Below are positions 1-51,481 of a stretch of DNA of 51,481 nucleotides, in pieces. Position 1 is the stretch's first letter. Every line of letters begins with the position of its first letter. A model generated the notes under the pieces. The model ran no database searches and was not told the DNA's origin. It was given only the letters and a program-made list of their open reading frames with translations. The translations under genes and the position numbers were made by a program. Source of the DNA: Deltaproteobacteria bacterium. Its GTDB lineage: Bacteria; Desulfobacterota; JADFXK01. The stretch covers positions 1 to 51,481 of the forward strand of contig JADFXK010000002.1 of assembly GCA_015233625.1 (NCBI GenBank). Reading direction: 5' to 3'.

Positions 1-620
1 GGTTTGAAGGTTATTTGGTGAGTGAGCACCCCCTTGATTATCACCGACAGTGTTTTGTCTTTGTCGCCGGTAATGAAAAACGTCATCTCGCCCTGGTCAA
101 GGGTGGCGGCCTGAAGCTTAAAGGTGTCCAGAATCCTGGCATTCGTAAACCGTTTGGGTGATCTCACCGTAAGCTGATATCTGATGTACCGCCTCTCGCG
201 ATGTTTATTCAACCGCTCTTCACGGCTGGTAATATCGTCTTTTGACAGACCTAGATCAAAGAGGGCGCGTAGAACCACCTGGTCGGAGCGTTCCACCAGT
301 GAGGCGGGATCAGACTCGGTATCTCTTTCTTCTGGTGTTATTTTAGGCCTGGTTGGGGTCTTGGGGGGTGGAGCTACCCTGGATTCTCCTGGGGAAGGCA
401 CTCTTTTTGATTTGTCGGGGGAGAGGAAATGAAATATCCCGACGATAGTCAGTATAGCCACAAGGCTTAAACTAAAGACGAGCCAACCGCGGAGGAACCA
501 CGGTGGTTGGCTCGTCTTTGTCTTAGTTAATGATCTAGGTTTGGAGACCCTTTTCTTTCCAGTGGTTTTTTTAGCCGACTGGGGATTTATCGGGGTTTCC
601 CTGTCTTCGCCGGGAGCCAT
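1..620 (-). CDS. hypothetical membrane-anchored protein, N-terminal part only (ORF runs off the window start)
   Basis: Absent from the supplied track because no stop lies inside the window. ATG at 620-618, 3 nt after the ctp stop. I checked every tta/cta/tca on the + strand from 1 to 620 and none falls in this frame. Basic N-terminus (KKTTGKKRVSKPRSLTKTKT) followed by one hydrophobic span (WFLRGWLVFSLSLVAILTIVGIF). Confidence 0.55.
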   Translation of the reverse strand, partial: MAPGEDRETPINPQSAKKTTGKKRVSKPRSLTKTKTSQPPWFLRGWLVFSLSLVAILTIVGIFHFLSPDKSKRVPSPGESRVAPPPKTPTRPKITPEERDTESDPASLVERSDQVVLRALFDLGLSKDDITSREERLNKHRERRYIRYQLTVRSPKRFTNARILDTFKLQAATLDQGEMTFFITGDKDKTLSVIIKGVLTHQITFK

Positions 621-622
621 AA

Positions 623-2122
623 TTACTTGGACGCGGCAGGTTGTTTGTTTAAGGTCTGGGTGAAAATACCCCAAGACTTGAGAAGCTGCAACGCACGTTG
701 GACGTGAGCGTCTTTGGCCAGACGTTCCTTCTCGGTCAGGACCTTTTTGTCGTCAGAACCGACTTTTGACTGGTCGCCAGTGGCGTCATCATGAGTGATC
801 TCTTTTGTTTTGTCTTGGCTGCGGTCCTTATCGCGTCCCTTGTCTTGGCTTTTATCTTGAGGCTTGGCTTTATCCTGAGGCTTAGCTTTATCTGGTGTCT
901 TATCCAGTGTCTTGTCTGGAGTCGTGTCTTCGGACTCTTCCTTTCCTTTGATGTGACCTTCCAGATCCTTTTCGCGCAAATAACGAATATTGTTATTTTC
1001 TTTGGGCGCGGCCGTCTCTACTAGGATGTCGGGTGTGATCCCCTTGGCTTGAATATCTCGACCGTTGGGGGTGTAATACTTGGCTGTGGTCAAACGAAGA
1101 GCAGAACCATCTTCCAGCGGAATAATGGTTTGGACGGAACCTTTGCCAAAAGTTTGGGAGCCCAAGACAACGGCTCTTTTGTGATCTTGGAGGGCCCCGG
1201 CCACGATTTCGGAGGCGCTGGCGCTCCCTTCATTGACTAAAGCAATAATGGGGAAGTCTTGGTAATGATCATTCGGGTGAGCAAAAAACTTAAGGTCCTG
1301 AGTTTTATTTCGGCCCATGGTATACACGATCAGGCCGGATTCAAGAAATTCATTGGTTACCTTGACCGCCTGGTCGAGTAACCCACCTGGATTGTTGCGC
1401 ATATCCAGGACCAATCCTTTTACTGGCTTGTTATTTTCCTGGAGAGTTTTTAGAGCTTTGATCAGATCCTGGTGGGTCGTGTCCTGGAAAGTGGAGATGC
1501 GAACATAGACATAACCCGGCTCTAAGGTCTCAAATTTGACACTTTTGATGGGAATGACTTCCCGGGCAATGACAAAATCTTTAAGCTTGTTGGCGCCTTC
1601 TCTCAAGATGGACAGGGTGACTGTAGTCCCTTTGACGCCCCGGATACCTCTGACCGCATCCATCAGGCTCATATTCTTGGTTAATTTACCATTAATCTTA
1701 ATTATTCTGTCACCGGCTTTTAATCCGGCTTGAAAGGCCGGGGTATCTTCGATGGGGGAGACCACCGTCAGTACTCCGTCTTTGAGGGTTATCTCGATCC
1801 CGATTCCACTAAAACTACCCTTCGTCTCAATGGTCAATTCCTTATATTCTTCCGGGGTAAGGAATGATGAGTGGGGGTCCAGGGTGGCGACCATCCCCTT
1901 AATAGCCCCGTAGATAAGGGTTTTGGGCACTTCCTTTTCGACATACTTCTTCTCGATCTCATTGAGGACTTCGGCAAAGATTTTAATCTCACTGTATGTC
2001 GCTTCCGGATCGGAATCCGGGTCTCGCCCAGTGACCAGCTCCCCATCAATCAAGAACAGCCCAAGGATTGCAACCAGGGTCAGACAAAAGAGGGTTTTGG
2101 GGGTCATCCATTTGAACATCAC
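623..2122 (-). CDS. ctpA: carboxyl-terminal processing peptidase (S41 family, PDZ domain)
   Basis: 499-aa ORF with a signal-anchor N-terminus. PDZ-like GSFSGIGIE...GDRIIKING. S41 boxes RNNPGGLL, VNEGSASASEI (Ser) and TFGKGSVQT (Lys). Lys/Asp-rich repeat linker near the C-terminus. Confidence 0.9.
   Translation of the reverse strand: MMFKWMTPKTLFCLTLVAILGLFLIDGELVTGRDPDSDPEATYSEIKIFAEVLNEIEKKYVEKEVPKTLIYGAIKGMVATLDPHSSFLTPEEYKELTIETKGSFSGIGIEITLKDGVLTVVSPIEDTPAFQAGLKAGDRIIKINGKLTKNMSLMDAVRGIRGVKGTTVTLSILREGANKLKDFVIAREVIPIKSVKFETLEPGYVYVRISTFQDTTHQDLIKALKTLQENNKPVKGLVLDMRNNPGGLLDQAVKVTNEFLESGLIVYTMGRNKTQDLKFFAHPNDHYQDFPIIALVNEGSASASEIVAGALQDHKRAVVLGSQTFGKGSVQTIIPLEDGSALRLTTAKYYTPNGRDIQAKGITPDILVETAAPKENNNIRYLREKDLEGHIKGKEESEDTTPDKTLDKTPDKAKPQDKAKPQDKSQDKGRDKDRSQDKTKEITHDDATGDQSKVGSDDKKVLTEKERLAKDAHVQRALQLLKSWGIFTQTLNKQPAASK
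843..898 (-). repeat. imperfect tandem repeat (about 18 nt x3) inside ctp, encoding (PQDKAK)-like units
   Basis: cttggcttttatcttgagg / cttggctttatcctgagg / cttagctttatctggtgt on the + strand. Encodes DKAKPQDKAKPQDKSQDK. Confidence 0.7.
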
Positions 2123-2288
2123 CTGCTCCTTTGTTTTATGGGATAAAATGGGTAATACATGGATTATTGACCCTATTATAGTGATTAGCTGACAATAATG
2201 TCAATGCACAATTTTAAGACGCCGGGCTGGTCTCAGGTAATTGCCTCAACATCGCGTCGGCAGACCAGAGAAACGACAAAGTCACCGG

Positions 2289-3313
2289 TCAAGCCCGCAT
2301 CGTTCGGACGCGCGGGAGTTCCGTGGTTGAGCAATCCTTCCTGGCTTTGATAGCTTTTTTGGCGGCCTCGGCAATGGCCTGGCTGGTCAAACCGAAGTAG
2401 GACAGGAGGCGTTCCGGCGGCCCGGAGATGCCGAATCTGTCTTGAATACCGATGCGTTTAACTGGGCATGGGTATTTGTCGGCCAATACTTCACACACGG
2501 CGCTGCCCAACCCGCCGCTAATCAGATGTTCTTCGGCGGTAACCACGGCCCCGGTGATCATGGCTGAGTCTAAGAGCGTGTCCTCATCTAATGGCTTAAT
2601 GGTGGACATATTGATCACAGTGGCAGAGATGCCATCTTTTTTCAACAAGTCAGCCGCACCCAGGGCTATGTGGACCATCAGTCCCGTGGCGACGATGGTT
2701 ACGTCGCGCCCCTCCTTGAGGATACTTGCGTGACCAATTCTGAATTTATATCTGTCGTCGTAGATTACCGGTGTGGCTATTCGACCGGTCCGAACATAAA
2801 CCGGCGCCTTAATATCGGCTATAGTTTCAATAACTCGCCTGGTTTCGACACCGTCAGCCGGGACAATCACGGTCATATTAGGCAGAATGCGCATCAACCC
2901 AATATCCTCTACCGCCTGGTGAGACCCGCCGTCATCACCCACGGTAACTCCTGCGTGAGTCGCGACAATCTTGACGTTGGCCAACGAATAGGCGACACAC
3001 TGGCGGACTTGCTCCCAGGCCCGGCCGGCGGCGAAGATGGCGAAGGTACTGGCAAAAGGTATCTTTCCCGTCGAAGCCAGCCCAGCGGCCGTGCTCATCA
3101 TGTCCTGCTCGGACACTCCCATATTAAAAAACGGTCGGGGAATTTATTGGCAAATAAACGGGTATTGGTAGAACCAGATAAATCCGCATCCAAGACCACG
3201 ATATTTTGGTTAGTCTCTCCCAATTTGGCTAAAGTTTTACCATATTCGACTCTGGTGCTTAAGAACTCGACCAACACAATCCTCCTGTGGGCAGATCTGG
3301 GCCCGAGGCTCAT
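2289..3313 (-). pseudogene. transketolase C-terminal (pyrimidine-binding) subunit, reading frame broken at an A6/T6 run (3126-3131)
   Basis: ORF 3098..3313 ends ...DADLSGSTNTRLFANKFPDRFLIWECPSRT*. ORF 2289..3122 starts MGVSEQDMMSTAAGLA... The conserved transketolase motif FPDRFFNMG(I/V)SEQ is split across the two frames. One extra T in the T6 run would restore ...PDRFFNMGVSEQ. Confidence 0.75.
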
Positions 3314-3379
3314 GCCTCAACTTGTTTTGGGTTTTAAAAAGACTATTTTCCCCCTAAAAAACGGATAGGAACCTGTATC

Positions 3380-4207
3380 TCAGGCTGCCGCCAACTCCCT
3401 AAGAGCAACAGCTAATTCCTCATCATTGGGAGCTACTCCATGGTACTTCACCTGGTTTTCAAATATAGACACGCCCTTTCCCTTGACCGTCTCAGCAATA
3501 ATCATGGTTGGTTTGCCCTTAGTTCTTTCCGCCTGGTCAAGGGCCTCCATAATTTGCTTCATATCGTGGCCGTCGATGCTTTGAACCTCCCAACCGAAGG
3601 CTTGCCACTTAGCCCCCAACGGCTCAATATTCATCACGTCTTCCACCCGACCATCAATCTGGAGATGGTTATGGTCTATTATGGCGCAGAGATTATCCAA
3701 GCGGTAGTGGGGGGCGGTCATGGCCGCTTCCCAGACTTGACCTTCCTGGACTTCCCCATCGCCCAACACGACGTAAACTCGCGCTCCACGGCCATCTAAC
3801 CTGGTCCCCATGGCCATGCCATTGGCCAGGGACAACCCCTGTCCCAGGGATCCGGTCGATACATCCACCCCGGCAGTCAAAAGGCAATCCGGGTGTCCCT
3901 GCAAACAAGCCCCCAGTTGACGGAGGGTATAAAGTTCTTCGGGAACGAAGTAACCGCACTCGGCCAGCACGGCGTAATATGCCGGGCAGGCATGGCCTTT
4001 GGAAAGGACGAATCGATCCCGATGTACCCAATCGGGATTATTCGGTTTATGTCTCATCTTATACAAGAAAAGAGCGACCAAGATATCGGCCGCTGAAAGG
4101 GATCCCCCGGTGTGCCCCGAGCCGGCTTGATGAAGCATTTTGACTATCTGGATTCTAACTCTTCTGGCTATTTGGATAAGCTTTTGAACATCGGAAATCG
4201 ATTCCAT
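3380..4207 (-). CDS. transketolase N-terminal (thiamine-diphosphate-binding) subunit
   Basis: 275 aa. Motifs SGHTGGSLS, SKGHACPAYY and VLGDGEVQEGQVWEA are typical of split transketolase subunit A. It lies directly upstream of the C-terminal subunit. Confidence 0.9.
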   Translation of the reverse strand: MESISDVQKLIQIARRVRIQIVKMLHQAGSGHTGGSLSAADILVALFLYKMRHKPNNPDWVHRDRFVLSKGHACPAYYAVLAECGYFVPEELYTLRQLGACLQGHPDCLLTAGVDVSTGSLGQGLSLANGMAMGTRLDGRGARVYVVLGDGEVQEGQVWEAAMTAPHYRLDNLCAIIDHNHLQIDGRVEDVMNIEPLGAKWQAFGWEVQSIDGHDMKQIMEALDQAERTKGKPTMIIAETVKGKGVSIFENQVKYHGVAPNDEELAVALRELAAA

Positions 4208-4563
4208 TAAAGTGGGCTCCTAATGACTTATTGACGACGTGCCCTTTCGTAACACAAAAAGAACAGACTATCAATAATAATATGGTACCGATTAGTAATG
4301 GTACCGGTTATGGTGAATCTGCGGCTGGCTGAACAACAGGTCTCCCGTAAAATTACTTAAAAAATAAATCCGCGACCTGACTCAAGAGAAAAGTCTTATT
4401 TGGGTGACGGCTCCAAACAAAATTTCACCCTCGGGTCATGAATACGATCAAGTCCCCGCCACATTCTGCCTTCGCCCTGGGTTAGCTGGTGTGCCTTCCG
4501 GGCAAACAACATCCGGGTTTCGCCGATAGGTGCTCCGGTAGGGGAAGGGGAATGGGGCAAATC

Positions 4564-5088
4564 CTACGGGGAGGTAACTACGGTGAATGATTTTTTGGCC
4601 AGAACCCGGCCGTTATAGATGACGGCGAAGGTCCATTTTCCCGGAACCATTTCATATTCATGGTCAAAGGTGAAGCCGTTGAAAAAAATCTGATTCCGGT
4701 CATCGAATTTAAAGGAAAAGCTGACGTTGTTCTCCGTGATGGTCGGGCCTTCGGGCGTTTTAATGGGGGGGATCAGGGCCGCATGGGTCAGCGTATAAAC
4801 CTGCTGCTTCGGAAAGTTAAACACCTGATAGGTAAAACCAAAACTTATTCCTTTTTTGGCCGTGATCCGATCTCCTTGATTAACAATCTTATAATTGCTC
4901 ACTTGAGCGGCCTTGGTTCCTTTACCTTCTTCGTCTTTGATCTCCTGGCTATCGCCCAGAGTAAAGACACCGAAGTTGCGGATTTCTATCTCCAAAGATT
5001 GTTGTGCAAAGACCGGTAGGACGGTCAAACTGAAAAGTAAGACGGTTAAAAAACAGACCTTTCTCACAAGACACCTCGGCTTGAACAA
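4564..5088 (-). CDS. exported hypothetical protein (possibly DUF3859-like; recalled from memory only)
   Basis: 174 aa. N-terminal signal peptide (CFLTVLLFSLTVLPVFAQQ), beta-rich remainder ending ...VPGKWTFAVIYNGRVLAKKSFTV. Confidence 0.6.
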   Translation of the reverse strand: MFKPRCLVRKVCFLTVLLFSLTVLPVFAQQSLEIEIRNFGVFTLGDSQEIKDEEGKGTKAAQVSNYKIVNQGDRITAKKGISFGFTYQVFNFPKQQVYTLTHAALIPPIKTPEGPTITENNVSFSFKFDDRNQIFFNGFTFDHEYEMVPGKWTFAVIYNGRVLAKKSFTVVTSP

Positions 5089-5183
5089 TAATGAGTTTCC
5101 TGGTTATGAGTTACTTATTGATTAACCAGGGGTTACACCTATCCGCGTGGCCCGGCAGCCCGTTGTCTAAAGCACTCCCGGCG

Positions 5184-6149
5184 TTAGCGGAGGTTTTCTG
5201 CGATGTGTGCGACCATCCGAAAAAGCATTGGCTCCAAAATAATACGAGGCATAAATACCAACCCCTGGCCGATCAGACTGTCAGTTAGTTCGGCGGCGCT
5301 TTCTTTTACGTCGCCGGTTTTCCGGAAGGATGCCTCCATGGCCGCTCGGAACTCGATGGCCGAGTCAATGGACCGATCAAGGTAGGTCAGTCCGTCCTGT
5401 CCGGTCATGGCCCCAAAGTGCTCAGCTAGAAAAATTTCAACCGGAAACTGTTTCATCCTCTGCAATGTTTCTTGATACTGGGTATAGTTGGAAGTGCCGG
5501 CCGGGAAGATTCTATCTTCACCGGGAACGCCGCCCCCATCGGAGCCGAATAAAGCTTTTTCCGCCGGAACCCAGGCCGCGATGGAACATGTGGAGTGGCC
5601 CGGCGCGTCCACGATAGTGACGGAAATGTCTCCGCCCAGGTCAATAATATCACCTTCTTTGACCGGTCGGTCAACTACTACGCCGGGAAAGGATAAATCC
5701 AGTTTTGATGTGGCCTGGGTATCACCGAACTGAGCGGTGGCCAGCTCATTAAAATTACTGATGCTAACCACGGCCTTAGGCGCCATCAAGATACTCTGGG
5801 CCGGATATGAAGCCCAAATGGACATCTGCGGCCAGCGCCGTTTGAAAAAAGGAACAGCCCCGCAATGGTCAAAATGGGCATGCAGAATCAACAGGTGCTT
5901 GATTCGGCTTTCATCTACTCCGAACGCGGAGAACTGGTCGAGCACGGTCGGCACAATATAGGCCATGCCGCCGCCAATAAGCATATCTTCATTTTCTCCT
6001 CGGAGAAGATAGATACACGATTCATTCCGTCCCAAAAACAGAATTCGTTCGGTAACCCATCCCGGCTCTTTGATCCGCATCCTTATGACCCTTCCGACTC
6101 TTGGGTGGTATGGCCTTATCAATACTCCAACTTGTTTGCATCCCGGCAT
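5184..6149 (-). CDS. MBL-fold metallo-hydrolase
   Basis: HxHxDH motif (LHAHFDHCG) and a later APGHS motif. 321-aa ORF; the true start may be an internal Met. Confidence 0.8.
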   Translation of the reverse strand: MPGCKQVGVLIRPYHPRVGRVIRMRIKEPGWVTERILFLGRNESCIYLLRGENEDMLIGGGMAYIVPTVLDQFSAFGVDESRIKHLLILHAHFDHCGAVPFFKRRWPQMSIWASYPAQSILMAPKAVVSISNFNELATAQFGDTQATSKLDLSFPGVVVDRPVKEGDIIDLGGDISVTIVDAPGHSTCSIAAWVPAEKALFGSDGGGVPGEDRIFPAGTSNYTQYQETLQRMKQFPVEIFLAEHFGAMTGQDGLTYLDRSIDSAIEFRAAMEASFRKTGDVKESAAELTDSLIGQGLVFMPRIILEPMLFRMVAHIAENLR

Positions 6150-6262
6150 ACGAGGAGAAAGCTCCGGTTAACTTTCGGCTTCCAGACCCGACGTCTGAGA
6201 CTGGTGAAGGATAGAAACATTATCTCACTTCGATTAAGTTGTAAAGTCAAAAAGTAATTTTG

Positions 6263-6338
6263 CTCAGGGCAAACGGATGAACTTTTTTAATAAATGATCA
6301 AGTCCAAATAGGCCCGGAAGGGCGACGCTGGTTAGACC
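6263..6338 (+). repeat. dispersed upstream element, copy 1 (CAGGGCA..ATGAA..AAGTCCAAATAGGCCCGGAAGGGCGACGCTGGTTAGACC)
   Basis: Aligns by eye with the reverse complement of 11294-11368 and partly with 48971-49014. Lies about 115 nt upstream of the start of the minus-strand MBL gene. Confidence 0.6.
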
Positions 6339-6366
6339 AGCTAAATTTGGTTACGTTGGGATGAAG

Positions 6367-6987
6367 CTACTGAGACAGGCGCCAACTTTCCAGGTGACGT
6401 TCCAGGCTAGATACTTCTGTGGCGATTTTGTCTATATGGGTTGGATCAGGGTCGGCCTGGGCGGAATCAACGATTGTTCTTAACCGCCGAGTGTCTTCAC
6501 TCAACCGGAGCAACCGTTCACTCAGTCCGTCGATCATCTGGTTGATTTCGTTTTGTTGCCTGATCAGGTAATCATGTTGTCGAATTTGTACCTTTCGGCT
6601 TAAATCCCCATCGGATATTCGCTTGAACGCATTGCCAAAATTAAAAAGGGGACCACAAATCCGATGGGTCAAGAGAATTACGTGGATCGAAACGGCCAGA
6701 CCCAGCACCAGCAAGGCCGGAACCAGCTTCTGAGCCAGAGAAATCAATTCACTGGCGGCGCGGTATTGAACTGCTAAGTCTGACGAAAAAACCATATCAT
6801 AGACCAGGGGAATAAACACCAAACCCAGTTCGATGACCACCACGGAAAATATATAGACCAGCACCACCAGGACGATCCTAAGCTGGAGTTCTCGATCTAT
6901 CAGGTAATTCTTGATGCTTCTTCGACTGTTTCGGTTCACCAGGCGTATCCTTAGAACTCTATTCGGTGATGGTGCCGTCTTTGACAA
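6367..6987 (-). CDS. membrane protein with HAMP-like domain and no output domain
   Basis: Two hydrophobic spans, then PLFNFGNAFKRISDGDLSRKVQIRQHDYLIRQQNEINQMIDGL (HAMP-like), then a coiled-coil tail. Confidence 0.6.
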   Translation of the reverse strand: MSKTAPSPNRVLRIRLVNRNSRRSIKNYLIDRELQLRIVLVVLVYIFSVVVIELGLVFIPLVYDMVFSSDLAVQYRAASELISLAQKLVPALLVLGLAVSIHVILLTHRICGPLFNFGNAFKRISDGDLSRKVQIRQHDYLIRQQNEINQMIDGLSERLLRLSEDTRRLRTIVDSAQADPDPTHIDKIATEVSSLERHLESWRLSQ

Positions 6988-7432
6988 CGGTGTAAAAGGT
7001 TTTTCTTCCTTTAATGTGTCGGGCGGCCGCAGAGAACGGTGAAACGGATGTGACCGTAATGGTCACTCCCGGCGAAATGCTAAAGCCTTCTAAAGAAATA
7101 GTTGAGGCGATGGAAGGGACACCGCTGACGACAGACCCCATATCTCCCAGGTAGTCATCATTATTCGAAATGTAGTTGGCCTGAGATTCAATAAACAGGT
7201 TTAGATCATGCTTAGCCGTAACGTCATAGGCCATAGATTGATAATGATAAACCCAAAAGACGGATATGGAAGCCAGAATAGCCAGAATAGTCGCGACCAC
7301 GATCAACTCAACCAGGGTCATACCAATTTGGAAACTGTCCCGAATCAGCTCGGCTCCGGTTTGATCTGACGGACAAGGAGGTCTGGCTGGTTTAATCTGA
7401 CCGGCGAAGGGCTGGGTTGTGCTTCTATACAT
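6959..7432 (-). CDS. prepilin-type N-terminal cleavage/methylation domain protein (pilin/pseudopilin-like)
   Basis: Contains ...FQIG/MTLVELIVVATILAILASI, the class III signal (G / x-T-L-x-E plus hydrophobic helix). The leader is unusually long, so the real start may lie downstream of 7432. The 3' end overlaps the next gene by 29 nt. Confidence 0.65.
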   Translation of the reverse strand: MYRSTTQPFAGQIKPARPPCPSDQTGAELIRDSFQIGMTLVELIVVATILAILASISVFWVYHYQSMAYDVTAKHDLNLFIESQANYISNNDDYLGDMGSVVSGVPSIASTISLEGFSISPGVTITVTSVSPFSAAARHIKGRKTFYTVVKDGTITE

Positions 7433-7504
7433 AAAACCACCAGCTTTCAGACTCAGGGTGATGGTCAGGCCGTTTCACGATCAGATGGGCCCGTGGCCAA
7501 TCCG

Positions 7505-8173
7505 TCATGGTTTCGGGTTCTCCTTGCGGGTTATTCTTTCGGCCACTTGGGGGTAAAGCCTCCTCAGGCATTCGGGGCATATTCCATGGCTGAACTGAGC
7601 TTCGGTGTGATGGGCCACGTATTCTTCCACCTGTTGCCAGAATCCTTCGTCATTGCGGATTTTTTTGCAATGGGAACAAATGGGGATGAAGCCGGAGAGT
7701 TGTTTTACCTGGGCCAGAGCGTCTTTAAGTTTGGCAATAAGCTGTTTTTGTTCGGCGATTAGTTTTTGCTGATCGTCTTTGACGGCCTTCAGCTCCAGAT
7801 GGGTATGCACCCGGGCCAATAATTCCGCCGAATTAAAAGGCTTAGCGATATAATCAACCGCCCCGACCCGGAAGCCGTGGACAATATCTTGAGTCTCGGT
7901 TTTGGCCGTCAGGAAGATAATAGGTACGTCGCGGGTGAGGGGGGATGCTTTGAGTTTCTTGCAGACTTCATATCCGTCAATATCGGGCATCATGATATCC
8001 AACAAAATAAGATCTGGGACAATTTCTTTCACAATCGCCAAGGCCTGTTCGCCGCCCGTGGCCACGGATATTCTATAGTCCTCCCGTTTTAATATGATAC
8101 CCAGGACTTCAAGGTTTTTGGGGACATCATCTACAATTAAGATGACCGGCTTTTTCTCATCCCTGTTCATCAC
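7505..8173 (-). CDS. response regulator (receiver domain) with coiled-coil linker and Cys-rich C-terminal domain
   Basis: Receiver motifs ILIVDD, LILLDIMMPDIDG, IIFLTAK and DYIAKPF. C-terminus is IPICSHCKKIRNDEGFWQQVEEYVAHHTEAQFSHGICPEC (CxxC...CxxC). Confidence 0.85.
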   Translation of the reverse strand: MMNRDEKKPVILIVDDVPKNLEVLGIILKREDYRISVATGGEQALAIVKEIVPDLILLDIMMPDIDGYEVCKKLKASPLTRDVPIIFLTAKTETQDIVHGFRVGAVDYIAKPFNSAELLARVHTHLELKAVKDDQQKLIAEQKQLIAKLKDALAQVKQLSGFIPICSHCKKIRNDEGFWQQVEEYVAHHTEAQFSHGICPECLRRLYPQVAERITRKENPKP

Positions 8174-8284
8174 CTCGTTCTACTCCCTGGGCCAATAGTC
8201 ACCCGCAGATGTTCTGAATTATCCATCGTGATCTTTCCTCGTGGCAGGTAAATGAACAGCTCTCAACGTTAATTTACTTTTTGT

Positions 8285-9568
8285 TTAGTACAGGTATCCG
8301 GGAAAATTGTCTTGATTCACCACCACGATGCCGCGGTTCGTTTGGGTGTAATGTTTTCTATCTTGAAAAGGGTCATATCCGATGACGGTCCCATCGGGGA
8401 TATAGCACCCCTCATCGATTATGGCCTTTCTGATTTTGCAGTTCCGTCCGATCCTGACGTTTTCCATGATCACGGATTCCTCGACCAAAGAGTAGCTTTC
8501 AAAAATGACGTTATATGAGACCACGCAATGCCGGACGGTGGCGCCGCTGACGATGCAACCGTGGGCAATGATTGAATCTACGGCTTTGCCCACGCGAGGC
8601 TGTTCGGAATGCTCGTGTTCAAATACCGTCTTGACCGGGGGGTACTGCCGTTGATAGGTGCGGATAGGCCATTTTCGTCCATATAGATTAAAATATGGAT
8701 CGACTCCGGTTAAGTCCATATTCGCGTTCCAGTAGGAATCAAGAGTTCCGACGTCTCGCCAATAGCCTGAATCCCGAACTCGCTTTTCTCTCCGGGTTTC
8801 CCGGCGGCCATCGTGCCTGGTGACATAGATAAGATCGTCAATGGCGTTCATTTTGCGGTAGGGGTAAGCATAAACTCGATGATTGTGGATCATCTCCGGG
8901 ATAATTTCCTTGCCGAAATCAACATGGTCGCTATGTTTTAGGATATCCAGCAAAATATCCGTTTTAAAGATGTAAATACCCATGGAGGCTAAGGCGTGCT
9001 CTTCATCACCGGGTATGGATGGGGGGTCTTTTGGCTTTTCCACGAACTCCTTAACTCGATAGTCATCGTCTACCCCGATCACGCCAAATCCGGAGGCGGT
9101 TTCCCGATCCACCTCAATGACCGAGATCGTCATGTCGGCTTGTTTTTCATCATGATATTTCCGGAAGCCGGCGTAATTCATTTTATAAACATGATCCCCG
9201 GAAAGAATAATGGTCAGGTCGGAGCGGTTCCTTTCCAAAAAATAGACATTCTGCCTGATGGAATCGGCGGTGCCCTGGTACCATTCTTCACCAACCATCA
9301 TCTGGGGCGGGACCACGCGTAGATAATGCCCCAAATCCAGGCTAAAGATATTCCACCCAGCTTCTAAGTGCTCCATGAGACTCTGAGATTTATACTGGGG
9401 CAAGACAACGATCTTATAAATACCGGAATTAATGCAGTTTGACAGAGTTAAATCAAGAAGGATATAGATTCCCCCAAAAGGGATGGCCGGTTTGGCCCTG
9501 TTTTTTGTTAGGGGCATCAATCTCTCCCCTTTGCCCCCAGCCATGATAACGGCAACTACGTCAATCAT
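8285..9568 (-). CDS. glgC: glucose-1-phosphate adenylyltransferase
   Basis: N-terminal AVIMAGGKGERLMPLTKNRAKPAIPFGG, WYQGTADSI, SMGIYIFK and a left-handed beta-helix C-terminus. 427 aa. Confidence 0.9.
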   Translation of the reverse strand: MIDVVAVIMAGGKGERLMPLTKNRAKPAIPFGGIYILLDLTLSNCINSGIYKIVVLPQYKSQSLMEHLEAGWNIFSLDLGHYLRVVPPQMMVGEEWYQGTADSIRQNVYFLERNRSDLTIILSGDHVYKMNYAGFRKYHDEKQADMTISVIEVDRETASGFGVIGVDDDYRVKEFVEKPKDPPSIPGDEEHALASMGIYIFKTDILLDILKHSDHVDFGKEIIPEMIHNHRVYAYPYRKMNAIDDLIYVTRHDGRRETRREKRVRDSGYWRDVGTLDSYWNANMDLTGVDPYFNLYGRKWPIRTYQRQYPPVKTVFEHEHSEQPRVGKAVDSIIAHGCIVSGATVRHCVVSYNVIFESYSLVEESVIMENVRIGRNCKIRKAIIDEGCYIPDGTVIGYDPFQDRKHYTQTNRGIVVVNQDNFPGYLY

Positions 9569-9879
9569 AGGTCACTCTCCGTAGGATGTTCCGTTTCCTT
9601 TTCCGTCGGCTCTTCATCTGAAACCACATCTTCTTGTCCCGGGTCGGAATTAGTTATAGGAGGTCTTAACCGCAGGTAAATCTTGACCAACATTCCGGCC
9701 AAGATGGCGCCGCTAATTAAAATGATCAGGTTTGACGAAAAAAAGGTCAGGAGAAAATATGAGGGGTGATTTAGATGATAGGCGGCCCGGAGCAGGTCGA
9801 TTCCAAATATCGTAAAAAAAATTGACACCGCCACCCAGCATATTTTGACTGCCCACCATTTAATTGTCAATAAATTCAT
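9565..9879 (-). CDS. small integral membrane protein, unknown function
   Basis: 104 aa, three hydrophobic spans, acidic tail. The stop overlaps the glgC start by 4 nt, which suggests co-translation. Confidence 0.5.
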   Translation of the reverse strand: MNLLTIKWWAVKICWVAVSIFFTIFGIDLLRAAYHLNHPSYFLLTFFSSNLIILISGAILAGMLVKIYLRLRPPITNSDPGQEDVVSDEEPTEKETEHPTESDL

Positions 9880-9946
9880 TGTTCTTAGTTGGTTACCTCA
9901 GAGTTGTCTTTAGTGCCTTTAGGCCATAGCCGGAGATGCATCGGAG

Positions 9947-10912
9947 TCATGTTTCGGTTTCTTCTTTCCCGGTTTCAGCCACACTCAGCCTGGTCAGGTG
10001 TTCACTCAGGTATTGATCTTTGATTCTTTTAAAGAAGGCGGCGCTTAGACTAATCGTTCCGTCGTGGGCCGGTCGGACTCCCCGGTTGTGGCCTAGTAAC
10101 CGGATGGTCAAGTTACCTTCATTTTTTCTACCGGGTAACTGCAGAACGAAAAAAAAGGTATCATGTGGCGTGTCTAACTTGTCCCAGGAAATACATACCC
10201 CCCCTTGGGAGATGTCTTTTAGCAGTCCGGTCAATGGCTTTTGGCGGAGTATCTTGTCGTGATACGGGTCGATAATGGTTTCAATCCTAAATTTATCGGC
10301 TCCTTCGGTGAAGAATTCAACGTACTTGGTAAAATAATCGAGATATGCGTTGCAGACGACATCGGTCCGGTCGCCATCCCAAATGAATTCCCTCACCAGA
10401 GACAACTCCTGACTGTCAAGCTTCTGGATAATGGGTTTGGGCACCGGATATAGTGACACCGGAACGTCGAAGGGAAGGGCAAACCGTTTGTCGAACCTGG
10501 GGTCGTCTACGGTAAACACTATCCGGCTTTGTAGCTTCTTCTCGGGGCGTACCTGGAGCACATTATATTTCTTAAGACTGGGATGATCAATAATAATCAG
10601 AACACGATCGTTCTTGGTCAAGGGAGGTGGATCTTTAACCTCAACTTCAATAGAGTTTTCACCTGCCCAAAGAAGCTTGCCATAATAGCGTTCTTCCTTA
10701 AACATAAGCATGAGCGGCTTCTTTTTGATCAAATATTCTTGCAAGATTTCTTTGGGGATTTTTTTGATGCTGGGAAGCTGTTCAATGGAACGCTTGAGGA
10801 CGCTATCGACCCAATCATCCATTTTGAGGATGTTGTATCGTTTGATGTGCCGAATCTTGGCGGTGGTAGTTCTTGTCACGGTTTCCGTTCTCCCGGTCTT
10901 CTCTGTAACCAC
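9947..10912 (-). CDS. hypothetical protein (possible degenerate PilZ-like C-terminal domain)
   Basis: 321-aa ORF. The only recognisable element is LLKDISQGGVCISW (D-x-S-x-x-G as in PilZ). No clear RxxxR box, so the call is weak. Confidence 0.45.
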   Translation of the reverse strand: MVTEKTGRTETVTRTTTAKIRHIKRYNILKMDDWVDSVLKRSIEQLPSIKKIPKEILQEYLIKKKPLMLMFKEERYYGKLLWAGENSIEVEVKDPPPLTKNDRVLIIIDHPSLKKYNVLQVRPEKKLQSRIVFTVDDPRFDKRFALPFDVPVSLYPVPKPIIQKLDSQELSLVREFIWDGDRTDVVCNAYLDYFTKYVEFFTEGADKFRIETIIDPYHDKILRQKPLTGLLKDISQGGVCISWDKLDTPHDTFFFVLQLPGRKNEGNLTIRLLGHNRGVRPAHDGTISLSAAFFKRIKDQYLSEHLTRLSVAETGKEETET

Positions 10913-11293
10913 CGTAATACCGGCTACGCTGATTGGGGTTTTGAGTCTGTAGTCTGTTGACCGCGCCGCGGCTGGCTTCCAGCGGTAGAAACCTTCACCA
11001 GGTTTTTAGATTTGAAGATGATAATATAATCATAATTCAAAACTCGCAAGCTAATTTGCTCTATGGGAAACAAGTTTTTGGCGGCTTCCGGCGGTGGCGG
11101 CGGAGTAAGGCAAGCGCAGAAGATATTTTTTGAAGAGGTGTTATCTTGTTCAATAAAGAAGGCAATAAAGCCCCAACGGATCGGACCGGGTTAGCCCAAG
11201 ATAAAGCCAGGTGACGCCCTGGGGTTGCGGCGTCCGGTTCACCGGAGAGAGGGGTGATTATGGGTTATAATATTATCTAAGACAATATCCATA

Positions 11294-11368
11294 GGCTAAC
11301 CAGGGCCGACCCTTCGGCGCTTATTTGGACTTAGTCGTTTTAGGAATATTTCATGCGTCTGCCCTAGG
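11294..11368 (-). repeat. dispersed upstream element, copy 2 (inverted relative to copy 1)
   Basis: Reverse complement reads cctagggcagacgcatgaaatattcctaaaacgactaagtccaaataagcgccgaagggtcggccctggttagcc and aligns with 6263-6338. Lies about 55 nt upstream of the 11423 gene, in the same relative orientation as copy 1 to its gene. Confidence 0.6.
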
Positions 11369-11385
11369 CGTCGCGGTGTTTTGAT

Positions 11386-11414
11386 TTGACAGTCATTGGC
11401 TGACCTGCTAAATT
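11386..11414 (+). promoter_or_regulatory. sigma70-like promoter (TTGACA-N17-TAAATT) immediately upstream of the ATG at 11423
   Basis: TTGACA at 11386-11391 and TAAATT at 11409-11414. No Shine-Dalgarno sequence between the -10 box and the ATG. Confidence 0.4.
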
Positions 11415-11422
11415 AAAATTTT

Positions 11423-12340
11423 ATGCCTGATCAAATTTCTAAGGATCGCCACGTCATGCTTATAACCTGCCCGCAGTGTAATTTTAGTCGAGATATCCCG
11501 GACCAAAAAGTCCCGGATAGACCTGTGCACGCCATTTGTCCAAAATGTCACCACAGATTTGAACTGAGGCGTTTATCTACCCAGCCATCGGAGGCGCCTG
11601 CGGCCCCGGGACCGGCAAAGGAAATGGAATTCCCGCATCAGCCATCGGAAGACACGGTCGGAAGCGACCCAGGCGATCGGGTCACTATGTCAGCGGGCAT
11701 GGGTACTCCATGGGATCACAGAGAAAAGCTGGGAGTGATATTATCAATATTCTCCACTAGTAAGCAAGCCCTTTTCTCGCCAGGTAGTTTTTTCGGCCGG
11801 ATGAAGACTACCGGTGACCTGGGCACTCCTCTGGGGTTTGCCATTATAGTCGGCTCCATCTCCATCATCATCAGCCTGATAGTTTCAGCTCTGCCGATAT
11901 CATTCCTGAATCCGCTGGAATTAGATGGCCTGGCTGGGACTAACTGGGCCTCGGACCATGGGAAATTCCTGGTTTATGCCATCCTCTTCGCGCCCCTGTT
12001 GGTGATTTTAGACCAGTTTGTCAGTTCTGGAATCCTCCACCTGTGCCTGATCATTCTGGGAGGCAACAAAAAAGGATTCGGATGCACCTTTAGCGTGGTC
12101 GCCTATTCCCAGTCCTACACAGTGTTGACCATAATTCCTATCATCGGATATATCATAGGGAACATCTGGCGAGTGGTCATGCTTACCATCGGGTTGGCCA
12201 AGAGCCATGGGACGAGCAGCATAAGAACATTTTTTGCGATTTGCTTACCGTTGATCGTGGTTATGGTTTTGATCATCATCGTCATGGTTGCGTTTGCCGG
12301 GTTTTTGGCGGCTATTTTTTTAAAGGGAAAAGAATCATAG
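11423..12340 (+). CDS. zinc-ribbon (MJ0042-type) plus Yip1-like multi-pass membrane protein
   Basis: N-terminal ITCPQCNFSRDIP...AICPKCHHRFEL (CxxC...CxxC), a Pro/Ala linker, then five hydrophobic spans typical of Yip1/DUF1282-type proteins. Confidence 0.6.
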   Translation: MPDQISKDRHVMLITCPQCNFSRDIPDQKVPDRPVHAICPKCHHRFELRRLSTQPSEAPAAPGPAKEMEFPHQPSEDTVGSDPGDRVTMSAGMGTPWDHREKLGVILSIFSTSKQALFSPGSFFGRMKTTGDLGTPLGFAIIVGSISIIISLIVSALPISFLNPLELDGLAGTNWASDHGKFLVYAILFAPLLVILDQFVSSGILHLCLIILGGNKKGFGCTFSVVAYSQSYTVLTIIPIIGYIIGNIWRVVMLTIGLAKSHGTSSIRTFFAICLPLIVVMVLIIIVMVAFAGFLAAIFLKGKES

Positions 12341-12563
12341 GGGCTATGACCAGAAAGTCAGGATCAACTGATTAAATGTTCTGAGACGTTGCGCGCTATG
12401 ATCTATAATTAGGTTGAGACCGGCAGAGACATACTGACAACAGCCGGGCATCGCTCGCAACTAAAAGTTATGTAACAATAACCCGTTTTGGACCAACTGG
12501 CGGCCAGCCTAGGCTTCCGGTGACCAAACCTTGCTAGTCTCCCCTCTCAACATAGGATAAGAA

Positions 12564-13400
12564 ATGGGTTACGTTGATCTCCACACCCATTCCACCGCGT
12601 CGGATGGTTCCCTGACACCGACTGAACTGGTGACCTACGCGGTGGCCAAAGGGCTTACCGCCATTGCCCTGACCGACCACGACACCACGGAAGGGCTGGA
12701 AGAAGCCACAATTGCCGGGAACAACACCGGGCTGGAAGTAGTGCCGGGCATTGAGATCAGCGCCCAATACGAAACCGGGACAATGCACATCCTCGGTTAT
12801 TTCATTGACCCCGGTAATCCCGCATTGCGTTCCAACCTGGCTCGACTCCAGGAAGCCCGCCGGACCAGAAACCCACGGATCCTGGAAAAACTAGCTCAAC
12901 TGGGTGTTCACATCACCATTGAAGATGTGGAAGAAGCTTCCGGCGGAGGTCAAATTGGACGCCCCCACATCGCCCAGGCTATAGTTAAGAAGGGATATGC
13001 TAACGATGTGAATTATGTGTTTGATCACTACCTGACCAAGAACGGCCCGGCTTATGTTGACAAGTTCAGGTTTAGCCCGGAAGATTCCATTTCTCTCATC
13101 AAGACCGCCGGCGGGCGGGCCTGTCTGGGGCATCCTTTCACTTTATTCGTTAAAGACAATGTCATGCTGGACCAAATGGTGGCCGGGTTGAAAGCCAAGG
13201 GACTGGAGGCCATCGAAGTCTATTACCCGGATCATACTCCCGAACAAACAGCTACTTTCCTTCATTTAGCCAAGAAATACGACCTGTTCCCCACCGGTGG
13301 CTCCGATTTCCACGGCCGGGCTAAACCTCGAGTCGACCTGGGGATAGGTTACGGCGCATTGCGGGTACCTTACGAACTTCTTGACCATATGAAGAGTTGA
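12564..13400 (+). CDS. PHP-domain phosphoesterase (TrpH/YciV-like)
   Basis: N-terminal VDLHTHSTASDGS, ALTDHDT, GIEIS and GGSDFHG motifs. 278 aa. Confidence 0.85.
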   Translation: MGYVDLHTHSTASDGSLTPTELVTYAVAKGLTAIALTDHDTTEGLEEATIAGNNTGLEVVPGIEISAQYETGTMHILGYFIDPGNPALRSNLARLQEARRTRNPRILEKLAQLGVHITIEDVEEASGGGQIGRPHIAQAIVKKGYANDVNYVFDHYLTKNGPAYVDKFRFSPEDSISLIKTAGGRACLGHPFTLFVKDNVMLDQMVAGLKAKGLEAIEVYYPDHTPEQTATFLHLAKKYDLFPTGGSDFHGRAKPRVDLGIGYGALRVPYELLDHMKS

Positions 13401-13425
13401 TTTTCTTTGTCAACAGGGACGATTA

Positions 13426-14196
13426 ATGGCCATCACCTTGACCATCTTTGGGTCCGGCACCGCCATCCCCAGGCCGGACGGCACCGCCTCGTCCAACCTG
13501 GTCAGAGTCAATGATGAATCCATAATCATTGACCTGGGGCCGGGGGCATTGCACCGCCTGGCCCAGGCCGGATCGAGCCTCAACCAGGTGAGTCAGATTT
13601 TAATCACCCATTTTCACAATGACCATACCAGTGACCTGCCGGCCTTCCTCTTTGCCACTCGTTTGCCCCTGGTGTTGGCCCAAAGAACACCGCTAAATCT
13701 GATCGGACCGGTCGGCCTGGAGGAGTTTTACCGGGGATTGCAGGCGGCCTGGGGGAGATGGGTCATTTTGCCCGACGATCTGTTGCATATCTTAGAACTG
13801 GCTAATGACAAAATAAGTACCACAACCTTCAAGAATTTTACTTTGACCAGTGCGCCCGTGGACCATACCCCCGCGTCACTGGCTTACCGTATTGAAGACC
13901 ACCGGGGGACTGCAATCATCTTTTCCGGTGATACATCTTACGACTCCCGGTTAGTGGAGTTGTCTCGACATGGCGATGTCCTGGTGTGTGAGTGTTCATT
14001 CCCCGACGAGTTGGCGGGAGAGGGACATATGACGCCGTCCCTGGCTGGTCGGGTAGCCGCCGAAGCTGGGGTAAAGAAGTTGATTCTTAACCATTTTTAC
14101 CCTGAGTGTGATGGCCACGATCTGCTCACCCCAGCCAGCCGAGTGTTTTCCGGTGAAATCATCCTGGCCCATGACCTGATGGAACTGTCGGTTTAA
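13426..14196 (+). CDS. MBL-fold metallo-hydrolase (RNase Z/BN-like)
   Basis: ITHFHNDHTSD (HxHxDH), FSGDT, and H near the C-terminus (NHF). 256 aa. Confidence 0.75.
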   Translation: MAITLTIFGSGTAIPRPDGTASSNLVRVNDESIIIDLGPGALHRLAQAGSSLNQVSQILITHFHNDHTSDLPAFLFATRLPLVLAQRTPLNLIGPVGLEEFYRGLQAAWGRWVILPDDLLHILELANDKISTTTFKNFTLTSAPVDHTPASLAYRIEDHRGTAIIFSGDTSYDSRLVELSRHGDVLVCECSFPDELAGEGHMTPSLAGRVAAEAGVKKLILNHFYPECDGHDLLTPASRVFSGEIILAHDLMELSV

Positions 14197-14250
14197 TTAA
14201 ATAGAATAACTCATGGTTCACCTTTCTCGAGGTTAAAGAGTATTGTTTCT

Positions 14251-14278
14251 GTAACCCGCAACCCGTAATCCCTCACGG
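14251..14278 (+). repeat. heptanucleotide array (GTAACCC GCAACCC GTAATCC CTCACGG), CNNGCAA family
   Basis: Intergenic, just upstream of the 14287 start. Same unit family as 17388-17443, 23816-23909 and 24808-24863. Confidence 0.55.
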
Positions 14279-14286
14279 GGGGACTC

Positions 14287-14919
14287 ATGATCAGCACCAT
14301 CGGTGGATTTTTATTTTTAGCTCTGGGCATTGTGGTCGCCTGGTTAATGCTGGAGGTAATTGGCCGCAAAGACAAAGTGCCAAACCCAGCCGGATACCGC
14401 CTTTGGCACAAAAGGTTAGGCTGGGCATTCATCTTGCTTTACTTGCTATTCTTGGGTGGCATGGTCTATAGAATATATGGCACGACTGTAGAATTAGAGG
14501 TCAGGCCATTTACTCACGCCCTGTTTGGTCTTCTCTTGTGTCCGTTATTGACTATCAAAGTGTTGTTTGTCAGAAGATACAAATCATTCATGGGCACCCT
14601 GCCGACCCTGGGGTTGATCATAGTCACCACGTCATTTCTATTGATAATGTTAACCGCAGGTTATGGTCTGATAGAGGCGGATCAAGACGAGCCCGCCGCC
14701 GGCGTACAGTCGGCCGGGGAAGACCAGGTGGCCAAAGGTAAGTCGCTAGTTCCAATCAAATGTACCCATTGCCATAGCCTCGATCGGGTCTGGGCCGCGG
14801 ATAAAACTCCAGCCGTGTGGCAATCCACTGTCAAAACCATGGCCTCCAAACAACCAGGCTGGATAACCGATGACCAGGCCAAGGCGATCATGTCGTTTTT
14901 GTCTCAACGGAAGAAATGA
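14287..14919 (+). CDS. membrane-anchored mono-haem c-type cytochrome
   Basis: Four N-terminal hydrophobic spans, an acidic linker, then a single CxxCH site (KCTHCHS) in a roughly 60-aa soluble domain. Confidence 0.6.
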   Translation: MISTIGGFLFLALGIVVAWLMLEVIGRKDKVPNPAGYRLWHKRLGWAFILLYLLFLGGMVYRIYGTTVELEVRPFTHALFGLLLCPLLTIKVLFVRRYKSFMGTLPTLGLIIVTTSFLLIMLTAGYGLIEADQDEPAAGVQSAGEDQVAKGKSLVPIKCTHCHSLDRVWAADKTPAVWQSTVKTMASKQPGWITDDQAKAIMSFLSQRKK

Positions 14920-14968
14920 CGATCAACGATTTTCTTATATTATTTCAGATTATTTTCATCCTGAGGCC

Positions 14969-15481
14969 ATGTCGCGGCGACTGATTCAGATTAATCGGCT
15001 GATGATTGCCCTGGTCATCCTGATGAGCCTCAACCTGAGCCGGCCTTCGGACAGTCTTTGGGCCGGACAATCCCAGGAGCCCTCAGGGAAAATTGGGGCT
15101 ACGGCACCTTCGCCCTCTCTTGTCCCGACTGAAAGCGACCAGGCCAGTCCGGCTGTCCGCGGCCTCACGGCCTCAATCCGGGCCTTCCGGAAGTATGCGT
15201 CGCCCCTGGGTTACACCCATTGCCCCATGTATCCCAGTTGTAGTCATTTTGGAGAAGAGGCCCTGAAAATCCACGGGGCCTGGTGGGGAACTCTATTAAT
15301 CGTTGACCGGTTCATCAGGGAAAGTCAGGACATGCGGGATCATCCGGAAATTAAGGTAGATGGCCAATACCGGGCCTACGATCCCCTGAAACAGAACGAC
15401 TTCTGGCTCCGAGACCGGCCGCCCCGGCCGCTGCCGATGGTGCCCCATGCCTTTTGGGAGGGCAATGCCCGTGGCCGCTAA
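14969..15481 (+). CDS. YidD-like (membrane protein insertion efficiency factor family) domain protein with signal-anchor N-terminus
   Basis: FRKYASPLGYTHCPMYPSCSHFGEEAL matches the YidD core (Y..SP....C.F.PSCS.Y). I chose the ATG at 14969 (MSRRLIQINRLMIALVILM) because the tracked start 14870 overlaps the preceding gene. Confidence 0.6.
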   Translation: MSRRLIQINRLMIALVILMSLNLSRPSDSLWAGQSQEPSGKIGATAPSPSLVPTESDQASPAVRGLTASIRAFRKYASPLGYTHCPMYPSCSHFGEEALKIHGAWWGTLLIVDRFIRESQDMRDHPEIKVDGQYRAYDPLKQNDFWLRDRPPRPLPMVPHAFWEGNARGR

Positions 15482-16442
15482 CCGCATCACTCGCCTCCTG
15501 CAGATCCTGGTCATTGTTCCGTTGCTTTTTCTCGGCCAGGCCATTTGGGTCCCGCTGCCCTCCGGCTACTGTCTGGATACTCCGGTGACCGGGCCGCCGG
15601 ATAAGCTTTTCGAGTTTGCTCAAAGCCTCTTGAACAAAGGGGAATGGGACACTGCCCAGGTAGAATTCAAGAGGTTTATCTTTCTTTTTCCAGACCATGC
15701 CCGAGTTGGAGAAGCTCGTTTTAGAATATCTCTATGCGATTTTCGGACGAAACGATTCGACCAGGCCCTGACCGGTTTCACGGAACTGGCCAGCCAAAAA
15801 CCGGCGGATAAGTGGACGGTGGAGTCCATATTCTTTGTGGCCGCCTGTTACGAAGCCAATGCCGAATGGTCAAAAGCAGAAACCGTGTATCAAGACCTGA
15901 TTAACTCCAATCTATCGTCTCTACCCGATCCGGCCGGGATTAAGGACCGGGCGCGATATCTTCTCGGTTGGGTGCGGGCCGAGCAATCCCGTTGGCTTGA
16001 TGCAGCTAAAGAGTTCCGCACAGTCACTGGCCCAGAATATGGCCACCCGGCCGCACTGCTGGCCACCGGAATTCCGGCGGGACAGGATTTGCCCCTTAAG
16101 TCTCCGGTCGCCGCAGGCATTATGTCCGGAGTGCTGCCCGGACTGGGGCAGATATATTGCGACCGGCCCCGGGACGCGGCCATGTCTTTCCTGCTGAACG
16201 GGGCCTTCATCGCCGGGACTGTGGAATCCTATCGACAAGAAGCGTATGTGGTGGGCAGCATTCTGCTGTTGATCGAGATGGGGTGGTATGGTGGAAATAT
16301 TTTTAATGCGGTTAACAATGCGAACAAATACAATCAAAATCTTCAGCGCCAGTTTCTCGACCGTTTAAAGGAGCAACTTCGAGTCTCGGTAGTCCCGGAC
16401 CCGTCCGGGAGCGCCGCCCTTTGGCTGACGTGGGCCTTTTGA
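15465..16442 (+). CDS. TPR-like repeat protein with C-terminal membrane segments
   Basis: Signal-like N-terminus, YbgF/TPR-like helices (AQSLLNKGEWDTAQVEFKRFI..., AACYEANAEWSKAETVYQDL), then hydrophobic spans (GIMSGVLPGLGQIY...). Start is either 15447 or 15465. Confidence 0.55.
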   Translation: MPVAANRITRLLQILVIVPLLFLGQAIWVPLPSGYCLDTPVTGPPDKLFEFAQSLLNKGEWDTAQVEFKRFIFLFPDHARVGEARFRISLCDFRTKRFDQALTGFTELASQKPADKWTVESIFFVAACYEANAEWSKAETVYQDLINSNLSSLPDPAGIKDRARYLLGWVRAEQSRWLDAAKEFRTVTGPEYGHPAALLATGIPAGQDLPLKSPVAAGIMSGVLPGLGQIYCDRPRDAAMSFLLNGAFIAGTVESYRQEAYVVGSILLLIEMGWYGGNIFNAVNNANKYNQNLQRQFLDRLKEQLRVSVVPDPSGSAALWLTWAF

Positions 16443-16515
16443 CCTGGCGGCTAAAGGTAATCCGGCATAATTCGTTCCTCTTCATAACATTTAAGAAAAG
16501 AGCGCCGGGCTTTCA

Positions 16516-17442
16516 TTGCTCTCTTGTCCTGGGTCCAGATCGTTCATGAACCAGTCCAGCTTATGTTTCCCTGACGGCCAAAAATCATGCTTTCGGTGTT
16601 GCCCGCCTGTTCGGGCTCCGGGATACGACCACTATCCCCACCGCTTGTTTTTGGCCAGAGAATTGCGCGACAATACATCCCGGTATGATCCCGCGGATTT
16701 CTCCCTCAAACCCATCACCGGATTCAATTGCTGGGCTTTGGGTTACCTGGATAGAAAATTTAAACTGGTTGGGTGTTTGCTCCATCCGGTTCAAAATGGG
16801 GGCCGAGATCTCCGGGGTCGCATCGATTACGGTCACAAATGCGCCCGGGAATTCTGCCAGGAAGCCAGTATTTTTGATCAGCTCACCGCCGATCATCGCC
16901 AATTCTGGCTGGGCCTGGCTGAGGCGCTGGATTCTTTTCAATATTCAAGTAACCTGATCAATCCGATGTTTCGGGTGTTGAATTTTGGGCCAGGGGTTTT
17001 ATCCGCCGTGGCGGCTCATTCCGGCCCCGAATCAATGGCCGACCGGGAGCTGATCAGCACCTATCCCTTTCTGTCTATGGCTGCCTGGCCCAGAAGCTGT
17101 GCTTTTTTGGTGGAGCAGATTATCTCTGGTTATGGGGTGCCGTTTTTGGCCGGACCTGAGGGTTTGGAGCTGATTAATGGATTGATGAATCATCTCCAGA
17201 CATCCTTAGCCGCATTTTTATCACCGAAGCGATCATCCGGCCGCCCTTACGTCCATCAATTGTCCCTGGATCGTTCTCTGGCTGATTTTTTCCGGTTCGG
17301 CCTGAACGTCTCATGCCTTAGTCAAACGGAAGCCGACACCCTGGGACTCCAGGTCCGGCGACTGACGGCTGAATGGCTGTCTTTGCCGAGCAACGAGCAA
17401 CAAGTAAAGAGTAACGAACAACCTATAATGAGCAACGAGTGA
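16516..17442 (+). CDS. hypothetical Cys-rich protein; the C-terminal tail is encoded by a heptamer array
   Basis: 308-aa ORF with an N-terminal CFRCCPP cluster and no family I can name. The last roughly 18 residues (SNEQQVKSNEQPIMSNE) are translated from the repeat at 17388-17443. Confidence 0.5.
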   Translation: MLSCPGSRSFMNQSSLCFPDGQKSCFRCCPPVRAPGYDHYPHRLFLARELRDNTSRYDPADFSLKPITGFNCWALGYLDRKFKLVGCLLHPVQNGGRDLRGRIDYGHKCAREFCQEASIFDQLTADHRQFWLGLAEALDSFQYSSNLINPMFRVLNFGPGVLSAVAAHSGPESMADRELISTYPFLSMAAWPRSCAFLVEQIISGYGVPFLAGPEGLELINGLMNHLQTSLAAFLSPKRSSGRPYVHQLSLDRSLADFFRFGLNVSCLSQTEADTLGLQVRRLTAEWLSLPSNEQQVKSNEQPIMSNE

Positions 17443-17443
17443 C
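17388..17443 (+). repeat. heptanucleotide array, 8 units (GAGCAAC GAGCAAC AAGTAAA GAGTAAC GAACAAC CTATAAT GAGCAAC GAGTGAC)
   Basis: Strict 7-nt periodicity read directly from the sequence. Spans the stop of the 16516 ORF. Confidence 0.75.
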
Positions 17444-17462
17444 CAGCTTAAGGAGAAGTGTC

Positions 17463-17708
17463 TTGGCTAAGCATTCCCACACCTTTGTGGAAACCTATAA
17501 TGGGCTTTTGGGATTCGGTTTAGATCGAAAAATAGACGAGAATACCGTGATCGTTTATCTCCAGAAATTATCGGATGATAAATTAATGGCTGAATTGCGG
17601 GATCGCCTCAGTGACCAAGAACTGGCCGATATTTTTAATTTTGTCAGCGCAATTTTGAAACGCCATTTGACCGAGCCTGAGTATCATCAGCATTTTCTCA
17701 AGGAGTGA
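17463..17708 (+). CDS. small hypothetical cytoplasmic protein
   Basis: Tracked ORF is 17439..17708. AAGGAG at 17450-17455 is followed 7 nt later by an in-frame TTG at 17463, which I favour as the start (MAKHSHTFVETYNG...). Confidence 0.45.
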   Translation: MAKHSHTFVETYNGLLGFGLDRKIDENTVIVYLQKLSDDKLMAELRDRLSDQELADIFNFVSAILKRHLTEPEYHQHFLKE

Positions 17709-17720
17709 CACCATCTGACT

Positions 17721-18761
17721 ATGATGCCGCTTCGCCTCACTTGTCGTATTAGTGCCGGTATGTTGGCTGTCTGGTGGTTGGTGGGATTGGCCGCCAACGT
17801 CGGGGCCGCGGTTGATAAGTGCGCGGAATTCGATCTTCAGGTACAGGCGCTGATCAATCAGAATAAGTTTGCCGAGGCCCAGAAATCCGTTCAGACGCCG
17901 AGTCCGGAATGTCCTCCATCTTCCAAGCGTTACTTGATGTGGGGCTATATTCTCAAGCATCTGGGACAAAATCAAGAGGCGCTGGAGAAGTACCGAAAAG
18001 CTCTGGAATTGGATCCGAATTCGGCCAATGCCCACAATAATTTGGGTGTGCTTTACAGCCACCTGCGGCAGCACCAAGAAGCGCTGACCGAGTTTCAGGA
18101 AGCCGTTCGATTAAATCCCGGCTACGCCTCGGCCCATAGCAACCTGGGGAATGCTTACGTGATGTTGGGGCAACAAGATGAGGCGGTGTCGGAGTTTCTG
18201 ACCGCCTTGTCCGCGGACCCGAATTATCTCAACGCCATGGTGACACTGGCCAGGCTGTACGACCGGATGGAGAGGAAGTTGGCCGCGATCGCCTATCTCA
18301 GTCGAGCCGCGGAAATTGATACTGATGAGGCTCGCCGGCGGGAGTATCGGGCGGGAATTGATAAGTTAACCGGCGAACTGACCCAGTCTATTCGGGCCGG
18401 GGGCAATAAGACAATTCTTTGGGAGCTGCCCTGCTACCTGGTCAAAGATAAAAAGGTCCTGGTCCTGTTCTATCTAACCGGCAACAGTCCCCTGGCGTTG
18501 AACTACATTGAAGGAGATAATCCTGGCCCCAGGTTCTACTTAGATCTGCCTGGGGTGACGTCGCGCCTGCGGTTATCCGATATCAAGACCATCAGCGCAC
18601 TGCTGAAAAACATTCGATTCGGCAAACATAGCAAACCTGAGCGACTCAGAATAGTCCTCGACGTCTCCCCTGGAGTGACCGGGACCCTCGACCAAACGAC
18701 TCGATTCACCGGCGGCGGCACCAACCTGGTGGAGTACGCCGTTACCCTAAGCCCAAAATAG
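17721..18761 (+). CDS. TPR-repeat protein with C-terminal AMIN-like domain
   Basis: Signal peptide, at least four TPR units (ALELDPNSANAHNNLGVLY, AVRLNPGYASAHSNLGNAY, ...). The C-terminus RFYLDLPGV...IRFGKHSKPERLRIVLDV resembles AMIN domains. Confidence 0.6.
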   Translation: MMPLRLTCRISAGMLAVWWLVGLAANVGAAVDKCAEFDLQVQALINQNKFAEAQKSVQTPSPECPPSSKRYLMWGYILKHLGQNQEALEKYRKALELDPNSANAHNNLGVLYSHLRQHQEALTEFQEAVRLNPGYASAHSNLGNAYVMLGQQDEAVSEFLTALSADPNYLNAMVTLARLYDRMERKLAAIAYLSRAAEIDTDEARRREYRAGIDKLTGELTQSIRAGGNKTILWELPCYLVKDKKVLVLFYLTGNSPLALNYIEGDNPGPRFYLDLPGVTSRLRLSDIKTISALLKNIRFGKHSKPERLRIVLDVSPGVTGTLDQTTRFTGGGTNLVEYAVTLSPK

Positions 18762-18769
18762 GCGGAACA

Positions 18770-19624
18770 ATGCTTAATCACGTGGCCATCTTACCCAAAA
18801 TAAATCACCGATCAGCCTGGGAGACAGCCCGGTGGCTGCAGGCCTGGTTTCGTGAGCATAATGTCTCCACTCATATCATTAAGTGCTACCCCACCCATCC
18901 TTGCCGGCAAGAAGGACAGGGTGAGGAGGAGAAACTCGACTGGCAAGCCGACCTCATTGTGGTGCTCGGCGGAGACGGGACCTTGTTGGGCGCGGCCCGG
19001 GGGGTGGGCGCGGCCGGGACGCCGATTCTCGGAGTCAACCTGGGCGGGTTGGGGTTCTTGACGGAGATTGGATTGGAGGAACTCAATCAAACCCTGCCTC
19101 GGATTATCTCCGGTGACTTTTCCATTGAATCCAGGATGACCTTAGACGCCGAAGTCATCAGGGACGACCATGTGGAATGCATCAATACCGTTCTCAATGA
19201 CGTAGTTATCAACAAGGCGGCCATCGCCCGAATAATGGAGCTGGCTGCCAGCATCGACGATGAATTCGTGACCGCCTTTCGAGCAGCTGGGTTGATTATC
19301 TCGACCCCCACCGGTTTCACTGCCTACAATTTGGCGGCAGGAGGTCCGATTCTTTATCCGACGCTGGAAAGCATTATCTTGACTCCGATTTGTCCGTTTA
19401 CTTTGTCGAACAGGCCACTGATTATTCCGGATAAGTCGGTGGTGCGGATCGAGATTGATCGGGCCGCGGAACATGTCTATATTACCTACGACGGGCAGGT
19501 CGGGCTGAGCCTCAAACCTGGTGATCAAGTGGTGGTGCGTCAAGGCCAAAGCCGCATCAACCTGGTCAAGTCACCCTCCAGCGGCTATTTTAAGATCCTG
19601 AGAACCAAGTTGAAATGGGGTTAG
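18770..19624 (+). CDS. nadK: NAD(+) kinase
   Basis: DLIVVLGGDGTLLGAAR, NLGGLGFLTE, NDVVI and STPTGFTAYNLAAGGPI motifs. 284 aa. Confidence 0.9.
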   Translation: MLNHVAILPKINHRSAWETARWLQAWFREHNVSTHIIKCYPTHPCRQEGQGEEEKLDWQADLIVVLGGDGTLLGAARGVGAAGTPILGVNLGGLGFLTEIGLEELNQTLPRIISGDFSIESRMTLDAEVIRDDHVECINTVLNDVVINKAAIARIMELAASIDDEFVTAFRAAGLIISTPTGFTAYNLAAGGPILYPTLESIILTPICPFTLSNRPLIIPDKSVVRIEIDRAAEHVYITYDGQVGLSLKPGDQVVVRQGQSRINLVKSPSSGYFKILRTKLKWG

Positions 19625-19659
19625 GATCCGCCAATCGATCCAATCAGGTGCATACCGAA

Positions 19660-20007
19660 ATGAATCACCAAGAGAAATATTTTGTGAATCCTCCCACCCA
19701 AACCACCAGATTGAAATTAAGAATATCTAAGAATGACATGGTCTTCTTGAAATCTATTATCGAATCCTACGACGATGCCGCGGTCCTGCGCACCATTGAT
19801 GCGGAGACTGGTCTGATGGAATTGTTGATCGGACCAGGCTGGGAAAGCACCGTGGCCGAGATCTTGGAAGATTTGAAATCGGGCATGCCGCTTATTCTTT
19901 TAGATGAGGAGAGCGGCGATAATCCGATGCCGGATTTCAGCATTTCGAGAAAAAAGAAACCTCAGAGGGCGCGGCGGAAAAGCAAAGAGCGGAAAGAGTT
20001 AACCTGA
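19660..20007 (+). CDS. DUF4911-like small protein with basic tail
   Basis: ATG at 19660 (MNHQEKYF...). FLKSIIESYDDAAVLRTIDAETGLMELL resembles DUF4911 as I recall it. The C-terminus is Lys/Arg rich. Confidence 0.5.
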   Translation: MNHQEKYFVNPPTQTTRLKLRISKNDMVFLKSIIESYDDAAVLRTIDAETGLMELLIGPGWESTVAEILEDLKSGMPLILLDEESGDNPMPDFSISRKKKPQRARRKSKERKELT

Positions 20008-20040
20008 TAGGCTGGTCATCCCGTTGTGACAAATGAGACT

Positions 20041-20066
20041 GATGGCCGAGCCCAACCTCGGCCATC
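20041..20066 (+). terminator. hairpin after the DUF4911-like gene (9-bp stem GATGGCCGA/TCGGCCATC, 8-nt loop GCCCAACC)
   Basis: Stem read directly from the sequence. The downstream tract is only weakly T-rich, hence the low confidence. Confidence 0.35.
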
Positions 20067-20177
20067 CCTCGGCGGCCCTCTTATTTCTGCACTAAGTCTT
20101 TTGAGCGTGGCTTGTGGAGCGATTGAATGGTGAATGTTAGATTTCAACCAATTGCCTGTGGGTTGGCCAAAGATCAC

Positions 20178-20205
20178 TTGACATCTGGCGGTGTTTCTTT
20201 ATAAT
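20178..20205 (+). promoter_or_regulatory. consensus sigma70-type promoter TTGACA-N16-TATAAT
   Basis: TTGACA at 20178-20183 and TATAAT at 20200-20205. Lies about 140 nt upstream of the mce start. Confidence 0.6.
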
Positions 20206-20348
20206 CTTGAAGTGGTTGACCGGGCCTGGAGGGCGCCGCAGGCCTGATGCGTCAACCTGGCGAGCAGGAAAATTTTTCCCGCAGGCGTCCGCCAACCTAT
20301 ATGAATAATGGGATAAAACCGTTTTGCTCCATCGACGAGGAGGTTAAA

Positions 20349-20756
20349 ATGAAAATCAACCGAATTTCACATATTGGCCTGGCCGTCAAAGACGTGGATA
20401 TGGCCAAATCACTCTACACTGACAAACTCGGGCTTGAAATCAAGGGAGAAGAGATGCTGGGCGAGCTTAAGATCGCCTTTGTTCCAGTTGGAGAAACCAG
20501 TATCGAATGCGTCCAATCCACCACGGCCGAAGGGGTTATGTGTAAATTCATCGAAAAGAAAGGTGAAGGCATTCATCACATTGCCTTTGAGGTCGATGAT
20601 ATCGAGGCTGCCGTGGAAGAATTGAAGGGTCGCGGCGTGGCCATGATCGACCAAAAGCCCCGTCCCGGCGCCCATGGGACCAAGGTAGCCTTCCTGCATC
20701 CCAAGGGTACCTACGGGGTGCTGATTGAACTGGTGCAACCGGGTGCCGGGCATTAA
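20349..20756 (+). CDS. mce: methylmalonyl-CoA epimerase (VOC/glyoxalase fold)
   Basis: Start at 20349 after GAGGAGG. MKINRISHIGLAVKD..., GIHHIAFEVDDI, AFLHPKGTYGVLIELVQ. The tracked ORF extends upstream to 20247 with no support. Confidence 0.85.
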   Translation: MKINRISHIGLAVKDVDMAKSLYTDKLGLEIKGEEMLGELKIAFVPVGETSIECVQSTTAEGVMCKFIEKKGEGIHHIAFEVDDIEAAVEELKGRGVAMIDQKPRPGAHGTKVAFLHPKGTYGVLIELVQPGAGH

Positions 20757-20799
20757 GCCGGGAGAGTCCGGGTTGTCGGCTGCGGCTGACAACGACTCG

Positions 20800-20846
20800 T
20801 CATCACCGGGTTATTCGCCACTGTGATGATCGCTTTGCTTTTTCTT
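20800..20846 (+). terminator. possible terminator/attenuator hairpin between mce and nifU
   Basis: TCATCAC (20800-20806) pairs with GTGATGA (20823-20829), followed by tcgctttgctttttcttt. Confidence 0.35.
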
Positions 20847-20872
20847 TGATTCCAGCCCCGGAGGAATTCACG

Positions 20873-21712
20873 ATGTGGGATTATACCGATAAAGTTAAGG
20901 AAATGTTTGAAAACCCCCAGAATGTCGGCGTGGTGGAAGAACCCGACGGTGTGGGTGAAGCCGGTTCGCTGGCTTGCGGCGATGCGCTCAAGTTGTCCTT
21001 TAAGCTCGACGAAAACAAACGGATTAAGGAAGCTAAGTTCCAGACCTTTGGCTGCGCCTCGGCCATTGCTTCATCTTCGGCTCTAACGGAAATAATCAAG
21101 GGTATGACCTTAGAAGAAGCGGAAAAACTTACAAATAAAGAAATAGCCCAGTATTTAGGTGGATTGCCTAAGGAAAAGATGCACTGCTCCGTTATGGGCC
21201 AGGAGGCCCTGCAAGCGGCTATCGCCAATTATCGGGGTATCCCGATTAAGAAAGAGACGGAAGGGAACATCGTCTGTGAGTGTTTTGGCGTGACCGACAA
21301 GGAAATCATCCGGGTGATCAAAGAAAACAAACTGACCACCAGGGAAGAGGTGACCAATTTCACCAAGGCCGGTGGCGGCTGCGAATCGTGTCATCAGAAA
21401 ATTGAAGATATCCTGGCCCAGGTGCTGGCGGCCAAAGATGTCCAGACCATCCCCACTCGGCCGGATCGGAAGCTAACCAATATTCAACGGATCCGTTTGG
21501 TTCAAGAGGTCATGGAGCGGGAAATCTCTCCAGCCCTCAAAGCTGACGGCGGTGATATCGAGCTGGTGGATATTGAAGGCAAGCGGGTCCTGGTGGCTCT
21601 CCGGGGTACGTGTTCCACCTGTGCGGCCTCCCAGGTGACTTTGAAAGACTATGTGGAAACCAAACTCCGGGAACTTATTGAGGATGATCTGGTGGTGGAG
21701 GAGGTGTCTTAA
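20873..21712 (+). CDS. nifU: NifU-type Fe-S cluster scaffold (IscU-like N-domain, BFD-like 2Fe-2S centre, NifU C-domain)
   Basis: ATG at 20873 after GGAGGA. Motifs GSLACGDALK, FGCASAIASS, HCSVMG, CECFGVT...GGCESCH and GTCSTCAAS. Confidence 0.9.
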   Translation: MWDYTDKVKEMFENPQNVGVVEEPDGVGEAGSLACGDALKLSFKLDENKRIKEAKFQTFGCASAIASSSALTEIIKGMTLEEAEKLTNKEIAQYLGGLPKEKMHCSVMGQEALQAAIANYRGIPIKKETEGNIVCECFGVTDKEIIRVIKENKLTTREEVTNFTKAGGGCESCHQKIEDILAQVLAAKDVQTIPTRPDRKLTNIQRIRLVQEVMEREISPALKADGGDIELVDIEGKRVLVALRGTCSTCAASQVTLKDYVETKLRELIEDDLVVEEVS

Positions 21713-22899
21713 TGAAGGTAATTTATCTAGATAACAACGCCACTACCAGGGTAGACCCGCTGGTGGTTGAAGCCATGCAGCCATATTTCTCCGAGCTTTA
21801 TGGCAACCCTTCGAGTATGCACTCCTTTGGCGGTCAGGTGGCCCAAAAGCTTCAGCAAGCGCGGGAACAGACCGCAGCCTTGTTGGGAGCCGATCCCAGT
21901 GAAATCATCTTCACCAGTTGCGGTACGGAAAGTGACAATGCGGCCATTAAGGGGACTCTGGCCTCCTATCCGGAAAAGAAGCACGTGATTATTTCTCGGG
22001 TGGAGCACCCCGCCGTACTCAACCAGGCAAAGTACCTGACTAAGGCCGGGTATAGAGTGACCGAGCTGGGGGTGGACCGCGAAGGCCGGCTGAACCTGGA
22101 CCAACTAAAAAAGTCTTTGACCGACAACACGGCCATGGTCAGCTTGATGTGGGCCAACAATGAAACCGGGGTTGTGTTTCCCGTGGAAGAAATCGCGGAA
22201 CTGGTCAAGAGCCGAGGCGCGGTGTTCCATACCGACGCGGTTCAGGCGGCCGGTAAGGTCCCTATCAACTTAAAGAAAAGTCAGATTGATTTCCTGTCGT
22301 TATCCGGTCACAAACTCCATGCACCCAAAGGCATTGGAGTATTATACAAACGCAAGGGCGTTCGCTTCACCCCCTTTATGGTTGGTGGTCATCAAGAACG
22401 AGGGCTGCGTAGCGGCACCGAGAATGTGCCATATATCATTGGATTAGGCGTGGCATGCCAGTTAGCCGTGGATCGGATGGAAGACGAAAACACCCGGGTC
22501 AAGGCCCTCCGGGACAAATTGGAAAAAGGATTGGTGAGCGCTGTCCCAAATGTTTTTATCAATGGTGGCGGCGCGCCCCGCTTACCCAATACTCTGTCCA
22601 TCTCCTTCGAGTACATTGAAGGTGAGTCTATTTTGCTGATGCTAGACAAGCTGGGCATTTGTGCTTCTTCAGGTTCAGCCTGTACCTCAGGGTCCCTGGA
22701 GCCTTCCCACGTCTTGCGGGCGATGGGTGTTCCCTTCACCGCCGCGCACGGGTCCATCAGGTTCAGCCTGAGCTACTATAATACTGAAGAAGAGATTGAT
22801 TTTGTGCTGACTGAGGTGCCGCCGATCATTCAAAAACTGCGGGCTATTTCTCCGTTTTGGAAACCGGGAACGACCCAGTCTGCGGCGGCGTGTTCATGA
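21712..22899 (+). CDS. nifS: cysteine desulfurase NifS (class V aminotransferase)
   Basis: IYLDNNATT, TSCGTESDN, SGHKLHAPKGIG (PLP Lys), SSGSACTSG (active Cys). Its start overlaps the nifU stop by 1 nt. Confidence 0.9.
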   Translation: MKVIYLDNNATTRVDPLVVEAMQPYFSELYGNPSSMHSFGGQVAQKLQQAREQTAALLGADPSEIIFTSCGTESDNAAIKGTLASYPEKKHVIISRVEHPAVLNQAKYLTKAGYRVTELGVDREGRLNLDQLKKSLTDNTAMVSLMWANNETGVVFPVEEIAELVKSRGAVFHTDAVQAAGKVPINLKKSQIDFLSLSGHKLHAPKGIGVLYKRKGVRFTPFMVGGHQERGLRSGTENVPYIIGLGVACQLAVDRMEDENTRVKALRDKLEKGLVSAVPNVFINGGGAPRLPNTLSISFEYIEGESILLMLDKLGICASSGSACTSGSLEPSHVLRAMGVPFTAAHGSIRFSLSYYNTEEEIDFVLTEVPPIIQKLRAISPFWKPGTTQSAAACS

Positions 22900-23807
22900 T
22901 CGGTATTTCCACGGCCTGGCGGGCCATGGGGGCGACCAGCGGAGAAGGGCTTTTGACGGCCATGGATGAATCGGGTGTCGAAGCCTTGGAACTGGAATAC
23001 CGCATCTCTTCACCGGTGTTCAACCAATTGGTTCCGTTGCTGAGGACGTCTCATCGTCCGATCACCAGCATTCACAATTTTTGCCCCACCCCTCCGGACG
23101 TCCCTCCGGAGAAGGCTTCCGGAGATTTATTCTCCCTCGCCAGCCTGGATCAGGACGTCCGGAAGGAAGCCATCAAGTGGACCACCCGCACCCTGGAGAA
23201 GGCTAACGATCTGGAAGTGGAAGTGGTGGTGCTGCACCTGGGGCAGGTGGACATGGACACAAATTTGCCGGAAGTCCGGACGGCCGTTTTCAATAAGGAA
23301 ATTACCATAGAAGAAGCCCGGCTCAGGCTAGCCGGACCTGTTCCGGAACGTCAGGCTAAGGTTCCCAAACACCTGGATGCCGTCCTGTTTAGTCTGGATC
23401 GGCTGGTCAACGCCGCGACCAGGCTGCACGTCCAACTTGGCCTCGAAAACAGAAATCACCTTAGGAACATCCCAACTTATGAGGAACTTGATCTAATCTT
23501 GCAGACCTTCGCCGGCGCTCCTCTGGGGTATTGGCACGATATCGGCCACGCTCAAGTGGGGGAGTTGATCGGTGGTCCTTCTCAACTGGAGACACTTGAG
23601 AAATACAAAGGCCGTACCCTGGGCCTCCACTTGCACGACACCGAAGGATTCCGGGATCATTTGGCTCCAGGCTGCGGGGAAGTGAATTTCGAGGGGTTGG
23701 CCAAACACCTGAAGGACATCCCCCGTCGGGTGATAGAGGTGAGTCGGAGAGTGACGGCTGAGGAGGTCCGCCAGGGAGTCCAACTGCTGCAGCGGATTGG
23801 ATTATGA
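22896..23807 (+). CDS. sugar phosphate isomerase/epimerase (xylose isomerase-like TIM barrel)
   Basis: ATG at 22896 overlaps the nifS TGA (ATGA). LELEYR, VVVLHLG, LGLEN and LHLHD motifs. Confidence 0.65.
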   Translation: MIGISTAWRAMGATSGEGLLTAMDESGVEALELEYRISSPVFNQLVPLLRTSHRPITSIHNFCPTPPDVPPEKASGDLFSLASLDQDVRKEAIKWTTRTLEKANDLEVEVVVLHLGQVDMDTNLPEVRTAVFNKEITIEEARLRLAGPVPERQAKVPKHLDAVLFSLDRLVNAATRLHVQLGLENRNHLRNIPTYEELDLILQTFAGAPLGYWHDIGHAQVGELIGGPSQLETLEKYKGRTLGLHLHDTEGFRDHLAPGCGEVNFEGLAKHLKDIPRRVIEVSRRVTAEEVRQGVQLLQRIGL

Positions 23808-23815
23808 GTCTCTGG

Positions 23816-23909
23816 CTACTTGTTGCTTGTTTCTGGGTGCTTGTTAGTTGTTTCTTGTTGCTGGTTGTCTCGAACGAATAACCGGCAACGGGCAACGAGT
23901 AACCAGCAA
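23816..23909. repeat. two inverted heptamer arrays: 8 x TTGCTTG-type (23816-23871) and 4 x CNRGCAA-type (23882-23909)
   Basis: CTACTTG TTGCTTG TTTCTGG GTGCTTG TTAGTTG TTTCTTG TTGCTGG TTGTCTC ... CCGGCAA CGGGCAA CGAGTAA CCAGCAA. The arms can pair; TTGGTCGTTGTTC / AACCGGCAACGGG gives 13 bp including G-U pairs. Confidence 0.75.
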
Positions 23910-23920
23910 CCGAAGGAGAG

Positions 23921-24583
23921 GTGCCTCACATGTCCTTGCCGGATTCTGACGAACAAAGAAAATTTCACCCCTGGGGATTGGTCATTATGGGGTCGATTAT
24001 TTTGTCTTTGATCTGCGTCGGTCTGCTGTTATTCTTGCGTATGGAGGTGACCCCGTTGGTCGAAAAAATGGCTTCCCTGGACCAGCAGGCCATGCAACTG
24101 ACCCATGGGATGGACAGACAGATGGCTCAGCTCGGCCATGACCGGATTCTAATCGAAGAAGCCCGAAAGCTATTAGACAAAAGTCAGTCCGTTATTCAAG
24201 ATTACATCGTTGAGAACATCAAGAATAAAGGGATGGTTCGGCTGAACGACAAAGACATGCAAAGAATTGACGAAACCTTTCTTGTCGCTCAATTGACGGC
24301 CACCGCCCAGGGGACTGGAATCAAACTGTCAGGTCTGGTCATCAATTCCAGCCGGCTGGATTATCGGGCCGTTAAGTTTTTGGTAAGTGTCTCGTCCCAG
24401 TCAACCGAGATATATTTAGGCGAACTGGCGGCCGGCGGCACCGCGAATTTTGATGTCAGCCTGCCCAATTTATCCCCATCAACCACCAAGTCTGCCAGAG
24501 TGACCTACCTCACCGGAGGGGTTTATCTGGGTGGCGGCCAGGTAGTCAGTCGCAAGGGGGAACCGGGCGAAGCCGGTAGGTGA
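23921..24583 (+). CDS. hypothetical membrane-anchored protein
   Basis: 220-aa ORF. GGAG at 23906-23909 lies 11 nt upstream of the ATG at 23921. One N-terminal hydrophobic span (WGLVIMGSIILSLICVGLLLFL). Confidence 0.5.
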   Translation: MPHMSLPDSDEQRKFHPWGLVIMGSIILSLICVGLLLFLRMEVTPLVEKMASLDQQAMQLTHGMDRQMAQLGHDRILIEEARKLLDKSQSVIQDYIVENIKNKGMVRLNDKDMQRIDETFLVAQLTATAQGTGIKLSGLVINSSRLDYRAVKFLVSVSSQSTEIYLGELAAGGTANFDVSLPNLSPSTTKSARVTYLTGGVYLGGGQVVSRKGEPGEAGR

Positions 24584-24807
24584 GCTAGTGCCGGATGATA
24601 AACCTCGTTGACTCAAACCAGACCTTCTTGACTCCAACTTAGTGGCACCCAAAACGTAATCTTACATTCCCCCTACATTATAATAATCACAACGACGACG
24701 GAGTAGAAATTCTCTCCCGTCTGTTTAGATATGATCGGTGCCGTTATATTTGACGCCTTCAACAATCTGTCTTGTTGTCTACTCATTTTGGCCGGAAAAC
24801 AAAATAA

Positions 24808-24863
24808 CGAGCAACCAGCAACATGAAACCCGCAACCCGCAACGCGCAACACGCAACCCGTAC
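24808..24863 (+). repeat. heptanucleotide array, 8 units (CGAGCAA CCAGCAA CATGAAA CCCGCAA CCCGCAA CGCGCAA CACGCAA CCCGTAC)
   Basis: 7-nt periodicity read directly. Contains the ATG (24823) used by the tracked esterase ORF. Confidence 0.75.
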
Positions 24864-25863
24864 CGGAGAGTCCTCCTTGGCAAAGTCTGGGACCATATCT
24901 GTGACAGCGGTCTGGTTGGGAATGATCATTCTGCTTGGGTGCCTGACCGGAGTCACCCCGGCCCAGTCCCTGCTACCGGAGGAAGGGACACCAGGGGACC
25001 ACGTTTTTGATATACAGGCCGCCGGCCTGAAGCGTCAGTACATCGTTCACGTGCCGGCAGGATACGATGGGCAGACGTCCGTGCCCGTGGTCATGATGTT
25101 CCACGGCGCAGGCGGCATGGCGCAGACGTCCATGTTGGAGACCGGTTTGGCCGGCAAGGCCGACAAAGAGACATTCCTGGCCGTGTTTCCGGAAGGCTCT
25201 CGTCCTAAGGCGTCAATACGGCCCCGCTTTCTGGGCAATCCCCAAACCTGGAATGATGGCTCGAATCGGTCCAATGTCGGGGCCACCCAAAGAAAAGTTG
25301 ATGATGTCGGTTTCGTCAACGCTCTAATTGACGATTTGATCAGTCGTTTTCGCGTGGATGAGCATCGCATTTACGCCACCGGGTTTTCCAATGGGGCCTC
25401 GATGGTTTTTCGCCTGGGCCGCCAACTTTCCAGACGCCTGGCCGCAATCGCCCCCGTGGCTGGGAGTGACTGGTTAGGGTCGACAAAGATCGACCGGCCC
25501 ATTTCTCTCCTCTATATCACCGGCACTGCGGACCCGCTCAACCCGATCAATGGTGGGGACATGGTCTTGGGGTGGCGGGTGATCGGTCATAAACCACCGG
25601 TCCGGGAACAGATCCAAAGATGGGTGGAGATGCTCGGTTGCCCGCCTGCACCTAAAGTCATTTACGACCGAGATGGGGTCAAAGGGGTGGCCTACAGTCC
25701 GGGCAACGCCGGCTCGGAAGTCGTCTGGTACACCATTGAGCGGATGGGGCATGTTTGGCCGGGAGGGATCCACTTCCTGCCGGAGAAACTGATCGGAAAG
25801 CCGTCCGACAAGATCAAGGCCAACGAGGTGATCTGGGAGTTTTTCCGGAAGCACCCCAAATAA
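24823..25863 (+). CDS. secreted esterase of the PHB-depolymerase / LpqC (COG3509) family
   Basis: VPVVMMFHGAGG, GFSNGASM (GxSxG) and a hydrophobic signal (VWLGMIILLGCLTGVTPAQS). The first roughly 15 residues are repeat-encoded, so the true start may be the in-frame TTG at 24877 or GTG at 24901. Confidence 0.7.
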   Translation: MKPATRNAQHATRTGESSLAKSGTISVTAVWLGMIILLGCLTGVTPAQSLLPEEGTPGDHVFDIQAAGLKRQYIVHVPAGYDGQTSVPVVMMFHGAGGMAQTSMLETGLAGKADKETFLAVFPEGSRPKASIRPRFLGNPQTWNDGSNRSNVGATQRKVDDVGFVNALIDDLISRFRVDEHRIYATGFSNGASMVFRLGRQLSRRLAAIAPVAGSDWLGSTKIDRPISLLYITGTADPLNPINGGDMVLGWRVIGHKPPVREQIQRWVEMLGCPPAPKVIYDRDGVKGVAYSPGNAGSEVVWYTIERMGHVWPGGIHFLPEKLIGKPSDKIKANEVIWEFFRKHPK

Positions 25864-25960
25864 CTTTTGCCTTCTCAACCGGTCGGAAATGTGCTAAAGG
25901 CACCCCCACAGGTGTTCTTTTCGGCCCGTTATCGATATTCAAAATAAGAGGAAATTGCTT

Positions 25961-27901
25961 ATGGCCCAAAATATTACTCAAAAAATACTCTCGGCCCATT
26001 TGGTCGAGGGGCAATTGGAAACCGGTCAGGAAATCGGCATAAAGATCGACCAGACCCTGACTCAAGACGCCACTGGCACCATGGCCTATCTGGAATTTGA
26101 AACTCTGGGCCTCGATCGGGTCAAGACCGAGGTATCGGTTAGTTACGTGGATCACAATCTTCTGCAGGCCGACTTCAAGAATGCCGATGACCATCGTTTC
26201 CTCCAATCCTGCGCGGCTCGGTTCGGGCTGTATTTCTCCCGCCCGGGGAATGGGATTTCCCATCAGGTCCATCTGGAGCGTTTCGGTGTCCCAGGAAAAA
26301 CCCTGTTGGGATCGGACAGCCACACCCCAGCCGGGGGCGGCTTGGGCATGCTGGCCATCGGGGCCGGCGGGATGGATGTGGCCCTGGCCATGGCCGGGTA
26401 TCCATTTTTCTTGAGCACGCCTGCCGTCCTGGGAGTGAATTTAACCGGTCGGCTACCCCGCTGGTCCTCGGCCAAGGATGTCATTTTGGAGATTCTGCGC
26501 CGACTGTCGGTCAAAGGTGGCGTGGGTAAGGTTTTAGAATATTTTGGGCCCGGCGTGGCCACCCTGTCCGTTACCGACCGGGCCGTGATCACCCACATGG
26601 GGGCGGAGCTGGGCGCCACATCGTCGGTTTTTCCATCGGATGAAGAGACCCGGCGATTCCTTACCGCCCAGTCGCGGCCGGGGGATTGGCGTCTGCTGGT
26701 GGCTGATCCAGGGGCTGGTTACGATGCGGTCATGGAAATTGACTTGACTCAGATCGAGCCCATGATCGCCTGCCCCTCGTCACCGGATAACGTCAAGAAA
26801 GTGTCAGAAGTGGCTGGGACTCCCGTAACCCAGGTGATTGTCGGTTCTTCCGGCAATTCTTCTTTCCGGGACCTGATGATGGTGGCCAAGATCATGGCCG
26901 GCCGACAGGTCCATCCGAATGTCAGTCTGGACATCAATCCCGGCAGCCGGCAGGCCTTGGAAAACGTGACTATCCACGACGGGTTGAAGGACCTGATCGG
27001 GTCCGGCGCCCGGATCCATCAATCGGGTTGCCTCGGCTGCATCGGTATGGGCCAGGCCCCGCCCACCGGAGGGGTATCGGTCCGGACCTTCCCCCGGAAC
27101 TTTCCCGGCCGGAGCGGGACAGTCAATGATTTAGTCTACTTATCCAGCCCGGAAACGGCGGCTGCGGCGGCGGTGTTTGGTAAGATCACTTCGCCCACGG
27201 AATTAGGCGATTACCCGGTAGTGACCGAGCCGGAAAAATTTATTATCAATAATAACCTGCTCATCCCGCCGACGGATAATAACCGGGAGGTGGAGATCGT
27301 CCGGGGACCCAATATCAAGCCGTTCCCGGTCTTCGAGGCGGTCCCGGATGAGTTGACCCTGACGGTGCTGACCAAGGTGGGCGACAATATCACCACTGAC
27401 CACATTATGCCGGCCGGGAGCGCCATCCTGCCTTTACGGAGCAATATTCCGGCCATCAGTGAGTTCGTCTTTCGGGATGCCGCCCCCGGATTTGCCGCCC
27501 GAGCCAAGGCCACGGGTGACGGTCTGGTTATTGGGGGCGAAAACTACGGCCAGGGGTCGTCGCGGGAACACGCGGCCATCGCCCCCCGGTATCTGGGGGT
27601 GCGGGCCAAGGTGGTCAAGAGCTTTGCCCGGATCCATCTGGCCAATTTGTGCAACATGGGAATCCTGCCCTTTACCTTTGCCGATCCAGGGCAGTACGAC
27701 CTGATCCAGGAAGGCGACAAAATTATTTTTCGGGGACTGCATGATTTTCTGAAGTCCGACGCGGTGGATTTCACGGCCAGGCTAGAAGGTAAGTCCGGAT
27801 CACAGCAGCTTTCGCTCCGCCTGGCCGCCACCGGCCGGGATCGGGGGATGCTGTTAGCCGGCGGCTTGCTAAACCTGGCCCGAACACAGGCCCGGAAATG
27901 A
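25961..27901 (+). CDS. aconitate hydratase (about 645-aa fused aconitase-family enzyme)
   Basis: IDQTLTQDATG, GSDSHT, GCLGCIGMG (Fe-S Cys ligands), GENYGQGSSREHAA (swivel domain). ATG at 25961 after AAGAGGAAA. Confidence 0.85.
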   Translation: MAQNITQKILSAHLVEGQLETGQEIGIKIDQTLTQDATGTMAYLEFETLGLDRVKTEVSVSYVDHNLLQADFKNADDHRFLQSCAARFGLYFSRPGNGISHQVHLERFGVPGKTLLGSDSHTPAGGGLGMLAIGAGGMDVALAMAGYPFFLSTPAVLGVNLTGRLPRWSSAKDVILEILRRLSVKGGVGKVLEYFGPGVATLSVTDRAVITHMGAELGATSSVFPSDEETRRFLTAQSRPGDWRLLVADPGAGYDAVMEIDLTQIEPMIACPSSPDNVKKVSEVAGTPVTQVIVGSSGNSSFRDLMMVAKIMAGRQVHPNVSLDINPGSRQALENVTIHDGLKDLIGSGARIHQSGCLGCIGMGQAPPTGGVSVRTFPRNFPGRSGTVNDLVYLSSPETAAAAAVFGKITSPTELGDYPVVTEPEKFIINNNLLIPPTDNNREVEIVRGPNIKPFPVFEAVPDELTLTVLTKVGDNITTDHIMPAGSAILPLRSNIPAISEFVFRDAAPGFAARAKATGDGLVIGGENYGQGSSREHAAIAPRYLGVRAKVVKSFARIHLANLCNMGILPFTFADPGQYDLIQEGDKIIFRGLHDFLKSDAVDFTARLEGKSGSQQLSLRLAATGRDRGMLLAGGLLNLARTQARK

Positions 27902-30072
27902 AAATTGTGACCCAGAATTTCAAGAATGGACAGGTCAGATTAATCGACGCGCCGCCGCCCCAGCTCCAACCGGGCGGTGTGCTCGTCCGGACCAGGGCCT
28001 CCCTGATCAGCGTGGGCACGGACCGGTCCATGATCCACCTGTCCCAAAAGACTTCCCTGCAAAAAGCCAAGGAACGGCCGGACCTGGTCAAGCGGGTCAT
28101 TGGCAAAATCAAGACGGACGGCCTGATGAACACTTATCGGGCCGTCAAGAATATCATGGAAGCCCCGCTGCCACTGGGTTACTCCCTGGCCGGGGAGGTG
28201 TCCGGCGTGGGGGCCGGGGCCGAGCTGTTTCAGGTGGGAGATCGGGTGGCTTGCGCGGGGGCCGGGTACGCCAATCATGCCGAGCAGGTCTGGGTCCCTA
28301 AGAATTTAGTCGTGCCGGCGCCCGACACCCTATCCTGGGATGAAGCCTCCTTCGTCACGCTGGGCGCGATCGCCGTGCACGGGGTGCGTCAGGCGGAGGT
28401 CCAATTCGGGGCCACCGTGGCCATTATCGGGTTGGGCCTGGTCGGGCAACTGGCCGCCCGGATCTGCCTGGCCGCTGGTTACCGGGTGGTGGGGGTGGAT
28501 ATTGATCCGGCCCGGAATGAACTAGCCCGATTGAGCGGGGTCCTGGCCGCGTCCGAACCCTCGGAAGAGGTGGTTCACCAGGTGCTAACCATTTCCCGGG
28601 GCATCGGGGCCGACGCCGTAATTGTCTGCGCCGCGGCTAAAGACAGCAGCGATACCTTAAAGTTGGCCGCGGACCTGGTCAAAGACCGGGGTCGGGTGGT
28701 CGTGGTGGGTGATGTGGGCATGGACATTCCCCGCCGCGAATACTACGCCAAGGAAATAGAAGTCCGCCTGTCCCGGTCGTACGGTCCGGGACGGTATGAT
28801 CCTGATTACGAAGAAAAGGGCCGGGGTTACCCGCCGGGATATGTCCGGTGGACCGAGACCGAGAATATGTCTTCCTTTCTGGACCTGGTGGCGGCCGGCC
28901 GCATCCGCCTGGATGATCTGATATCCCACAGCTTTCCCATTGATCAGGCCGAGGTGGCCTACGGGCTGGTCACCGGACAATCGGCCGAGCCGGTGTTAGG
29001 CGTAGTCCTGACCTATCCGGAGGAGCCGGATCTCCGCCCCAGACGAGACATCAACCTCGGCTCCCGCCCGGCCGCGGCGTCCCCAGGCCGGATCAACCTG
29101 GGTCTGATCGGGGCCGGGGCCTTTGCCAAGGGCGTCCTGCTCCCGGCTTTTATGGCCCAGCGTGAGGTTTCCCTGACCGGAGTGGCCGCGGCCAAAGGAT
29201 ATACGGCCCAGGTGGTGGCGGAAAGATATCAGGCCGAGTTCAGCGCGTCGGAAGCTGAGACCGTCCTGGCTGACCCTCAAATCACCGCGGTGGCCATCGC
29301 CACCCGGCACGACTCCCATGCCGCCCTGGCGATTCAGGCCTTAAACCGGGGCAAGCACGTCTTCCTGGAGAAACCGCTGTGTATTCATGAAGAGGAATTG
29401 TCGGCCGTGATGACCGCGGTGGCGGCTCACCCCGAACTGGTCCTGATGGTGGGATTCAATCGCCGGTTCAGCCCCCTGGCCGGGCAATTAAAGGCCCATT
29501 TCGCGCCCCGGTCGGCCCCCCTGGCCCTGATCTACCGGGTCAATGCCGGCCGCATTCCATTGGGCGACAAATCGAGCTGGGTCCATGATCCGGATCTGGG
29601 CGGTGGCCGGATTATCGGCGAGGTGTGCCATTTCGTGGATCTGCTGCTCTTTCTCACCGGGGCCCGGCCAGTCTGGGTTCAGGCTACCTCCGCAGCCCAG
29701 GGCCGGCAGACTCAGGCCACCAATGACGTGGTCACCTTGACCATCGCCTTGGATGACGGCTCCCTGGGCACCATCCACTATTTCGCCAATGGCAGCCGGG
29801 CCTATCCCAAGGAACGGGTGGAGGTCTTCGGCCAGGACAAGACGGCTGTCTTAGACAACTTCCGAACTCTGGAACTGGCTTCGGGCCAGGGCACGCGCAA
29901 GATCAAGAGAATGAATCAACAGAAAGGCTTTGAGGAAGAAGTCGCGGCTTTCATCCAGGGCATCCGGGAAAACACCTACCCCATCCCCTGGCCAGATCTC
30001 ATGGACACCACCCTGGTCACCTTCCGAGCGTTAGATTCGTTGAGGACGGGGTTACCGGTAAAGGTGGGGTGA
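27898..30072 (+). CDS. bi-domain oxidoreductase (N-terminal Zn-ADH/MDR-like, C-terminal Gfo/Idh/MocA-like)
   Basis: 724 aa. MDR-like GYSLAGEV...GDRVACAG...IIGLGLVGQL. Second Rossmann fold LGLIGAGAFAK plus EKPL and GFNRRF (Gfo/Idh/MocA). Start overlaps the aconitase stop (ATGA). Confidence 0.8.
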   Translation: MKIVTQNFKNGQVRLIDAPPPQLQPGGVLVRTRASLISVGTDRSMIHLSQKTSLQKAKERPDLVKRVIGKIKTDGLMNTYRAVKNIMEAPLPLGYSLAGEVSGVGAGAELFQVGDRVACAGAGYANHAEQVWVPKNLVVPAPDTLSWDEASFVTLGAIAVHGVRQAEVQFGATVAIIGLGLVGQLAARICLAAGYRVVGVDIDPARNELARLSGVLAASEPSEEVVHQVLTISRGIGADAVIVCAAAKDSSDTLKLAADLVKDRGRVVVVGDVGMDIPRREYYAKEIEVRLSRSYGPGRYDPDYEEKGRGYPPGYVRWTETENMSSFLDLVAAGRIRLDDLISHSFPIDQAEVAYGLVTGQSAEPVLGVVLTYPEEPDLRPRRDINLGSRPAAASPGRINLGLIGAGAFAKGVLLPAFMAQREVSLTGVAAAKGYTAQVVAERYQAEFSASEAETVLADPQITAVAIATRHDSHAALAIQALNRGKHVFLEKPLCIHEEELSAVMTAVAAHPELVLMVGFNRRFSPLAGQLKAHFAPRSAPLALIYRVNAGRIPLGDKSSWVHDPDLGGGRIIGEVCHFVDLLLFLTGARPVWVQATSAAQGRQTQATNDVVTLTIALDDGSLGTIHYFANGSRAYPKERVEVFGQDKTAVLDNFRTLELASGQGTRKIKRMNQQKGFEEEVAAFIQGIRENTYPIPWPDLMDTTLVTFRALDSLRTGLPVKVG

Positions 30073-30268
30073 GGGTCGGTTGGCGTCGGGCCATTGGACT
30101 ATCAGGCGCAAGAGGTTGCACCAGCCCTTTCTTTATTGTTGACTAATCTGAACACAACATATAGAATAAACAAGTAATAATACTGCGTCGGAAGTGTCCA
30201 GGAATCTATATCGGCGATGATTTACTCATTGGAATAGCACTTGGGGAAATCAAGCTTCGAGGTTTGCA

Positions 30269-31237
30269 TTGACAACAAACCATCATGACAGGTTTTTCAA
30301 GAAGATGTTTTCGGGCCAAGACCTGGCCAGGGATTTTTTCGCCAATTACTTGCCTGAGTCCGTTCTGGGTCAACTTGACCTAAGCACCCTTGCGACCACA
30401 ACAGATTCCTTTGTGGATGACCAATTAAGGGCTCATTTTTCGGACCTTGTTTACCGGGTGAACATAAAGCAGTCCCAGCCGGCATATGTCTGTATCTTGT
30501 TGGAGCATAAGAGCCATCAGGACAGGCGGGTGACGCTTCAACTCTTGAGATACATGATTCAAATGTGGGCCTATATCGATTCCCAACAGCCGACTTCGGA
30601 ATATTTACCCGTTATCATTCCATTGGTCTTCTATCATGGGACCACCACCTGGGAGGGATCAACCAGGTTTAAGTCATTATTTGACGCGACGGCTGAATTA
30701 AGACAATATCTTCCTGATTTCACTTATCTTCTTTTGGACTTATCAACTTTGGCGGATGAGGATATCAAAGGAGATGTCAAGACTAAAATTACCTTGCTCC
30801 TCCAGAAGCATATCCACGATCCTAAATTAGTTTCCCAATTAGCTGACATAGCTACTCTTTACCACGAAATACCACCAGGTCCCGATCAGATTGAATTTCT
30901 TAAAGTTGTTGCTCAGTATTTGATTTTCACCGATAAATTAACAAAGGAAGAGATAAAGGTCTTTTTGGACCGGGCTACTTCAGGTAAAGGAGATGAAATT
31001 ATGCCCACCGTCGTAGAAGAATTTATCGAAGAAGGATACCAGAAGGGCGCCTTGGTTAAGGCGCGGGAAGATATTCTTGATGGCATTGAAATTCGATTCG
31101 GCCAGGTTCCCAATGAAGTTACTGAATCTATAAGTGGGTTATCTGATACCATGGTATTGAAATCACTGCTTAGGCAGGCTTTTGTATCAAAGAATCTAGA
31201 TGAATTCATTCAGGCGCTCAGAAAATCCAAGAACTAA
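30269..31237 (+). CDS. Rpn-family recombination-promoting nuclease / putative transposase (YhgA-like, PD-(D/E)XK)
   Basis: N-terminal HDRFFKKMFS...ARDFFANYLP, DLVYRV...ILLEHKS (D...E.K core). 322 aa with a TTG start as tracked. Confidence 0.8.
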   Translation: MTTNHHDRFFKKMFSGQDLARDFFANYLPESVLGQLDLSTLATTTDSFVDDQLRAHFSDLVYRVNIKQSQPAYVCILLEHKSHQDRRVTLQLLRYMIQMWAYIDSQQPTSEYLPVIIPLVFYHGTTTWEGSTRFKSLFDATAELRQYLPDFTYLLLDLSTLADEDIKGDVKTKITLLLQKHIHDPKLVSQLADIATLYHEIPPGPDQIEFLKVVAQYLIFTDKLTKEEIKVFLDRATSGKGDEIMPTVVEEFIEEGYQKGALVKAREDILDGIEIRFGQVPNEVTESISGLSDTMVLKSLLRQAFVSKNLDEFIQALRKSKN

Positions 31238-31334
31238 CCATCATCCTCTGGCCCCGGCCCGGTTCCAGACAGCGGTGGTCGCCTTCCGATCCCTGGATTC
31301 GTTGAGGACGGGCTTACCGGATGAGCGTCTTTGA
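31238..31334 (+). pseudogene. displaced, diverged copy (B) of the oxidoreductase 3' end
   Basis: Reads ...FQTAVVAFRSLDSLRTGLPDERL* versus the native ...TTLVTFRALDSLRTGLPVKVG*. The core 31275-31320 matches 30014-30059 at about 38 of 46 nt by hand alignment. Starts right after the Rpn stop. Confidence 0.7.
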
Positions 31335-31358
31335 ATGAATGCTGGAGGAGCTGGAACC

Positions 31359-31538
31359 ATGCAAACATTAAAACAAGAGGCAATTGATGTGATTTCAAAA
31401 ATGTCTGAGCAAGTTGACATTGATGAAATCATGTATCGCCTATACGCCATCGACAAGATCAGAAAAGGCAGAGAAGCGGCTAATAGAGGAGACGTGACGT
31501 CCATTGAGGATTTGAAGAAAGAAATCGAAAAATGGTAA
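31359..31538 (+). CDS. small antitoxin-like protein (orphan; no partner toxin seen)
   Basis: GGAGGAG lies 9 nt upstream of the ATG at 31359. MQTLKQEAIDVISKMSEQVDIDEIMYRLYAIDKIRKGREAANRGDVTSIEDLKKEIEKW resembles the small addiction-module-type proteins common in cyanobacteria and deltaproteobacteria (recalled from memory only). Confidence 0.5.
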   Translation: MQTLKQEAIDVISKMSEQVDIDEIMYRLYAIDKIRKGREAANRGDVTSIEDLKKEIEKW

Positions 31539-31565
31539 CATCCCCGATTGACTCTGACCTCCGGT

Positions 31566-32156
31566 TTACCGTCTGGCCGGGGCGGCGGCGGGGAATTCGA
31601 CCTTGTCGTAGATTTCTTGCAGCGGCAGGCGGCAATCGATGGAATCCAGGGAAATTGTTCCGGTCAAATCATCAACCTCCGACATAACCCATTGTGTGCC
31701 CTGACGGACAAAGTGCTCCACCCGGGCTTGATCCTGGGCGATGATGACATACTCCTGGAGCGAAGGAAGGCGGCGGTATAGGGCAAACTTTCCACCTCGA
31801 TCGTAGGCTTCGGTAGAGTCGGACAATACTTCCATAATCACCGTGGGGTTAAGTAACGTGTCCAGGTGATCATCTTCAAAAAGAGGTTCCCCGCAGACAG
31901 CCGCCGCATCCGGGTAAGTGTACAAACCCGTGGCGCTGACCTTGACCCGCATGTCATTGACGTATATGGCGCACTCCCGCCCTCGAAACTGGGTGCTCAG
32001 TTCGCGGGCAATATTAACCGTGATTTGATTGTGTTGGCGGCCGGCTCCGGCCAGGGCAAAAATCTGACCGTTGAAATATTCACTCTTGTGTCCGGCGGCG
32101 CGCTCCAAGGCCAGGTATTCCTCCGGGGTGACTACTGATTGGGCTAATGGTTCCAT
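31566..32156 (-). CDS. Uma2-family (DUF820) restriction-endonuclease-like protein
   Basis: TPEEYLALERAAGHKSEYFNGQIFALAG...H..I..NI, then PD...EVLS core. 196 aa. Confidence 0.8.
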   Translation of the reverse strand: MEPLAQSVVTPEEYLALERAAGHKSEYFNGQIFALAGAGRQHNQITVNIARELSTQFRGRECAIYVNDMRVKVSATGLYTYPDAAAVCGEPLFEDDHLDTLLNPTVIMEVLSDSTEAYDRGGKFALYRRLPSLQEYVIIAQDQARVEHFVRQGTQWVMSEVDDLTGTISLDSIDCRLPLQEIYDKVEFPAAAPARR

Positions 32157-32274
32157 CGCTTCCCTTTCCTGGCAAACCGTGAATTTAGATTTGGCCCTTC
32201 TCTCAAGCTAACGCCTCGCCTCCCATACTGAAGCGAACGAGCTTTTGCAAAGCGCCCGTTCATCATGAGGAAGA

Positions 32275-32350
32275 AATCAATCCGCAGATGGCGCAGATTA
32301 ACGCAGATGAGCGTTTTGTATTTTCTAATCTATACAATCTGGGAATAAAA
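32275..32350 (+). mobile_element. short MITE-like element of the GCAGAT family
   Basis: Left end aatccgcagatggcgcagattaacgcagatgag. Degenerate right end gtattttctaatctatacaatctgggaat, compare 38131-38160. Confidence 0.5.
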
Positions 32351-32396
32351 TCAAGGGCGGACTCATCTAACTCAGGTTATCCCGGCCAAGACACTT

Positions 32397-32537
32397 GATG
32401 AATTCGTTCAGGCGCTCAGGAAATCCAAGAACTAATCTCCTCCAATCCCCGACCTCGGCTCCAGGGGACAGGGGTGGTCACCTTCCGAGTGTTAGATTCG
32501 TTGAGGACGGGGTTACCGGTCAAGGTGGGGTGAGGGT
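32397..32537 (+). pseudogene. Rpn 3'-end remnant (32397-32435) fused to displaced oxidoreductase 3' end, copy C (32436-32537)
   Basis: 32397-32435 matches 31199-31237 at 37 of 39 nt (DEFVQALRKSKN*). 32475-32537 matches 30014-30076 at 61 of 63 nt (TFRVLDSLRTGLPVKVG*). Confidence 0.8.
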
Positions 32538-32727
32538 TTGGCTGCCGATTTGTCATTTTGAATTTGAGGTGTTTTGGCAGGAAATAATCCTCAGGGGTGT
32601 GTATGTCAAGGTTCAGCAGCGTGCGAAGTTGCTGCCACGAATTTTCGAGATGGCGTCAGAAAATGCGCCCGATGTGGTCGCAGGTCCGCCCTCACCCCCA
32701 AAGTTGGACTACGAATATCCTAAATCA

Positions 32728-32958
32728 TCAATGTTTGCCGTTAAACTCATCATGCAACTTGGATAGCTCATCTATGCTGCTACGCAACATGGCTATGGCA
32801 CATTCAATACAATACCCATTCCACCCCAATCCTTCCCTAACCTCCAGAAGCAAATCTCCCTTTTCGATCGGATGTCTCTTGGGATCATGGTAACACTTTC
32901 GCTTCCTGCCAGCGCGAGCAGGCCTGCACGAAATCATCAGCTTTTTTAAAGGGGGCAA
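32728..32958 (-). CDS. small Cys/His protein, third gene of the helicase operon
   Basis: 76 aa with a TTG start at 32958. AAGGAG lies 8 nt upstream, inside the last helicase codons, and only 2 nt separate the helicase stop from this start. Possible metal ligands C22, H24, C50, C53 (KCYH...GYCIEC). Confidence 0.55.
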   Translation of the reverse strand: MPPLKKLMISCRPARAGRKRKCYHDPKRHPIEKGDLLLEVREGLGWNGYCIECAIAMLRSSIDELSKLHDEFNGKH

Positions 32959-32960
32959 GG

Positions 32961-35153
32961 TTAGGACTCCTTGTTGGTCTCTGTCTGAAGCTGGACCACA
33001 GCTGCGTCTACGGCCTCATCTATTTCATCATGAGCCTTCTTAAGCTCGTCAATTGAAAGAGAATTTCTATCTTTAGGGTCGATGTGAAGGCGACTATTGA
33101 CCTCAAGGTTCAGGAGGATGATTGCAGATCCAAGATTGTTCTTTGCCCTAATCCTGGGGAATCTTCGTGGAAGCTCAACTCCCACTGGAGAGAGCCCGAG
33201 CTCGGTCAGGACCTCCTTGGCTGCAGATCGCACGCGTTCATTTAAACGACGTTTTGCCTGTTGCCTTTCCTTTTGGTGGTGTATCGGTTGAGGTACAAAT
33301 GGTTTTACTGTTTCATATTGTGGTAAGGGCGAATTCAATTCTTTTTTGATCATATCACGAAGGCCGGGTGCATCAGGATCAACGCCACGAAGTTCAAGAG
33401 CTGTCATGACTTCATCAACTTGTGCTTCGCGATCCTCAAGTGTAAGATAGCTTTTTTGGGTTACACGCGAGATAGTTTCTTTCACTACTTCCATAGAGGG
33501 TCTAAACCTCCTGCGTTTGGTTTCGCCACCTTCCGCTGTGCCATCAAACTCCCGAGTACCGTTAGCAATTTCTTGATAGATCGCCTGATCATCTTCATCC
33601 AATTGCTTGAGTTCATCCCACCACCTGTCGACGTTTAGACCAACATGAGAGACTATATAGGCACGGTTATCTGGATTATTAGGGCTATCTTGCTTAATTA
33701 CACGCATAACCCGGCCTATAAACTGCACGTATGGTACAACATGCCGAAATGGTCTGAAAATTGCCGCCACACTCAGGTTGGGATAGTCCGCACCTTCCCC
33801 AAGCATCGCCACCTGGACGACAGCATCGATCCTTCCAGCCTCAAGTTGGAAGCGGACGTCCTCTTGATCTTCGTTTGTCATGTCGCTGTGCAGCACAGCA
33901 GCACTCCGGCCACGTTCTTCATATAGTGATCTTATCTGGTTAGCATGGTCAATTGAACAAGCAGCGGCAATGATTTGATGTTTGGCTTCTCCTCCCTCAC
34001 GCAATTCTAGCATGCTCTCGATAGATGCGTCGACGATATGCTCGTTACATTCCCGAGAGAGTGCAACACCCTTACTGTACCATGTTTCCTCGCGGAGTTT
34101 TATTACTTCCTCTATTGAGTGTTGTTGCTGTTGACCCCTGTAAGTAAAATAAAGTGCGGCTGGCTCCAATCTGCGAGAAGCAATATTTTTAATAAATCCG
34201 TCTGTTATGGCTCGTGCAACCGGATACCTATATATTCTATCCCCTTCTACCTTTTTGCCATCAGATCGAAGTGGAGTAGCAGTAAAACTTGCGACCCTTG
34301 CTTCTGAGAATTGTGACAGTATTGTTTGCCATGTGTTGGCTTCAGCATGGTGCCCCTCGTCCAGCAGAATCAGATCGAAATAGTCTGGAAAGAATTTTTC
34401 AAGCCAACTCTGTCTCTTCGACGTAAATTGCTGAATGTTGGTTACAAGGATATTTGCATGGTCGCAATCGTCCACATTTGCATTTGAGTCCAGCTCAGCC
34501 GTTTTGGGGTATGTACCATTGGTAAAAACGCCAGTCTTCTTCCAAAAGTTTTCTGGATTCGTGAAATCAAGATTTTTTACCAGGTTGCGCCTGATTTCGA
34601 GATTTGGAGCTACAACTAGAACACGGCCTCTCGAAACTCCAAAAGGAATAACAGACATTGCACCAGTCTTCCCGCAACCGACTGGTAATTGGATTAGAGC
34701 TCGGCGTTTGCCACCTTCAAAATATTTAAGAGCCGCTTCGTACGCTCCTTTTTGTGGGAGGCGAAGAGAGTCATTATCCAAGATATTGACTTTTGCCTTC
34801 ATGAACAGATTTAGATCGATATTGGAAGCCCCGATACGAGCCAGTTCATTGTTAACCCAATTACTTGTCTGAATGCGATCAGCCAGTTGAATCACCCTTT
34901 CATATACACGTCGGCTTTCCACCTTGCGCTGTGCGTCTACGAGGCAACTGGCCTGGCTGATTAAGTTGATGATAGCTTGCTCTTTTTTACCATCTGAAAG
35001 CAGCAGATGAGCTATTTGGGCTTCGTAGGATGCCACGGCTTCCGCGAGTTTGCGAATCTTCGTTTTGCTCGCTCTGCTACGCTTGAGGTTCTCTAAGTCT
35101 ACTAGCAGCGCGCTTTTCTCGGCCTTGAGTTCATTCAGGACTTGCGATGTCAT
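32961..35153 (-). CDS. SF2 helicase, type III restriction Res / COG1061-like, with N-terminal coiled coil and about 230-aa C-terminal extension
   Basis: Motif I LPVGCGKTG (about 34667-34681), motif II LLDEGHH (about 34347-34361), motif III SFTATP, motifs V/VI MLGEGADYP and QFIGRVMR. I prefer the ATG at 35153 (GAGGG 5 nt upstream) to the tracked 35297. Confidence 0.85.
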   Translation of the reverse strand: MTSQVLNELKAEKSALLVDLENLKRSRASKTKIRKLAEAVASYEAQIAHLLLSDGKKEQAIINLISQASCLVDAQRKVESRRVYERVIQLADRIQTSNWVNNELARIGASNIDLNLFMKAKVNILDNDSLRLPQKGAYEAALKYFEGGKRRALIQLPVGCGKTGAMSVIPFGVSRGRVLVVAPNLEIRRNLVKNLDFTNPENFWKKTGVFTNGTYPKTAELDSNANVDDCDHANILVTNIQQFTSKRQSWLEKFFPDYFDLILLDEGHHAEANTWQTILSQFSEARVASFTATPLRSDGKKVEGDRIYRYPVARAITDGFIKNIASRRLEPAALYFTYRGQQQQHSIEEVIKLREETWYSKGVALSRECNEHIVDASIESMLELREGGEAKHQIIAAACSIDHANQIRSLYEERGRSAAVLHSDMTNEDQEDVRFQLEAGRIDAVVQVAMLGEGADYPNLSVAAIFRPFRHVVPYVQFIGRVMRVIKQDSPNNPDNRAYIVSHVGLNVDRWWDELKQLDEDDQAIYQEIANGTREFDGTAEGGETKRRRFRPSMEVVKETISRVTQKSYLTLEDREAQVDEVMTALELRGVDPDAPGLRDMIKKELNSPLPQYETVKPFVPQPIHHQKERQQAKRRLNERVRSAAKEVLTELGLSPVGVELPRRFPRIRAKNNLGSAIILLNLEVNSRLHIDPKDRNSLSIDELKKAHDEIDEAVDAAVVQLQTETNKES

Positions 35154-35685
35154 TGCTACCCTCATAGTACCACAAGTATGATGCCGCCTCTGAATAGTTC
35201 GCGACGCAGACATAACCAGCTTTTCCAAAAGGATTTGCCTGCAACTGCTTGGCCTTATCATCACGCAAAGAAGAGAGACTGCCGTTGACTTGTCCACTTA
35301 CTTCAAGCAGGAGTTCTTTGTCACCGAGCCAATAGTCAGCCCGCTCGCCTCTTCGGGCTACTTCAGTTATTTCAAGATGCGGAAGTTCTGCGACCAGGAT
35401 GCATGCGAGCCCTAGGGTGGCAAATTCAGTCAATGTAGGGCCTTGATATGTATTGATGCACAACTTGTAGTCTTCTTCGAGACCACTCCATCGTAGCATT
35501 ACTTCGGACTCTTGGCATTTAGCTTCTGCGTTCATGCTTCTGTAATTGATGCTAACCTCGGTTGATCCATCACAGTAAGATTCTCTTCCTTGAAGCCTAC
35601 TGACTAGAGGAGAACGCCAATCCTGCGCCCGAATCTTTGGATGAAGTTCCTGGATTCTCTCAACATCATAAAGAGTTTTGGCCAT
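35131..35685 (-). CDS. hypothetical protein, first gene of the helicase operon (family unknown)
   Basis: 184 aa. AGGAG lies 7 nt upstream of the ATG at 35685. Its 3' end overlaps the helicase start by 23 nt. The segment TEFATLGLACILV...RADYWLGDKELLLEVSGQ has the spacing of an E...D...E-x-K nuclease core, but with Ser in the Lys position. Confidence 0.6.
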   Translation of the reverse strand: MAKTLYDVERIQELHPKIRAQDWRSPLVSRLQGRESYCDGSTEVSINYRSMNAEAKCQESEVMLRWSGLEEDYKLCINTYQGPTLTEFATLGLACILVAELPHLEITEVARRGERADYWLGDKELLLEVSGQVNGSLSSLRDDKAKQLQANPFGKAGYVCVANYSEAASYLWYYEGSNDIASPE

Positions 35686-36257
35686 ATTCCGTTCTCCTAT
35701 GGTCCATTTGATTCAATCAACATCTATTCTCCATACAAACACATCGATTGTATTTGCAGTCTAACGGCAGGCCTAAGTGGCACAAAACCACGCGGCCAAT
35801 TATGCGTTAGTGGATAAGCCATCTTTCAGCGTTTTTCCCCTACCTATCTTTGATGTCTGTCTCAGAGTGTTTTGTCACGGCCCTTTAACCTACCGGCACA
35901 ATAAGTCTCAACGAAGACCCCAAAGTCCATCAACGAAGCTACGAATACCGGCCGGTCCACGATTGGAACATCGGCCCAGATCACCACGCTTCTTATGCTT
36001 CTCGTGCGAGACCCACGGCAACGCCGGTGGCCCCATCAATTTCTACGGTCACGATTGCTCTGTGTATACTCATTTTCGCAGAAATCGAAAAAGTAGCTGC
36101 TGATTATTTCTAATGCACTATACCTTGCTCTATCCTGAATCGCAAGTATTTTTTGCAATTGCCCCCATAAATCAGCATGACACTATTTGTTTGGTGAACT
36201 AACATGACGTAATAGTTTACTAAAGTATAGTCATTTGACCGCCACACCCGCCTCAGC

Positions 36258-37157
36258 TTAATCCTCCTGATCCCCCTGTATCAGCTTTCTGGTGATGTCC
36301 ATGAATGCCTTTAAGGATGGAGACAGCCACTTTTCCTGATACCGGATCATCAAAATGGCCACCTCGATCCGGCCTTCCACCCAGGGCAGAGCGAGCAGCC
36401 TGCATTGGGCCAGGTCATCGGCCACCGCCACTTCCGGCAGGATGGTCAGGCCCACTCCGGCCATGACGCTCCGTTTCATCGCTTCCACGCTGTAAAACTC
36501 CAGGCTGTGGTCATGGGCTACCCCCGCCTGGTCCAGCATCTTCTCAAATATCCGCCTGTAACTACAATCCACCCTCGAAAAAAGAAAGGTCTTGCCGGCC
36601 AGGTCCGCTGTCTGGACGACTGGTTTCAAGGCCAATGGGCAGTCCGGGCCGGCGACCAGGACCAGGTGCTCGCAGCCCAGCGATTCCACCACCAGATCCG
36701 CGGCCTGGATGGACTCGGTCAGCAGGAAGGCCAGATCGGTCAGACCCTTGCGGAGGTCATTGGCCAGGGCCTCGTGGGTGCAGGTGATGAAATTTAGTTG
36801 CACGTTGGGAAAACGGGAGTGGAATTCCCTGATTACCGGGGGCAATCGGTGCACGCCGAAGCTCTCCGGAATTCTTATGGTTAAGGAGCCTTGAGGCTGA
36901 CTTGACCCTGACATTTCCGCCAGGGTTTCATCCACCAGGTTGACTATCTTCTCCGCATGATTCAACAACCGCAGGCCAGCTTCGGTCAGGATCACCCGCC
37001 GGCCCAGCCGATCAAACAGCGGCACGCCCAGCTCTTCCTCCAGGGATTGAATCTGCGCCGAAATACTGGACTGGGCATAGTGCAACTGCTCCGCCGCCCG
37101 GTTGAAGTTCAATAGCCGGGCCACTGTCCTGAATGTCCTGAGCTGTCGGATGTCCAT
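36258..37157 (-). CDS. LysR-family transcriptional regulator
   Basis: MDIRQLRTFRTVARLLNFNRAAEQLHYAQSSISAQIQSLEEELG (wHTH) plus a substrate-binding domain. 299 aa. Confidence 0.9.
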   Translation of the reverse strand: MDIRQLRTFRTVARLLNFNRAAEQLHYAQSSISAQIQSLEEELGVPLFDRLGRRVILTEAGLRLLNHAEKIVNLVDETLAEMSGSSQPQGSLTIRIPESFGVHRLPPVIREFHSRFPNVQLNFITCTHEALANDLRKGLTDLAFLLTESIQAADLVVESLGCEHLVLVAGPDCPLALKPVVQTADLAGKTFLFSRVDCSYRRIFEKMLDQAGVAHDHSLEFYSVEAMKRSVMAGVGLTILPEVAVADDLAQCRLLALPWVEGRIEVAILMIRYQEKWLSPSLKAFMDITRKLIQGDQED

Positions 37158-37555
37158 TTATTCTCCTTCGATCATTGATTACGATTGACATGGTCAAAAC
37201 TAATCGTTTGACACGATATATAATATTTAGTTATTATACGTACCGATAGTACGGACTGCAACCTAAAATTGAAGGAGATGGAAAGATGAACAGACCAGGG
37301 ATTGAATCTGGGCCGAAATACCAGGTTGGACATAGGGCAACTGCTCCGCCGCTCGGTTGAAGTTCAATAGCCGGGCCACTGTCCTGAATGTCCTGAGTTG
37401 TCGGATGTCAGGTTCTTCTCCTTCGATCACTATTTTCGATTGACCCGATCAGAACTAATCGTTTGACACGATAGTTGATGTCCAGTTATTATATATACAG
37501 ATAGAGCGCAGTGCAACCTAAAACTAAAGGAGATTGAAAAATGAACAGAACAGAG
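37083..37555 (+). repeat. tandem duplication, period 255 bp, of lysR 5' end + divergent promoter + first codons of the downstream gene
   Basis: caactgctccgccgc... starts at 37083 and again at 37338. atgaacaga... occurs at 37286 and again at 37541. The lysR-derived part is near-identical and the intergenic part is more diverged. In copy 2 the lysR ATG is lost. Confidence 0.8.
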
Positions 37556-37978
37556 AAGACCATCCAATTGTTACAAATAGGGTCGAATTGCTCGCAAGCC
37601 ATATTGGCTGTCTTTGGTGAGCCACACGGGGTGGACGTTGACCTGGCTGACCGACTGGGGCGGCCGCTGGGCGCCGGACTGGGGCGGATGGGGCAGGTGT
37701 GCGGGGCGGTATCCAGTGCCATTGTGGTCCTGGGCCTGGCGCAGAAAAATGGGCTGGATGAAGCGGAAGCCAGAAACGACCTGGCCCGGACGGCCCAAGA
37801 ATTGGCGGCCCGGTTTAAGGGTTTGCACGGAACCATTATGTGCAAGGATCTGCTGGGCGCGGATATCAGCACTCAGTCCGGCATGGCCAGAATCAAGGAA
37901 GAGAAGCTCGTGCCCAAATTATGTCCGGTTTTTGTCCGGGATGCGGCGGACATCCTGTCGGAATTTCTACCGGAATAG
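37541..37978 (+). CDS. C_GCAxxG_C_C family redox-active protein
   Basis: NCSQAIL, CGAVSSA, MCKDLLG and CPVFVRDA give the family Cys pattern. 145 aa. AAGGAG upstream. Confidence 0.8.
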   Translation: MNRTEKTIQLLQIGSNCSQAILAVFGEPHGVDVDLADRLGRPLGAGLGRMGQVCGAVSSAIVVLGLAQKNGLDEAEARNDLARTAQELAARFKGLHGTIMCKDLLGADISTQSGMARIKEEKLVPKLCPVFVRDAADILSEFLPE

Positions 37979-37981
37979 ATG

Positions 37982-38160
37982 AATCCGCAGATGGTACAGA
38001 TGAACGCAGATAAAAGCGACCCACATACGCATGCGATCGATTGAACTGCCTCAAGGCAACACGCTCTAACCGGCCACCCTTGCTGATCTTTTGCCGGTCG
38101 AGGCTTGAATTCAATCGTGTGGTATTTTCTAATCTGTGCAAATCGGTTCAATCTGCGGAT
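37982..38160 (+). mobile_element. MITE-like element of the GCAGAT family (about 179 bp, terminal inverted repeats)
   Basis: Left aatccgcagatggtacagatgaacgcagat, right atctgtgcaaatcggttcaatctgcggat. The internal segment ccggtcgaggcttgaattcaa is shared, in inverted orientation, with 38521-38657. Confidence 0.6.
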
Positions 38161-38169
38161 AAGACATGG

Positions 38170-38478
38170 CTAGCCCCAACCGTTGTCGTCTGGAAAGATA
38201 TTGGAGTACCTGACGAATTGGTGCGGTGCGGCTATCATGTCTTTTACTGTCTCGCGCCATTTCAGATAATGGGCGGTCTCCTTATGCCGGGCCGGATCAT
38301 CGGGTGTGCGATAAACCTCCACCAGGACGAAACGATGGGGGGCATCGGCCTGCTGGATGACATCAAATCGGGCTATCCCCGGTTCCAGCACGCTGTGGCC
38401 GGCGTTTTCCTTGGTCGCCGCCTTAAACGCCTCAATCTGATCGTCCTTGACCTGGACAAAAACGTGAACGATAAGCAT
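38170..38478 (-). CDS. antibiotic-biosynthesis-monooxygenase (ABM) family protein
   Basis: Start at 38478 (GAGGAGAG upstream). [22 protein letters not shown]...[22 protein letters not shown] fits the ABM ferredoxin-like fold. The tracked 5' extension (to 38610) reads into the repeat. Confidence 0.65.
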
Positions 38479-38520
38479 GATCATCTCTCCTCTATTCGTG
38501 GTCGGCGCGGGCCATGATTT

Positions 38521-38657
38521 AATCCGCAGATTGCGCCGATTTGCGCAGATTAAAAGACAAAATGCTTGAATCCAAGCCTCGGTCGGCCAAAATTCATCAA
38601 CTGATCGCATAGTCTGTGGGTCTCTTCCATCTGCGTCAATCTAAGTAATCTGCGGAT
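38521..38657 (-). mobile_element. MITE-like element of the GCAGAT family (about 137 bp), inverted relative to 37982-38160
   Basis: Ends aatccgcagattgcgccgatttgcgcagat and atctgcgtcaatctaagtaatctgcggat. Confidence 0.6.
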
Positions 38658-38709
38658 GTATTTTTGTCTCCCGATTAATAAAACTCATCGGATTCAGGTT
38701 AGCTCAGGT

Positions 38710-39519
38710 TCACTTCTTCTCGTGCGGAGACGGTTGGCCATAAATGGTCAGCATCAACTCCGGCCCAACCAGGCTGAAAACCGGCTCCTTTCCGGAATGG
38801 GCCAAACTTTCGGACAGAATCTTTCTAACGCCTTCACCTCGGGCTTCGATATATGACGCCCCAGTCTCTTTGTTCTTCATTTTCGACATGAAGGACACCA
38901 AGAGCTGGTTTCTGGTATATTGTCGGTAGGGTAACGTTTCCAGGGTGATGGTATTGGGTAAACCGCCCGGACTCATCAGCTCCAGGCGGTCGTCATACAT
39001 GAATAGCCTGATTTTGGATCCGGAAATAGAGTAATCCCGGTGCGCCACAGCATTCACCAGGGCTTCATAAACGGGCGAAAGAGAATATTGGGGATAATCC
39101 TTGCGCCCTATCTTCTTTGTCGCCGGCTTGAGCATAAATCGTTTGACAAAGGCTAAAGCCCCGTCAATCTGGTGATCGACCGGTCCCTCAATTTTTTCCT
39201 CATGAATCAGGTCATCCGAATCAGGATAGAACCCCCGATAGACCACTGACTGGATATAGGCTGAAGGCAAATGACGCTGCGGATTAAGGCCGAAGCTCAG
39301 CAGACCGGCCACAGTAGGCCTGATCAGCCCCTCCTCATCCTTAGTCATCGCCCTGGTGTTTATTAATAGATCCCTTAATGGAAGAGGGAAGGGGCCGAAG
39401 TAATTTCTTATGGCCGTGTCGTTCAAGTCGCTTTCGACAGCCGTCGGTACGGCCATTTCGTCGAAAGAATCTTTCCCGGCGGCTAGCTGACTCCTGATTT
39501 CTTCCGTGGTCTGGAACAT
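38710..39519 (-). CDS. COG2865-type ATP-binding / putative DNA-binding regulator lacking the usual N-terminal AlbA_2 (Schlafen-like) domain
   Basis: NAVAHRDYSISGSKIRLFMYDDRLELMSPGGLP (HATPase_c_4-like) with a C-terminal wHTH-like part. Only 269 aa, and only 119 nt of upstream space. Confidence 0.6.
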   Translation of the reverse strand: MFQTTEEIRSQLAAGKDSFDEMAVPTAVESDLNDTAIRNYFGPFPLPLRDLLINTRAMTKDEEGLIRPTVAGLLSFGLNPQRHLPSAYIQSVVYRGFYPDSDDLIHEEKIEGPVDHQIDGALAFVKRFMLKPATKKIGRKDYPQYSLSPVYEALVNAVAHRDYSISGSKIRLFMYDDRLELMSPGGLPNTITLETLPYRQYTRNQLLVSFMSKMKNKETGASYIEARGEGVRKILSESLAHSGKEPVFSLVGPELMLTIYGQPSPHEKK

Positions 39520-39628
39520 AGTTGATCAAACCCCGTAACAACATAATCATATCATCTGGATGGTGTCTGTTATCCAACCTGGTCGAGCGGGAGACTTGAT
39601 GGACATTGATCAGACGCAGGCCACAACG
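39504..39628 (-). pseudogene. displaced, diverged copy of the adenylate cyclase 3' end plus its downstream spacer
   Basis: The minus strand reads ...LINVHQVSRSTRLDNRHH versus the cyclase C-terminus ...QINVYQVSRLTRLENRH*. About 48 of 62 nt are identical to 42331-42392 at a constant offset of 2770. Homology continues past the stop (TTATGTYGT, TAYGTTCCA). Confidence 0.7.
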
Positions 39629-39638
39629 CCTGGGCCAG

Positions 39639-40544
39639 TCAGGACCGCCGGCTAAGAGCTTCGGCCATGACCTCCCAGAAGGCTCCGGAAAGGGACAGGT
39701 CGAGATGGAAAACCGGAATTTTGGCGGCGATGGCCAATGCCTGGTCCAAACGCCGGAGGCGGCGAAGTCGGAGCTGGTCGGCATTTAGGCCCCGGTCTCT
39801 AATATTGGACTGCTGGGCGATGGCGGCGGCTATTTCCGCGGCGGCCGGAGCGCGCAACATGGCTTCGGCCCGATCCACACCGGACTGGTACAAACAAAAT
39901 ATGGCGCCGAGCGGTAGAGATTGGGCCACATCCCAGCGTCCACCGGGGCCGCCGTCGAAAAAGTCGCTGAAGGTCGGCCAGGGATGGACGCGAAAGCCTT
40001 GCTCGGCGTCGGGCACCACCAGGGCGGCGTCGTCGGACCAGGAACGCCAGGGGGCCGGCAAGCGGCGACTGGCTGTGCTTTTGCCGGTACCACCGGGCCC
40101 GGCCAACAAAATACCCTGTCCCTGCCATTCCGCCAGGGCCGCATGTAGGAGCCAGACCCCTTGAGGTTCCAGGTGGCTGATCAGGCCGGCGGCGGCAAAG
40201 AGCATTTGGATGTAGACATCGGCACCGCCGTGGGGAAGGCGAACCACCATCTCTTCATCTGCTACGGGTGAGGGGTCGTGCGGTCCGCAAAGAAATATAC
40301 GGCGAGTCCCGTTGGCCGCGGCGCCACGCTGCAAGGGTTGCCCGACCGCCTCTGCCAGGGTGGCCACGACCGGGCCGGTAGAGGCTCCTGCAATCATATT
40401 CGCTGCCTGGCATCCGGAAAGAGTAAGCGTAAAACCAAGGTCCATAACTTCATCCAGATTCAGGGAAACGGCTCCGCCGAACATCGCGCGTAGGAAATAG
40501 CGAGCGAGTCGGTCAGGGTTGTTTCTTCGATCTTTTTTATTCAA
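39639..40544 (-). CDS. HprK-related P-loop kinase-like protein (HPr-rel-A / ScmC-like)
   Basis: 301 aa. GILLAGPGGTGKSTASRRL P-loop in a C-terminal HPr-kinase-like context. Gene neighbours are PqqD and the nucleotidyltransferase. Confidence 0.6.
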   Translation of the reverse strand: MNKKDRRNNPDRLARYFLRAMFGGAVSLNLDEVMDLGFTLTLSGCQAANMIAGASTGPVVATLAEAVGQPLQRGAAANGTRRIFLCGPHDPSPVADEEMVVRLPHGGADVYIQMLFAAAGLISHLEPQGVWLLHAALAEWQGQGILLAGPGGTGKSTASRRLPAPWRSWSDDAALVVPDAEQGFRVHPWPTFSDFFDGGPGGRWDVAQSLPLGAIFCLYQSGVDRAEAMLRAPAAAEIAAAIAQQSNIRDRGLNADQLRLRRLRRLDQALAIAAKIPVFHLDLSLSGAFWEVMAEALSRRS

Positions 40545-40620
40545 GGCGTCATTTTCGTTAGCTATAAAGTTGTATCGGCTTTGGTCCTGAAACCGGCAAA
40601 AGGCAGGATCAGGCCTGCGG

Positions 40621-40905
40621 CTAATCCGATAGAGACAGCAGTCCGGCTTCGACCAATTGCTCCAAATAGGCCCGGAGATGGTCGGCTAATTCCACCGGCG
40701 CGCTGCGGAACTGGCGGGATATGGCGGCCGGTAGATCGGCCATGCTACGCCGGCCGTCGATCAGACGCCACAGGGCCACACCGACGGGATTTATGCCGAA
40801 AGCGTCGGCCGTGTCCGGGTTATATAGCAGGGCCCAGTCGTCCAACTCTTCCCGCAGGACGACAACCGGATTGGCGATGGGATAGGACGTGTCGCTGATG
40901 TTCAT
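40621..40905 (-). CDS. PqqD-family peptide chaperone (RiPP recognition element)
   Basis: 94 aa. ...VVVLREELDDWALLYNPDTADAFGINPVGVALWRLIDGRRSMADL...LEQLVEAGLL is the typical PqqD/RRE pattern. Confidence 0.8.
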   Translation of the reverse strand: MNISDTSYPIANPVVVLREELDDWALLYNPDTADAFGINPVGVALWRLIDGRRSMADLPAAISRQFRSAPVELADHLRAYLEQLVEAGLLSLSD

Positions 40906-40915
40906 ATTGGCTCCG

Positions 40916-42121
40916 TTATAGTTTATCTGTCAAGTTTGGTGTTGATTCATAAAGTCGGCATAAGTCCAATTCCGCCCGGACAGCCCGGCGCTCCCGGGAA
41001 CTGGTAACCAGCCGGGCCAGGGCTGCATAGGCGGAAGCTATCCTGTCCCGCGCCCGGCTCAGGTAGACCCGAGATAGGCCGGCCTGTTGCGGTTGCCGGA
41101 AGGCTTGCTCCATGACCTCCGGCTTAGGCATCAACAGCCGCCATAGGCGAACGGGCCAGGGCGCCTTACCCCGGCGGAAGTCATCCAGCAGTTTCACAAT
41201 ACTCCAGCCGTCGGTCGCGAACGGGTAAACTTCGCACATCAACCATTCCGCCTGCTCCACCGCCCACGCCAACTCGCGGTGCAGCCGAGCCCCAAATTCG
41301 GGCGGCAGGGGGGCCTCAGCCAGGTTTTGAGCCAGGACCAGGAACGTGCCGACCGCTTGATGGACGCCCCAGTCGCGCATCCGTTGGTCTAAAACCGTCC
41401 AGTCCGGAGGTCGATGCCGGATGCAGGCGGCGACATCGTAGAGTGTACTCAAGCCGACGTGGAAGCGGTGATGGTACCCGGCGTGGATACAAACATGGAG
41501 CAAGAAATCCTCGGGCGACAGCGTCCGGCAAGGCTGCCCCAGCAACCTGTCTAGCCGGGATCTGTGCCAGACGTCCTCCATGTCGATGGCCAGGCCGCTC
41601 TTGGGGGCTTCCAGGGCCCAGTGCACCTCGACCGCGGTATGCCCGTCTTTGAACAAAGGGGTGGTCCCGTCCTCAGTGTCCATGAAGTCGGTAAAGCCCG
41701 GCCCGGTCGGTGGCGGCGACCACCCTATCCCTCGCATGACATCCAGGGCGGTGAAGGTGTCTTCCTTGCGGACCAGCCAGTCGAGGTCGGACATCGGGCG
41801 GACCCACGAGTCCTTATAAGCGGCGTAGGCCAGGTAGGCGCCCTTTAAGGGGATTACGTCAATGTGGGCCTGGTGCAGGGCGTCCAGGATGGTCCTAATA
41901 TCACCCTGCCGTCGCTGGTCTTCCGCTATACTGTAGAGGCTCGCCTGGCGTAAGGTTTGACGGGCCGCCTCCGGCACCAGATGTTGAAGTCGGTGCTGGA
42001 CAATAGTCCGCCACAGTCGATAGGTCAGATTCTGCCGCCGGGTCCATTGGAGAAGTGCGTCCCAATCGCCGGCCTGGGCGCGGTCCAGCCGCTGGGTCAG
42101 GACATCGCATTGGTCAGGCAT
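40916..42121 (-). CDS. nucleotidyltransferase-family protein (PF14907-like, uncharacterised)
   Basis: 401 aa. ...IDVIPLKGAYLA...MSDLDWLV...W.LE pattern, as in the NTP_transf_5 proteins found beside PqqD/HPr-kinase genes. GGAG 6 nt upstream. Confidence 0.65.
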   Translation of the reverse strand: MPDQCDVLTQRLDRAQAGDWDALLQWTRRQNLTYRLWRTIVQHRLQHLVPEAARQTLRQASLYSIAEDQRRQGDIRTILDALHQAHIDVIPLKGAYLAYAAYKDSWVRPMSDLDWLVRKEDTFTALDVMRGIGWSPPPTGPGFTDFMDTEDGTTPLFKDGHTAVEVHWALEAPKSGLAIDMEDVWHRSRLDRLLGQPCRTLSPEDFLLHVCIHAGYHHRFHVGLSTLYDVAACIRHRPPDWTVLDQRMRDWGVHQAVGTFLVLAQNLAEAPLPPEFGARLHRELAWAVEQAEWLMCEVYPFATDGWSIVKLLDDFRRGKAPWPVRLWRLLMPKPEVMEQAFRQPQQAGLSRVYLSRARDRIASAYAALARLVTSSRERRAVRAELDLCRLYESTPNLTDKL

Positions 42122-42278
42122 GATCGTCTCCTTTTAGGCCGGTGTTGGGAACCGGAGTCAGCAACTCGGTCGGGGTCAACTCCAACATCATGGGTTCCCG
42201 CAAGGTCGGGAACATACTGGTGCCGCGATAGACCATCCACGGAAAGGCTAAGTCGACAGGGGAGGTGAAGGGGTGCAT
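42114..42278 (-). CDS. unlisted 54-aa ORF with signal-peptidase-I-like Ser box (precursor peptide candidate or S26 peptidase remnant)
   Basis: My own translation: MHPFTSPVDLAFPWMVYRGTSMFPTLREPMMLELTPTELLTPVPNTGLKGDDHA*. GGAG lies 9 nt upstream. The stop overlaps the next ATG (ATGCCTGA). GTSMFPTL matches the GxSMxPTL box of S26 peptidases. Confidence 0.45.
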   Translation of the reverse strand: MHPFTSPVDLAFPWMVYRGTSMFPTLREPMMLELTPTELLTPVPNTGLKGDDHA

Positions 42279-42329
42279 GATAACGATCTCCGTATGGTGG
42301 AACGTAGCTAATTATACGACATAAGAGCG

Positions 42330-44090
42330 CTAGTGCCTGTTCTCCAACCTGGTCAGCCGGGAGACTTGATAGACATTGATTTGGCCCAGGCCGCGCACGG
42401 TGATGACTTCTTGTTCGGCGACCACGTTATCCTGAATCAGATCATAGGTCGGGGTGTCCACCAACATGAGCTGATCAGTCGCCTGGCTTTCCAATTTGGC
42501 GGCCAGGTTGACTGAATTTCCCAGGTAGGTGAATTCTCTTTTGATATAGTTTCCCAGGATAATTGCATAGATTTCACCAGTGCTGACGCCCATGCGGACC
42601 TGGATATCGGTATCGACGCCATAGACCTGGCGGAGTTTGCGGTTTTTGTGGATCAAAGCCCGATGGATATCCACTCCGGCTTTGATGGCGTTGAGGGCTA
42701 CGGCCGGCACCGGCTGATTTCCGTGTTCAAATATGGCCATGAAACCATCGCCTAAGAATTTGTCGATGTAACCATCATGTTGATAAATGATTAAACACAG
42801 GCGGTCGATTAATTCATCGATCATTTTCACGGTCATATCTTCGTCCGAGCGTTTCATTAGCCCGCTGAAGCCGACGATATCGACAAAGATGGTGGAGGCG
42901 AATATCTTGGCCCGGTTCTTGGCCGCAGTAAAGGGATTGATGCTCCGGCCCAGCCGGTTTCTGATGAACATGGAGTCGTTGTAGACCAGATCTGAGGTCA
43001 GCAACTCCGCAGACAGGTATTTATCAATCACTCTGGCCGTATTAAAGGCCCGAATAATCACGCTGTTAATTCCGAGTATCATGCCCACTTTGGCCGATTG
43101 CCGGAGATACTCAAAGGCTTCCGTCTCCCGGTTGGTGGCGTAGTACATGGCTCCCATCTCGTACAGGATATCGGCCATAATTTGGTCTTGATCTTGCCCG
43201 CGCTCCCGGGCCACCCTGATGATGGCGTGAATTTTTTTCTCGGCCTGGTCATATTCATGCATGGTTTTGTGGATCTTGGCAGCCAGCAGTCCGGCACTAA
43301 GCCGGTCTAAGTGCATCCCTTCTTCACTGAATTTTTGCTCCAACTCCAGAGCATCGGCCAGGGCCTCTTCTAAGAGATTTGAGACAACGCGCCATTCCGC
43401 CTGTTCCAATCTGGCCTTTAGCAACCCTTTAGTATAATTAAGTTTAGAGAAAATATCCACTGCTTCATCGAGCCATCGGCCCACCGCTTGTTCCTTTAGG
43501 TCCATCAACCGATTGATCCGGGAAAAATTGACCAGGGAATAGGCGTAAATCATTGAAGAAGTGTCGTCGGCGTTTTTTAAGTATCTGGAGTACGAATCTT
43601 CTTTGTCTAAGGCGATATACTTTCTGGCCCGGCTGAACCGGTTGAGAGCCAGATTGGCGGTGCCCAGTAACGAATAAACTTCACCGGAAAACTTAGCCTG
43701 GGAGGGATGGGTCAAGGTCATATTCAGAGCTTGATTGAGGTAGAATTCCGCATCGAGGTAGTTTTTTTGGGCCAGATGGACGTACCCCAAAGATAGATAT
43801 ATCTTCAGTTTCCACCGGTCAAAAACGGGGTCATCGGTTGTCTCCAACGTCTCCAGGGCTTCATCCAGCAGTTCTTCGGCCCGGGGAAGGTAATTTGTCT
43901 TTTGCAAAATCAGGTTCTTGTACCATTTCGTAACTGCGGCTAGGAAGGGGTTATCCATGTATCCGGCCACCCCACGCTCAAACTCAGCCAGGGTTTTGAG
44001 AATTTGCTCGGTAGAACCGGAAATATCCAGGAAGTGAAAGGTATCCCCAATCTTCTTGATATCGTTTTCCAGAGAGTTAGAGTTTGGCAT
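42330..44090 (-). CDS. class III adenylate/guanylate cyclase with N-terminal TPR-like repeats
   Basis: C-terminal FVDIVGFSGL, KFLGDGFMAIF and GNSVNLAAKLES. The N-terminal 380 aa are helical-repeat rich. 586 aa. Confidence 0.85.
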   Translation of the reverse strand: MPNSNSLENDIKKIGDTFHFLDISGSTEQILKTLAEFERGVAGYMDNPFLAAVTKWYKNLILQKTNYLPRAEELLDEALETLETTDDPVFDRWKLKIYLSLGYVHLAQKNYLDAEFYLNQALNMTLTHPSQAKFSGEVYSLLGTANLALNRFSRARKYIALDKEDSYSRYLKNADDTSSMIYAYSLVNFSRINRLMDLKEQAVGRWLDEAVDIFSKLNYTKGLLKARLEQAEWRVVSNLLEEALADALELEQKFSEEGMHLDRLSAGLLAAKIHKTMHEYDQAEKKIHAIIRVARERGQDQDQIMADILYEMGAMYYATNRETEAFEYLRQSAKVGMILGINSVIIRAFNTARVIDKYLSAELLTSDLVYNDSMFIRNRLGRSINPFTAAKNRAKIFASTIFVDIVGFSGLMKRSDEDMTVKMIDELIDRLCLIIYQHDGYIDKFLGDGFMAIFEHGNQPVPAVALNAIKAGVDIHRALIHKNRKLRQVYGVDTDIQVRMGVSTGEIYAIILGNYIKREFTYLGNSVNLAAKLESQATDQLMLVDTPTYDLIQDNVVAEQEVITVRGLGQINVYQVSRLTRLENRH

Positions 44091-44319
44091 AATATCTCCG
44101 ATCAGGTGCCCGGCATATCGGCGTCTAAACCGAAACGCACAACAAAATGAAGGGCATTCTGGATGATCACAAGAAAAATGTCAAGGGAAGGTTGGAAGAA
44201 ATGACTTTTGAGGGAGTTGGCCGAGATAACGCTGAGGGGACTGGATGAGATGTCTGTTGGCGCGAAATTTGCTCTTCCTTATAAGTCATATTGCCAAACC
44301 CATAGAAAGGAGGCGGCCC

Positions 44320-45423
44320 ATGCAAGTGAATCAGACGGCATCTGTTCGACCACCCGGGGTGCCCGCGGCACCGAAGGACAAACCCTCTGTCGAGTTTAAG
44401 GAGATACTGTCGTCCTCAGGCACATTGGAAGCGGCCCGCCAACTCCTTTCCACGACCAGACAGTCTCGGACCTTTGATCGTCTGGTCCGGCAGGATCCGG
44501 AAAAGGCCAAGCAGGTGGCCGCACTAGTCGTAGAGCGTCGCCAAATTAAGGACCGGATGCCCATCGACCAGGCGGCGCGGGTCGACTTCGATGCCTTGAC
44601 TAACCGGTTAAAGCAATATCACATTAATCTCTATAATTTTTCTCAGATCAGAGGAGGTCCGCCTAATTCTATTCAGGCCAAATCTGCGGAGATGACACCG
44701 GCGGGTTCCCGCGGTATCAGCGAGACCGTCAAAAATCCGTCGTTAAGTCCACCTCGCTGCGTCAATCAGACTGCCAAAGATTCGTCGTTGGGTCAATCTC
44801 TTGTCGATGCGGCCAGAAGCAAACATTTGGGCAAGCCTCGGTCCTCGGAAAATTGTTATGAGCTTATGGCTAATCTCTTGGAGGATGTAGGCGTCAACTA
44901 CTATGGCCCCACCGGAGTTTACAGCCATCTGGTCAATAAGGCCAAGCAGGAGGGCAAAGCCGGCAATGCCTATTTGACAGGTGAGGGCCTGACGGGCACT
45001 ATTTGCGCTCCCCAAGACGTTAGTCGACTGATTATCTCCAAGGCTGACCTGAAGAATCCCGCCAAAGTGGTTGACTTGGTCTGGCAGAAACTGGAGCCGC
45101 AACTGAAAGAAGGAGATATTCTGTCGTTTTCATCGAAGAGATCCGGTCACACCGGGGTGGTTGGCCGCTATCAAGGAGAATGGTCCTACATAAATTCTGG
45201 TTACGCTGATCATCCGGTGCATTCCACGGCGAAATCTTCTCATCGGGTCGAGGAAGAAACCCTGAAGGATGAAGTGCTGGTCCACGTCAAGCGGGCTAGA
45301 AAGCATAACCAAGATTTGATGATCACCTTGGGGACGCCCAATCAAATCCAGGCCGCGCCTTATGCCAAGGGGAAAGTGTTAGCCAGGGCCGACAAAGGCG
45401 CCTCAGCGATGGAAGTCCGATAA
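44320..45423 (+). CDS. hypothetical protein with C-terminal NlpC/P60- or CHAP-like Cys/His pattern
   Basis: ATG at 44320 after AAGGAGG. SENCYELMANLL (Cys) and SGHTGVVG (His) about 95 aa apart. Otherwise unassigned. Confidence 0.5.
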   Translation: MQVNQTASVRPPGVPAAPKDKPSVEFKEILSSSGTLEAARQLLSTTRQSRTFDRLVRQDPEKAKQVAALVVERRQIKDRMPIDQAARVDFDALTNRLKQYHINLYNFSQIRGGPPNSIQAKSAEMTPAGSRGISETVKNPSLSPPRCVNQTAKDSSLGQSLVDAARSKHLGKPRSSENCYELMANLLEDVGVNYYGPTGVYSHLVNKAKQEGKAGNAYLTGEGLTGTICAPQDVSRLIISKADLKNPAKVVDLVWQKLEPQLKEGDILSFSSKRSGHTGVVGRYQGEWSYINSGYADHPVHSTAKSSHRVEEETLKDEVLVHVKRARKHNQDLMITLGTPNQIQAAPYAKGKVLARADKGASAMEVR

Positions 45424-45533
45424 TCAGGTTTACCAATCGGTTATTTGGTATTATTGTCTGACATGGCCATGACGCACTCCGCAAACCCTCGGCGGGATGC
45501 TTTTTTTGAAATGTTGTCGGCCGATTCAGTTGG

Positions 45534-45986
45534 TCAGTCGATGCGGGCGGTGCACTGGGTGGACAGGCCAAGGGTATCAGCCAAACCGGCGTTGATTTCC
45601 AGGGCGTATTTGGCCGGAGCCGGAGATTGGTAGTTTGGGCAGGGGTCAGTCTTGCAGGGTGGGAGGTTGTGAAGAATGCCGACGACGCGCATATCCTGGG
45701 AAAAGAAAATAATATCGAGGGGAATCAGGGTGTTTTTCATCCAGAAGGTCAGCTCTTCATCTTCAGGATAGATAAAGAGCATCCCGGCGCCTTTAGCTAA
45801 TTCTTTCCGAAACATCAGTCCTCTGACTTTTTTCTCCGGGGTATCCGCCGTTTCAGATAGAAATGCGGTGAGTTCTTTACCCGACTGGAAGAACCGGACG
45901 GTTCGTTTGCTGTCGCTCTGGCAAGCCGTGGGACAGAAAAATGAGGCCAGCAATAGTAGACAAAGGGTAATTTTTATCATGGCCAC
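45534..45986 (-). CDS. DUF192-domain protein (exported)
   Basis: Signal peptide, then RGLMFRKEL..GAGMLFIYPEDEELTFWMKNTLIPLDIIFF, the DUF192/COG1430 signature. Confidence 0.75.
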   Translation of the reverse strand: MAMIKITLCLLLLASFFCPTACQSDSKRTVRFFQSGKELTAFLSETADTPEKKVRGLMFRKELAKGAGMLFIYPEDEELTFWMKNTLIPLDIIFFSQDMRVVGILHNLPPCKTDPCPNYQSPAPAKYALEINAGLADTLGLSTQCTARID

Positions 45987-46168
45987 GAATAAGAGAAAGA
46001 CCGCCCCGCCGGGGAATAGTTATCCTCGCCGGTCAGAAGCGGTCTCGTCATTCAAGCAGTTAGAAAGCAAACGCCTAGTCAGCTTTGGGATAGTCAGCCA
46101 GGGCACGTTGGCGTCGGGTGTTTCGGACGTTTTCCGGGGATTATTTCCCCGGTGGCGGATCTGATTTC

Positions 46169-46453
46169 CTAGGCTTTGGCTTCTTTAATGGCTTTGATTT
46201 CTTCTTTAAGCTGATCTACTTCTTCTTTATATTTCTTAAGTTCCTCTCCTGATTCGTAGCCGGCCGAATCGGCATCATCTTTGCGGAACTTGTCTTTGAT
46301 TTCATCCAGGCCCAGGTACGTGGCTAACGCCCCGCCCAGTAATAAGGCTATCGGGATAGCTCCTTTTAATATGTCCAAAAAAGGTCCCCACCAGATGACC
46401 AGACCGATCAACCCTAAGACGACAGCTCCTCCCCCTCCAACTAAAGGCATCAT
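46169..46453 (-). CDS. small membrane protein with acidic coiled-coil tail
   Basis: 94 aa with two Gly-rich hydrophobic spans. AGGGAATTCGC precedes the ATG. Confidence 0.5.
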   Translation of the reverse strand: MMPLVGGGGAVVLGLIGLVIWWGPFLDILKGAIPIALLLGGALATYLGLDEIKDKFRKDDADSAGYESGEELKKYKEEVDQLKEEIKAIKEAKA

Positions 46454-46686
46454 GCGAATTCCCTCCTTAATGAAAAAAAATATTCAAACCTCTTAATATG
46501 CTTCTAATAACATATCACAGGAAAAGAAGCAAGAAAATTGGGCTGCATATCTTGAAAATATTTGGTTTCCGCTTGTCGCGGCCATTGGTTATAAGAAGAA
46601 GTGGTTGGGTGGAGACCAAAGCCGAAAAACGTTGCGAAACGATTTTTTTTGATTCGGTTGGGACTTTTTCGACGTTTTTCTCCGAT

Positions 46687-46722
46687 GGCCTGGTCCGAGA
46701 GATGACCGGGTCTTGCTTTTTT
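46687..46722 (+). terminator. intrinsic terminator-like hairpin in the crcB leader
   Basis: GGCCUGGUC (46687-46695) pairs with GACCGGGUC (46704-46712), 9 bp including 2 G-U pairs, followed by UUGCUUUUUU. Confidence 0.45.
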
Positions 46723-46798
46723 CGGCAATCTCATCAATACTAAGATTCTTGCCCAGGTCTGCAGATGACCTTGAATCTGAAACAAAGGAGTTGATCTG

Positions 46799-47173
46799 AT
46801 GCCTTTGGTGCTGCTTATTGCCCTGTGCGGAGCCCTCGGGTGCCTGGCCCGGTACTATGGTTCCGGATGGGTTTATAACCTTTTGGGAAGAGGGTTCCCC
46901 TATGGAACAATGGTGGTCAACGTCCTTGGGGCGTTTCTAATCGGCCTGATTATGGAGTTTAGTCTTCGGAGTAATCTGGTTCCGCCCGACCTCAGAACTG
47001 GAGTGACAGTAGGCTTTCTGGGTGGATTAACCACATTTTCTACTTTCAGTTATGAAACATTTAGGCTGATTGAGGCGGGACAGTGGCTGATCGCCTCTTT
47101 GAATGTCGTGATAAATGTTTTGGCCTGTCTCTTTTTTACCTGGTTAGGGATTACGGCTACCCGGTGGTTGTAA
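46799..47173 (+). CDS. crcB: fluoride ion channel CrcB/FluC
   Basis: 124 aa, four hydrophobic spans. GALGCLARY, GTMVVNVLGAFLIG and GFLGGLTTFSTFSYE motifs. Confidence 0.9.
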   Translation: MPLVLLIALCGALGCLARYYGSGWVYNLLGRGFPYGTMVVNVLGAFLIGLIMEFSLRSNLVPPDLRTGVTVGFLGGLTTFSTFSYETFRLIEAGQWLIASLNVVINVLACLFFTWLGITATRWL

Positions 47174-47242
47174 GGTCTGGTCGGACGCGTCCCGGCCGGC
47201 GGCCACGTCGGACCTGGGGCTGCCTGATGAAGGGAGAATGGG

Positions 47243-47737
47243 ATGAAGGCAGTGTTGGTTTCAATCAGAGCACCGTATGCCGATTTGATCTTGCACGGAC
47301 GGAAAACCGTAGAGTTGCGTCGCCGAGCGTTTTCGCGGCCGGTGGACCTGCTTTTTATCTACGTCCCCAGACCGATTCAACGGATCGCGGCCTACGCTCC
47401 AGTGCGGCAAATCGACAAGGATACGCCGGAGAATATCTGGCTCCGGTATCACCCAACGCTGGGGGTTAATCGGGATGAATACCTGGTCTACTTTACCGGG
47501 GCCGAATCAGCGGTGGCTATCGTTTTAGGGACGCCGGTAAACTTGCCGCGGCTGATTCCCTTGGCGGAATTGGGTTTAACCCCTCCCCAGAGCTATATAT
47601 ATCTGCGTGATAGCCAGACGGATTATCTGCTTGGTCAACTAAGGCCGCCATCGGATGAAAATCAGCTCCATATGGAATTCCACCCGAATGAACTCCTGCC
47701 TAAAGCTGTTGACATTGGGCCAAAAATGCGGGTATAA
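47243..47737 (+). CDS. ASCH (PUA-like) domain protein
   Basis: MKAVLVSIRAPYADLILHGRKTVELRRR... is the typical ASCH N-terminus. 164 aa. Confidence 0.6.
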   Translation: MKAVLVSIRAPYADLILHGRKTVELRRRAFSRPVDLLFIYVPRPIQRIAAYAPVRQIDKDTPENIWLRYHPTLGVNRDEYLVYFTGAESAVAIVLGTPVNLPRLIPLAELGLTPPQSYIYLRDSQTDYLLGQLRPPSDENQLHMEFHPNELLPKAVDIGPKMRV

Positions 47738-47775
47738 GATTGCATCGAGATAATCATCGGAGGAAAACGTCACCC

Positions 47776-48132
47776 ATGAAGACTGTCACCACATTTTGTT
47801 GCCTGATGATCATATGGCTGTCCTGGTCGCTTTTTCCAGGATGTGCCTCTGATAAGCCGAAGGCTGACAAGAAGGATGGGCCGCCAAAGGGGGTACTGGC
47901 GGTGTCCAATATCTGCATCTCCGGTTTTGGGACCTATCAGGTGGACCCGCCCAGCGGATTATATCGGCCCGGCATATACAAGGTCAATCTGTTCTTTGTC
48001 CCTAACCCGGTTCGTGACGGCAACGGCCAGGTCAAGGTTGGCCAGGTCGAAAAGAAACGTCTGGTGGAGTCCACCACGGTAACGATCAAGGAAGGAGAAA
48101 CCACCGAGGTTTCCTTTTATAAATGCTATTAA
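47776..48132 (+). CDS. small lipoprotein
   Basis: ATG at 47776. MKTVTTFCCLMIIWLSWSLFPGC with lipobox LFPGC. Confidence 0.55.
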   Translation: MKTVTTFCCLMIIWLSWSLFPGCASDKPKADKKDGPPKGVLAVSNICISGFGTYQVDPPSGLYRPGIYKVNLFFVPNPVRDGNGQVKVGQVEKKRLVESTTVTIKEGETTEVSFYKCY

Positions 48133-48190
48133 AGATGGGCTAGCCTCTGCCGGCTCGGACATTCGCCGACCCTTTGGGAAGACGTGGTGT

Positions 48191-48529
48191 ATGTCTGCTG
48201 GTCAACTTGCTTGCTGTCGGGGATCTGCCGTGAATATCAACCCTAAAAAAATATTTATAACCAAATGGTTGTTTGCGGCCTTCGTTTTTATTACCTTTTC
48301 GCTACGGCTGAGTATTGAGTTCAACCTTGTCGCCGTATGTATATTCGCTTCCTTGGTACTTATTGATTTCCTGGCGGATATATTTCCCCACAAGAAAAAG
48401 CACCTCAATCTCCACCTCTGCTTCAAGCGCAACCATTCGTTGATCGCGACCAATTCCGTGCCTCCCAGTGACCCTTATCTCGAATCTGGTCAGGCAGGTC
48501 CAACCGAGCGCGATCCCGAGGAGAAATGA
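48191..48529 (+). CDS. doubtful small membrane protein
   Basis: 112-aa ORF with two hydrophobic spans in an AT-rich segment. No convincing RBS. Confidence 0.25.
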   Translation: MSAGQLACCRGSAVNINPKKIFITKWLFAAFVFITFSLRLSIEFNLVAVCIFASLVLIDFLADIFPHKKKHLNLHLCFKRNHSLIATNSVPPSDPYLESGQAGPTERDPEEK

Positions 48530-48616
48530 CCAGGGCAAATCTGGAATCTGAACAAATGTAAGAGTTCTTATAATTCCTGGCCTGGCTCATAAGTCCAAAT
48601 TGGACGCGGGTAGAAA

Positions 48617-48657
48617 TGAATCCGCCGATTTAGCAGATGAACGCAGATGGAAGAGAC
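48617..48657 (+). repeat. solo end of a GCAGAT-family element
   Basis: gaatccgccgatttagcagatgaacgcagatggaagagacc. cgcagatggaagagacc matches the reverse complement of 38619-38635. Confidence 0.5.
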
Positions 48658-48740
48658 CTACGGGCGGATGGAATAATCGGAATTGCGAGGAGACGGACTG
48701 GTAATAAGTTGTAGCCCCAGACAGGTGCAATAGCAATAAA

Positions 48741-48790
48741 TAAAAAAGGCCGAATGAATCTTGATAACTTCAACCGACCTTTTTTTTTTG
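48741..48790 (-). terminator. hairpin terminator after tRNA-Ser (A/U-rich arms, potentially bidirectional)
   Basis: On the minus strand AAAAAAGGUCG ... CGGCCUUUUUU forms an 11-bp stem with a 26-nt loop, starting about 6 nt after the tRNA 3' end. Confidence 0.5.
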
Positions 48791-48792
48791 AA

Positions 48793-48878
48793 TGGCGGAG
48801 GGAGAGGGATTCGAACCCCCGGACCTTTCAGTCAACGATTTTCAAGACCGTCTCCTTAAGCCGCTCGGACATCCCTCC
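48793..48878 (-). tRNA. tRNA-Ser (anticodon UGA), class II with long variable arm, CCA encoded
   Basis: Reverse complement GGAGGGAUGUCCGAGCGGCUUAAGGAGACGGUCUUGAAAAUCGUUGACUGAAAGGUCCGGGGGUUCGAAUCCCUCUCCCUCCGCCA. Acceptor stem is 7 bp, anticodon stem ACGGU/AUCGU, loop CUUGAAA, T-loop UUCGAAU. Confidence 0.9.
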
Positions 48879-48923
48879 AATCTCAGGACCATGACTTGTC
48901 ATGCTGGCCCAAGATAACAAAAT

Positions 48924-48951
48924 ATTATACTTCATTTTGAATAAAAAGCAA
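48924..48951 (-). promoter_or_regulatory. sigma70-like promoter for tRNA-Ser (TTGCTT-N16-TATAAT)
   Basis: Minus strand: TTGCTT (48951-48946) and TATAAT (48929-48924), about 40 nt upstream of the mature tRNA 5' end. Confidence 0.5.
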
Positions 48952-48970
48952 GATATTTCTTGGTAAGAAG

Positions 48971-49014
48971 CAGGTCAACTGCATGAAATATTCATAGAAC
49001 GACTAAGTCCAAAT
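48971..49014 (+). repeat. dispersed upstream element, partial copy 3
   Basis: gcatgaaatattcatagaacgactaagtccaaat matches the reverse complement of 11321-11354 at 32 of 34 nt. Same orientation relative to the downstream (minus-strand) tRNA as the other copies have to their genes. Confidence 0.6.
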
Positions 49015-49176
49015 CTGTTTCTCGCAAAAGCCTATCTCTGGCGGGACCGCTCACCCCGATATCAACCGAATTGCTGGAACTTGACATCAGCGGGTGAATG
49101 CTTATTTTGTAACTATAACTATATGGAAACAAGAATTACGATCATCAAAAATTAACCTGCCCAGTTATGGGGCACG

Positions 49177-49206
49177 AGCCGGGTTATTGCGACCCCGGCT
49201 TTTTTT
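49177..49206 (+). terminator. intrinsic terminator immediately upstream of the methyltransferase RBS
   Basis: AGCCGGG (49177-49183) pairs with CCCGGCU (49194-49200), followed by a run of U through 49206. GGAGG at 49209-49213 and ATG at 49220. Confidence 0.55.
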
Positions 49207-49219
49207 ATGGAGGTAACTA

Positions 49220-50281
49220 ATGAGTGGAGATAGCCTTACCACCCGGCCACACTGTGGCCCACCGGAATTTGACTTAAGTGCGGAAGCATTTGCCCGTCAG
49301 GATGAAAACGACGATTCCGTTTTCTATGCGACGGAACGATTCGTCAACCACCTTGACTCCCTGGCTCTGGACACCGTTGAGAGGGTGATTGGAGAGTTGG
49401 TTATTGAAGATGACCCCGTGATATTGGACTTGATGACGGGTGGGGATTCCCATATCCCGAGTCGGCTCAAGCCCGCCAGAGTCATCGGACTGGGGTTAAA
49501 TGAAAAAGAGCTGTCGCAAAATAAGGCCCTGACTGAATTCGTCATCCATGATCTGAATAAATGTCCGACTCTTCCTTTTCTGGACAATACCTTTGACGCG
49601 GTTATAAACACAGTTTCGGTCGACTATCTCACCCAGCCGGTAGAGGTATTCACTGAAGTAGGCAGAATCCTGAAGCCTGGGGGGTTGTTTCTGATTATCT
49701 TCTCCAATCGAATGTTTATGCCCAAGGTAGTCAAGGTCTGGCGTGAGGCCCTGGAGGAGCGTCGGGTCGATATAGTTAAGTGGTGGCTGGCCCGGGCCCA
49801 GCAATTTGAGATGCCGGACGTTTTTGTTTCCAGAGGCAAACCAAGACCTGCGGATGACAAATACGCCGGGTTGGGCCTGCCCAGTGATCCCGTTTACGTC
49901 GTTTATACCGACAAAAAAGGAGCGGGGGATGCCAGGCGAGCCAGACCGGAGATTAACCTGGAATATGGTCGGCGATTAGGTCCGGAAGAACTCCAAAGAC
50001 TCCAAAAGGAAATTAAGCATACTTTATCTTGCCCGCATTGCGGTCAAAAGATGCGGAAATGGGAGGTCCCGGATACCCCGTTTGGCTGTAACTGGGATCA
50101 TGAGTTTATGTATATCTGCTTTAACGACGCCTGCCCCTATTTTGTGCGAGGCTGGGAAGTGATGGAGCAGAACGGGGTGGGAGGAAAATCGTATCGGCTG
50201 ATGTGGCATCCAGCGCGGGATTATTGTGTTCCGGTGCCGGTGCCGTCGTTCCATGCCCTCAAAGAAAGCATTATCGACTAA
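49220..50281 (+). CDS. class I SAM-dependent methyltransferase with C-terminal Cys-rich (zinc-ribbon-like) domain
   Basis: ILDLMTGGDSH (motif I-like), FDAVINTVSVDYL, LKPGGLFLIIFSN. The C-terminus has SCPHCGQKMRKW...GCNWDHEFMYICFNDACPYF. Confidence 0.7.
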   Translation: MSGDSLTTRPHCGPPEFDLSAEAFARQDENDDSVFYATERFVNHLDSLALDTVERVIGELVIEDDPVILDLMTGGDSHIPSRLKPARVIGLGLNEKELSQNKALTEFVIHDLNKCPTLPFLDNTFDAVINTVSVDYLTQPVEVFTEVGRILKPGGLFLIIFSNRMFMPKVVKVWREALEERRVDIVKWWLARAQQFEMPDVFVSRGKPRPADDKYAGLGLPSDPVYVVYTDKKGAGDARRARPEINLEYGRRLGPEELQRLQKEIKHTLSCPHCGQKMRKWEVPDTPFGCNWDHEFMYICFNDACPYFVRGWEVMEQNGVGGKSYRLMWHPARDYCVPVPVPSFHALKESIID

Positions 50282-50396
50282 CCGCCATTGGGTTGTGCCC
50301 TTTTGATATTACTGCCTGGATCTCCTATGGCTGCTGACTGGAGGATCATCCGGAAAAGGTGGTGCTCCGGTCCAGACGCCAAGGAGATGGAAGGCG

Positions 50397-50864
50397 TCAG
50401 ATAGCCTTGATCACTTCATCCACATGCCCATTGACTTTGACTTTGGTCCAGACTTTTTTGATGATGCCGTCAGGGCCAATTAAGTAGGTGGACCGAATAA
50501 CTCCCAGAGATGTTTTGCCGAATTGTTTTTTCTCGCCCCAGACTTGATAGGCTTTAAGGACCTGGTGGTCGGGGTCGCTGAGGAGCAGAAAAACCAGGTA
50601 GTTTTTCTCTCTAAATTTCCGATGGCTGGTCAGGCTGTCCGGGCTTATCCCGACAACTGTGGCTTTGGGTTGGATGCGGTTGAATGTATCTCTGAAATCG
50701 CAAGCCTCTTGGGTACATCCGGGGGTGTTGTCTTTGGGATAGAAATACAAAACGATATCCTGGCCTTGACCCAGCAGACTGGCCAGACAAATCTGCTCTT
50801 CCTGCCCTTTTGCGTCAATGCCGTCAAGACAAAAATCAGGTGCTTTGGTTCCAACTTCCAACAT
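50397..50864 (-). CDS. bcp: thiol peroxidase Bcp (peroxiredoxin)
   Basis: FYPKDNTPGCTQEAC active site. 155 aa. Confidence 0.9.
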   Translation of the reverse strand: MLEVGTKAPDFCLDGIDAKGQEEQICLASLLGQGQDIVLYFYPKDNTPGCTQEACDFRDTFNRIQPKATVVGISPDSLTSHRKFREKNYLVFLLLSDPDHQVLKAYQVWGEKKQFGKTSLGVIRSTYLIGPDGIIKKVWTKVKVNGHVDEVIKAI

Positions 50865-51040
50865 GATTCGGCCTCCGTCTAGAGCTTACCGGCTCTGCGG
50901 GTTGACATCTCTAAGAGATGGAGGGTTTGGTGGGTGATTCGGTGACACGATCACACGATCCAGCCTGGGTCTTGGCCTCACCTCCTCAGCTGGTGAACGC
51001 CTCAGACCACCGGGTACCGAACAGTCTAGTCCAAGACCGC

Positions 51041-51481
51041 CTAGAGTTTGATATTACAAGTCTGTGGCGGCTGCGGCGAAAATGAATCAATCGTCCGGAA
51101 CAACTCTTGGGGATCAATTGGCTTAGACACATATCCATCCATGCCGGCCTCGAAACAACGTTCCCGATCTCCTTTCATGGCATAGGCTGTCATGGCCACA
51201 ATCGGGATATGGCCGCCGGTCTGTTTTTCTTTTTCTCTGATGGCCCGGGTGGCCTCCAGGCCGTCCATTTCGGGCATCTGGACATCCATCAAAATCAGGT
51301 CGAAACTGTTTTTGGTCAAAGCTTCCAGAGCTTCCAGTCCGGTTCTGGCCGTGTCCAGGGTGTGGCCTCGTTTTTTTAATATATGTGAAGCCAGTTTCAG
51401 ATTGACCGGGTTGTCTTCTACCAACAAGATGTGGAAGAGTCGGATATCGCTGCGCAAGGCATACCGGGTAACTAATGGAGG
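51041..51481 (-). CDS. receiver domain, probably the C-terminus of a hybrid sensor kinase (5' end outside the window)
   Basis: ILLVEDNPVNLKLA, LILMDVQMPEMDG, IVAMTAYA and GYVSKPI motifs. The frame stays open from 51457 to the window end (PPLVTRYA precedes the tracked TTG). Confidence 0.75.
   Translation of the reverse strand, partial: PPLVTRYALRSDIRLFHILLVEDNPVNLKLASHILKKRGHTLDTARTGLEALEALTKNSFDLILMDVQMPEMDGLEATRAIREKEKQTGGHIPIVAMTAYAMKGDRERCFEAGMDGYVSKPIDPQELFRTIDSFSPQPPQTCNIKL

Follow-up and report, generated by a model that had tools for sequence, protein, structure and literature searches.

The locus examined here raises the question of why the 3' end of one oxidoreductase gene occurs three times on the same strand, and whether the Rpn nuclease gene lying between the copies put them there. 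Within the window (the whole 51,481-nt stretch of DNA that was analyzed), the intact bi-domain oxidoreductase gene (27898-30072, plus strand; ADH_zinc_N plus Gfo/Idh/MocA by Pfam) ends in tail 1 (30014-30076), and further copies lie at 31276-31320 (tail 2) and 32475-32537 (tail 3). A 25-mer from the tail, searched with up to three mismatches, was found at exactly these three sites and at none in 100 shuffles, so the recurrence is above chance. Tails 1 and 3 matched at 61 of 63 positions (96.8%), which reproduced the hand count of the original prediction. Tail 2 matched 30014-30058 at 39 of 45 positions, and its homology broke off abruptly after TTACCGG at 31320. The weaker similarity reported for about 10 nt past the stop codon of tail 3 did not hold up: significant similarity among the copies ended at about stop +4, with none further on. 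The tail is an original part of oxidoreductases of this family, as homologs with 45–52% identity from many phyla end in ...TFRILDSLRTGxPVxV.

The 3' end of the Rpn gene is also repeated (31190-31237 and 32388-32435; 43 of 48 nt identical, 37 of the last 39 as previously counted, again with no sites in shuffles). Rpn and oxidoreductase tails together form a single direct repeat of 131–135 nt (31190-31320, copy a, versus 32388-32519, copy b; 81% identity). In each copy, the 37–39 nt separating the Rpn stop from the oxidoreductase tail are degenerate oxidoreductase sequence corresponding to its PIPWP codons. This spacer matched the oxidoreductase gene at 18 of 19 positions in a related assembly, L089 (0 of 2000 shuffles were as good), and at 11 of 12 in copy a of the window, a match that 36 of 2000 shuffles reached. 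Because the spacer is oxidoreductase-derived, the displaced fragment is about 105 nt long and begins directly downstream of the Rpn stop. Its counterpart in the gene occupies 29976-30080; displaced fragment a (31238-31320) is truncated after tail 2, and fragment b (32436-32541) contains the full tail 3 and ends at stop +4.

Between the gene and its displaced ends lies a compact set of features. The intergenic region (30081-30268) contains a terminator-like hairpin (30114-30126) and a predicted sigma-70-like promoter for Rpn (TTGACT-17-TAGAAT, 30139-30167), and from about 30108 onward its sequence is common to two Rpn paralogue loci (L082 and L084). The Rpn/YhgA-type PD-(D/E)XK gene (30269-31237, plus strand; PF04754, E = 4e-59; TIGR01784) has a low GC content (~40–44%), the invariant D59/E79/K81 and M245, and an internal RpnS-like ORF (MPTVVEEF..., 31002-31237). 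Downstream of fragment a is a 67-aa ORF (31335-31538, plus strand), labeled antitoxin-like in the original prediction, for which Pfam, NCBIfam and PADLOC gave no family. It is followed by a Uma2-family PD-(D/E)XK gene (31566-32156, minus strand; PF05685, E = 9e-33; PADLOC candidate PDC-S03), and both nuclease gene calls were upheld. A non-coding stretch (32157-32387) holds a ~40-nt element (32269-32309) with other copies at 37972-38011, 38521-38550, 38628-38663 and 48609-48649. The second Rpn 3' end is an orphan with no Rpn body upstream, and after tail 3 comes minus-strand cargo (32542-36007) encoding a 76-aa ORF, a ResIII/Helicase_C protein (32961-35297) and a 184-aa ORF.

We compared three metagenome-assembled genomes (L083, L088 and L089), which are syntenic with the window at ~90% nucleotide identity, the oxidoreductase orthologs included; the next-closest oxidoreductase homolog was only 54% identical. 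In L088 and L089, the last 400 nt of Rpn are followed by the degenerate spacer and then by a full displaced oxidoreductase tail. Thus, a ~105-nt duplication of the oxidoreductase end does bracket the Rpn cassette, and this arrangement predates the split of the four sampled genomes. All three relatives carry Rpn here, and none offers an Rpn-less empty site. Beyond the gene they carry different cargo: DUF4238 and 204-aa genes after the displaced tail in L088 and L089, and a protein kinase in L083.

These comparisons retain one part of the nested two-event picture originally proposed, namely an Rpn segment lying between functional and displaced oxidoreductase ends. The other parts were not supported. 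Tail 2, thought to be a foreign fragment, is the contiguous ortholog (86.5%) of the displaced tail in L088 and L089 and retains ancestral displaced-type bases. Entry of a 1.16-kb segment at the Rpn stop does not fit L083, in which that stop directly adjoins the orthologous Uma2 gene without a duplicate of either tail; L083 also lacks the 67-aa ORF and tail 2 and shares the non-coding stretch. For the second event, two descriptions fit better: DNA inserted within the displaced tail (after 31320), leaving the 131-nt repeat behind, or two strain haplotypes were joined. The Rpn tails a, b and that of L089 lie about equally far from one another (3, 3 and 5 differences over 48 nt), and since a and b are as diverged as orthologs, copy b is counted as equally old. 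This copy (32388-32541) runs on into different cargo, and the locus therefore appears to be a mosaic of two strain haplotypes.

Such a mosaic could also be produced artificially if the assembly had joined strain variants at repeats. The source is a metagenome-assembled genome and copy b resembles another strain's haplotype, but a chimera is very improbable: L088 and L089, assembled independently, also show the Rpn end followed by a displaced tail, and L083 shows the Rpn–Uma2 adjacency. In addition, copies a and b are only ~81% identical with no long common k-mer at the junctions (their longest identical runs, ~15–25 nt, are below assembler k-mers), and no repeat covers the junction at 32379-32388.

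Window tail 1 matched the displaced tail of L089 at 38 of 39 positions and the tail of that genome's own oxidoreductase gene at 34 of 39. Both orthologous genes end in RIG*, whereas all full-length displaced tails, and window tail 1, end in KVG*. Over its final 100 nt, the window gene is 80% identical to L089, a value tied with that of 28998-29097 as the lowest among 100-nt windows across the gene, which average ~90%. The window's own gene end was thus overwritten by the displaced type through gene conversion between tails 1 and 3, and tail 3 looks native because the two were homogenized in the window lineage. The displaced copies have a well preserved 63-nt core and a badly decayed spacer, a pattern that requires repeated short conversion tracts and counts against our overall reading.

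We also searched for a recombinase. Pfam scans covered most ORFs of at least 150 aa between 20.2 and 50.9 kb; four had no family (23921-24583, 35131-35685, 39639-40544 and 44245-45423), and none of the scanned ORFs was a tyrosine or serine recombinase or a DDE transposase. The segment boundaries lacked terminal inverted repeats, short target duplications and a hairpin site. These absences agree with what had been noted before. It is possible that the oxidoreductase tail is an attB-type site whose integrase was lost or acts in trans, in which case decayed, integrase-less elements resembling cis-mobilizable ones would have accreted in tandem to give the series from tail 1 through Rpn, tail 2 and cargo to tail 3. 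As in islands at gene or tRNA 3' ends, which have tyrosine integrases or are integrase-less remnants in accretion arrays, the target is a regenerated 3' end, same-strand end copies bound tandem segments, and the cargo varies among close relatives. Moreover, three different sequences begin within ~4 nt of an oxidoreductase-type stop (past tail 1, tail 3 and the L089 displaced tail), a pattern more in keeping with site specificity than with random illegitimate joining, although selection and conversion could still create this appearance. However, all four haplotypes lack an integrase within about 10 kb, the repeats vary in extent and boundaries by event (~105, 131 and 60–64 nt), one takes in the Rpn 3' end, that is, the end of a cargo gene, and the segments are small (1.1–2.7 kb). 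No conserved core or structure was found: shuffled sequences fold at least as well as the tails, the tails match nothing in Rfam, and their pattern was absent from the viral and metagenome contigs searched. The 60–64-nt event, at a cyclase gene, would also demand another, different specificity. We therefore consider site-specific integration quite unlikely. Integron cassettes are similar in that promoter-proximal single-gene units stand side by side with repeats at their ends, but the locus lacks IntI and attC-type hairpins, and its repeats are pieces of a neighboring gene.

The cyclase gene provides an independent parallel without Rpn. This guanylate-cyclase/TPR gene (42330-44090, minus strand) carries the functional copy of a duplicated 3' end of 60–64 nt (42333-42392). 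A displaced, decaying copy with a mutated stop codon lies at 39563-39622 (minus strand), beyond a 2.7-kb insert (39623-42329, minus strand) encoding a 301-aa P-loop-like ORF and an NTP_transf_5 protein. The gene-attached tail resembles the ortholog, and the displaced one is contiguous with the original downstream flank (L089 10284-10444 matches window 39457-39622). L089 lacks the insert and represents the empty site. Since the empty site exists and the copies are separated by foreign DNA, the sequences indicate insertion rather than duplication.

This case bears on whether the oxidoreductase locus arose by local tandem duplication from about codon 690 of the gene to the Rpn stop, perhaps repeatedly, followed by deletion or overwriting by cargo. 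Tandem direct duplications have been invoked for rpn arrays elsewhere (PMC10400941), two of the loci compared are tandem Rpn arrays (L092 and L114), and an orphan Rpn end is present at 32388-32435. A 262-nt tandem duplication of a LysR 5' end in the same window also indicates local instability. Nevertheless, deletions ending precisely at stop +4 would be needed in two lineages whose downstream cargo differs, copies a and b have diverged as much as orthologs, and the cyclase case points to insertion; we regard this scenario as improbable.

The original prediction had suggested a tail-regenerating insertion mode linked to Rpn. Rpn nucleases, in cis or in trans, might cut DNA with a wide stagger or induce template switches, so that promoter-plus-gene cassettes insert with 30–135-bp target duplications and gene ends are regenerated. 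RpnA is a non-specific nuclease promoting RecA-independent recombination, for which template switching was proposed (Kingston et al. 2017, PMC5350276). The cassette here is bracketed by a ~105-nt duplication, and this genome lineage holds at least five Rpn paralogue loci. In metagenome contigs, some unrelated single Rpn genes are likewise bracketed by clean direct repeats, a hint of an Rpn-linked process and a point against our preferred reading: 33 nt at 100% in L103, 39 nt at 95% in L108, 28 nt in L120, and 49–135 nt in one Ga0247727 gene family (L095, L096, L098 and L107). No such repeats flanked any of 357 random 960-nt pseudo-genes, and inverted-orientation controls gave none at E < 0.001. 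However, these controls are unmatched for repeat-rich genomes or recently acquired genes, the members of the Ga0247727 family, being paralogs, amount to a single case, and the metagenome cases come without empty sites. In these genomes, four of five paralogue loci lack a flanking repeat, plasmid loci have one in only 1–2 of 10 cases, and a Leptospira case proved to be a long intergenic repeat rather than a target duplication. The same tail-duplicating anatomy around the Rpn-free cyclase insert also counts against a link to Rpn. Thus, the proposal failed as stated, and we consider an Rpn-linked mode unlikely.

Comparative work described rpn genes as horizontally transferred members of defense islands with variable ends that are not transposases, and found no target duplications (Zhong et al. 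2023, PMC10400941). Our cassette agrees with such toxin-antitoxin genes in being a single gene with its own promoter and several paralogs per genome, in its variable left ends, lack of terminal inverted repeats and defense-island setting, and in the conserved internal Met for a small C-terminal protein; it differs, as do the few unrelated metagenome loci, in the bracketing direct repeats of 33–135 nt. GC content drops from ~62% to 40–50% across ~30.1–36.2 kb, and cargo proteins match candidate defense families (PDC-S03, DUF4238-Pers, PD-T4-6/mad6 and restriction-type helicases). The oxidoreductase gene is best read as the left edge of a hypervariable, low-GC, defense-type hotspot (~30.1–36.0 kb), at which the likeliest route is homology-anchored or illegitimate recombination.

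A possible history is as follows. By the time the four genomes separated, the oxidoreductase stop and the ~105-nt displaced fragment already flanked a promoter-plus-Rpn cassette of ~1.15 kb; this ancestral state is observed, and the mechanism is suggested by its anatomy. Homology-facilitated illegitimate recombination, or a template switch, would be the likeliest route. Incoming DNA would pair within the oxidoreductase gene, bringing a complete gene end plus the cassette, and its far end would join illegitimately ~105 nt ahead of the resident stop. The resident tail would be stranded and the gene left intact, with selection purging gene-truncating events. In the window/L083 lineage, a segment with the small ORF, Uma2 and the repeat element may then have joined inside the displaced tail after 31320, its right side in the window meeting the second, equally old Rpn-tail/spacer/oxidoreductase-tail copy (32388-32541); the structure is observed, and the order of events is our inference. 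Finally, conversion between tails 1 and 3 gave the real gene its ...PVKVG* ending.

Homology-facilitated or template-switch (microhomology-mediated) insertion needs no dedicated recombinase, anchors one side in a conserved gene while the other join is illegitimate, yields mosaics of related strains, and covers both the variable repeat lengths and the Rpn-free example. Classic laboratory events of this kind mostly delete recipient DNA, whereas here 60–131 nt of the anchor-gene end stays duplicated; the process can leave such duplications. Neither donor DNA nor microhomologies could be recognized for the illegitimate joins, which counts against this reading. On balance, we lean towards viewing the repeated gene ends as scars of recombinase-independent insertion and replacement, blurred by copy-correction, with Rpn as cargo. 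Rpn itself is best read as a toxin/antitoxin-type defense nuclease, at most a non-specific source of breaks, and not as a site-specific recombinase for these junctions.

The 3' end of the bi-domain oxidoreductase gene (27898-30072; 724 aa, zinc-ADH plus Gfo/Idh/MocA) occurs three times in the window, at 30014-30076, 31276-31320 and 32475-32537 (tails 1-3), and the 3' end of the Rpn gene occurs twice, at 31190-31237 and 32388-32435 (Rpn tails a and b). These copies were recovered by repeat finding, alignment and a mismatch-tolerant pattern search, whereas the shuffled controls called for in the original prediction gave no matches. Tails 1 and 3 agreed at 61 of 63 positions, as predicted. Tail 2 matched at 39 of 45, its homology ending sharply at 31320, and the two Rpn tails agreed at 43 of 48 positions (37/39 across the span first considered). 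The possibility that the oxidoreductase tail was a dispersed repeat taken up by the gene was ruled out, since it occurs just three times in the window and belongs natively to the family: homologs with 45–52% identity, from many phyla, end in ...TFRILDSLRTGxPVxV. In a GTDB scan of 80 loci with oxidoreductase homologs at ≤52% identity, none had a second tail or Rpn within 10 kb. The exact tail pattern had no matches in metagenome and viral contigs, and no Rpn relatives were found in viral contigs.

Between each Rpn stop and the following oxidoreductase tail lies a spacer of 37–39 nt, which is decayed oxidoreductase sequence derived from the PIPWP codons. The spacer of L089, a contig of a related MAG with the syntenic locus, matched the gene at 18 of 19 positions (equalled by 0/2000 shuffles), and the first spacer of the window at 11 of 12 (equalled by 36/2000). 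Thus, the displaced oxidoreductase fragment stranded 3' of Rpn is ~105 nt long, reaching from the Rpn stop to ~4 nt past the oxidoreductase stop. A duplication continuing beyond this point was also considered; the comparison was not significant. Similarly, we rejected the FIQGIRENTY segment of the oxidoreductase as the source of the Rpn C-terminus (DEFIQALRKSKN*), as paralogs at unrelated loci and distant homologs have the same SLxEFxxxL ending and the nucleotide match was just 9/10, equalled by 94 of 2000 shuffles.

The Rpn/YhgA gene (30269-31237, 322 aa) is well above the curated threshold for the Transposase_31 domain (PF04754, E = 4.2e-59, 200 bits, cut-off 21) and also passes TIGR01784 (67.8 bits, cut-off 52.1). 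Its PD-(D/E)XK residues D59, E79 and K81 do not vary across 26 aligned sequences and are equivalent to D63, E82 and Q84/K of RpnA, whose mutated residues are listed in PMC5350276. It is followed by a 67-aa ORF (31335-31538) with no family match in Pfam, NCBIfam or PADLOC, and by a Uma2-family gene on the minus strand (31566-32156). GC content is ~62% in core genes versus 40–50% across ~30.1-36.2 kb, so that the low-GC island runs well beyond the third oxidoreductase tail.

Clustering of the oxidoreductase at 90% protein identity gave four members, whose contigs represent four haplotypes of the locus with ~90% nucleotide identity; the next closest homolog was only 54% identical. In the window, the gene with tail 1 is followed by a promoter, Rpn, a spacer, truncated tail 2, the small ORF, Uma2, a repeat element, Rpn tail b, a second spacer, tail 3 and helicase cargo. 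In L083, the oxidoreductase with its tail and the promoter precede an Rpn gene that directly abuts Uma2, followed by the repeat element and a protein kinase; the displaced tail, the small ORF and the second Rpn tail are missing. This arrangement would most simply be a window-like locus minus 31244-31552 and its right side. L088 and L089, which are almost identical to each other, have the oxidoreductase with its tail, the initial 110 nt of intergenic sequence, a deletion corresponding to window 30187-30837, the 3' 400 nt of Rpn, a spacer, a full displaced tail and DUF4238 cargo. No Rpn-less haplotype (empty site) was found at this locus, each of the four retaining Rpn or a remnant of it.

The remnant itself (L089 5472-5883, L088 3545-3956) is equivalent to window 30838-31237, the deleted 30187-30837 segment being the nuclease part. 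An I-M-P-T motif at Rpn residue 245, invariant in close paralogs and preceded by AAGGAG, is a candidate internal start for a small C-terminal (RpnS-type) protein, and what L088 and L089 have retained is exactly an 82-aa ORF from this internal Met (MPTVVEEF...), together with the promoter. The remnant looks like an RpnS-type antitoxin kept once the toxin was lost.

From the oxidoreductase to ~36.0 kb of the window, close relatives contain three cargo sets at one syntenic position, with PADLOC matches to PDC-S03, DUF4238-Pers, PD-T4-6/mad6 and mREase_IV/PbeA-like candidate defense families. A MamI gene is present in one syntenic relative. The cargos beyond the displaced tail differ in all three lineages and match candidate defense families; the position is a defense-type hotspot.

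The original prediction drew two nested insertions, the second of which brought in a foreign oxidoreductase tail. Its first part stood: an Rpn cassette bracketed by a duplication of the oxidoreductase end is conserved in the relatives, and is real and older than the divergence of these genomes. However, the nesting was mis-assigned and the second event did not occur as drawn. Tail 2 is contiguous and orthologous with the displaced tail of L088/L089 (86.5% identity over window 30838-31319) and has the diagnostic bases TCCCTGGAT in common with it; therefore, it is not foreign. Both orthologous oxidoreductase genes end in ...PVRIG*, whereas the ending ...PVKVG* is found in every full-length displaced tail and also in the oxidoreductase of the window itself. 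Tail 1 matched the displaced tail of L089 at 38 of 39 positions and its oxidoreductase tail at only 34 of 39. In addition, over its final 100 nt the window gene shares just 80% identity with L089, a stretch tying with 28998-29097 as the lowest 100-nt stretch in a gene with a mean of ~90%. The displaced-type sequence of tail 1, its PVKVG* ending and the low identity at the gene end together indicate that tails 1 and 3 were homogenized in the window lineage, and it is because of this gene conversion that tail 3 seems native and tail 2 foreign. Rpn tail a, Rpn tail b and the L089 Rpn tail are all equally distant from one another, with 3, 3 and 5 differences over 48 positions, which implies that copy b is as old as the split of these genomes. 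The window thus appears to be mosaic, with parts from two strain haplotypes.

A parallel case without Rpn was found by comparing the window with itself. A 60-nt direct repeat links 39563-39622 with 42333-42392, the 3' end of a minus-strand guanylate-cyclase/TPR gene (42330-44090), and the duplication of this tail (60–64 nt) surrounds 2.7 kb (39623-42329) containing a P-loop-like ORF and an NTP_transf_5 gene, with no Rpn and no recombinase. In L089, an AlbA_2 gene lies directly after the cyclase gene and 64 nt of the cyclase tail match both window copies. This uninterrupted arrangement is the empty site, and the window therefore has a 2.7-kb insert at the cyclase stop. The copy attached to the cyclase gene is the new, ortholog-like one; the old tail is left stranded, where it is decaying, no longer has a stop codon and remains attached to the flank that originally lay downstream. 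Thus, the same anatomy arises without Rpn, and this insert is the strongest evidence in the window against a link to Rpn.

Further local instability is shown by a 262-nt tandem duplication (85%; 37040-37301 and 37295-37556) of the upstream region and first ~39 codons of a LysR gene, whose upstream copy has lost its ATG. Several additional differences and repeats were noted. L089 lacks most of the LysR gene and the C_GCAxxG_C_C gene (window ~36.4-38.2 kb), and its 8194-8526 region corresponds to window 36039-36393, with LysR 3'-end homology fused into a 'Fe-ADH' fragment ORF, another gene-end indel. The HATPase_c_4 gene (38710-39519) encodes 269 aa, and the L089 version (9201-10361) encodes 386 aa with an AlbA_2 domain; ~410 nt of L089 (9874-10283) are missing from the window here. 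A 103-nt inverted repeat (77%; 38080-38181 and 38500-38600) brackets an ABM-domain gene region, and a ~40-nt element at 32269-32309 has further copies at 37972-38011, 38521-38550, 38628-38663 and 48609-48649. There is also a 34-nt inverted match (94%) between 11323-11356 and 48981-49014, one arm of which is ~100 nt from the sole tRNA gene of the window (tRNA-Ser, 48793-48878).

It had further been proposed that the insertion mode is tied to Rpn. Together with the cyclase insert, the other Rpn genes of these organisms do not support this proposal. Sister MAGs carry Rpn paralogs with 75–85% protein identity, and none of four such loci (in TetR/RND, ParB/methylase, DUF932 and YcaO/Crp contexts, two of them at the same place in both MAGs) had flanking direct repeats. 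The right limit of homology among these cassettes is the stop codon; on the left there are two alternative limits, ~-160 nt (including the promoter) and ~-55 nt. These variable left ends agree with a previous report that the ends of rpn regions are variable and lack terminal inverted repeats or target duplications (PMC10400941).

To look more widely, we compared 400 nt past the stop with 1500 nt before the start, on the same strand. The sample comprised 24 Rpn loci from metagenomes whose flanks were long enough, 10 from plasmids and 8 from the MAG clade, the window included. Once two tandem Rpn arrays had been set aside, single Rpn genes were flanked by repeats with clean boundaries in L103 (33 nt, 100%) and L108 (39 nt, 95%); L120, also a single gene, had a 28-nt repeat with a third, partial copy. 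Repeats of 49–135 nt in L095, L096, L098 and L107 belong to one paralogous family and correspond to a sensor gene's 5' end, and the ~200-nt repeat in L147, a Leptospira plasmid, is intergenic. No control in inverted orientation reached E < 0.001 (best 0.002), and 0 of 357 random pseudo-genes had flanking repeats at E < 1e-4, although these controls were unmatched for repeat-rich genomes or recently acquired genes. The repeats around some single Rpn genes are a lead, not a finding. Metagenome Ga0247727 (L095, L096, L098, L106, L107, L117) has many Rpn genes in one organism. After each lies the beginning of a gene from one sensor-type family (RBS, start and signal-peptide-like 5' end; MKPILIAFRQWPNSWRKMLLLGL...), and in four loci such a beginning also precedes Rpn. 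An insertion route that needs no recombinase, is promoted by Rpn nucleases in cis or trans and leaves variable target duplications of ~30–135 bp is improbable in our view; widely staggered breaks or primer-template switching would be possible mechanisms. If true, such a route would deliver cassettes of a promoter plus a gene, along with other cargo, to the ends of genes and regenerate the gene, and the 'putative transposase' family would gain a real insertion signature, unseen before.

As had been predicted, no tyrosine or serine recombinase, DDE transposase, terminal inverted repeats or short target duplication was found. In the ORFs scanned between 20.2 and 50.9 kb, four of which had no family match at all, Pfam detected neither an integrase nor a resolvase nor a transposase; for L083, L088 and L089, the gene tables list no tyrosine or serine recombinase, and the segment ends have no terminal inverted repeats. 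An integrase-mediated island would have a recombinase in or beside the element and one core shared by all junctions; here, tails 1 and 3 agree at 61 of 63 positions, but tail 2 is truncated and the second repeat reaches into Rpn. An empty site in a relative was seen for the cyclase insert, but not for the oxidoreductase locus among its four haplotypes, the next homolog being only 54% identical. An IS or DDE transposon would produce a short duplication of fixed length, whereas the repeats differ by event (~105, 131 and 60–64 nt), the 131-nt one taking in the end of the cargo gene Rpn. For integron cassettes, neither an attC-type hairpin nor IntI was found: folding of four tail regions was no better than in shuffles (z-scores -0.29 to +1.69), which also rejected att-type hairpins, and Rfam gave no match. 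The locus does fit a defense-island hotspot, with differing defense-type cargos, from candidate families, at one syntenic position.

Insertion or replacement between related strains, independent of any recombinase, fits the locus best. The ortholog-like tail on the cyclase gene, with the displaced copy joined to the old flank, and the distinct RIG- and KVG-type oxidoreductase tails are consistent with homology-facilitated illegitimate or template-switch insertion. The anatomy, its conservation, the conversion and the Rpn-free parallel with its empty site are demonstrated. As to the joining and the order of events, we infer that one side of the incoming DNA would be anchored by homology in the conserved gene, or made by template switch, and that the far side would join illegitimately slightly upstream of the resident stop codon. 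Selection would remove every event that did not leave an intact gene, and the gene conversion between tail copies would have come later. In this reading Rpn is a defense toxin-antitoxin cargo, as reported for rpn genes (PMC10400941), and at most a non-specific source of breaks; for RpnA, a RecA-independent, template-switch model has been proposed (PMC5350276). A literature search on duplications left by illegitimate recombination found nothing directly useful. Gene-end repeats at island borders are already known. Insertion without a recombinase that regenerates the gene tail is real, and the absence of any recombinase is what is new here.

For defense genes such as rpn, which move without a recombinase of their own, published comparisons found no insertion footprint. 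Here, a single hotspot provides a dated series of haplotypes (intact Rpn, Rpn cut to its antitoxin-like end, Rpn abutting Uma2, and a two-strain mosaic), and the neighboring Rpn-free insert provides a clean pair of empty and filled sites. A gene can stay intact though an insertion falls within its last 60–130 nt, and stranded gene ends persist and are later copied, by gene conversion, onto the true end of the gene. In annotation, orphan gene-tail fragments can mark hotspot edges. For studies of Rpn, the direct repeats flanking some rpn genes offer a concrete, testable signature.

Follow-up and report, generated by a model that had tools for sequence, protein, structure and literature searches.

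A SynChlorMet-type RiPP cluster fragment probably acquired at the 3' end of a cyclase gene in an uncultured deltaproteobacterium

The SynChlorMet (SCM) cassette combines ScmD and ScmC with the radical-SAM/SPASM enzymes ScmE and ScmF. In the SCM loci surveyed here, an NTP_transf_5 enzyme and an S24/S26-like peptidase are regular companions, and the usual ScmC locus has the layout PqqD, radical-SAM/SPASM, radical-SAM, ScmC, (peptidase), ABC, NTP_transf_5. No experimental characterisation of the cassette was found in the literature. Similar protein types co-occur in the tailoring of lasso peptides (the paeninodin PadeK-type kinase, the pseudomycoidin PsmN-type nucleotidyltransferase and the PqqD-like protein B1), and a Gemmatimonadales lasso cluster contains a weakly matching ScmC-family kinase together with PqqD and NTP_transf_5. 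HPr-kinase homologues act on lasso precursors by phosphorylating their C-terminal Ser, and in pseudomycoidin hexoses are added onto that phosphate by the nucleotidyltransferase (PMC8498205). The HPr-rel-A set also pairs a P-loop kinase distantly related to HprK with a PqqD-family chaperone.

Here we describe a GC-rich segment of 2.7 kb (39623-42329) that contains these same three protein types. It lies in a MAG contig of an uncultured 'Deltaproteobacteria' bacterium, of which we analysed a stretch of 51,481 nucleotides (the window), and directly follows the stop codon of a gene for a TPR-containing cyclase. A reading of the sequence alone had described four co-directional ORFs filling 39639-42278, with 51 nt between the cyclase stop and the first ORF and about 10 nt between the kinase stop and a repeat on the left, and all of this proved correct (Table 1). 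The ORF list and domain searches revealed no recombinase among the genes inside the repeat bracket, as had also been stated, and there are no terminal inverted repeats at the insert. The contrast in composition had been put at 0.68 against 0.44 GC by hand counts, which are exact for both 100-nt windows; over whole features the contrast is smaller, with 61.3% GC in the cassette, 49.5% in the cyclase gene and 51.0% in the COG2865-like gene. GC3 is 0.66-0.75 in the cassette versus 0.60-0.63.

Table 1. Coordinates of the insert, the repeat copies and the flanking genes in the window.
Feature	Coordinates	Strand	Description
COG2865-like gene (HATPase_c_4), 269 aa	38710..39519	(-)	Downstream neighbour of insert; Pfam
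Native spacer	39520..39562	(-)	Upstream of COG2865-like gene; aligns to empty-site spacer with a 3-nt insertion
Left repeat copy	39563..39622	(-)	Decayed non-coding remnant of cyclase 3' end, stop codon lost; repeat family D1
ScmC, P-loop kinase-like protein, longest ORF 301 aa	39639..40544	(-)	TIGR04249, 152 bits against cut-off 125
ScmD-type PqqD-family peptide chaperone (RRE), 94 aa	40621..40905	(-)	PF05402, E 2e-12
NTP_transf_5 (PF14907) nucleotidyltransferase, 401 aa	40916..42121	(-)	Intact; PF14907, E 3.1e-52, full-length match
54-aa ORF	42114..42278	(-)	5' stub of SCM-cluster S24/S26-like peptidase gene
51-nt spacer	42279..42329	(-)	Upstream edge of insert; TATAAT, and GGAG about 9 nt before ATG of 54-aa ORF
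TPR + class III adenylate/guanylate cyclase gene, 586 aa	42330..44090	(-)	Target gene; Guanylate_cyc, E 1.7e-20, and TPR families (Pfam)
Right repeat copy	42333..42392	(-)	Native, working 3' end of cyclase gene; repeat family D1

The sequence-only reading had named three of the products as an RRE protein, an HprK-like P-loop kinase and a nucleotidyltransferase of the PF14907 family, and profile matches bear this out. Its assignment of the genes to the HPr-rel-A set fails, as both models remain far under their cut-offs (TIGR04352 with 25 bits versus 200, TIGR04353 with 27.9 versus 35) and the SCM models fit instead, with far higher scores. For the same reason we rejected membership of the lasso set, the cut-off of the ScmC model being exceeded (Table 1). 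The nucleotidyltransferase retains 13/13 invariant columns, including D112 and D114, although its nearest homologue is only 38% identical. The chaperone scores 90.8 bits with the ScmD model TIGR04248, just under the cut-off of 100, and shares 41-50% identity with ScmD from SCM clusters that contain radical-SAM genes, compared to 16-17% with other PqqD proteins, including that of the lasso cluster. The kinase, named 'SynChlorMet cassette protein ScmC' by NCBI, also matches PF27840, is not a lasso-kinase equivalog and retains 22/22 invariant columns, the Walker A motif GGTGKST among them. NCBI annotates it as 252 aa starting at 40397, and a start at M34 (40445) better fits the predicted fold. 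In its AF2 model (pLDDT 85.8) the top Foldseek matches are PEPCK (E 4e-8), and among PDB sequences only HPr kinase/phosphatase was matched (E 0.004-0.02), which ties ScmC to PEPCK and HprK by both predicted fold and sequence.

For the product of the 54-aa ORF, a test of binding by the PqqD protein had been suggested. The ORF has no Pfam or NCBIfam match and a phmmer search of the whole library returned only itself, yet residues 14-42 match the N-terminal motif region of 24/24 ScmC-adjacent peptidase-like ORFs, at best with up to 75% identity over 20 aa (E 7e-7). The motif is also found in the ScmC-S26 fusion P0027, and the peptidase of locus L015 matches PF00717 (E 2e-4). We therefore do not regard the ORF as a likely precursor. 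It is a truncated version of the peptidase gene that normally lies 3' of ScmC, in which the catalytic-Ser motif GTSMFPTL is kept and the remaining ~180 codons are missing. The insert as a whole is thus a fragment of an SCM-type RiPP cluster, made up of an NTP_transf_5 enzyme, ScmD, ScmC and a 5' peptidase stub.

Domain and family profile searches confirmed that the lasso B and C genes are absent, i.e., there is neither an Asn-synthetase-like cyclase nor a transglutaminase-like protease. As the genes fit the SCM family, the relevant missing partners are not these two but the two radical-SAM/SPASM enzymes, the ABC exporter and the Cys-rich precursor. None of these, including a precursor of the 'YExPxVVxLxE + CTAG-repeat' type, is encoded in the 51-kb window. 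Radical-SAM genes were found in 32/34 ScmC loci with at least 4 kb upstream, and in loci with both flanks they are present in 19/20 and a nucleotidyltransferase in 17/20. Gene order also differs, the window having peptidase stub, nucleotidyltransferase, ScmD and ScmC where the common SCM order is ScmD, ScmE, ScmF, ScmC, peptidase, ABC and nucleotidyltransferase.

The insert is bracketed by a direct repeat of 60 nt (39563-39622 and 42333-42392) with 83% identity at an offset of 2770 nt. Its local alignment score of 73 far exceeds that of dinucleotide-shuffled sequences (mean 16.1, sd 2.3, maximum 27, n = 1000), and the motif occurs exactly twice in the whole window. The repeat claimed earlier is thus real, but it spans only ~60-64 nt of cyclase coding sequence and does not run through the spacer to the start of the next gene. 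The homology proposed past the stop, up to a 'decayed start codon' (CTACGTTCCA versus CTATGTTCCA), scores 15, a value that 15.6% of shuffles reach. Three sister MAGs (L001-L003, ~90% nucleotide identity, cyclase protein 93-96% identical) align on both sides of the insert but have no counterpart of 39623-42328, and the insert is therefore confined to the lineage of the window among the genomes compared. In all three the cyclase stop is followed by the COG2865-like gene ~24 nt on, which is the empty site that had been predicted, and this supports the view that the cassette is inserted with a copy of the cyclase 3' end on either side. The right copy can be aligned to the empty site of the relatives as far as the stop codon, where homology stops, and homology begins again at the left copy (native from GGCCTG onward) and continues into the next gene (alignment A1). 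The 51-nt spacer at the upstream edge does not significantly resemble the spacer of the empty site. Compared with the consensus of the relatives, the left copy has differences at 13/63 positions (hand count, alignment A1), and compared with the right copy at 10/61; the longest exact identity between the two copies is 13 nt.

The same architecture, again without a recombinase, had been reported for an oxidoreductase locus in the window, which is only partly right. The high-GC block at that locus (25103-30186) is 90% conserved in L003 and thus not a window-specific insert, and the repeat there occurs three times and has a Transposase_31/Rpn-family gene and a Uma2 gene between its copies.

How did the cassette arrive? 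As three sister species retain the empty site, we consider it a real, but fairly ordinary, horizontal acquisition. On balance, we favour an old duplicative insertion of an SCM fragment, whose intact trio of genes is probably still under selection. The most likely task of the encoded proteins is to phosphorylate a peptide whose gene lies elsewhere and then to nucleotidylate or glycosylate it. The duplication could have come from a short tandem duplication with the insert entering at the junction, from staggered-break repair or from a template switch, at about the time of the split from the sister species (4-fold-site divergence 0.15-0.23). Any microhomology at the junction has been erased. The insertion form would have survived because it left the C-terminus of the cyclase intact and the downstream gene still joined to its own upstream sequence. 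Imperfect direct repeats, an empty site in relatives and a foreign, compositionally distinct insert after a stop codon are also features of islets at gene 3' ends, and islands that integrate there classically generate a duplication ending at the stop codon of the target. The repeats might then be attL and attR of an element that targeted the cyclase 3' end with its own attP copy and later lost its integrase. An element-borne left copy would agree with its 79% identity, compared to ~90% for its surroundings, and with a divergence somewhat above that expected on the window branch (binomial P ~0.01-0.03), although neutral decay explains this excess equally well. We consider such an origin unlikely, as the insert is only 2.7 kb and fully filled by the four ORFs, without an integrase, excisionase or remnant in or beside it, searches of plasmid and phage collections gave no similar DNA and no ScmC, and the two repeats share only 83% identity, with at most 13 nt of exact identity. 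It is also improbable that the insert predates the four species and was deleted from the sisters by recombination between the 60-nt repeats. Such recombination would restore exactly the empty site observed, the left-copy divergence falls near the upper limit for an event specific to the window, and roughly equal distances separate the window, L001 and the L002/L003 pair; however, precise loss must have occurred at least once and probably twice independently, the private variants of the left copy occur in none of the cyclase 3' ends of the relatives, and the contrast in GC and GC3 is still strong. A GC-rich segment of another organism spliced in during assembly seems very improbable, even though the MAG belongs to a series of magnetically enriched metagenomes whose sister bins have 2.6-5.8x coverage, and the composition is unlike that of the flanks. 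Two false joins returning to the syntenic position would be required, and they must also yield a second cyclase end that is diverged, lacks the stop codon, carries an indel and is 79-81% identical to every known relative. With no exact match longer than 13 nt between the copies, an assembler would have had no k-mer to bridge them.

The cassette could also be a non-functional relic, the debris of a once-complete SCM cluster or a fragment already broken on arrival, whose three open genes have merely not decayed. We take this seriously but hold it to be rather doubtful. The peptidase stub and the missing radical-SAM pair, ABC exporter and precursor, companions of ScmC in 19/20 well-flanked loci, do give the locus the look of a decaying remnant. 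The COG2865-like neighbour has also lost a domain, which indicates that the region tolerates loss: its SLFN_AlbA_2 domain is gone in frame (in BLASTP against the L003 orthologue, residues 1-22 align to 6-27 and 19-241 to 164-386; orthologues have 386 aa). However, none of the nucleotidyltransferase, ScmD and ScmC is shortened or has lost an invariant residue, and the genes lie close together without pseudogene remains in the gaps. With neutral substitution at 10-16%, an ORF would stay open with a probability of 0.013-0.001 for the nucleotidyltransferase and 0.12-0.04 for ScmC, and all three would be open by chance with a probability of ~1e-3 to 1e-5 after drift for the same time as the left repeat copy. 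This argument takes the two copies to have started out identical and the left one to evolve neutrally, and it is based on only ~60 sites in a single cassette-bearing genome.

Under the duplicative insertion that we favour, the nucleotidyltransferase, ScmD and ScmC genes would still be subject to purifying selection and would together form a tailoring module. Transcription would probably occur by read-through from the cyclase gene, as the terminator scan identified no terminator-like site between it and the cassette, or start at a promoter within the 51-nt spacer. A further promoter-like site (39573..39546, ATAACA-16-TATGAT, a consensus match only) spans the repeat remnant and the native spacer. 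As neither a substrate peptide nor a class-defining enzyme is encoded in the 51 kb, activity in trans is an assumption, and as only one other surveyed ScmC locus (L075) is without radical-SAM genes, an autonomous trio is not an established system. In such a module, ScmD would bind the leader of a peptide encoded elsewhere, ScmC, with its HprK/PEPCK-like P-loop fold, would phosphorylate a hydroxyl side chain, and the PF14907 enzyme may add a nucleotidyl or glycosyl group to the phosphate, comparable to phosphorylated and phosphoglycosylated lasso peptides.

The sequence-only reading had described four co-directional genes between the TPR/class III cyclase gene and the COG2865-like gene, and the ORF map bears this out, with all genes of the region on the minus strand (see the table). 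It had also contrasted the GC content of the cassette with that of the cyclase gene. Its two 100-nt counts were exact, and over whole features the contrast is 61.3% GC in the cassette versus 49.5% in the cyclase gene and 51.0% in the COG2865-like gene (GC3 is 0.66–0.75 in the cassette versus 0.60–0.63 in comparison genes). The direct repeat said to bracket the cassette was recovered at 39563–39622 and 42333–42392 (60 nt, 83% identity, offset 2770). Its local alignment score of 73 compares with a mean of 16.1 (sd 2.3, maximum 27) in 1000 dinucleotide shuffles, and its core motif occurs only twice within the window. The proposed extension of this homology beyond the stop, as far as a start codon that had decayed, did not hold, as its score of 15 was reached by 15.6% of shuffles and is not significant.

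Coordinates of the genes, duplications and candidate precursor ORFs discussed in the text (window positions unless a locus is named)
Feature	Coordinates	Strand	Match or remark
TPR/class III cyclase gene	44090..42330	-	Pfam Guanylate_cyc + TPR
54-aa ORF	42278..42114	-	
401-aa ORF (NTase)	42121..40916	-	Pfam NTP_transf_5, E 3e-52
94-aa ORF (PqqD protein)	40905..40621	-	Pfam PqqD, E 2e-12
301-aa ORF (ScmC)	40544..39639	-	
COG2865-like gene, 269 aa	39519..38710	-	Pfam HATPase_c_4
Tandem duplication, 255 nt	37040-37294 and 37295-37549		exact register, 85% identity
43-nt element, three copies	30015-30057, 31277-31319, 32476-32518		3' end of oxidoreductase gene (724 aa)
Candidate SCM precursor ORFs	L005 9138-9371, 9493-9654; L091 1609-1785; L006 7134-7316		
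Candidate SCM precursor ORFs, further loci	L023, L029, L033, L044, L050, L054, L059, L082, L088		

When the cyclase protein was searched against species-representative genomes, three close relatives emerged, the MAGs nDJH6bin12, nDJH8bin5 and nDJH2bin9 (labelled Deltaproteobacteria; cyclase protein 93–96% identical), as well as a fourth, distant one. The nDJH bins are part of a published MAG series of magnetotactic bacteria. By BLASTN, the flanks of the cassette are ~90% identical to these relatives on both sides; the segment 39623–42328 is missing from all three, and no SCM (SynChlorMet) genes were found at their loci. The empty site anticipated by the sequence-only reading is present in the relatives, where the cyclase stop codon is followed ~24 nt later by a 386-aa COG2865-like gene. 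When both repeat copies were aligned with this site, the right copy tracked the empty-site sequence up to the stop codon and diverged after it. The left copy resumed the empty-site sequence at GGCCTG, ~64 nt before the stop, and its homology ran on through the spacer into the downstream gene. These breakpoints, together with the lack of the segment in the relatives, indicate that it inserted in this lineage alone, right behind the stop codon of the cyclase gene, and that the last ~60–64 nt of the gene were duplicated. That an assembly chimera created the junction is very unlikely. It would require two false joins that both return to synteny, and would also have to yield a stop-less, indel-bearing copy of the cyclase end; this left copy is just 79–81% identical to every known relative, and the two repeat copies share at most 13 consecutive bases.

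As for how a lineage-specific insertion could have arisen, we favour two routes: a tandem duplication with later insertion, or repair of a staggered break or by template switching. A decayed integrase island is less likely than these, as no site-specific recombinase gene was found in or next to the insert, where all ORFs between the repeats are accounted for. The nearest nuclease/transposase-like gene (Transposase_31, 30269–31237) lies ~8 kb away. Terminal inverted repeats were not found at the insert ends, nor a tRNA at the insertion site, and neither the plasmid (protein) nor the phage (DNA) collections searched contained a match to the cassette. We also consider an ancestral cassette, lost precisely in the relatives, less likely than the two favoured routes. 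The duplication stops at the cyclase stop codon, and a promoter-like site for the downstream gene (39573..39546, a consensus match only) lies partly within the left copy. The duplicative insertion thus leaves both tightly packed neighbours intact, and neither was broken because ~60 nt of the target were duplicated.

Other duplications are found in the same contig. The 255-nt tandem duplication spans the 5' end of a LysR gene and the divergent promoter region that it has in common with a C_GCAxxG gene, and leaves an N-terminal LysR pseudo-fragment; the unit is single-copy in one relative (L001, 13534–13795). The 43-nt element brackets a Transposase_31/Rpn-family gene (30269–31237) and then, jointly with a second copy of the 3' end of the Rpn gene (31190–31237/32388–32435), a Uma2-family nuclease gene (31566–32156, PADLOC PDC-S03). 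Both genes are bracketed by 45–130-nt imperfect repeats of upstream sequence. Copies of the element also occur in the relative L003, and these sites resemble duplicative insertions nested in one another. The contig has thus seen repeated short duplications and duplicative insertions, and the repeats at the cassette, Rpn/Uma2 and LysR sites are all 83–90% identical. The sequence-only reading had likened the cassette to the oxidoreductase locus. Repeats do bracket genes there, but the high-GC block 25103–30186 (58–65% GC, with an aconitase-family gene and a fused ADH/GFO-IDH-MocA oxidoreductase) is 90% identical in L003 and is not a recent window-specific insertion.

Divergence at 4-fold sites of the cyclase gene between the window and its relatives is 0.15–0.23, with the window, L001 and the L002/L003 pair about equidistant. 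Comparison of the left repeat copy with the right shows 10 differences in 61 positions; against the consensus of the relatives, a hand count on the alignment gives 13 in 63. This is at or above the expectation for the window-specific branch, which points to an old insertion, of about the age of the species split. Under 10–16% neutral drift, the chance that an ORF stays open is 0.013–0.001 for the NTase, 0.12–0.04 for ScmC and 0.46–0.30 for ScmD. The integrity of all three suggests that the cassette genes are under purifying selection, provided that the repeats were identical at insertion.

In NCBI the window's proteins are MBF0548979-82, from a 51,481-nt MAG contig; the record of the 54-aa ORF bears the locus tag HQK60_00465. 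Of the family models compared, those of SCM fit the cassette proteins best. ScmC scored 152.4 bits against the NCBIfam model TIGR04249 (cut-off 125), PF27840 is precomputed for this protein, and its NCBI name is already ScmC; all ScmC homologues are PF27840 proteins, the nearest being 52% identical. The closest NCBIfam model of the PqqD protein is ScmD (TIGR04248), for which its 90.8 bits are formally below the threshold of 100. It is 41–50% identical to ScmD of canonical clusters versus 16–17% to PqqD proteins of other clusters, and it bears the signature PIANPVVVLREE.DDWA.L.NPDTA. The assignment to the HPr-rel-A set was not upheld: the kinase A model TIGR04352 gave 25.4 bits against a cut-off of 200, with the P-loop region alone aligned, and PqqD_rel_X (TIGR04353) gave 27.9 against 35, far from the score of the ScmD model. 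The absence of lasso genes was borne out, as the cassette and its neighbours hold neither an Asn-synthetase-like cyclase (C) nor a transglutaminase-like leader peptidase (B2), whereas the lasso cluster at L093 has both. The cassette works like, and partly belongs to, the SynChlorMet family, with ScmD borderline and with the defining radical-SAM pair and the precursor not found in the window. It is neither an HPr-rel-A set nor a lasso cluster. A literature search returned no match for the name 'SynChlorMet', and the RRE-Finder paper makes no mention of HPr, kinases or nucleotidyltransferases. We dropped a defence-system reading because PADLOC matched no cassette protein.

ScmC contexts were drawn from exact-protein look-ups and 80 metagenome loci. 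The usual SCM order is a small Cys-rich ORF, PqqD, a radical-SAM (rSAM)/SPASM protein, a second rSAM, ScmC, often an S24/S26-like peptidase, an ABC transporter and NTP_transf_5. Of the 34 loci that extend 4 kb or more upstream of ScmC, 32 contain a radical-SAM gene, 32 PqqD and 29 an ABC gene; in the 20 with at least 4 kb on both sides, rSAM, PqqD and ABC genes were each found in 19 and the NTase in 17. The one both-flank locus without rSAM (L075) has a ScmC-peptidase fusion, followed by the NTase. In the 51-kb window, tblastn with ScmE and ScmF of L005 and L006, the two PqqE-like radical-SAM/SPASM enzymes, gave no match, no ABC gene is present, and neither the SCM leader motif nor a CTAG-repeat core occurs in any frame; precursor-like ORFs are present in 14 other loci. 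In these small ORFs, the leader motif K(Y)E(T/S)PxVVxL(D/E)E precedes a core in which the unit C(T/S)AGxxAxxxC is repeated. No Pfam family matches them, and they are probably the SCM precursor peptides. Judging by these other loci, a Cys-rich precursor with a YExPxVVxLxE-type leader would be an SCM feature. The window cassette is a radical-SAM-less fragment of an SCM cluster, of a kind already annotated, captured after the cyclase gene. The context of the closest ScmC homologue (P0002), on a 3.2-kb contig in the order cut ORF, 83 aa, ScmC, 240 aa, looks canonical and gives no second rSAM-less trio. The gene order of the cassette could be taken as the canonical one circularly permuted, and hence as a trace of a circular intermediate; this was rejected as evidence, since variants with the NTase next to PqqD exist naturally (L030, L083). 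The search with the NTase gave a best identity of 38% and points to no donor lineage.

The 54-aa ORF had no Pfam or NCBIfam match even at E 10, and phmmer against 1.84 billion proteins returned only the ORF itself. Its identity rests on a targeted comparison with the peptidases adjoining ScmC. Residues 14–42 (WMVYRGTSMFPTLREPMMLELTP...) match the N-terminal catalytic-serine motif region of peptidase-like ORFs of ~220–240 aa in 24 of 24 ScmC-adjacent candidates (up to 75% over 20 residues, E 7e-7), and also the peptidase half of a ScmC-S26 fusion (P0027). One full-length ScmC-adjacent protein of this kind weakly matches Peptidase_S24 and Peptidase_S26, and the L075 fusion matches Peptidase_S26. 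The ORF is best read as the 5' stub of a cluster peptidase gene from which ~180 codons would have been deleted. As it matches the N-terminal region of SCM-cluster peptidases, we rejected it as a precursor peptide.

In an alignment of 20 sequences, ScmC retains every one of the 22 invariant columns, among them those of the Walker A motif GGTGKST. Its AF2 model (pLDDT 85.8, pTM 0.83) best matched PEP carboxykinases (PEPCK) among PDB structures in Foldseek (E 4e-8, TM ~0.5), and a profile search of PDB sequences found HPr kinase/phosphatases alone (E 0.004–0.02). These results agree because the HprK catalytic domain has a PEPCK-like fold. ScmC is thus predicted to have a PEPCK-like nucleotide-binding fold with a Walker A motif. 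The NCBI start (M50, 252 aa) cuts off two N-terminal beta-strands, which are predicted with confidence and have aligned equivalents in homologues; M34 (40445) is the more plausible start. In the NTase all 13 invariant columns are retained, the D-x-D pair among them. A Gemmatimonadales lasso cluster has a weak ScmC-family protein, PqqD and NTP_transf_5 around its B2 and C genes. HPr-kinase homologues of lasso systems place a phosphate on the C-terminal Ser of the precursor, and a nucleotidyltransferase attaches hexoses to this phosphate (PMC8498205). By analogy, the RRE-kinase-NTase trio looks like a tailoring module common to two RiPP classes, and the chemistry of the window trio may be the same: phosphorylation, then transfer to the phosphate.

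The surroundings of the cassette differ between genomes as well. In the window, the COG2865-like protein has wholly lost its SLFN_AlbA_2 domain by an in-frame deletion that joins around a short DS(F/L)(D/A)E(M/F) repeat (269 aa versus 386 aa in the three relatives; L003 7154–8314). Among PADLOC models, the full-length protein hits one that is associated with pAgo (E ~1e-23). The cyclase domain (gene 42330–44090) matches PADLOC models of the Pycsar cyclase PycC (best E 5e-20), which is probably generic class III cyclase similarity. Several defence-like genes lie around it, at positions 30–39 kb: the Schlafen-like COG2865 gene, the Uma2 and Rpn genes, and a ResIII/helicase gene with type IV REase-like matches. 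The three close relatives do not all have the same genes here, a sign that the region may be a variable island.

The filled and empty sites provide a well-documented natural case in which a short piece of foreign DNA has gone into a junction between closely packed genes. As this is a single MAG contig whose genes were already named by the NCBI pipeline, its immediate significance is modest. We think it improbable, if worth stating, that the lineage has an active route of duplicative integration that needs no recombinase, with this insertion as one product among several. If so, foreign cassettes would go in immediately behind stop codons, the target duplications would be long, and PD-(D/E)XK nucleases might assist; the trio would be an autonomous peptide/protein phospho-nucleotidylation module under the cyclase promoter. 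If the trio is active without its radical-SAM partners, this unit of RRE, kinase and nucleotidyltransferase, which lasso and SynChlorMet clusters have in common, would make a portable tailoring module that can be moved and kept alone, and it would offer a compact entry point to the chemistry of the uncharacterised SynChlorMet family.
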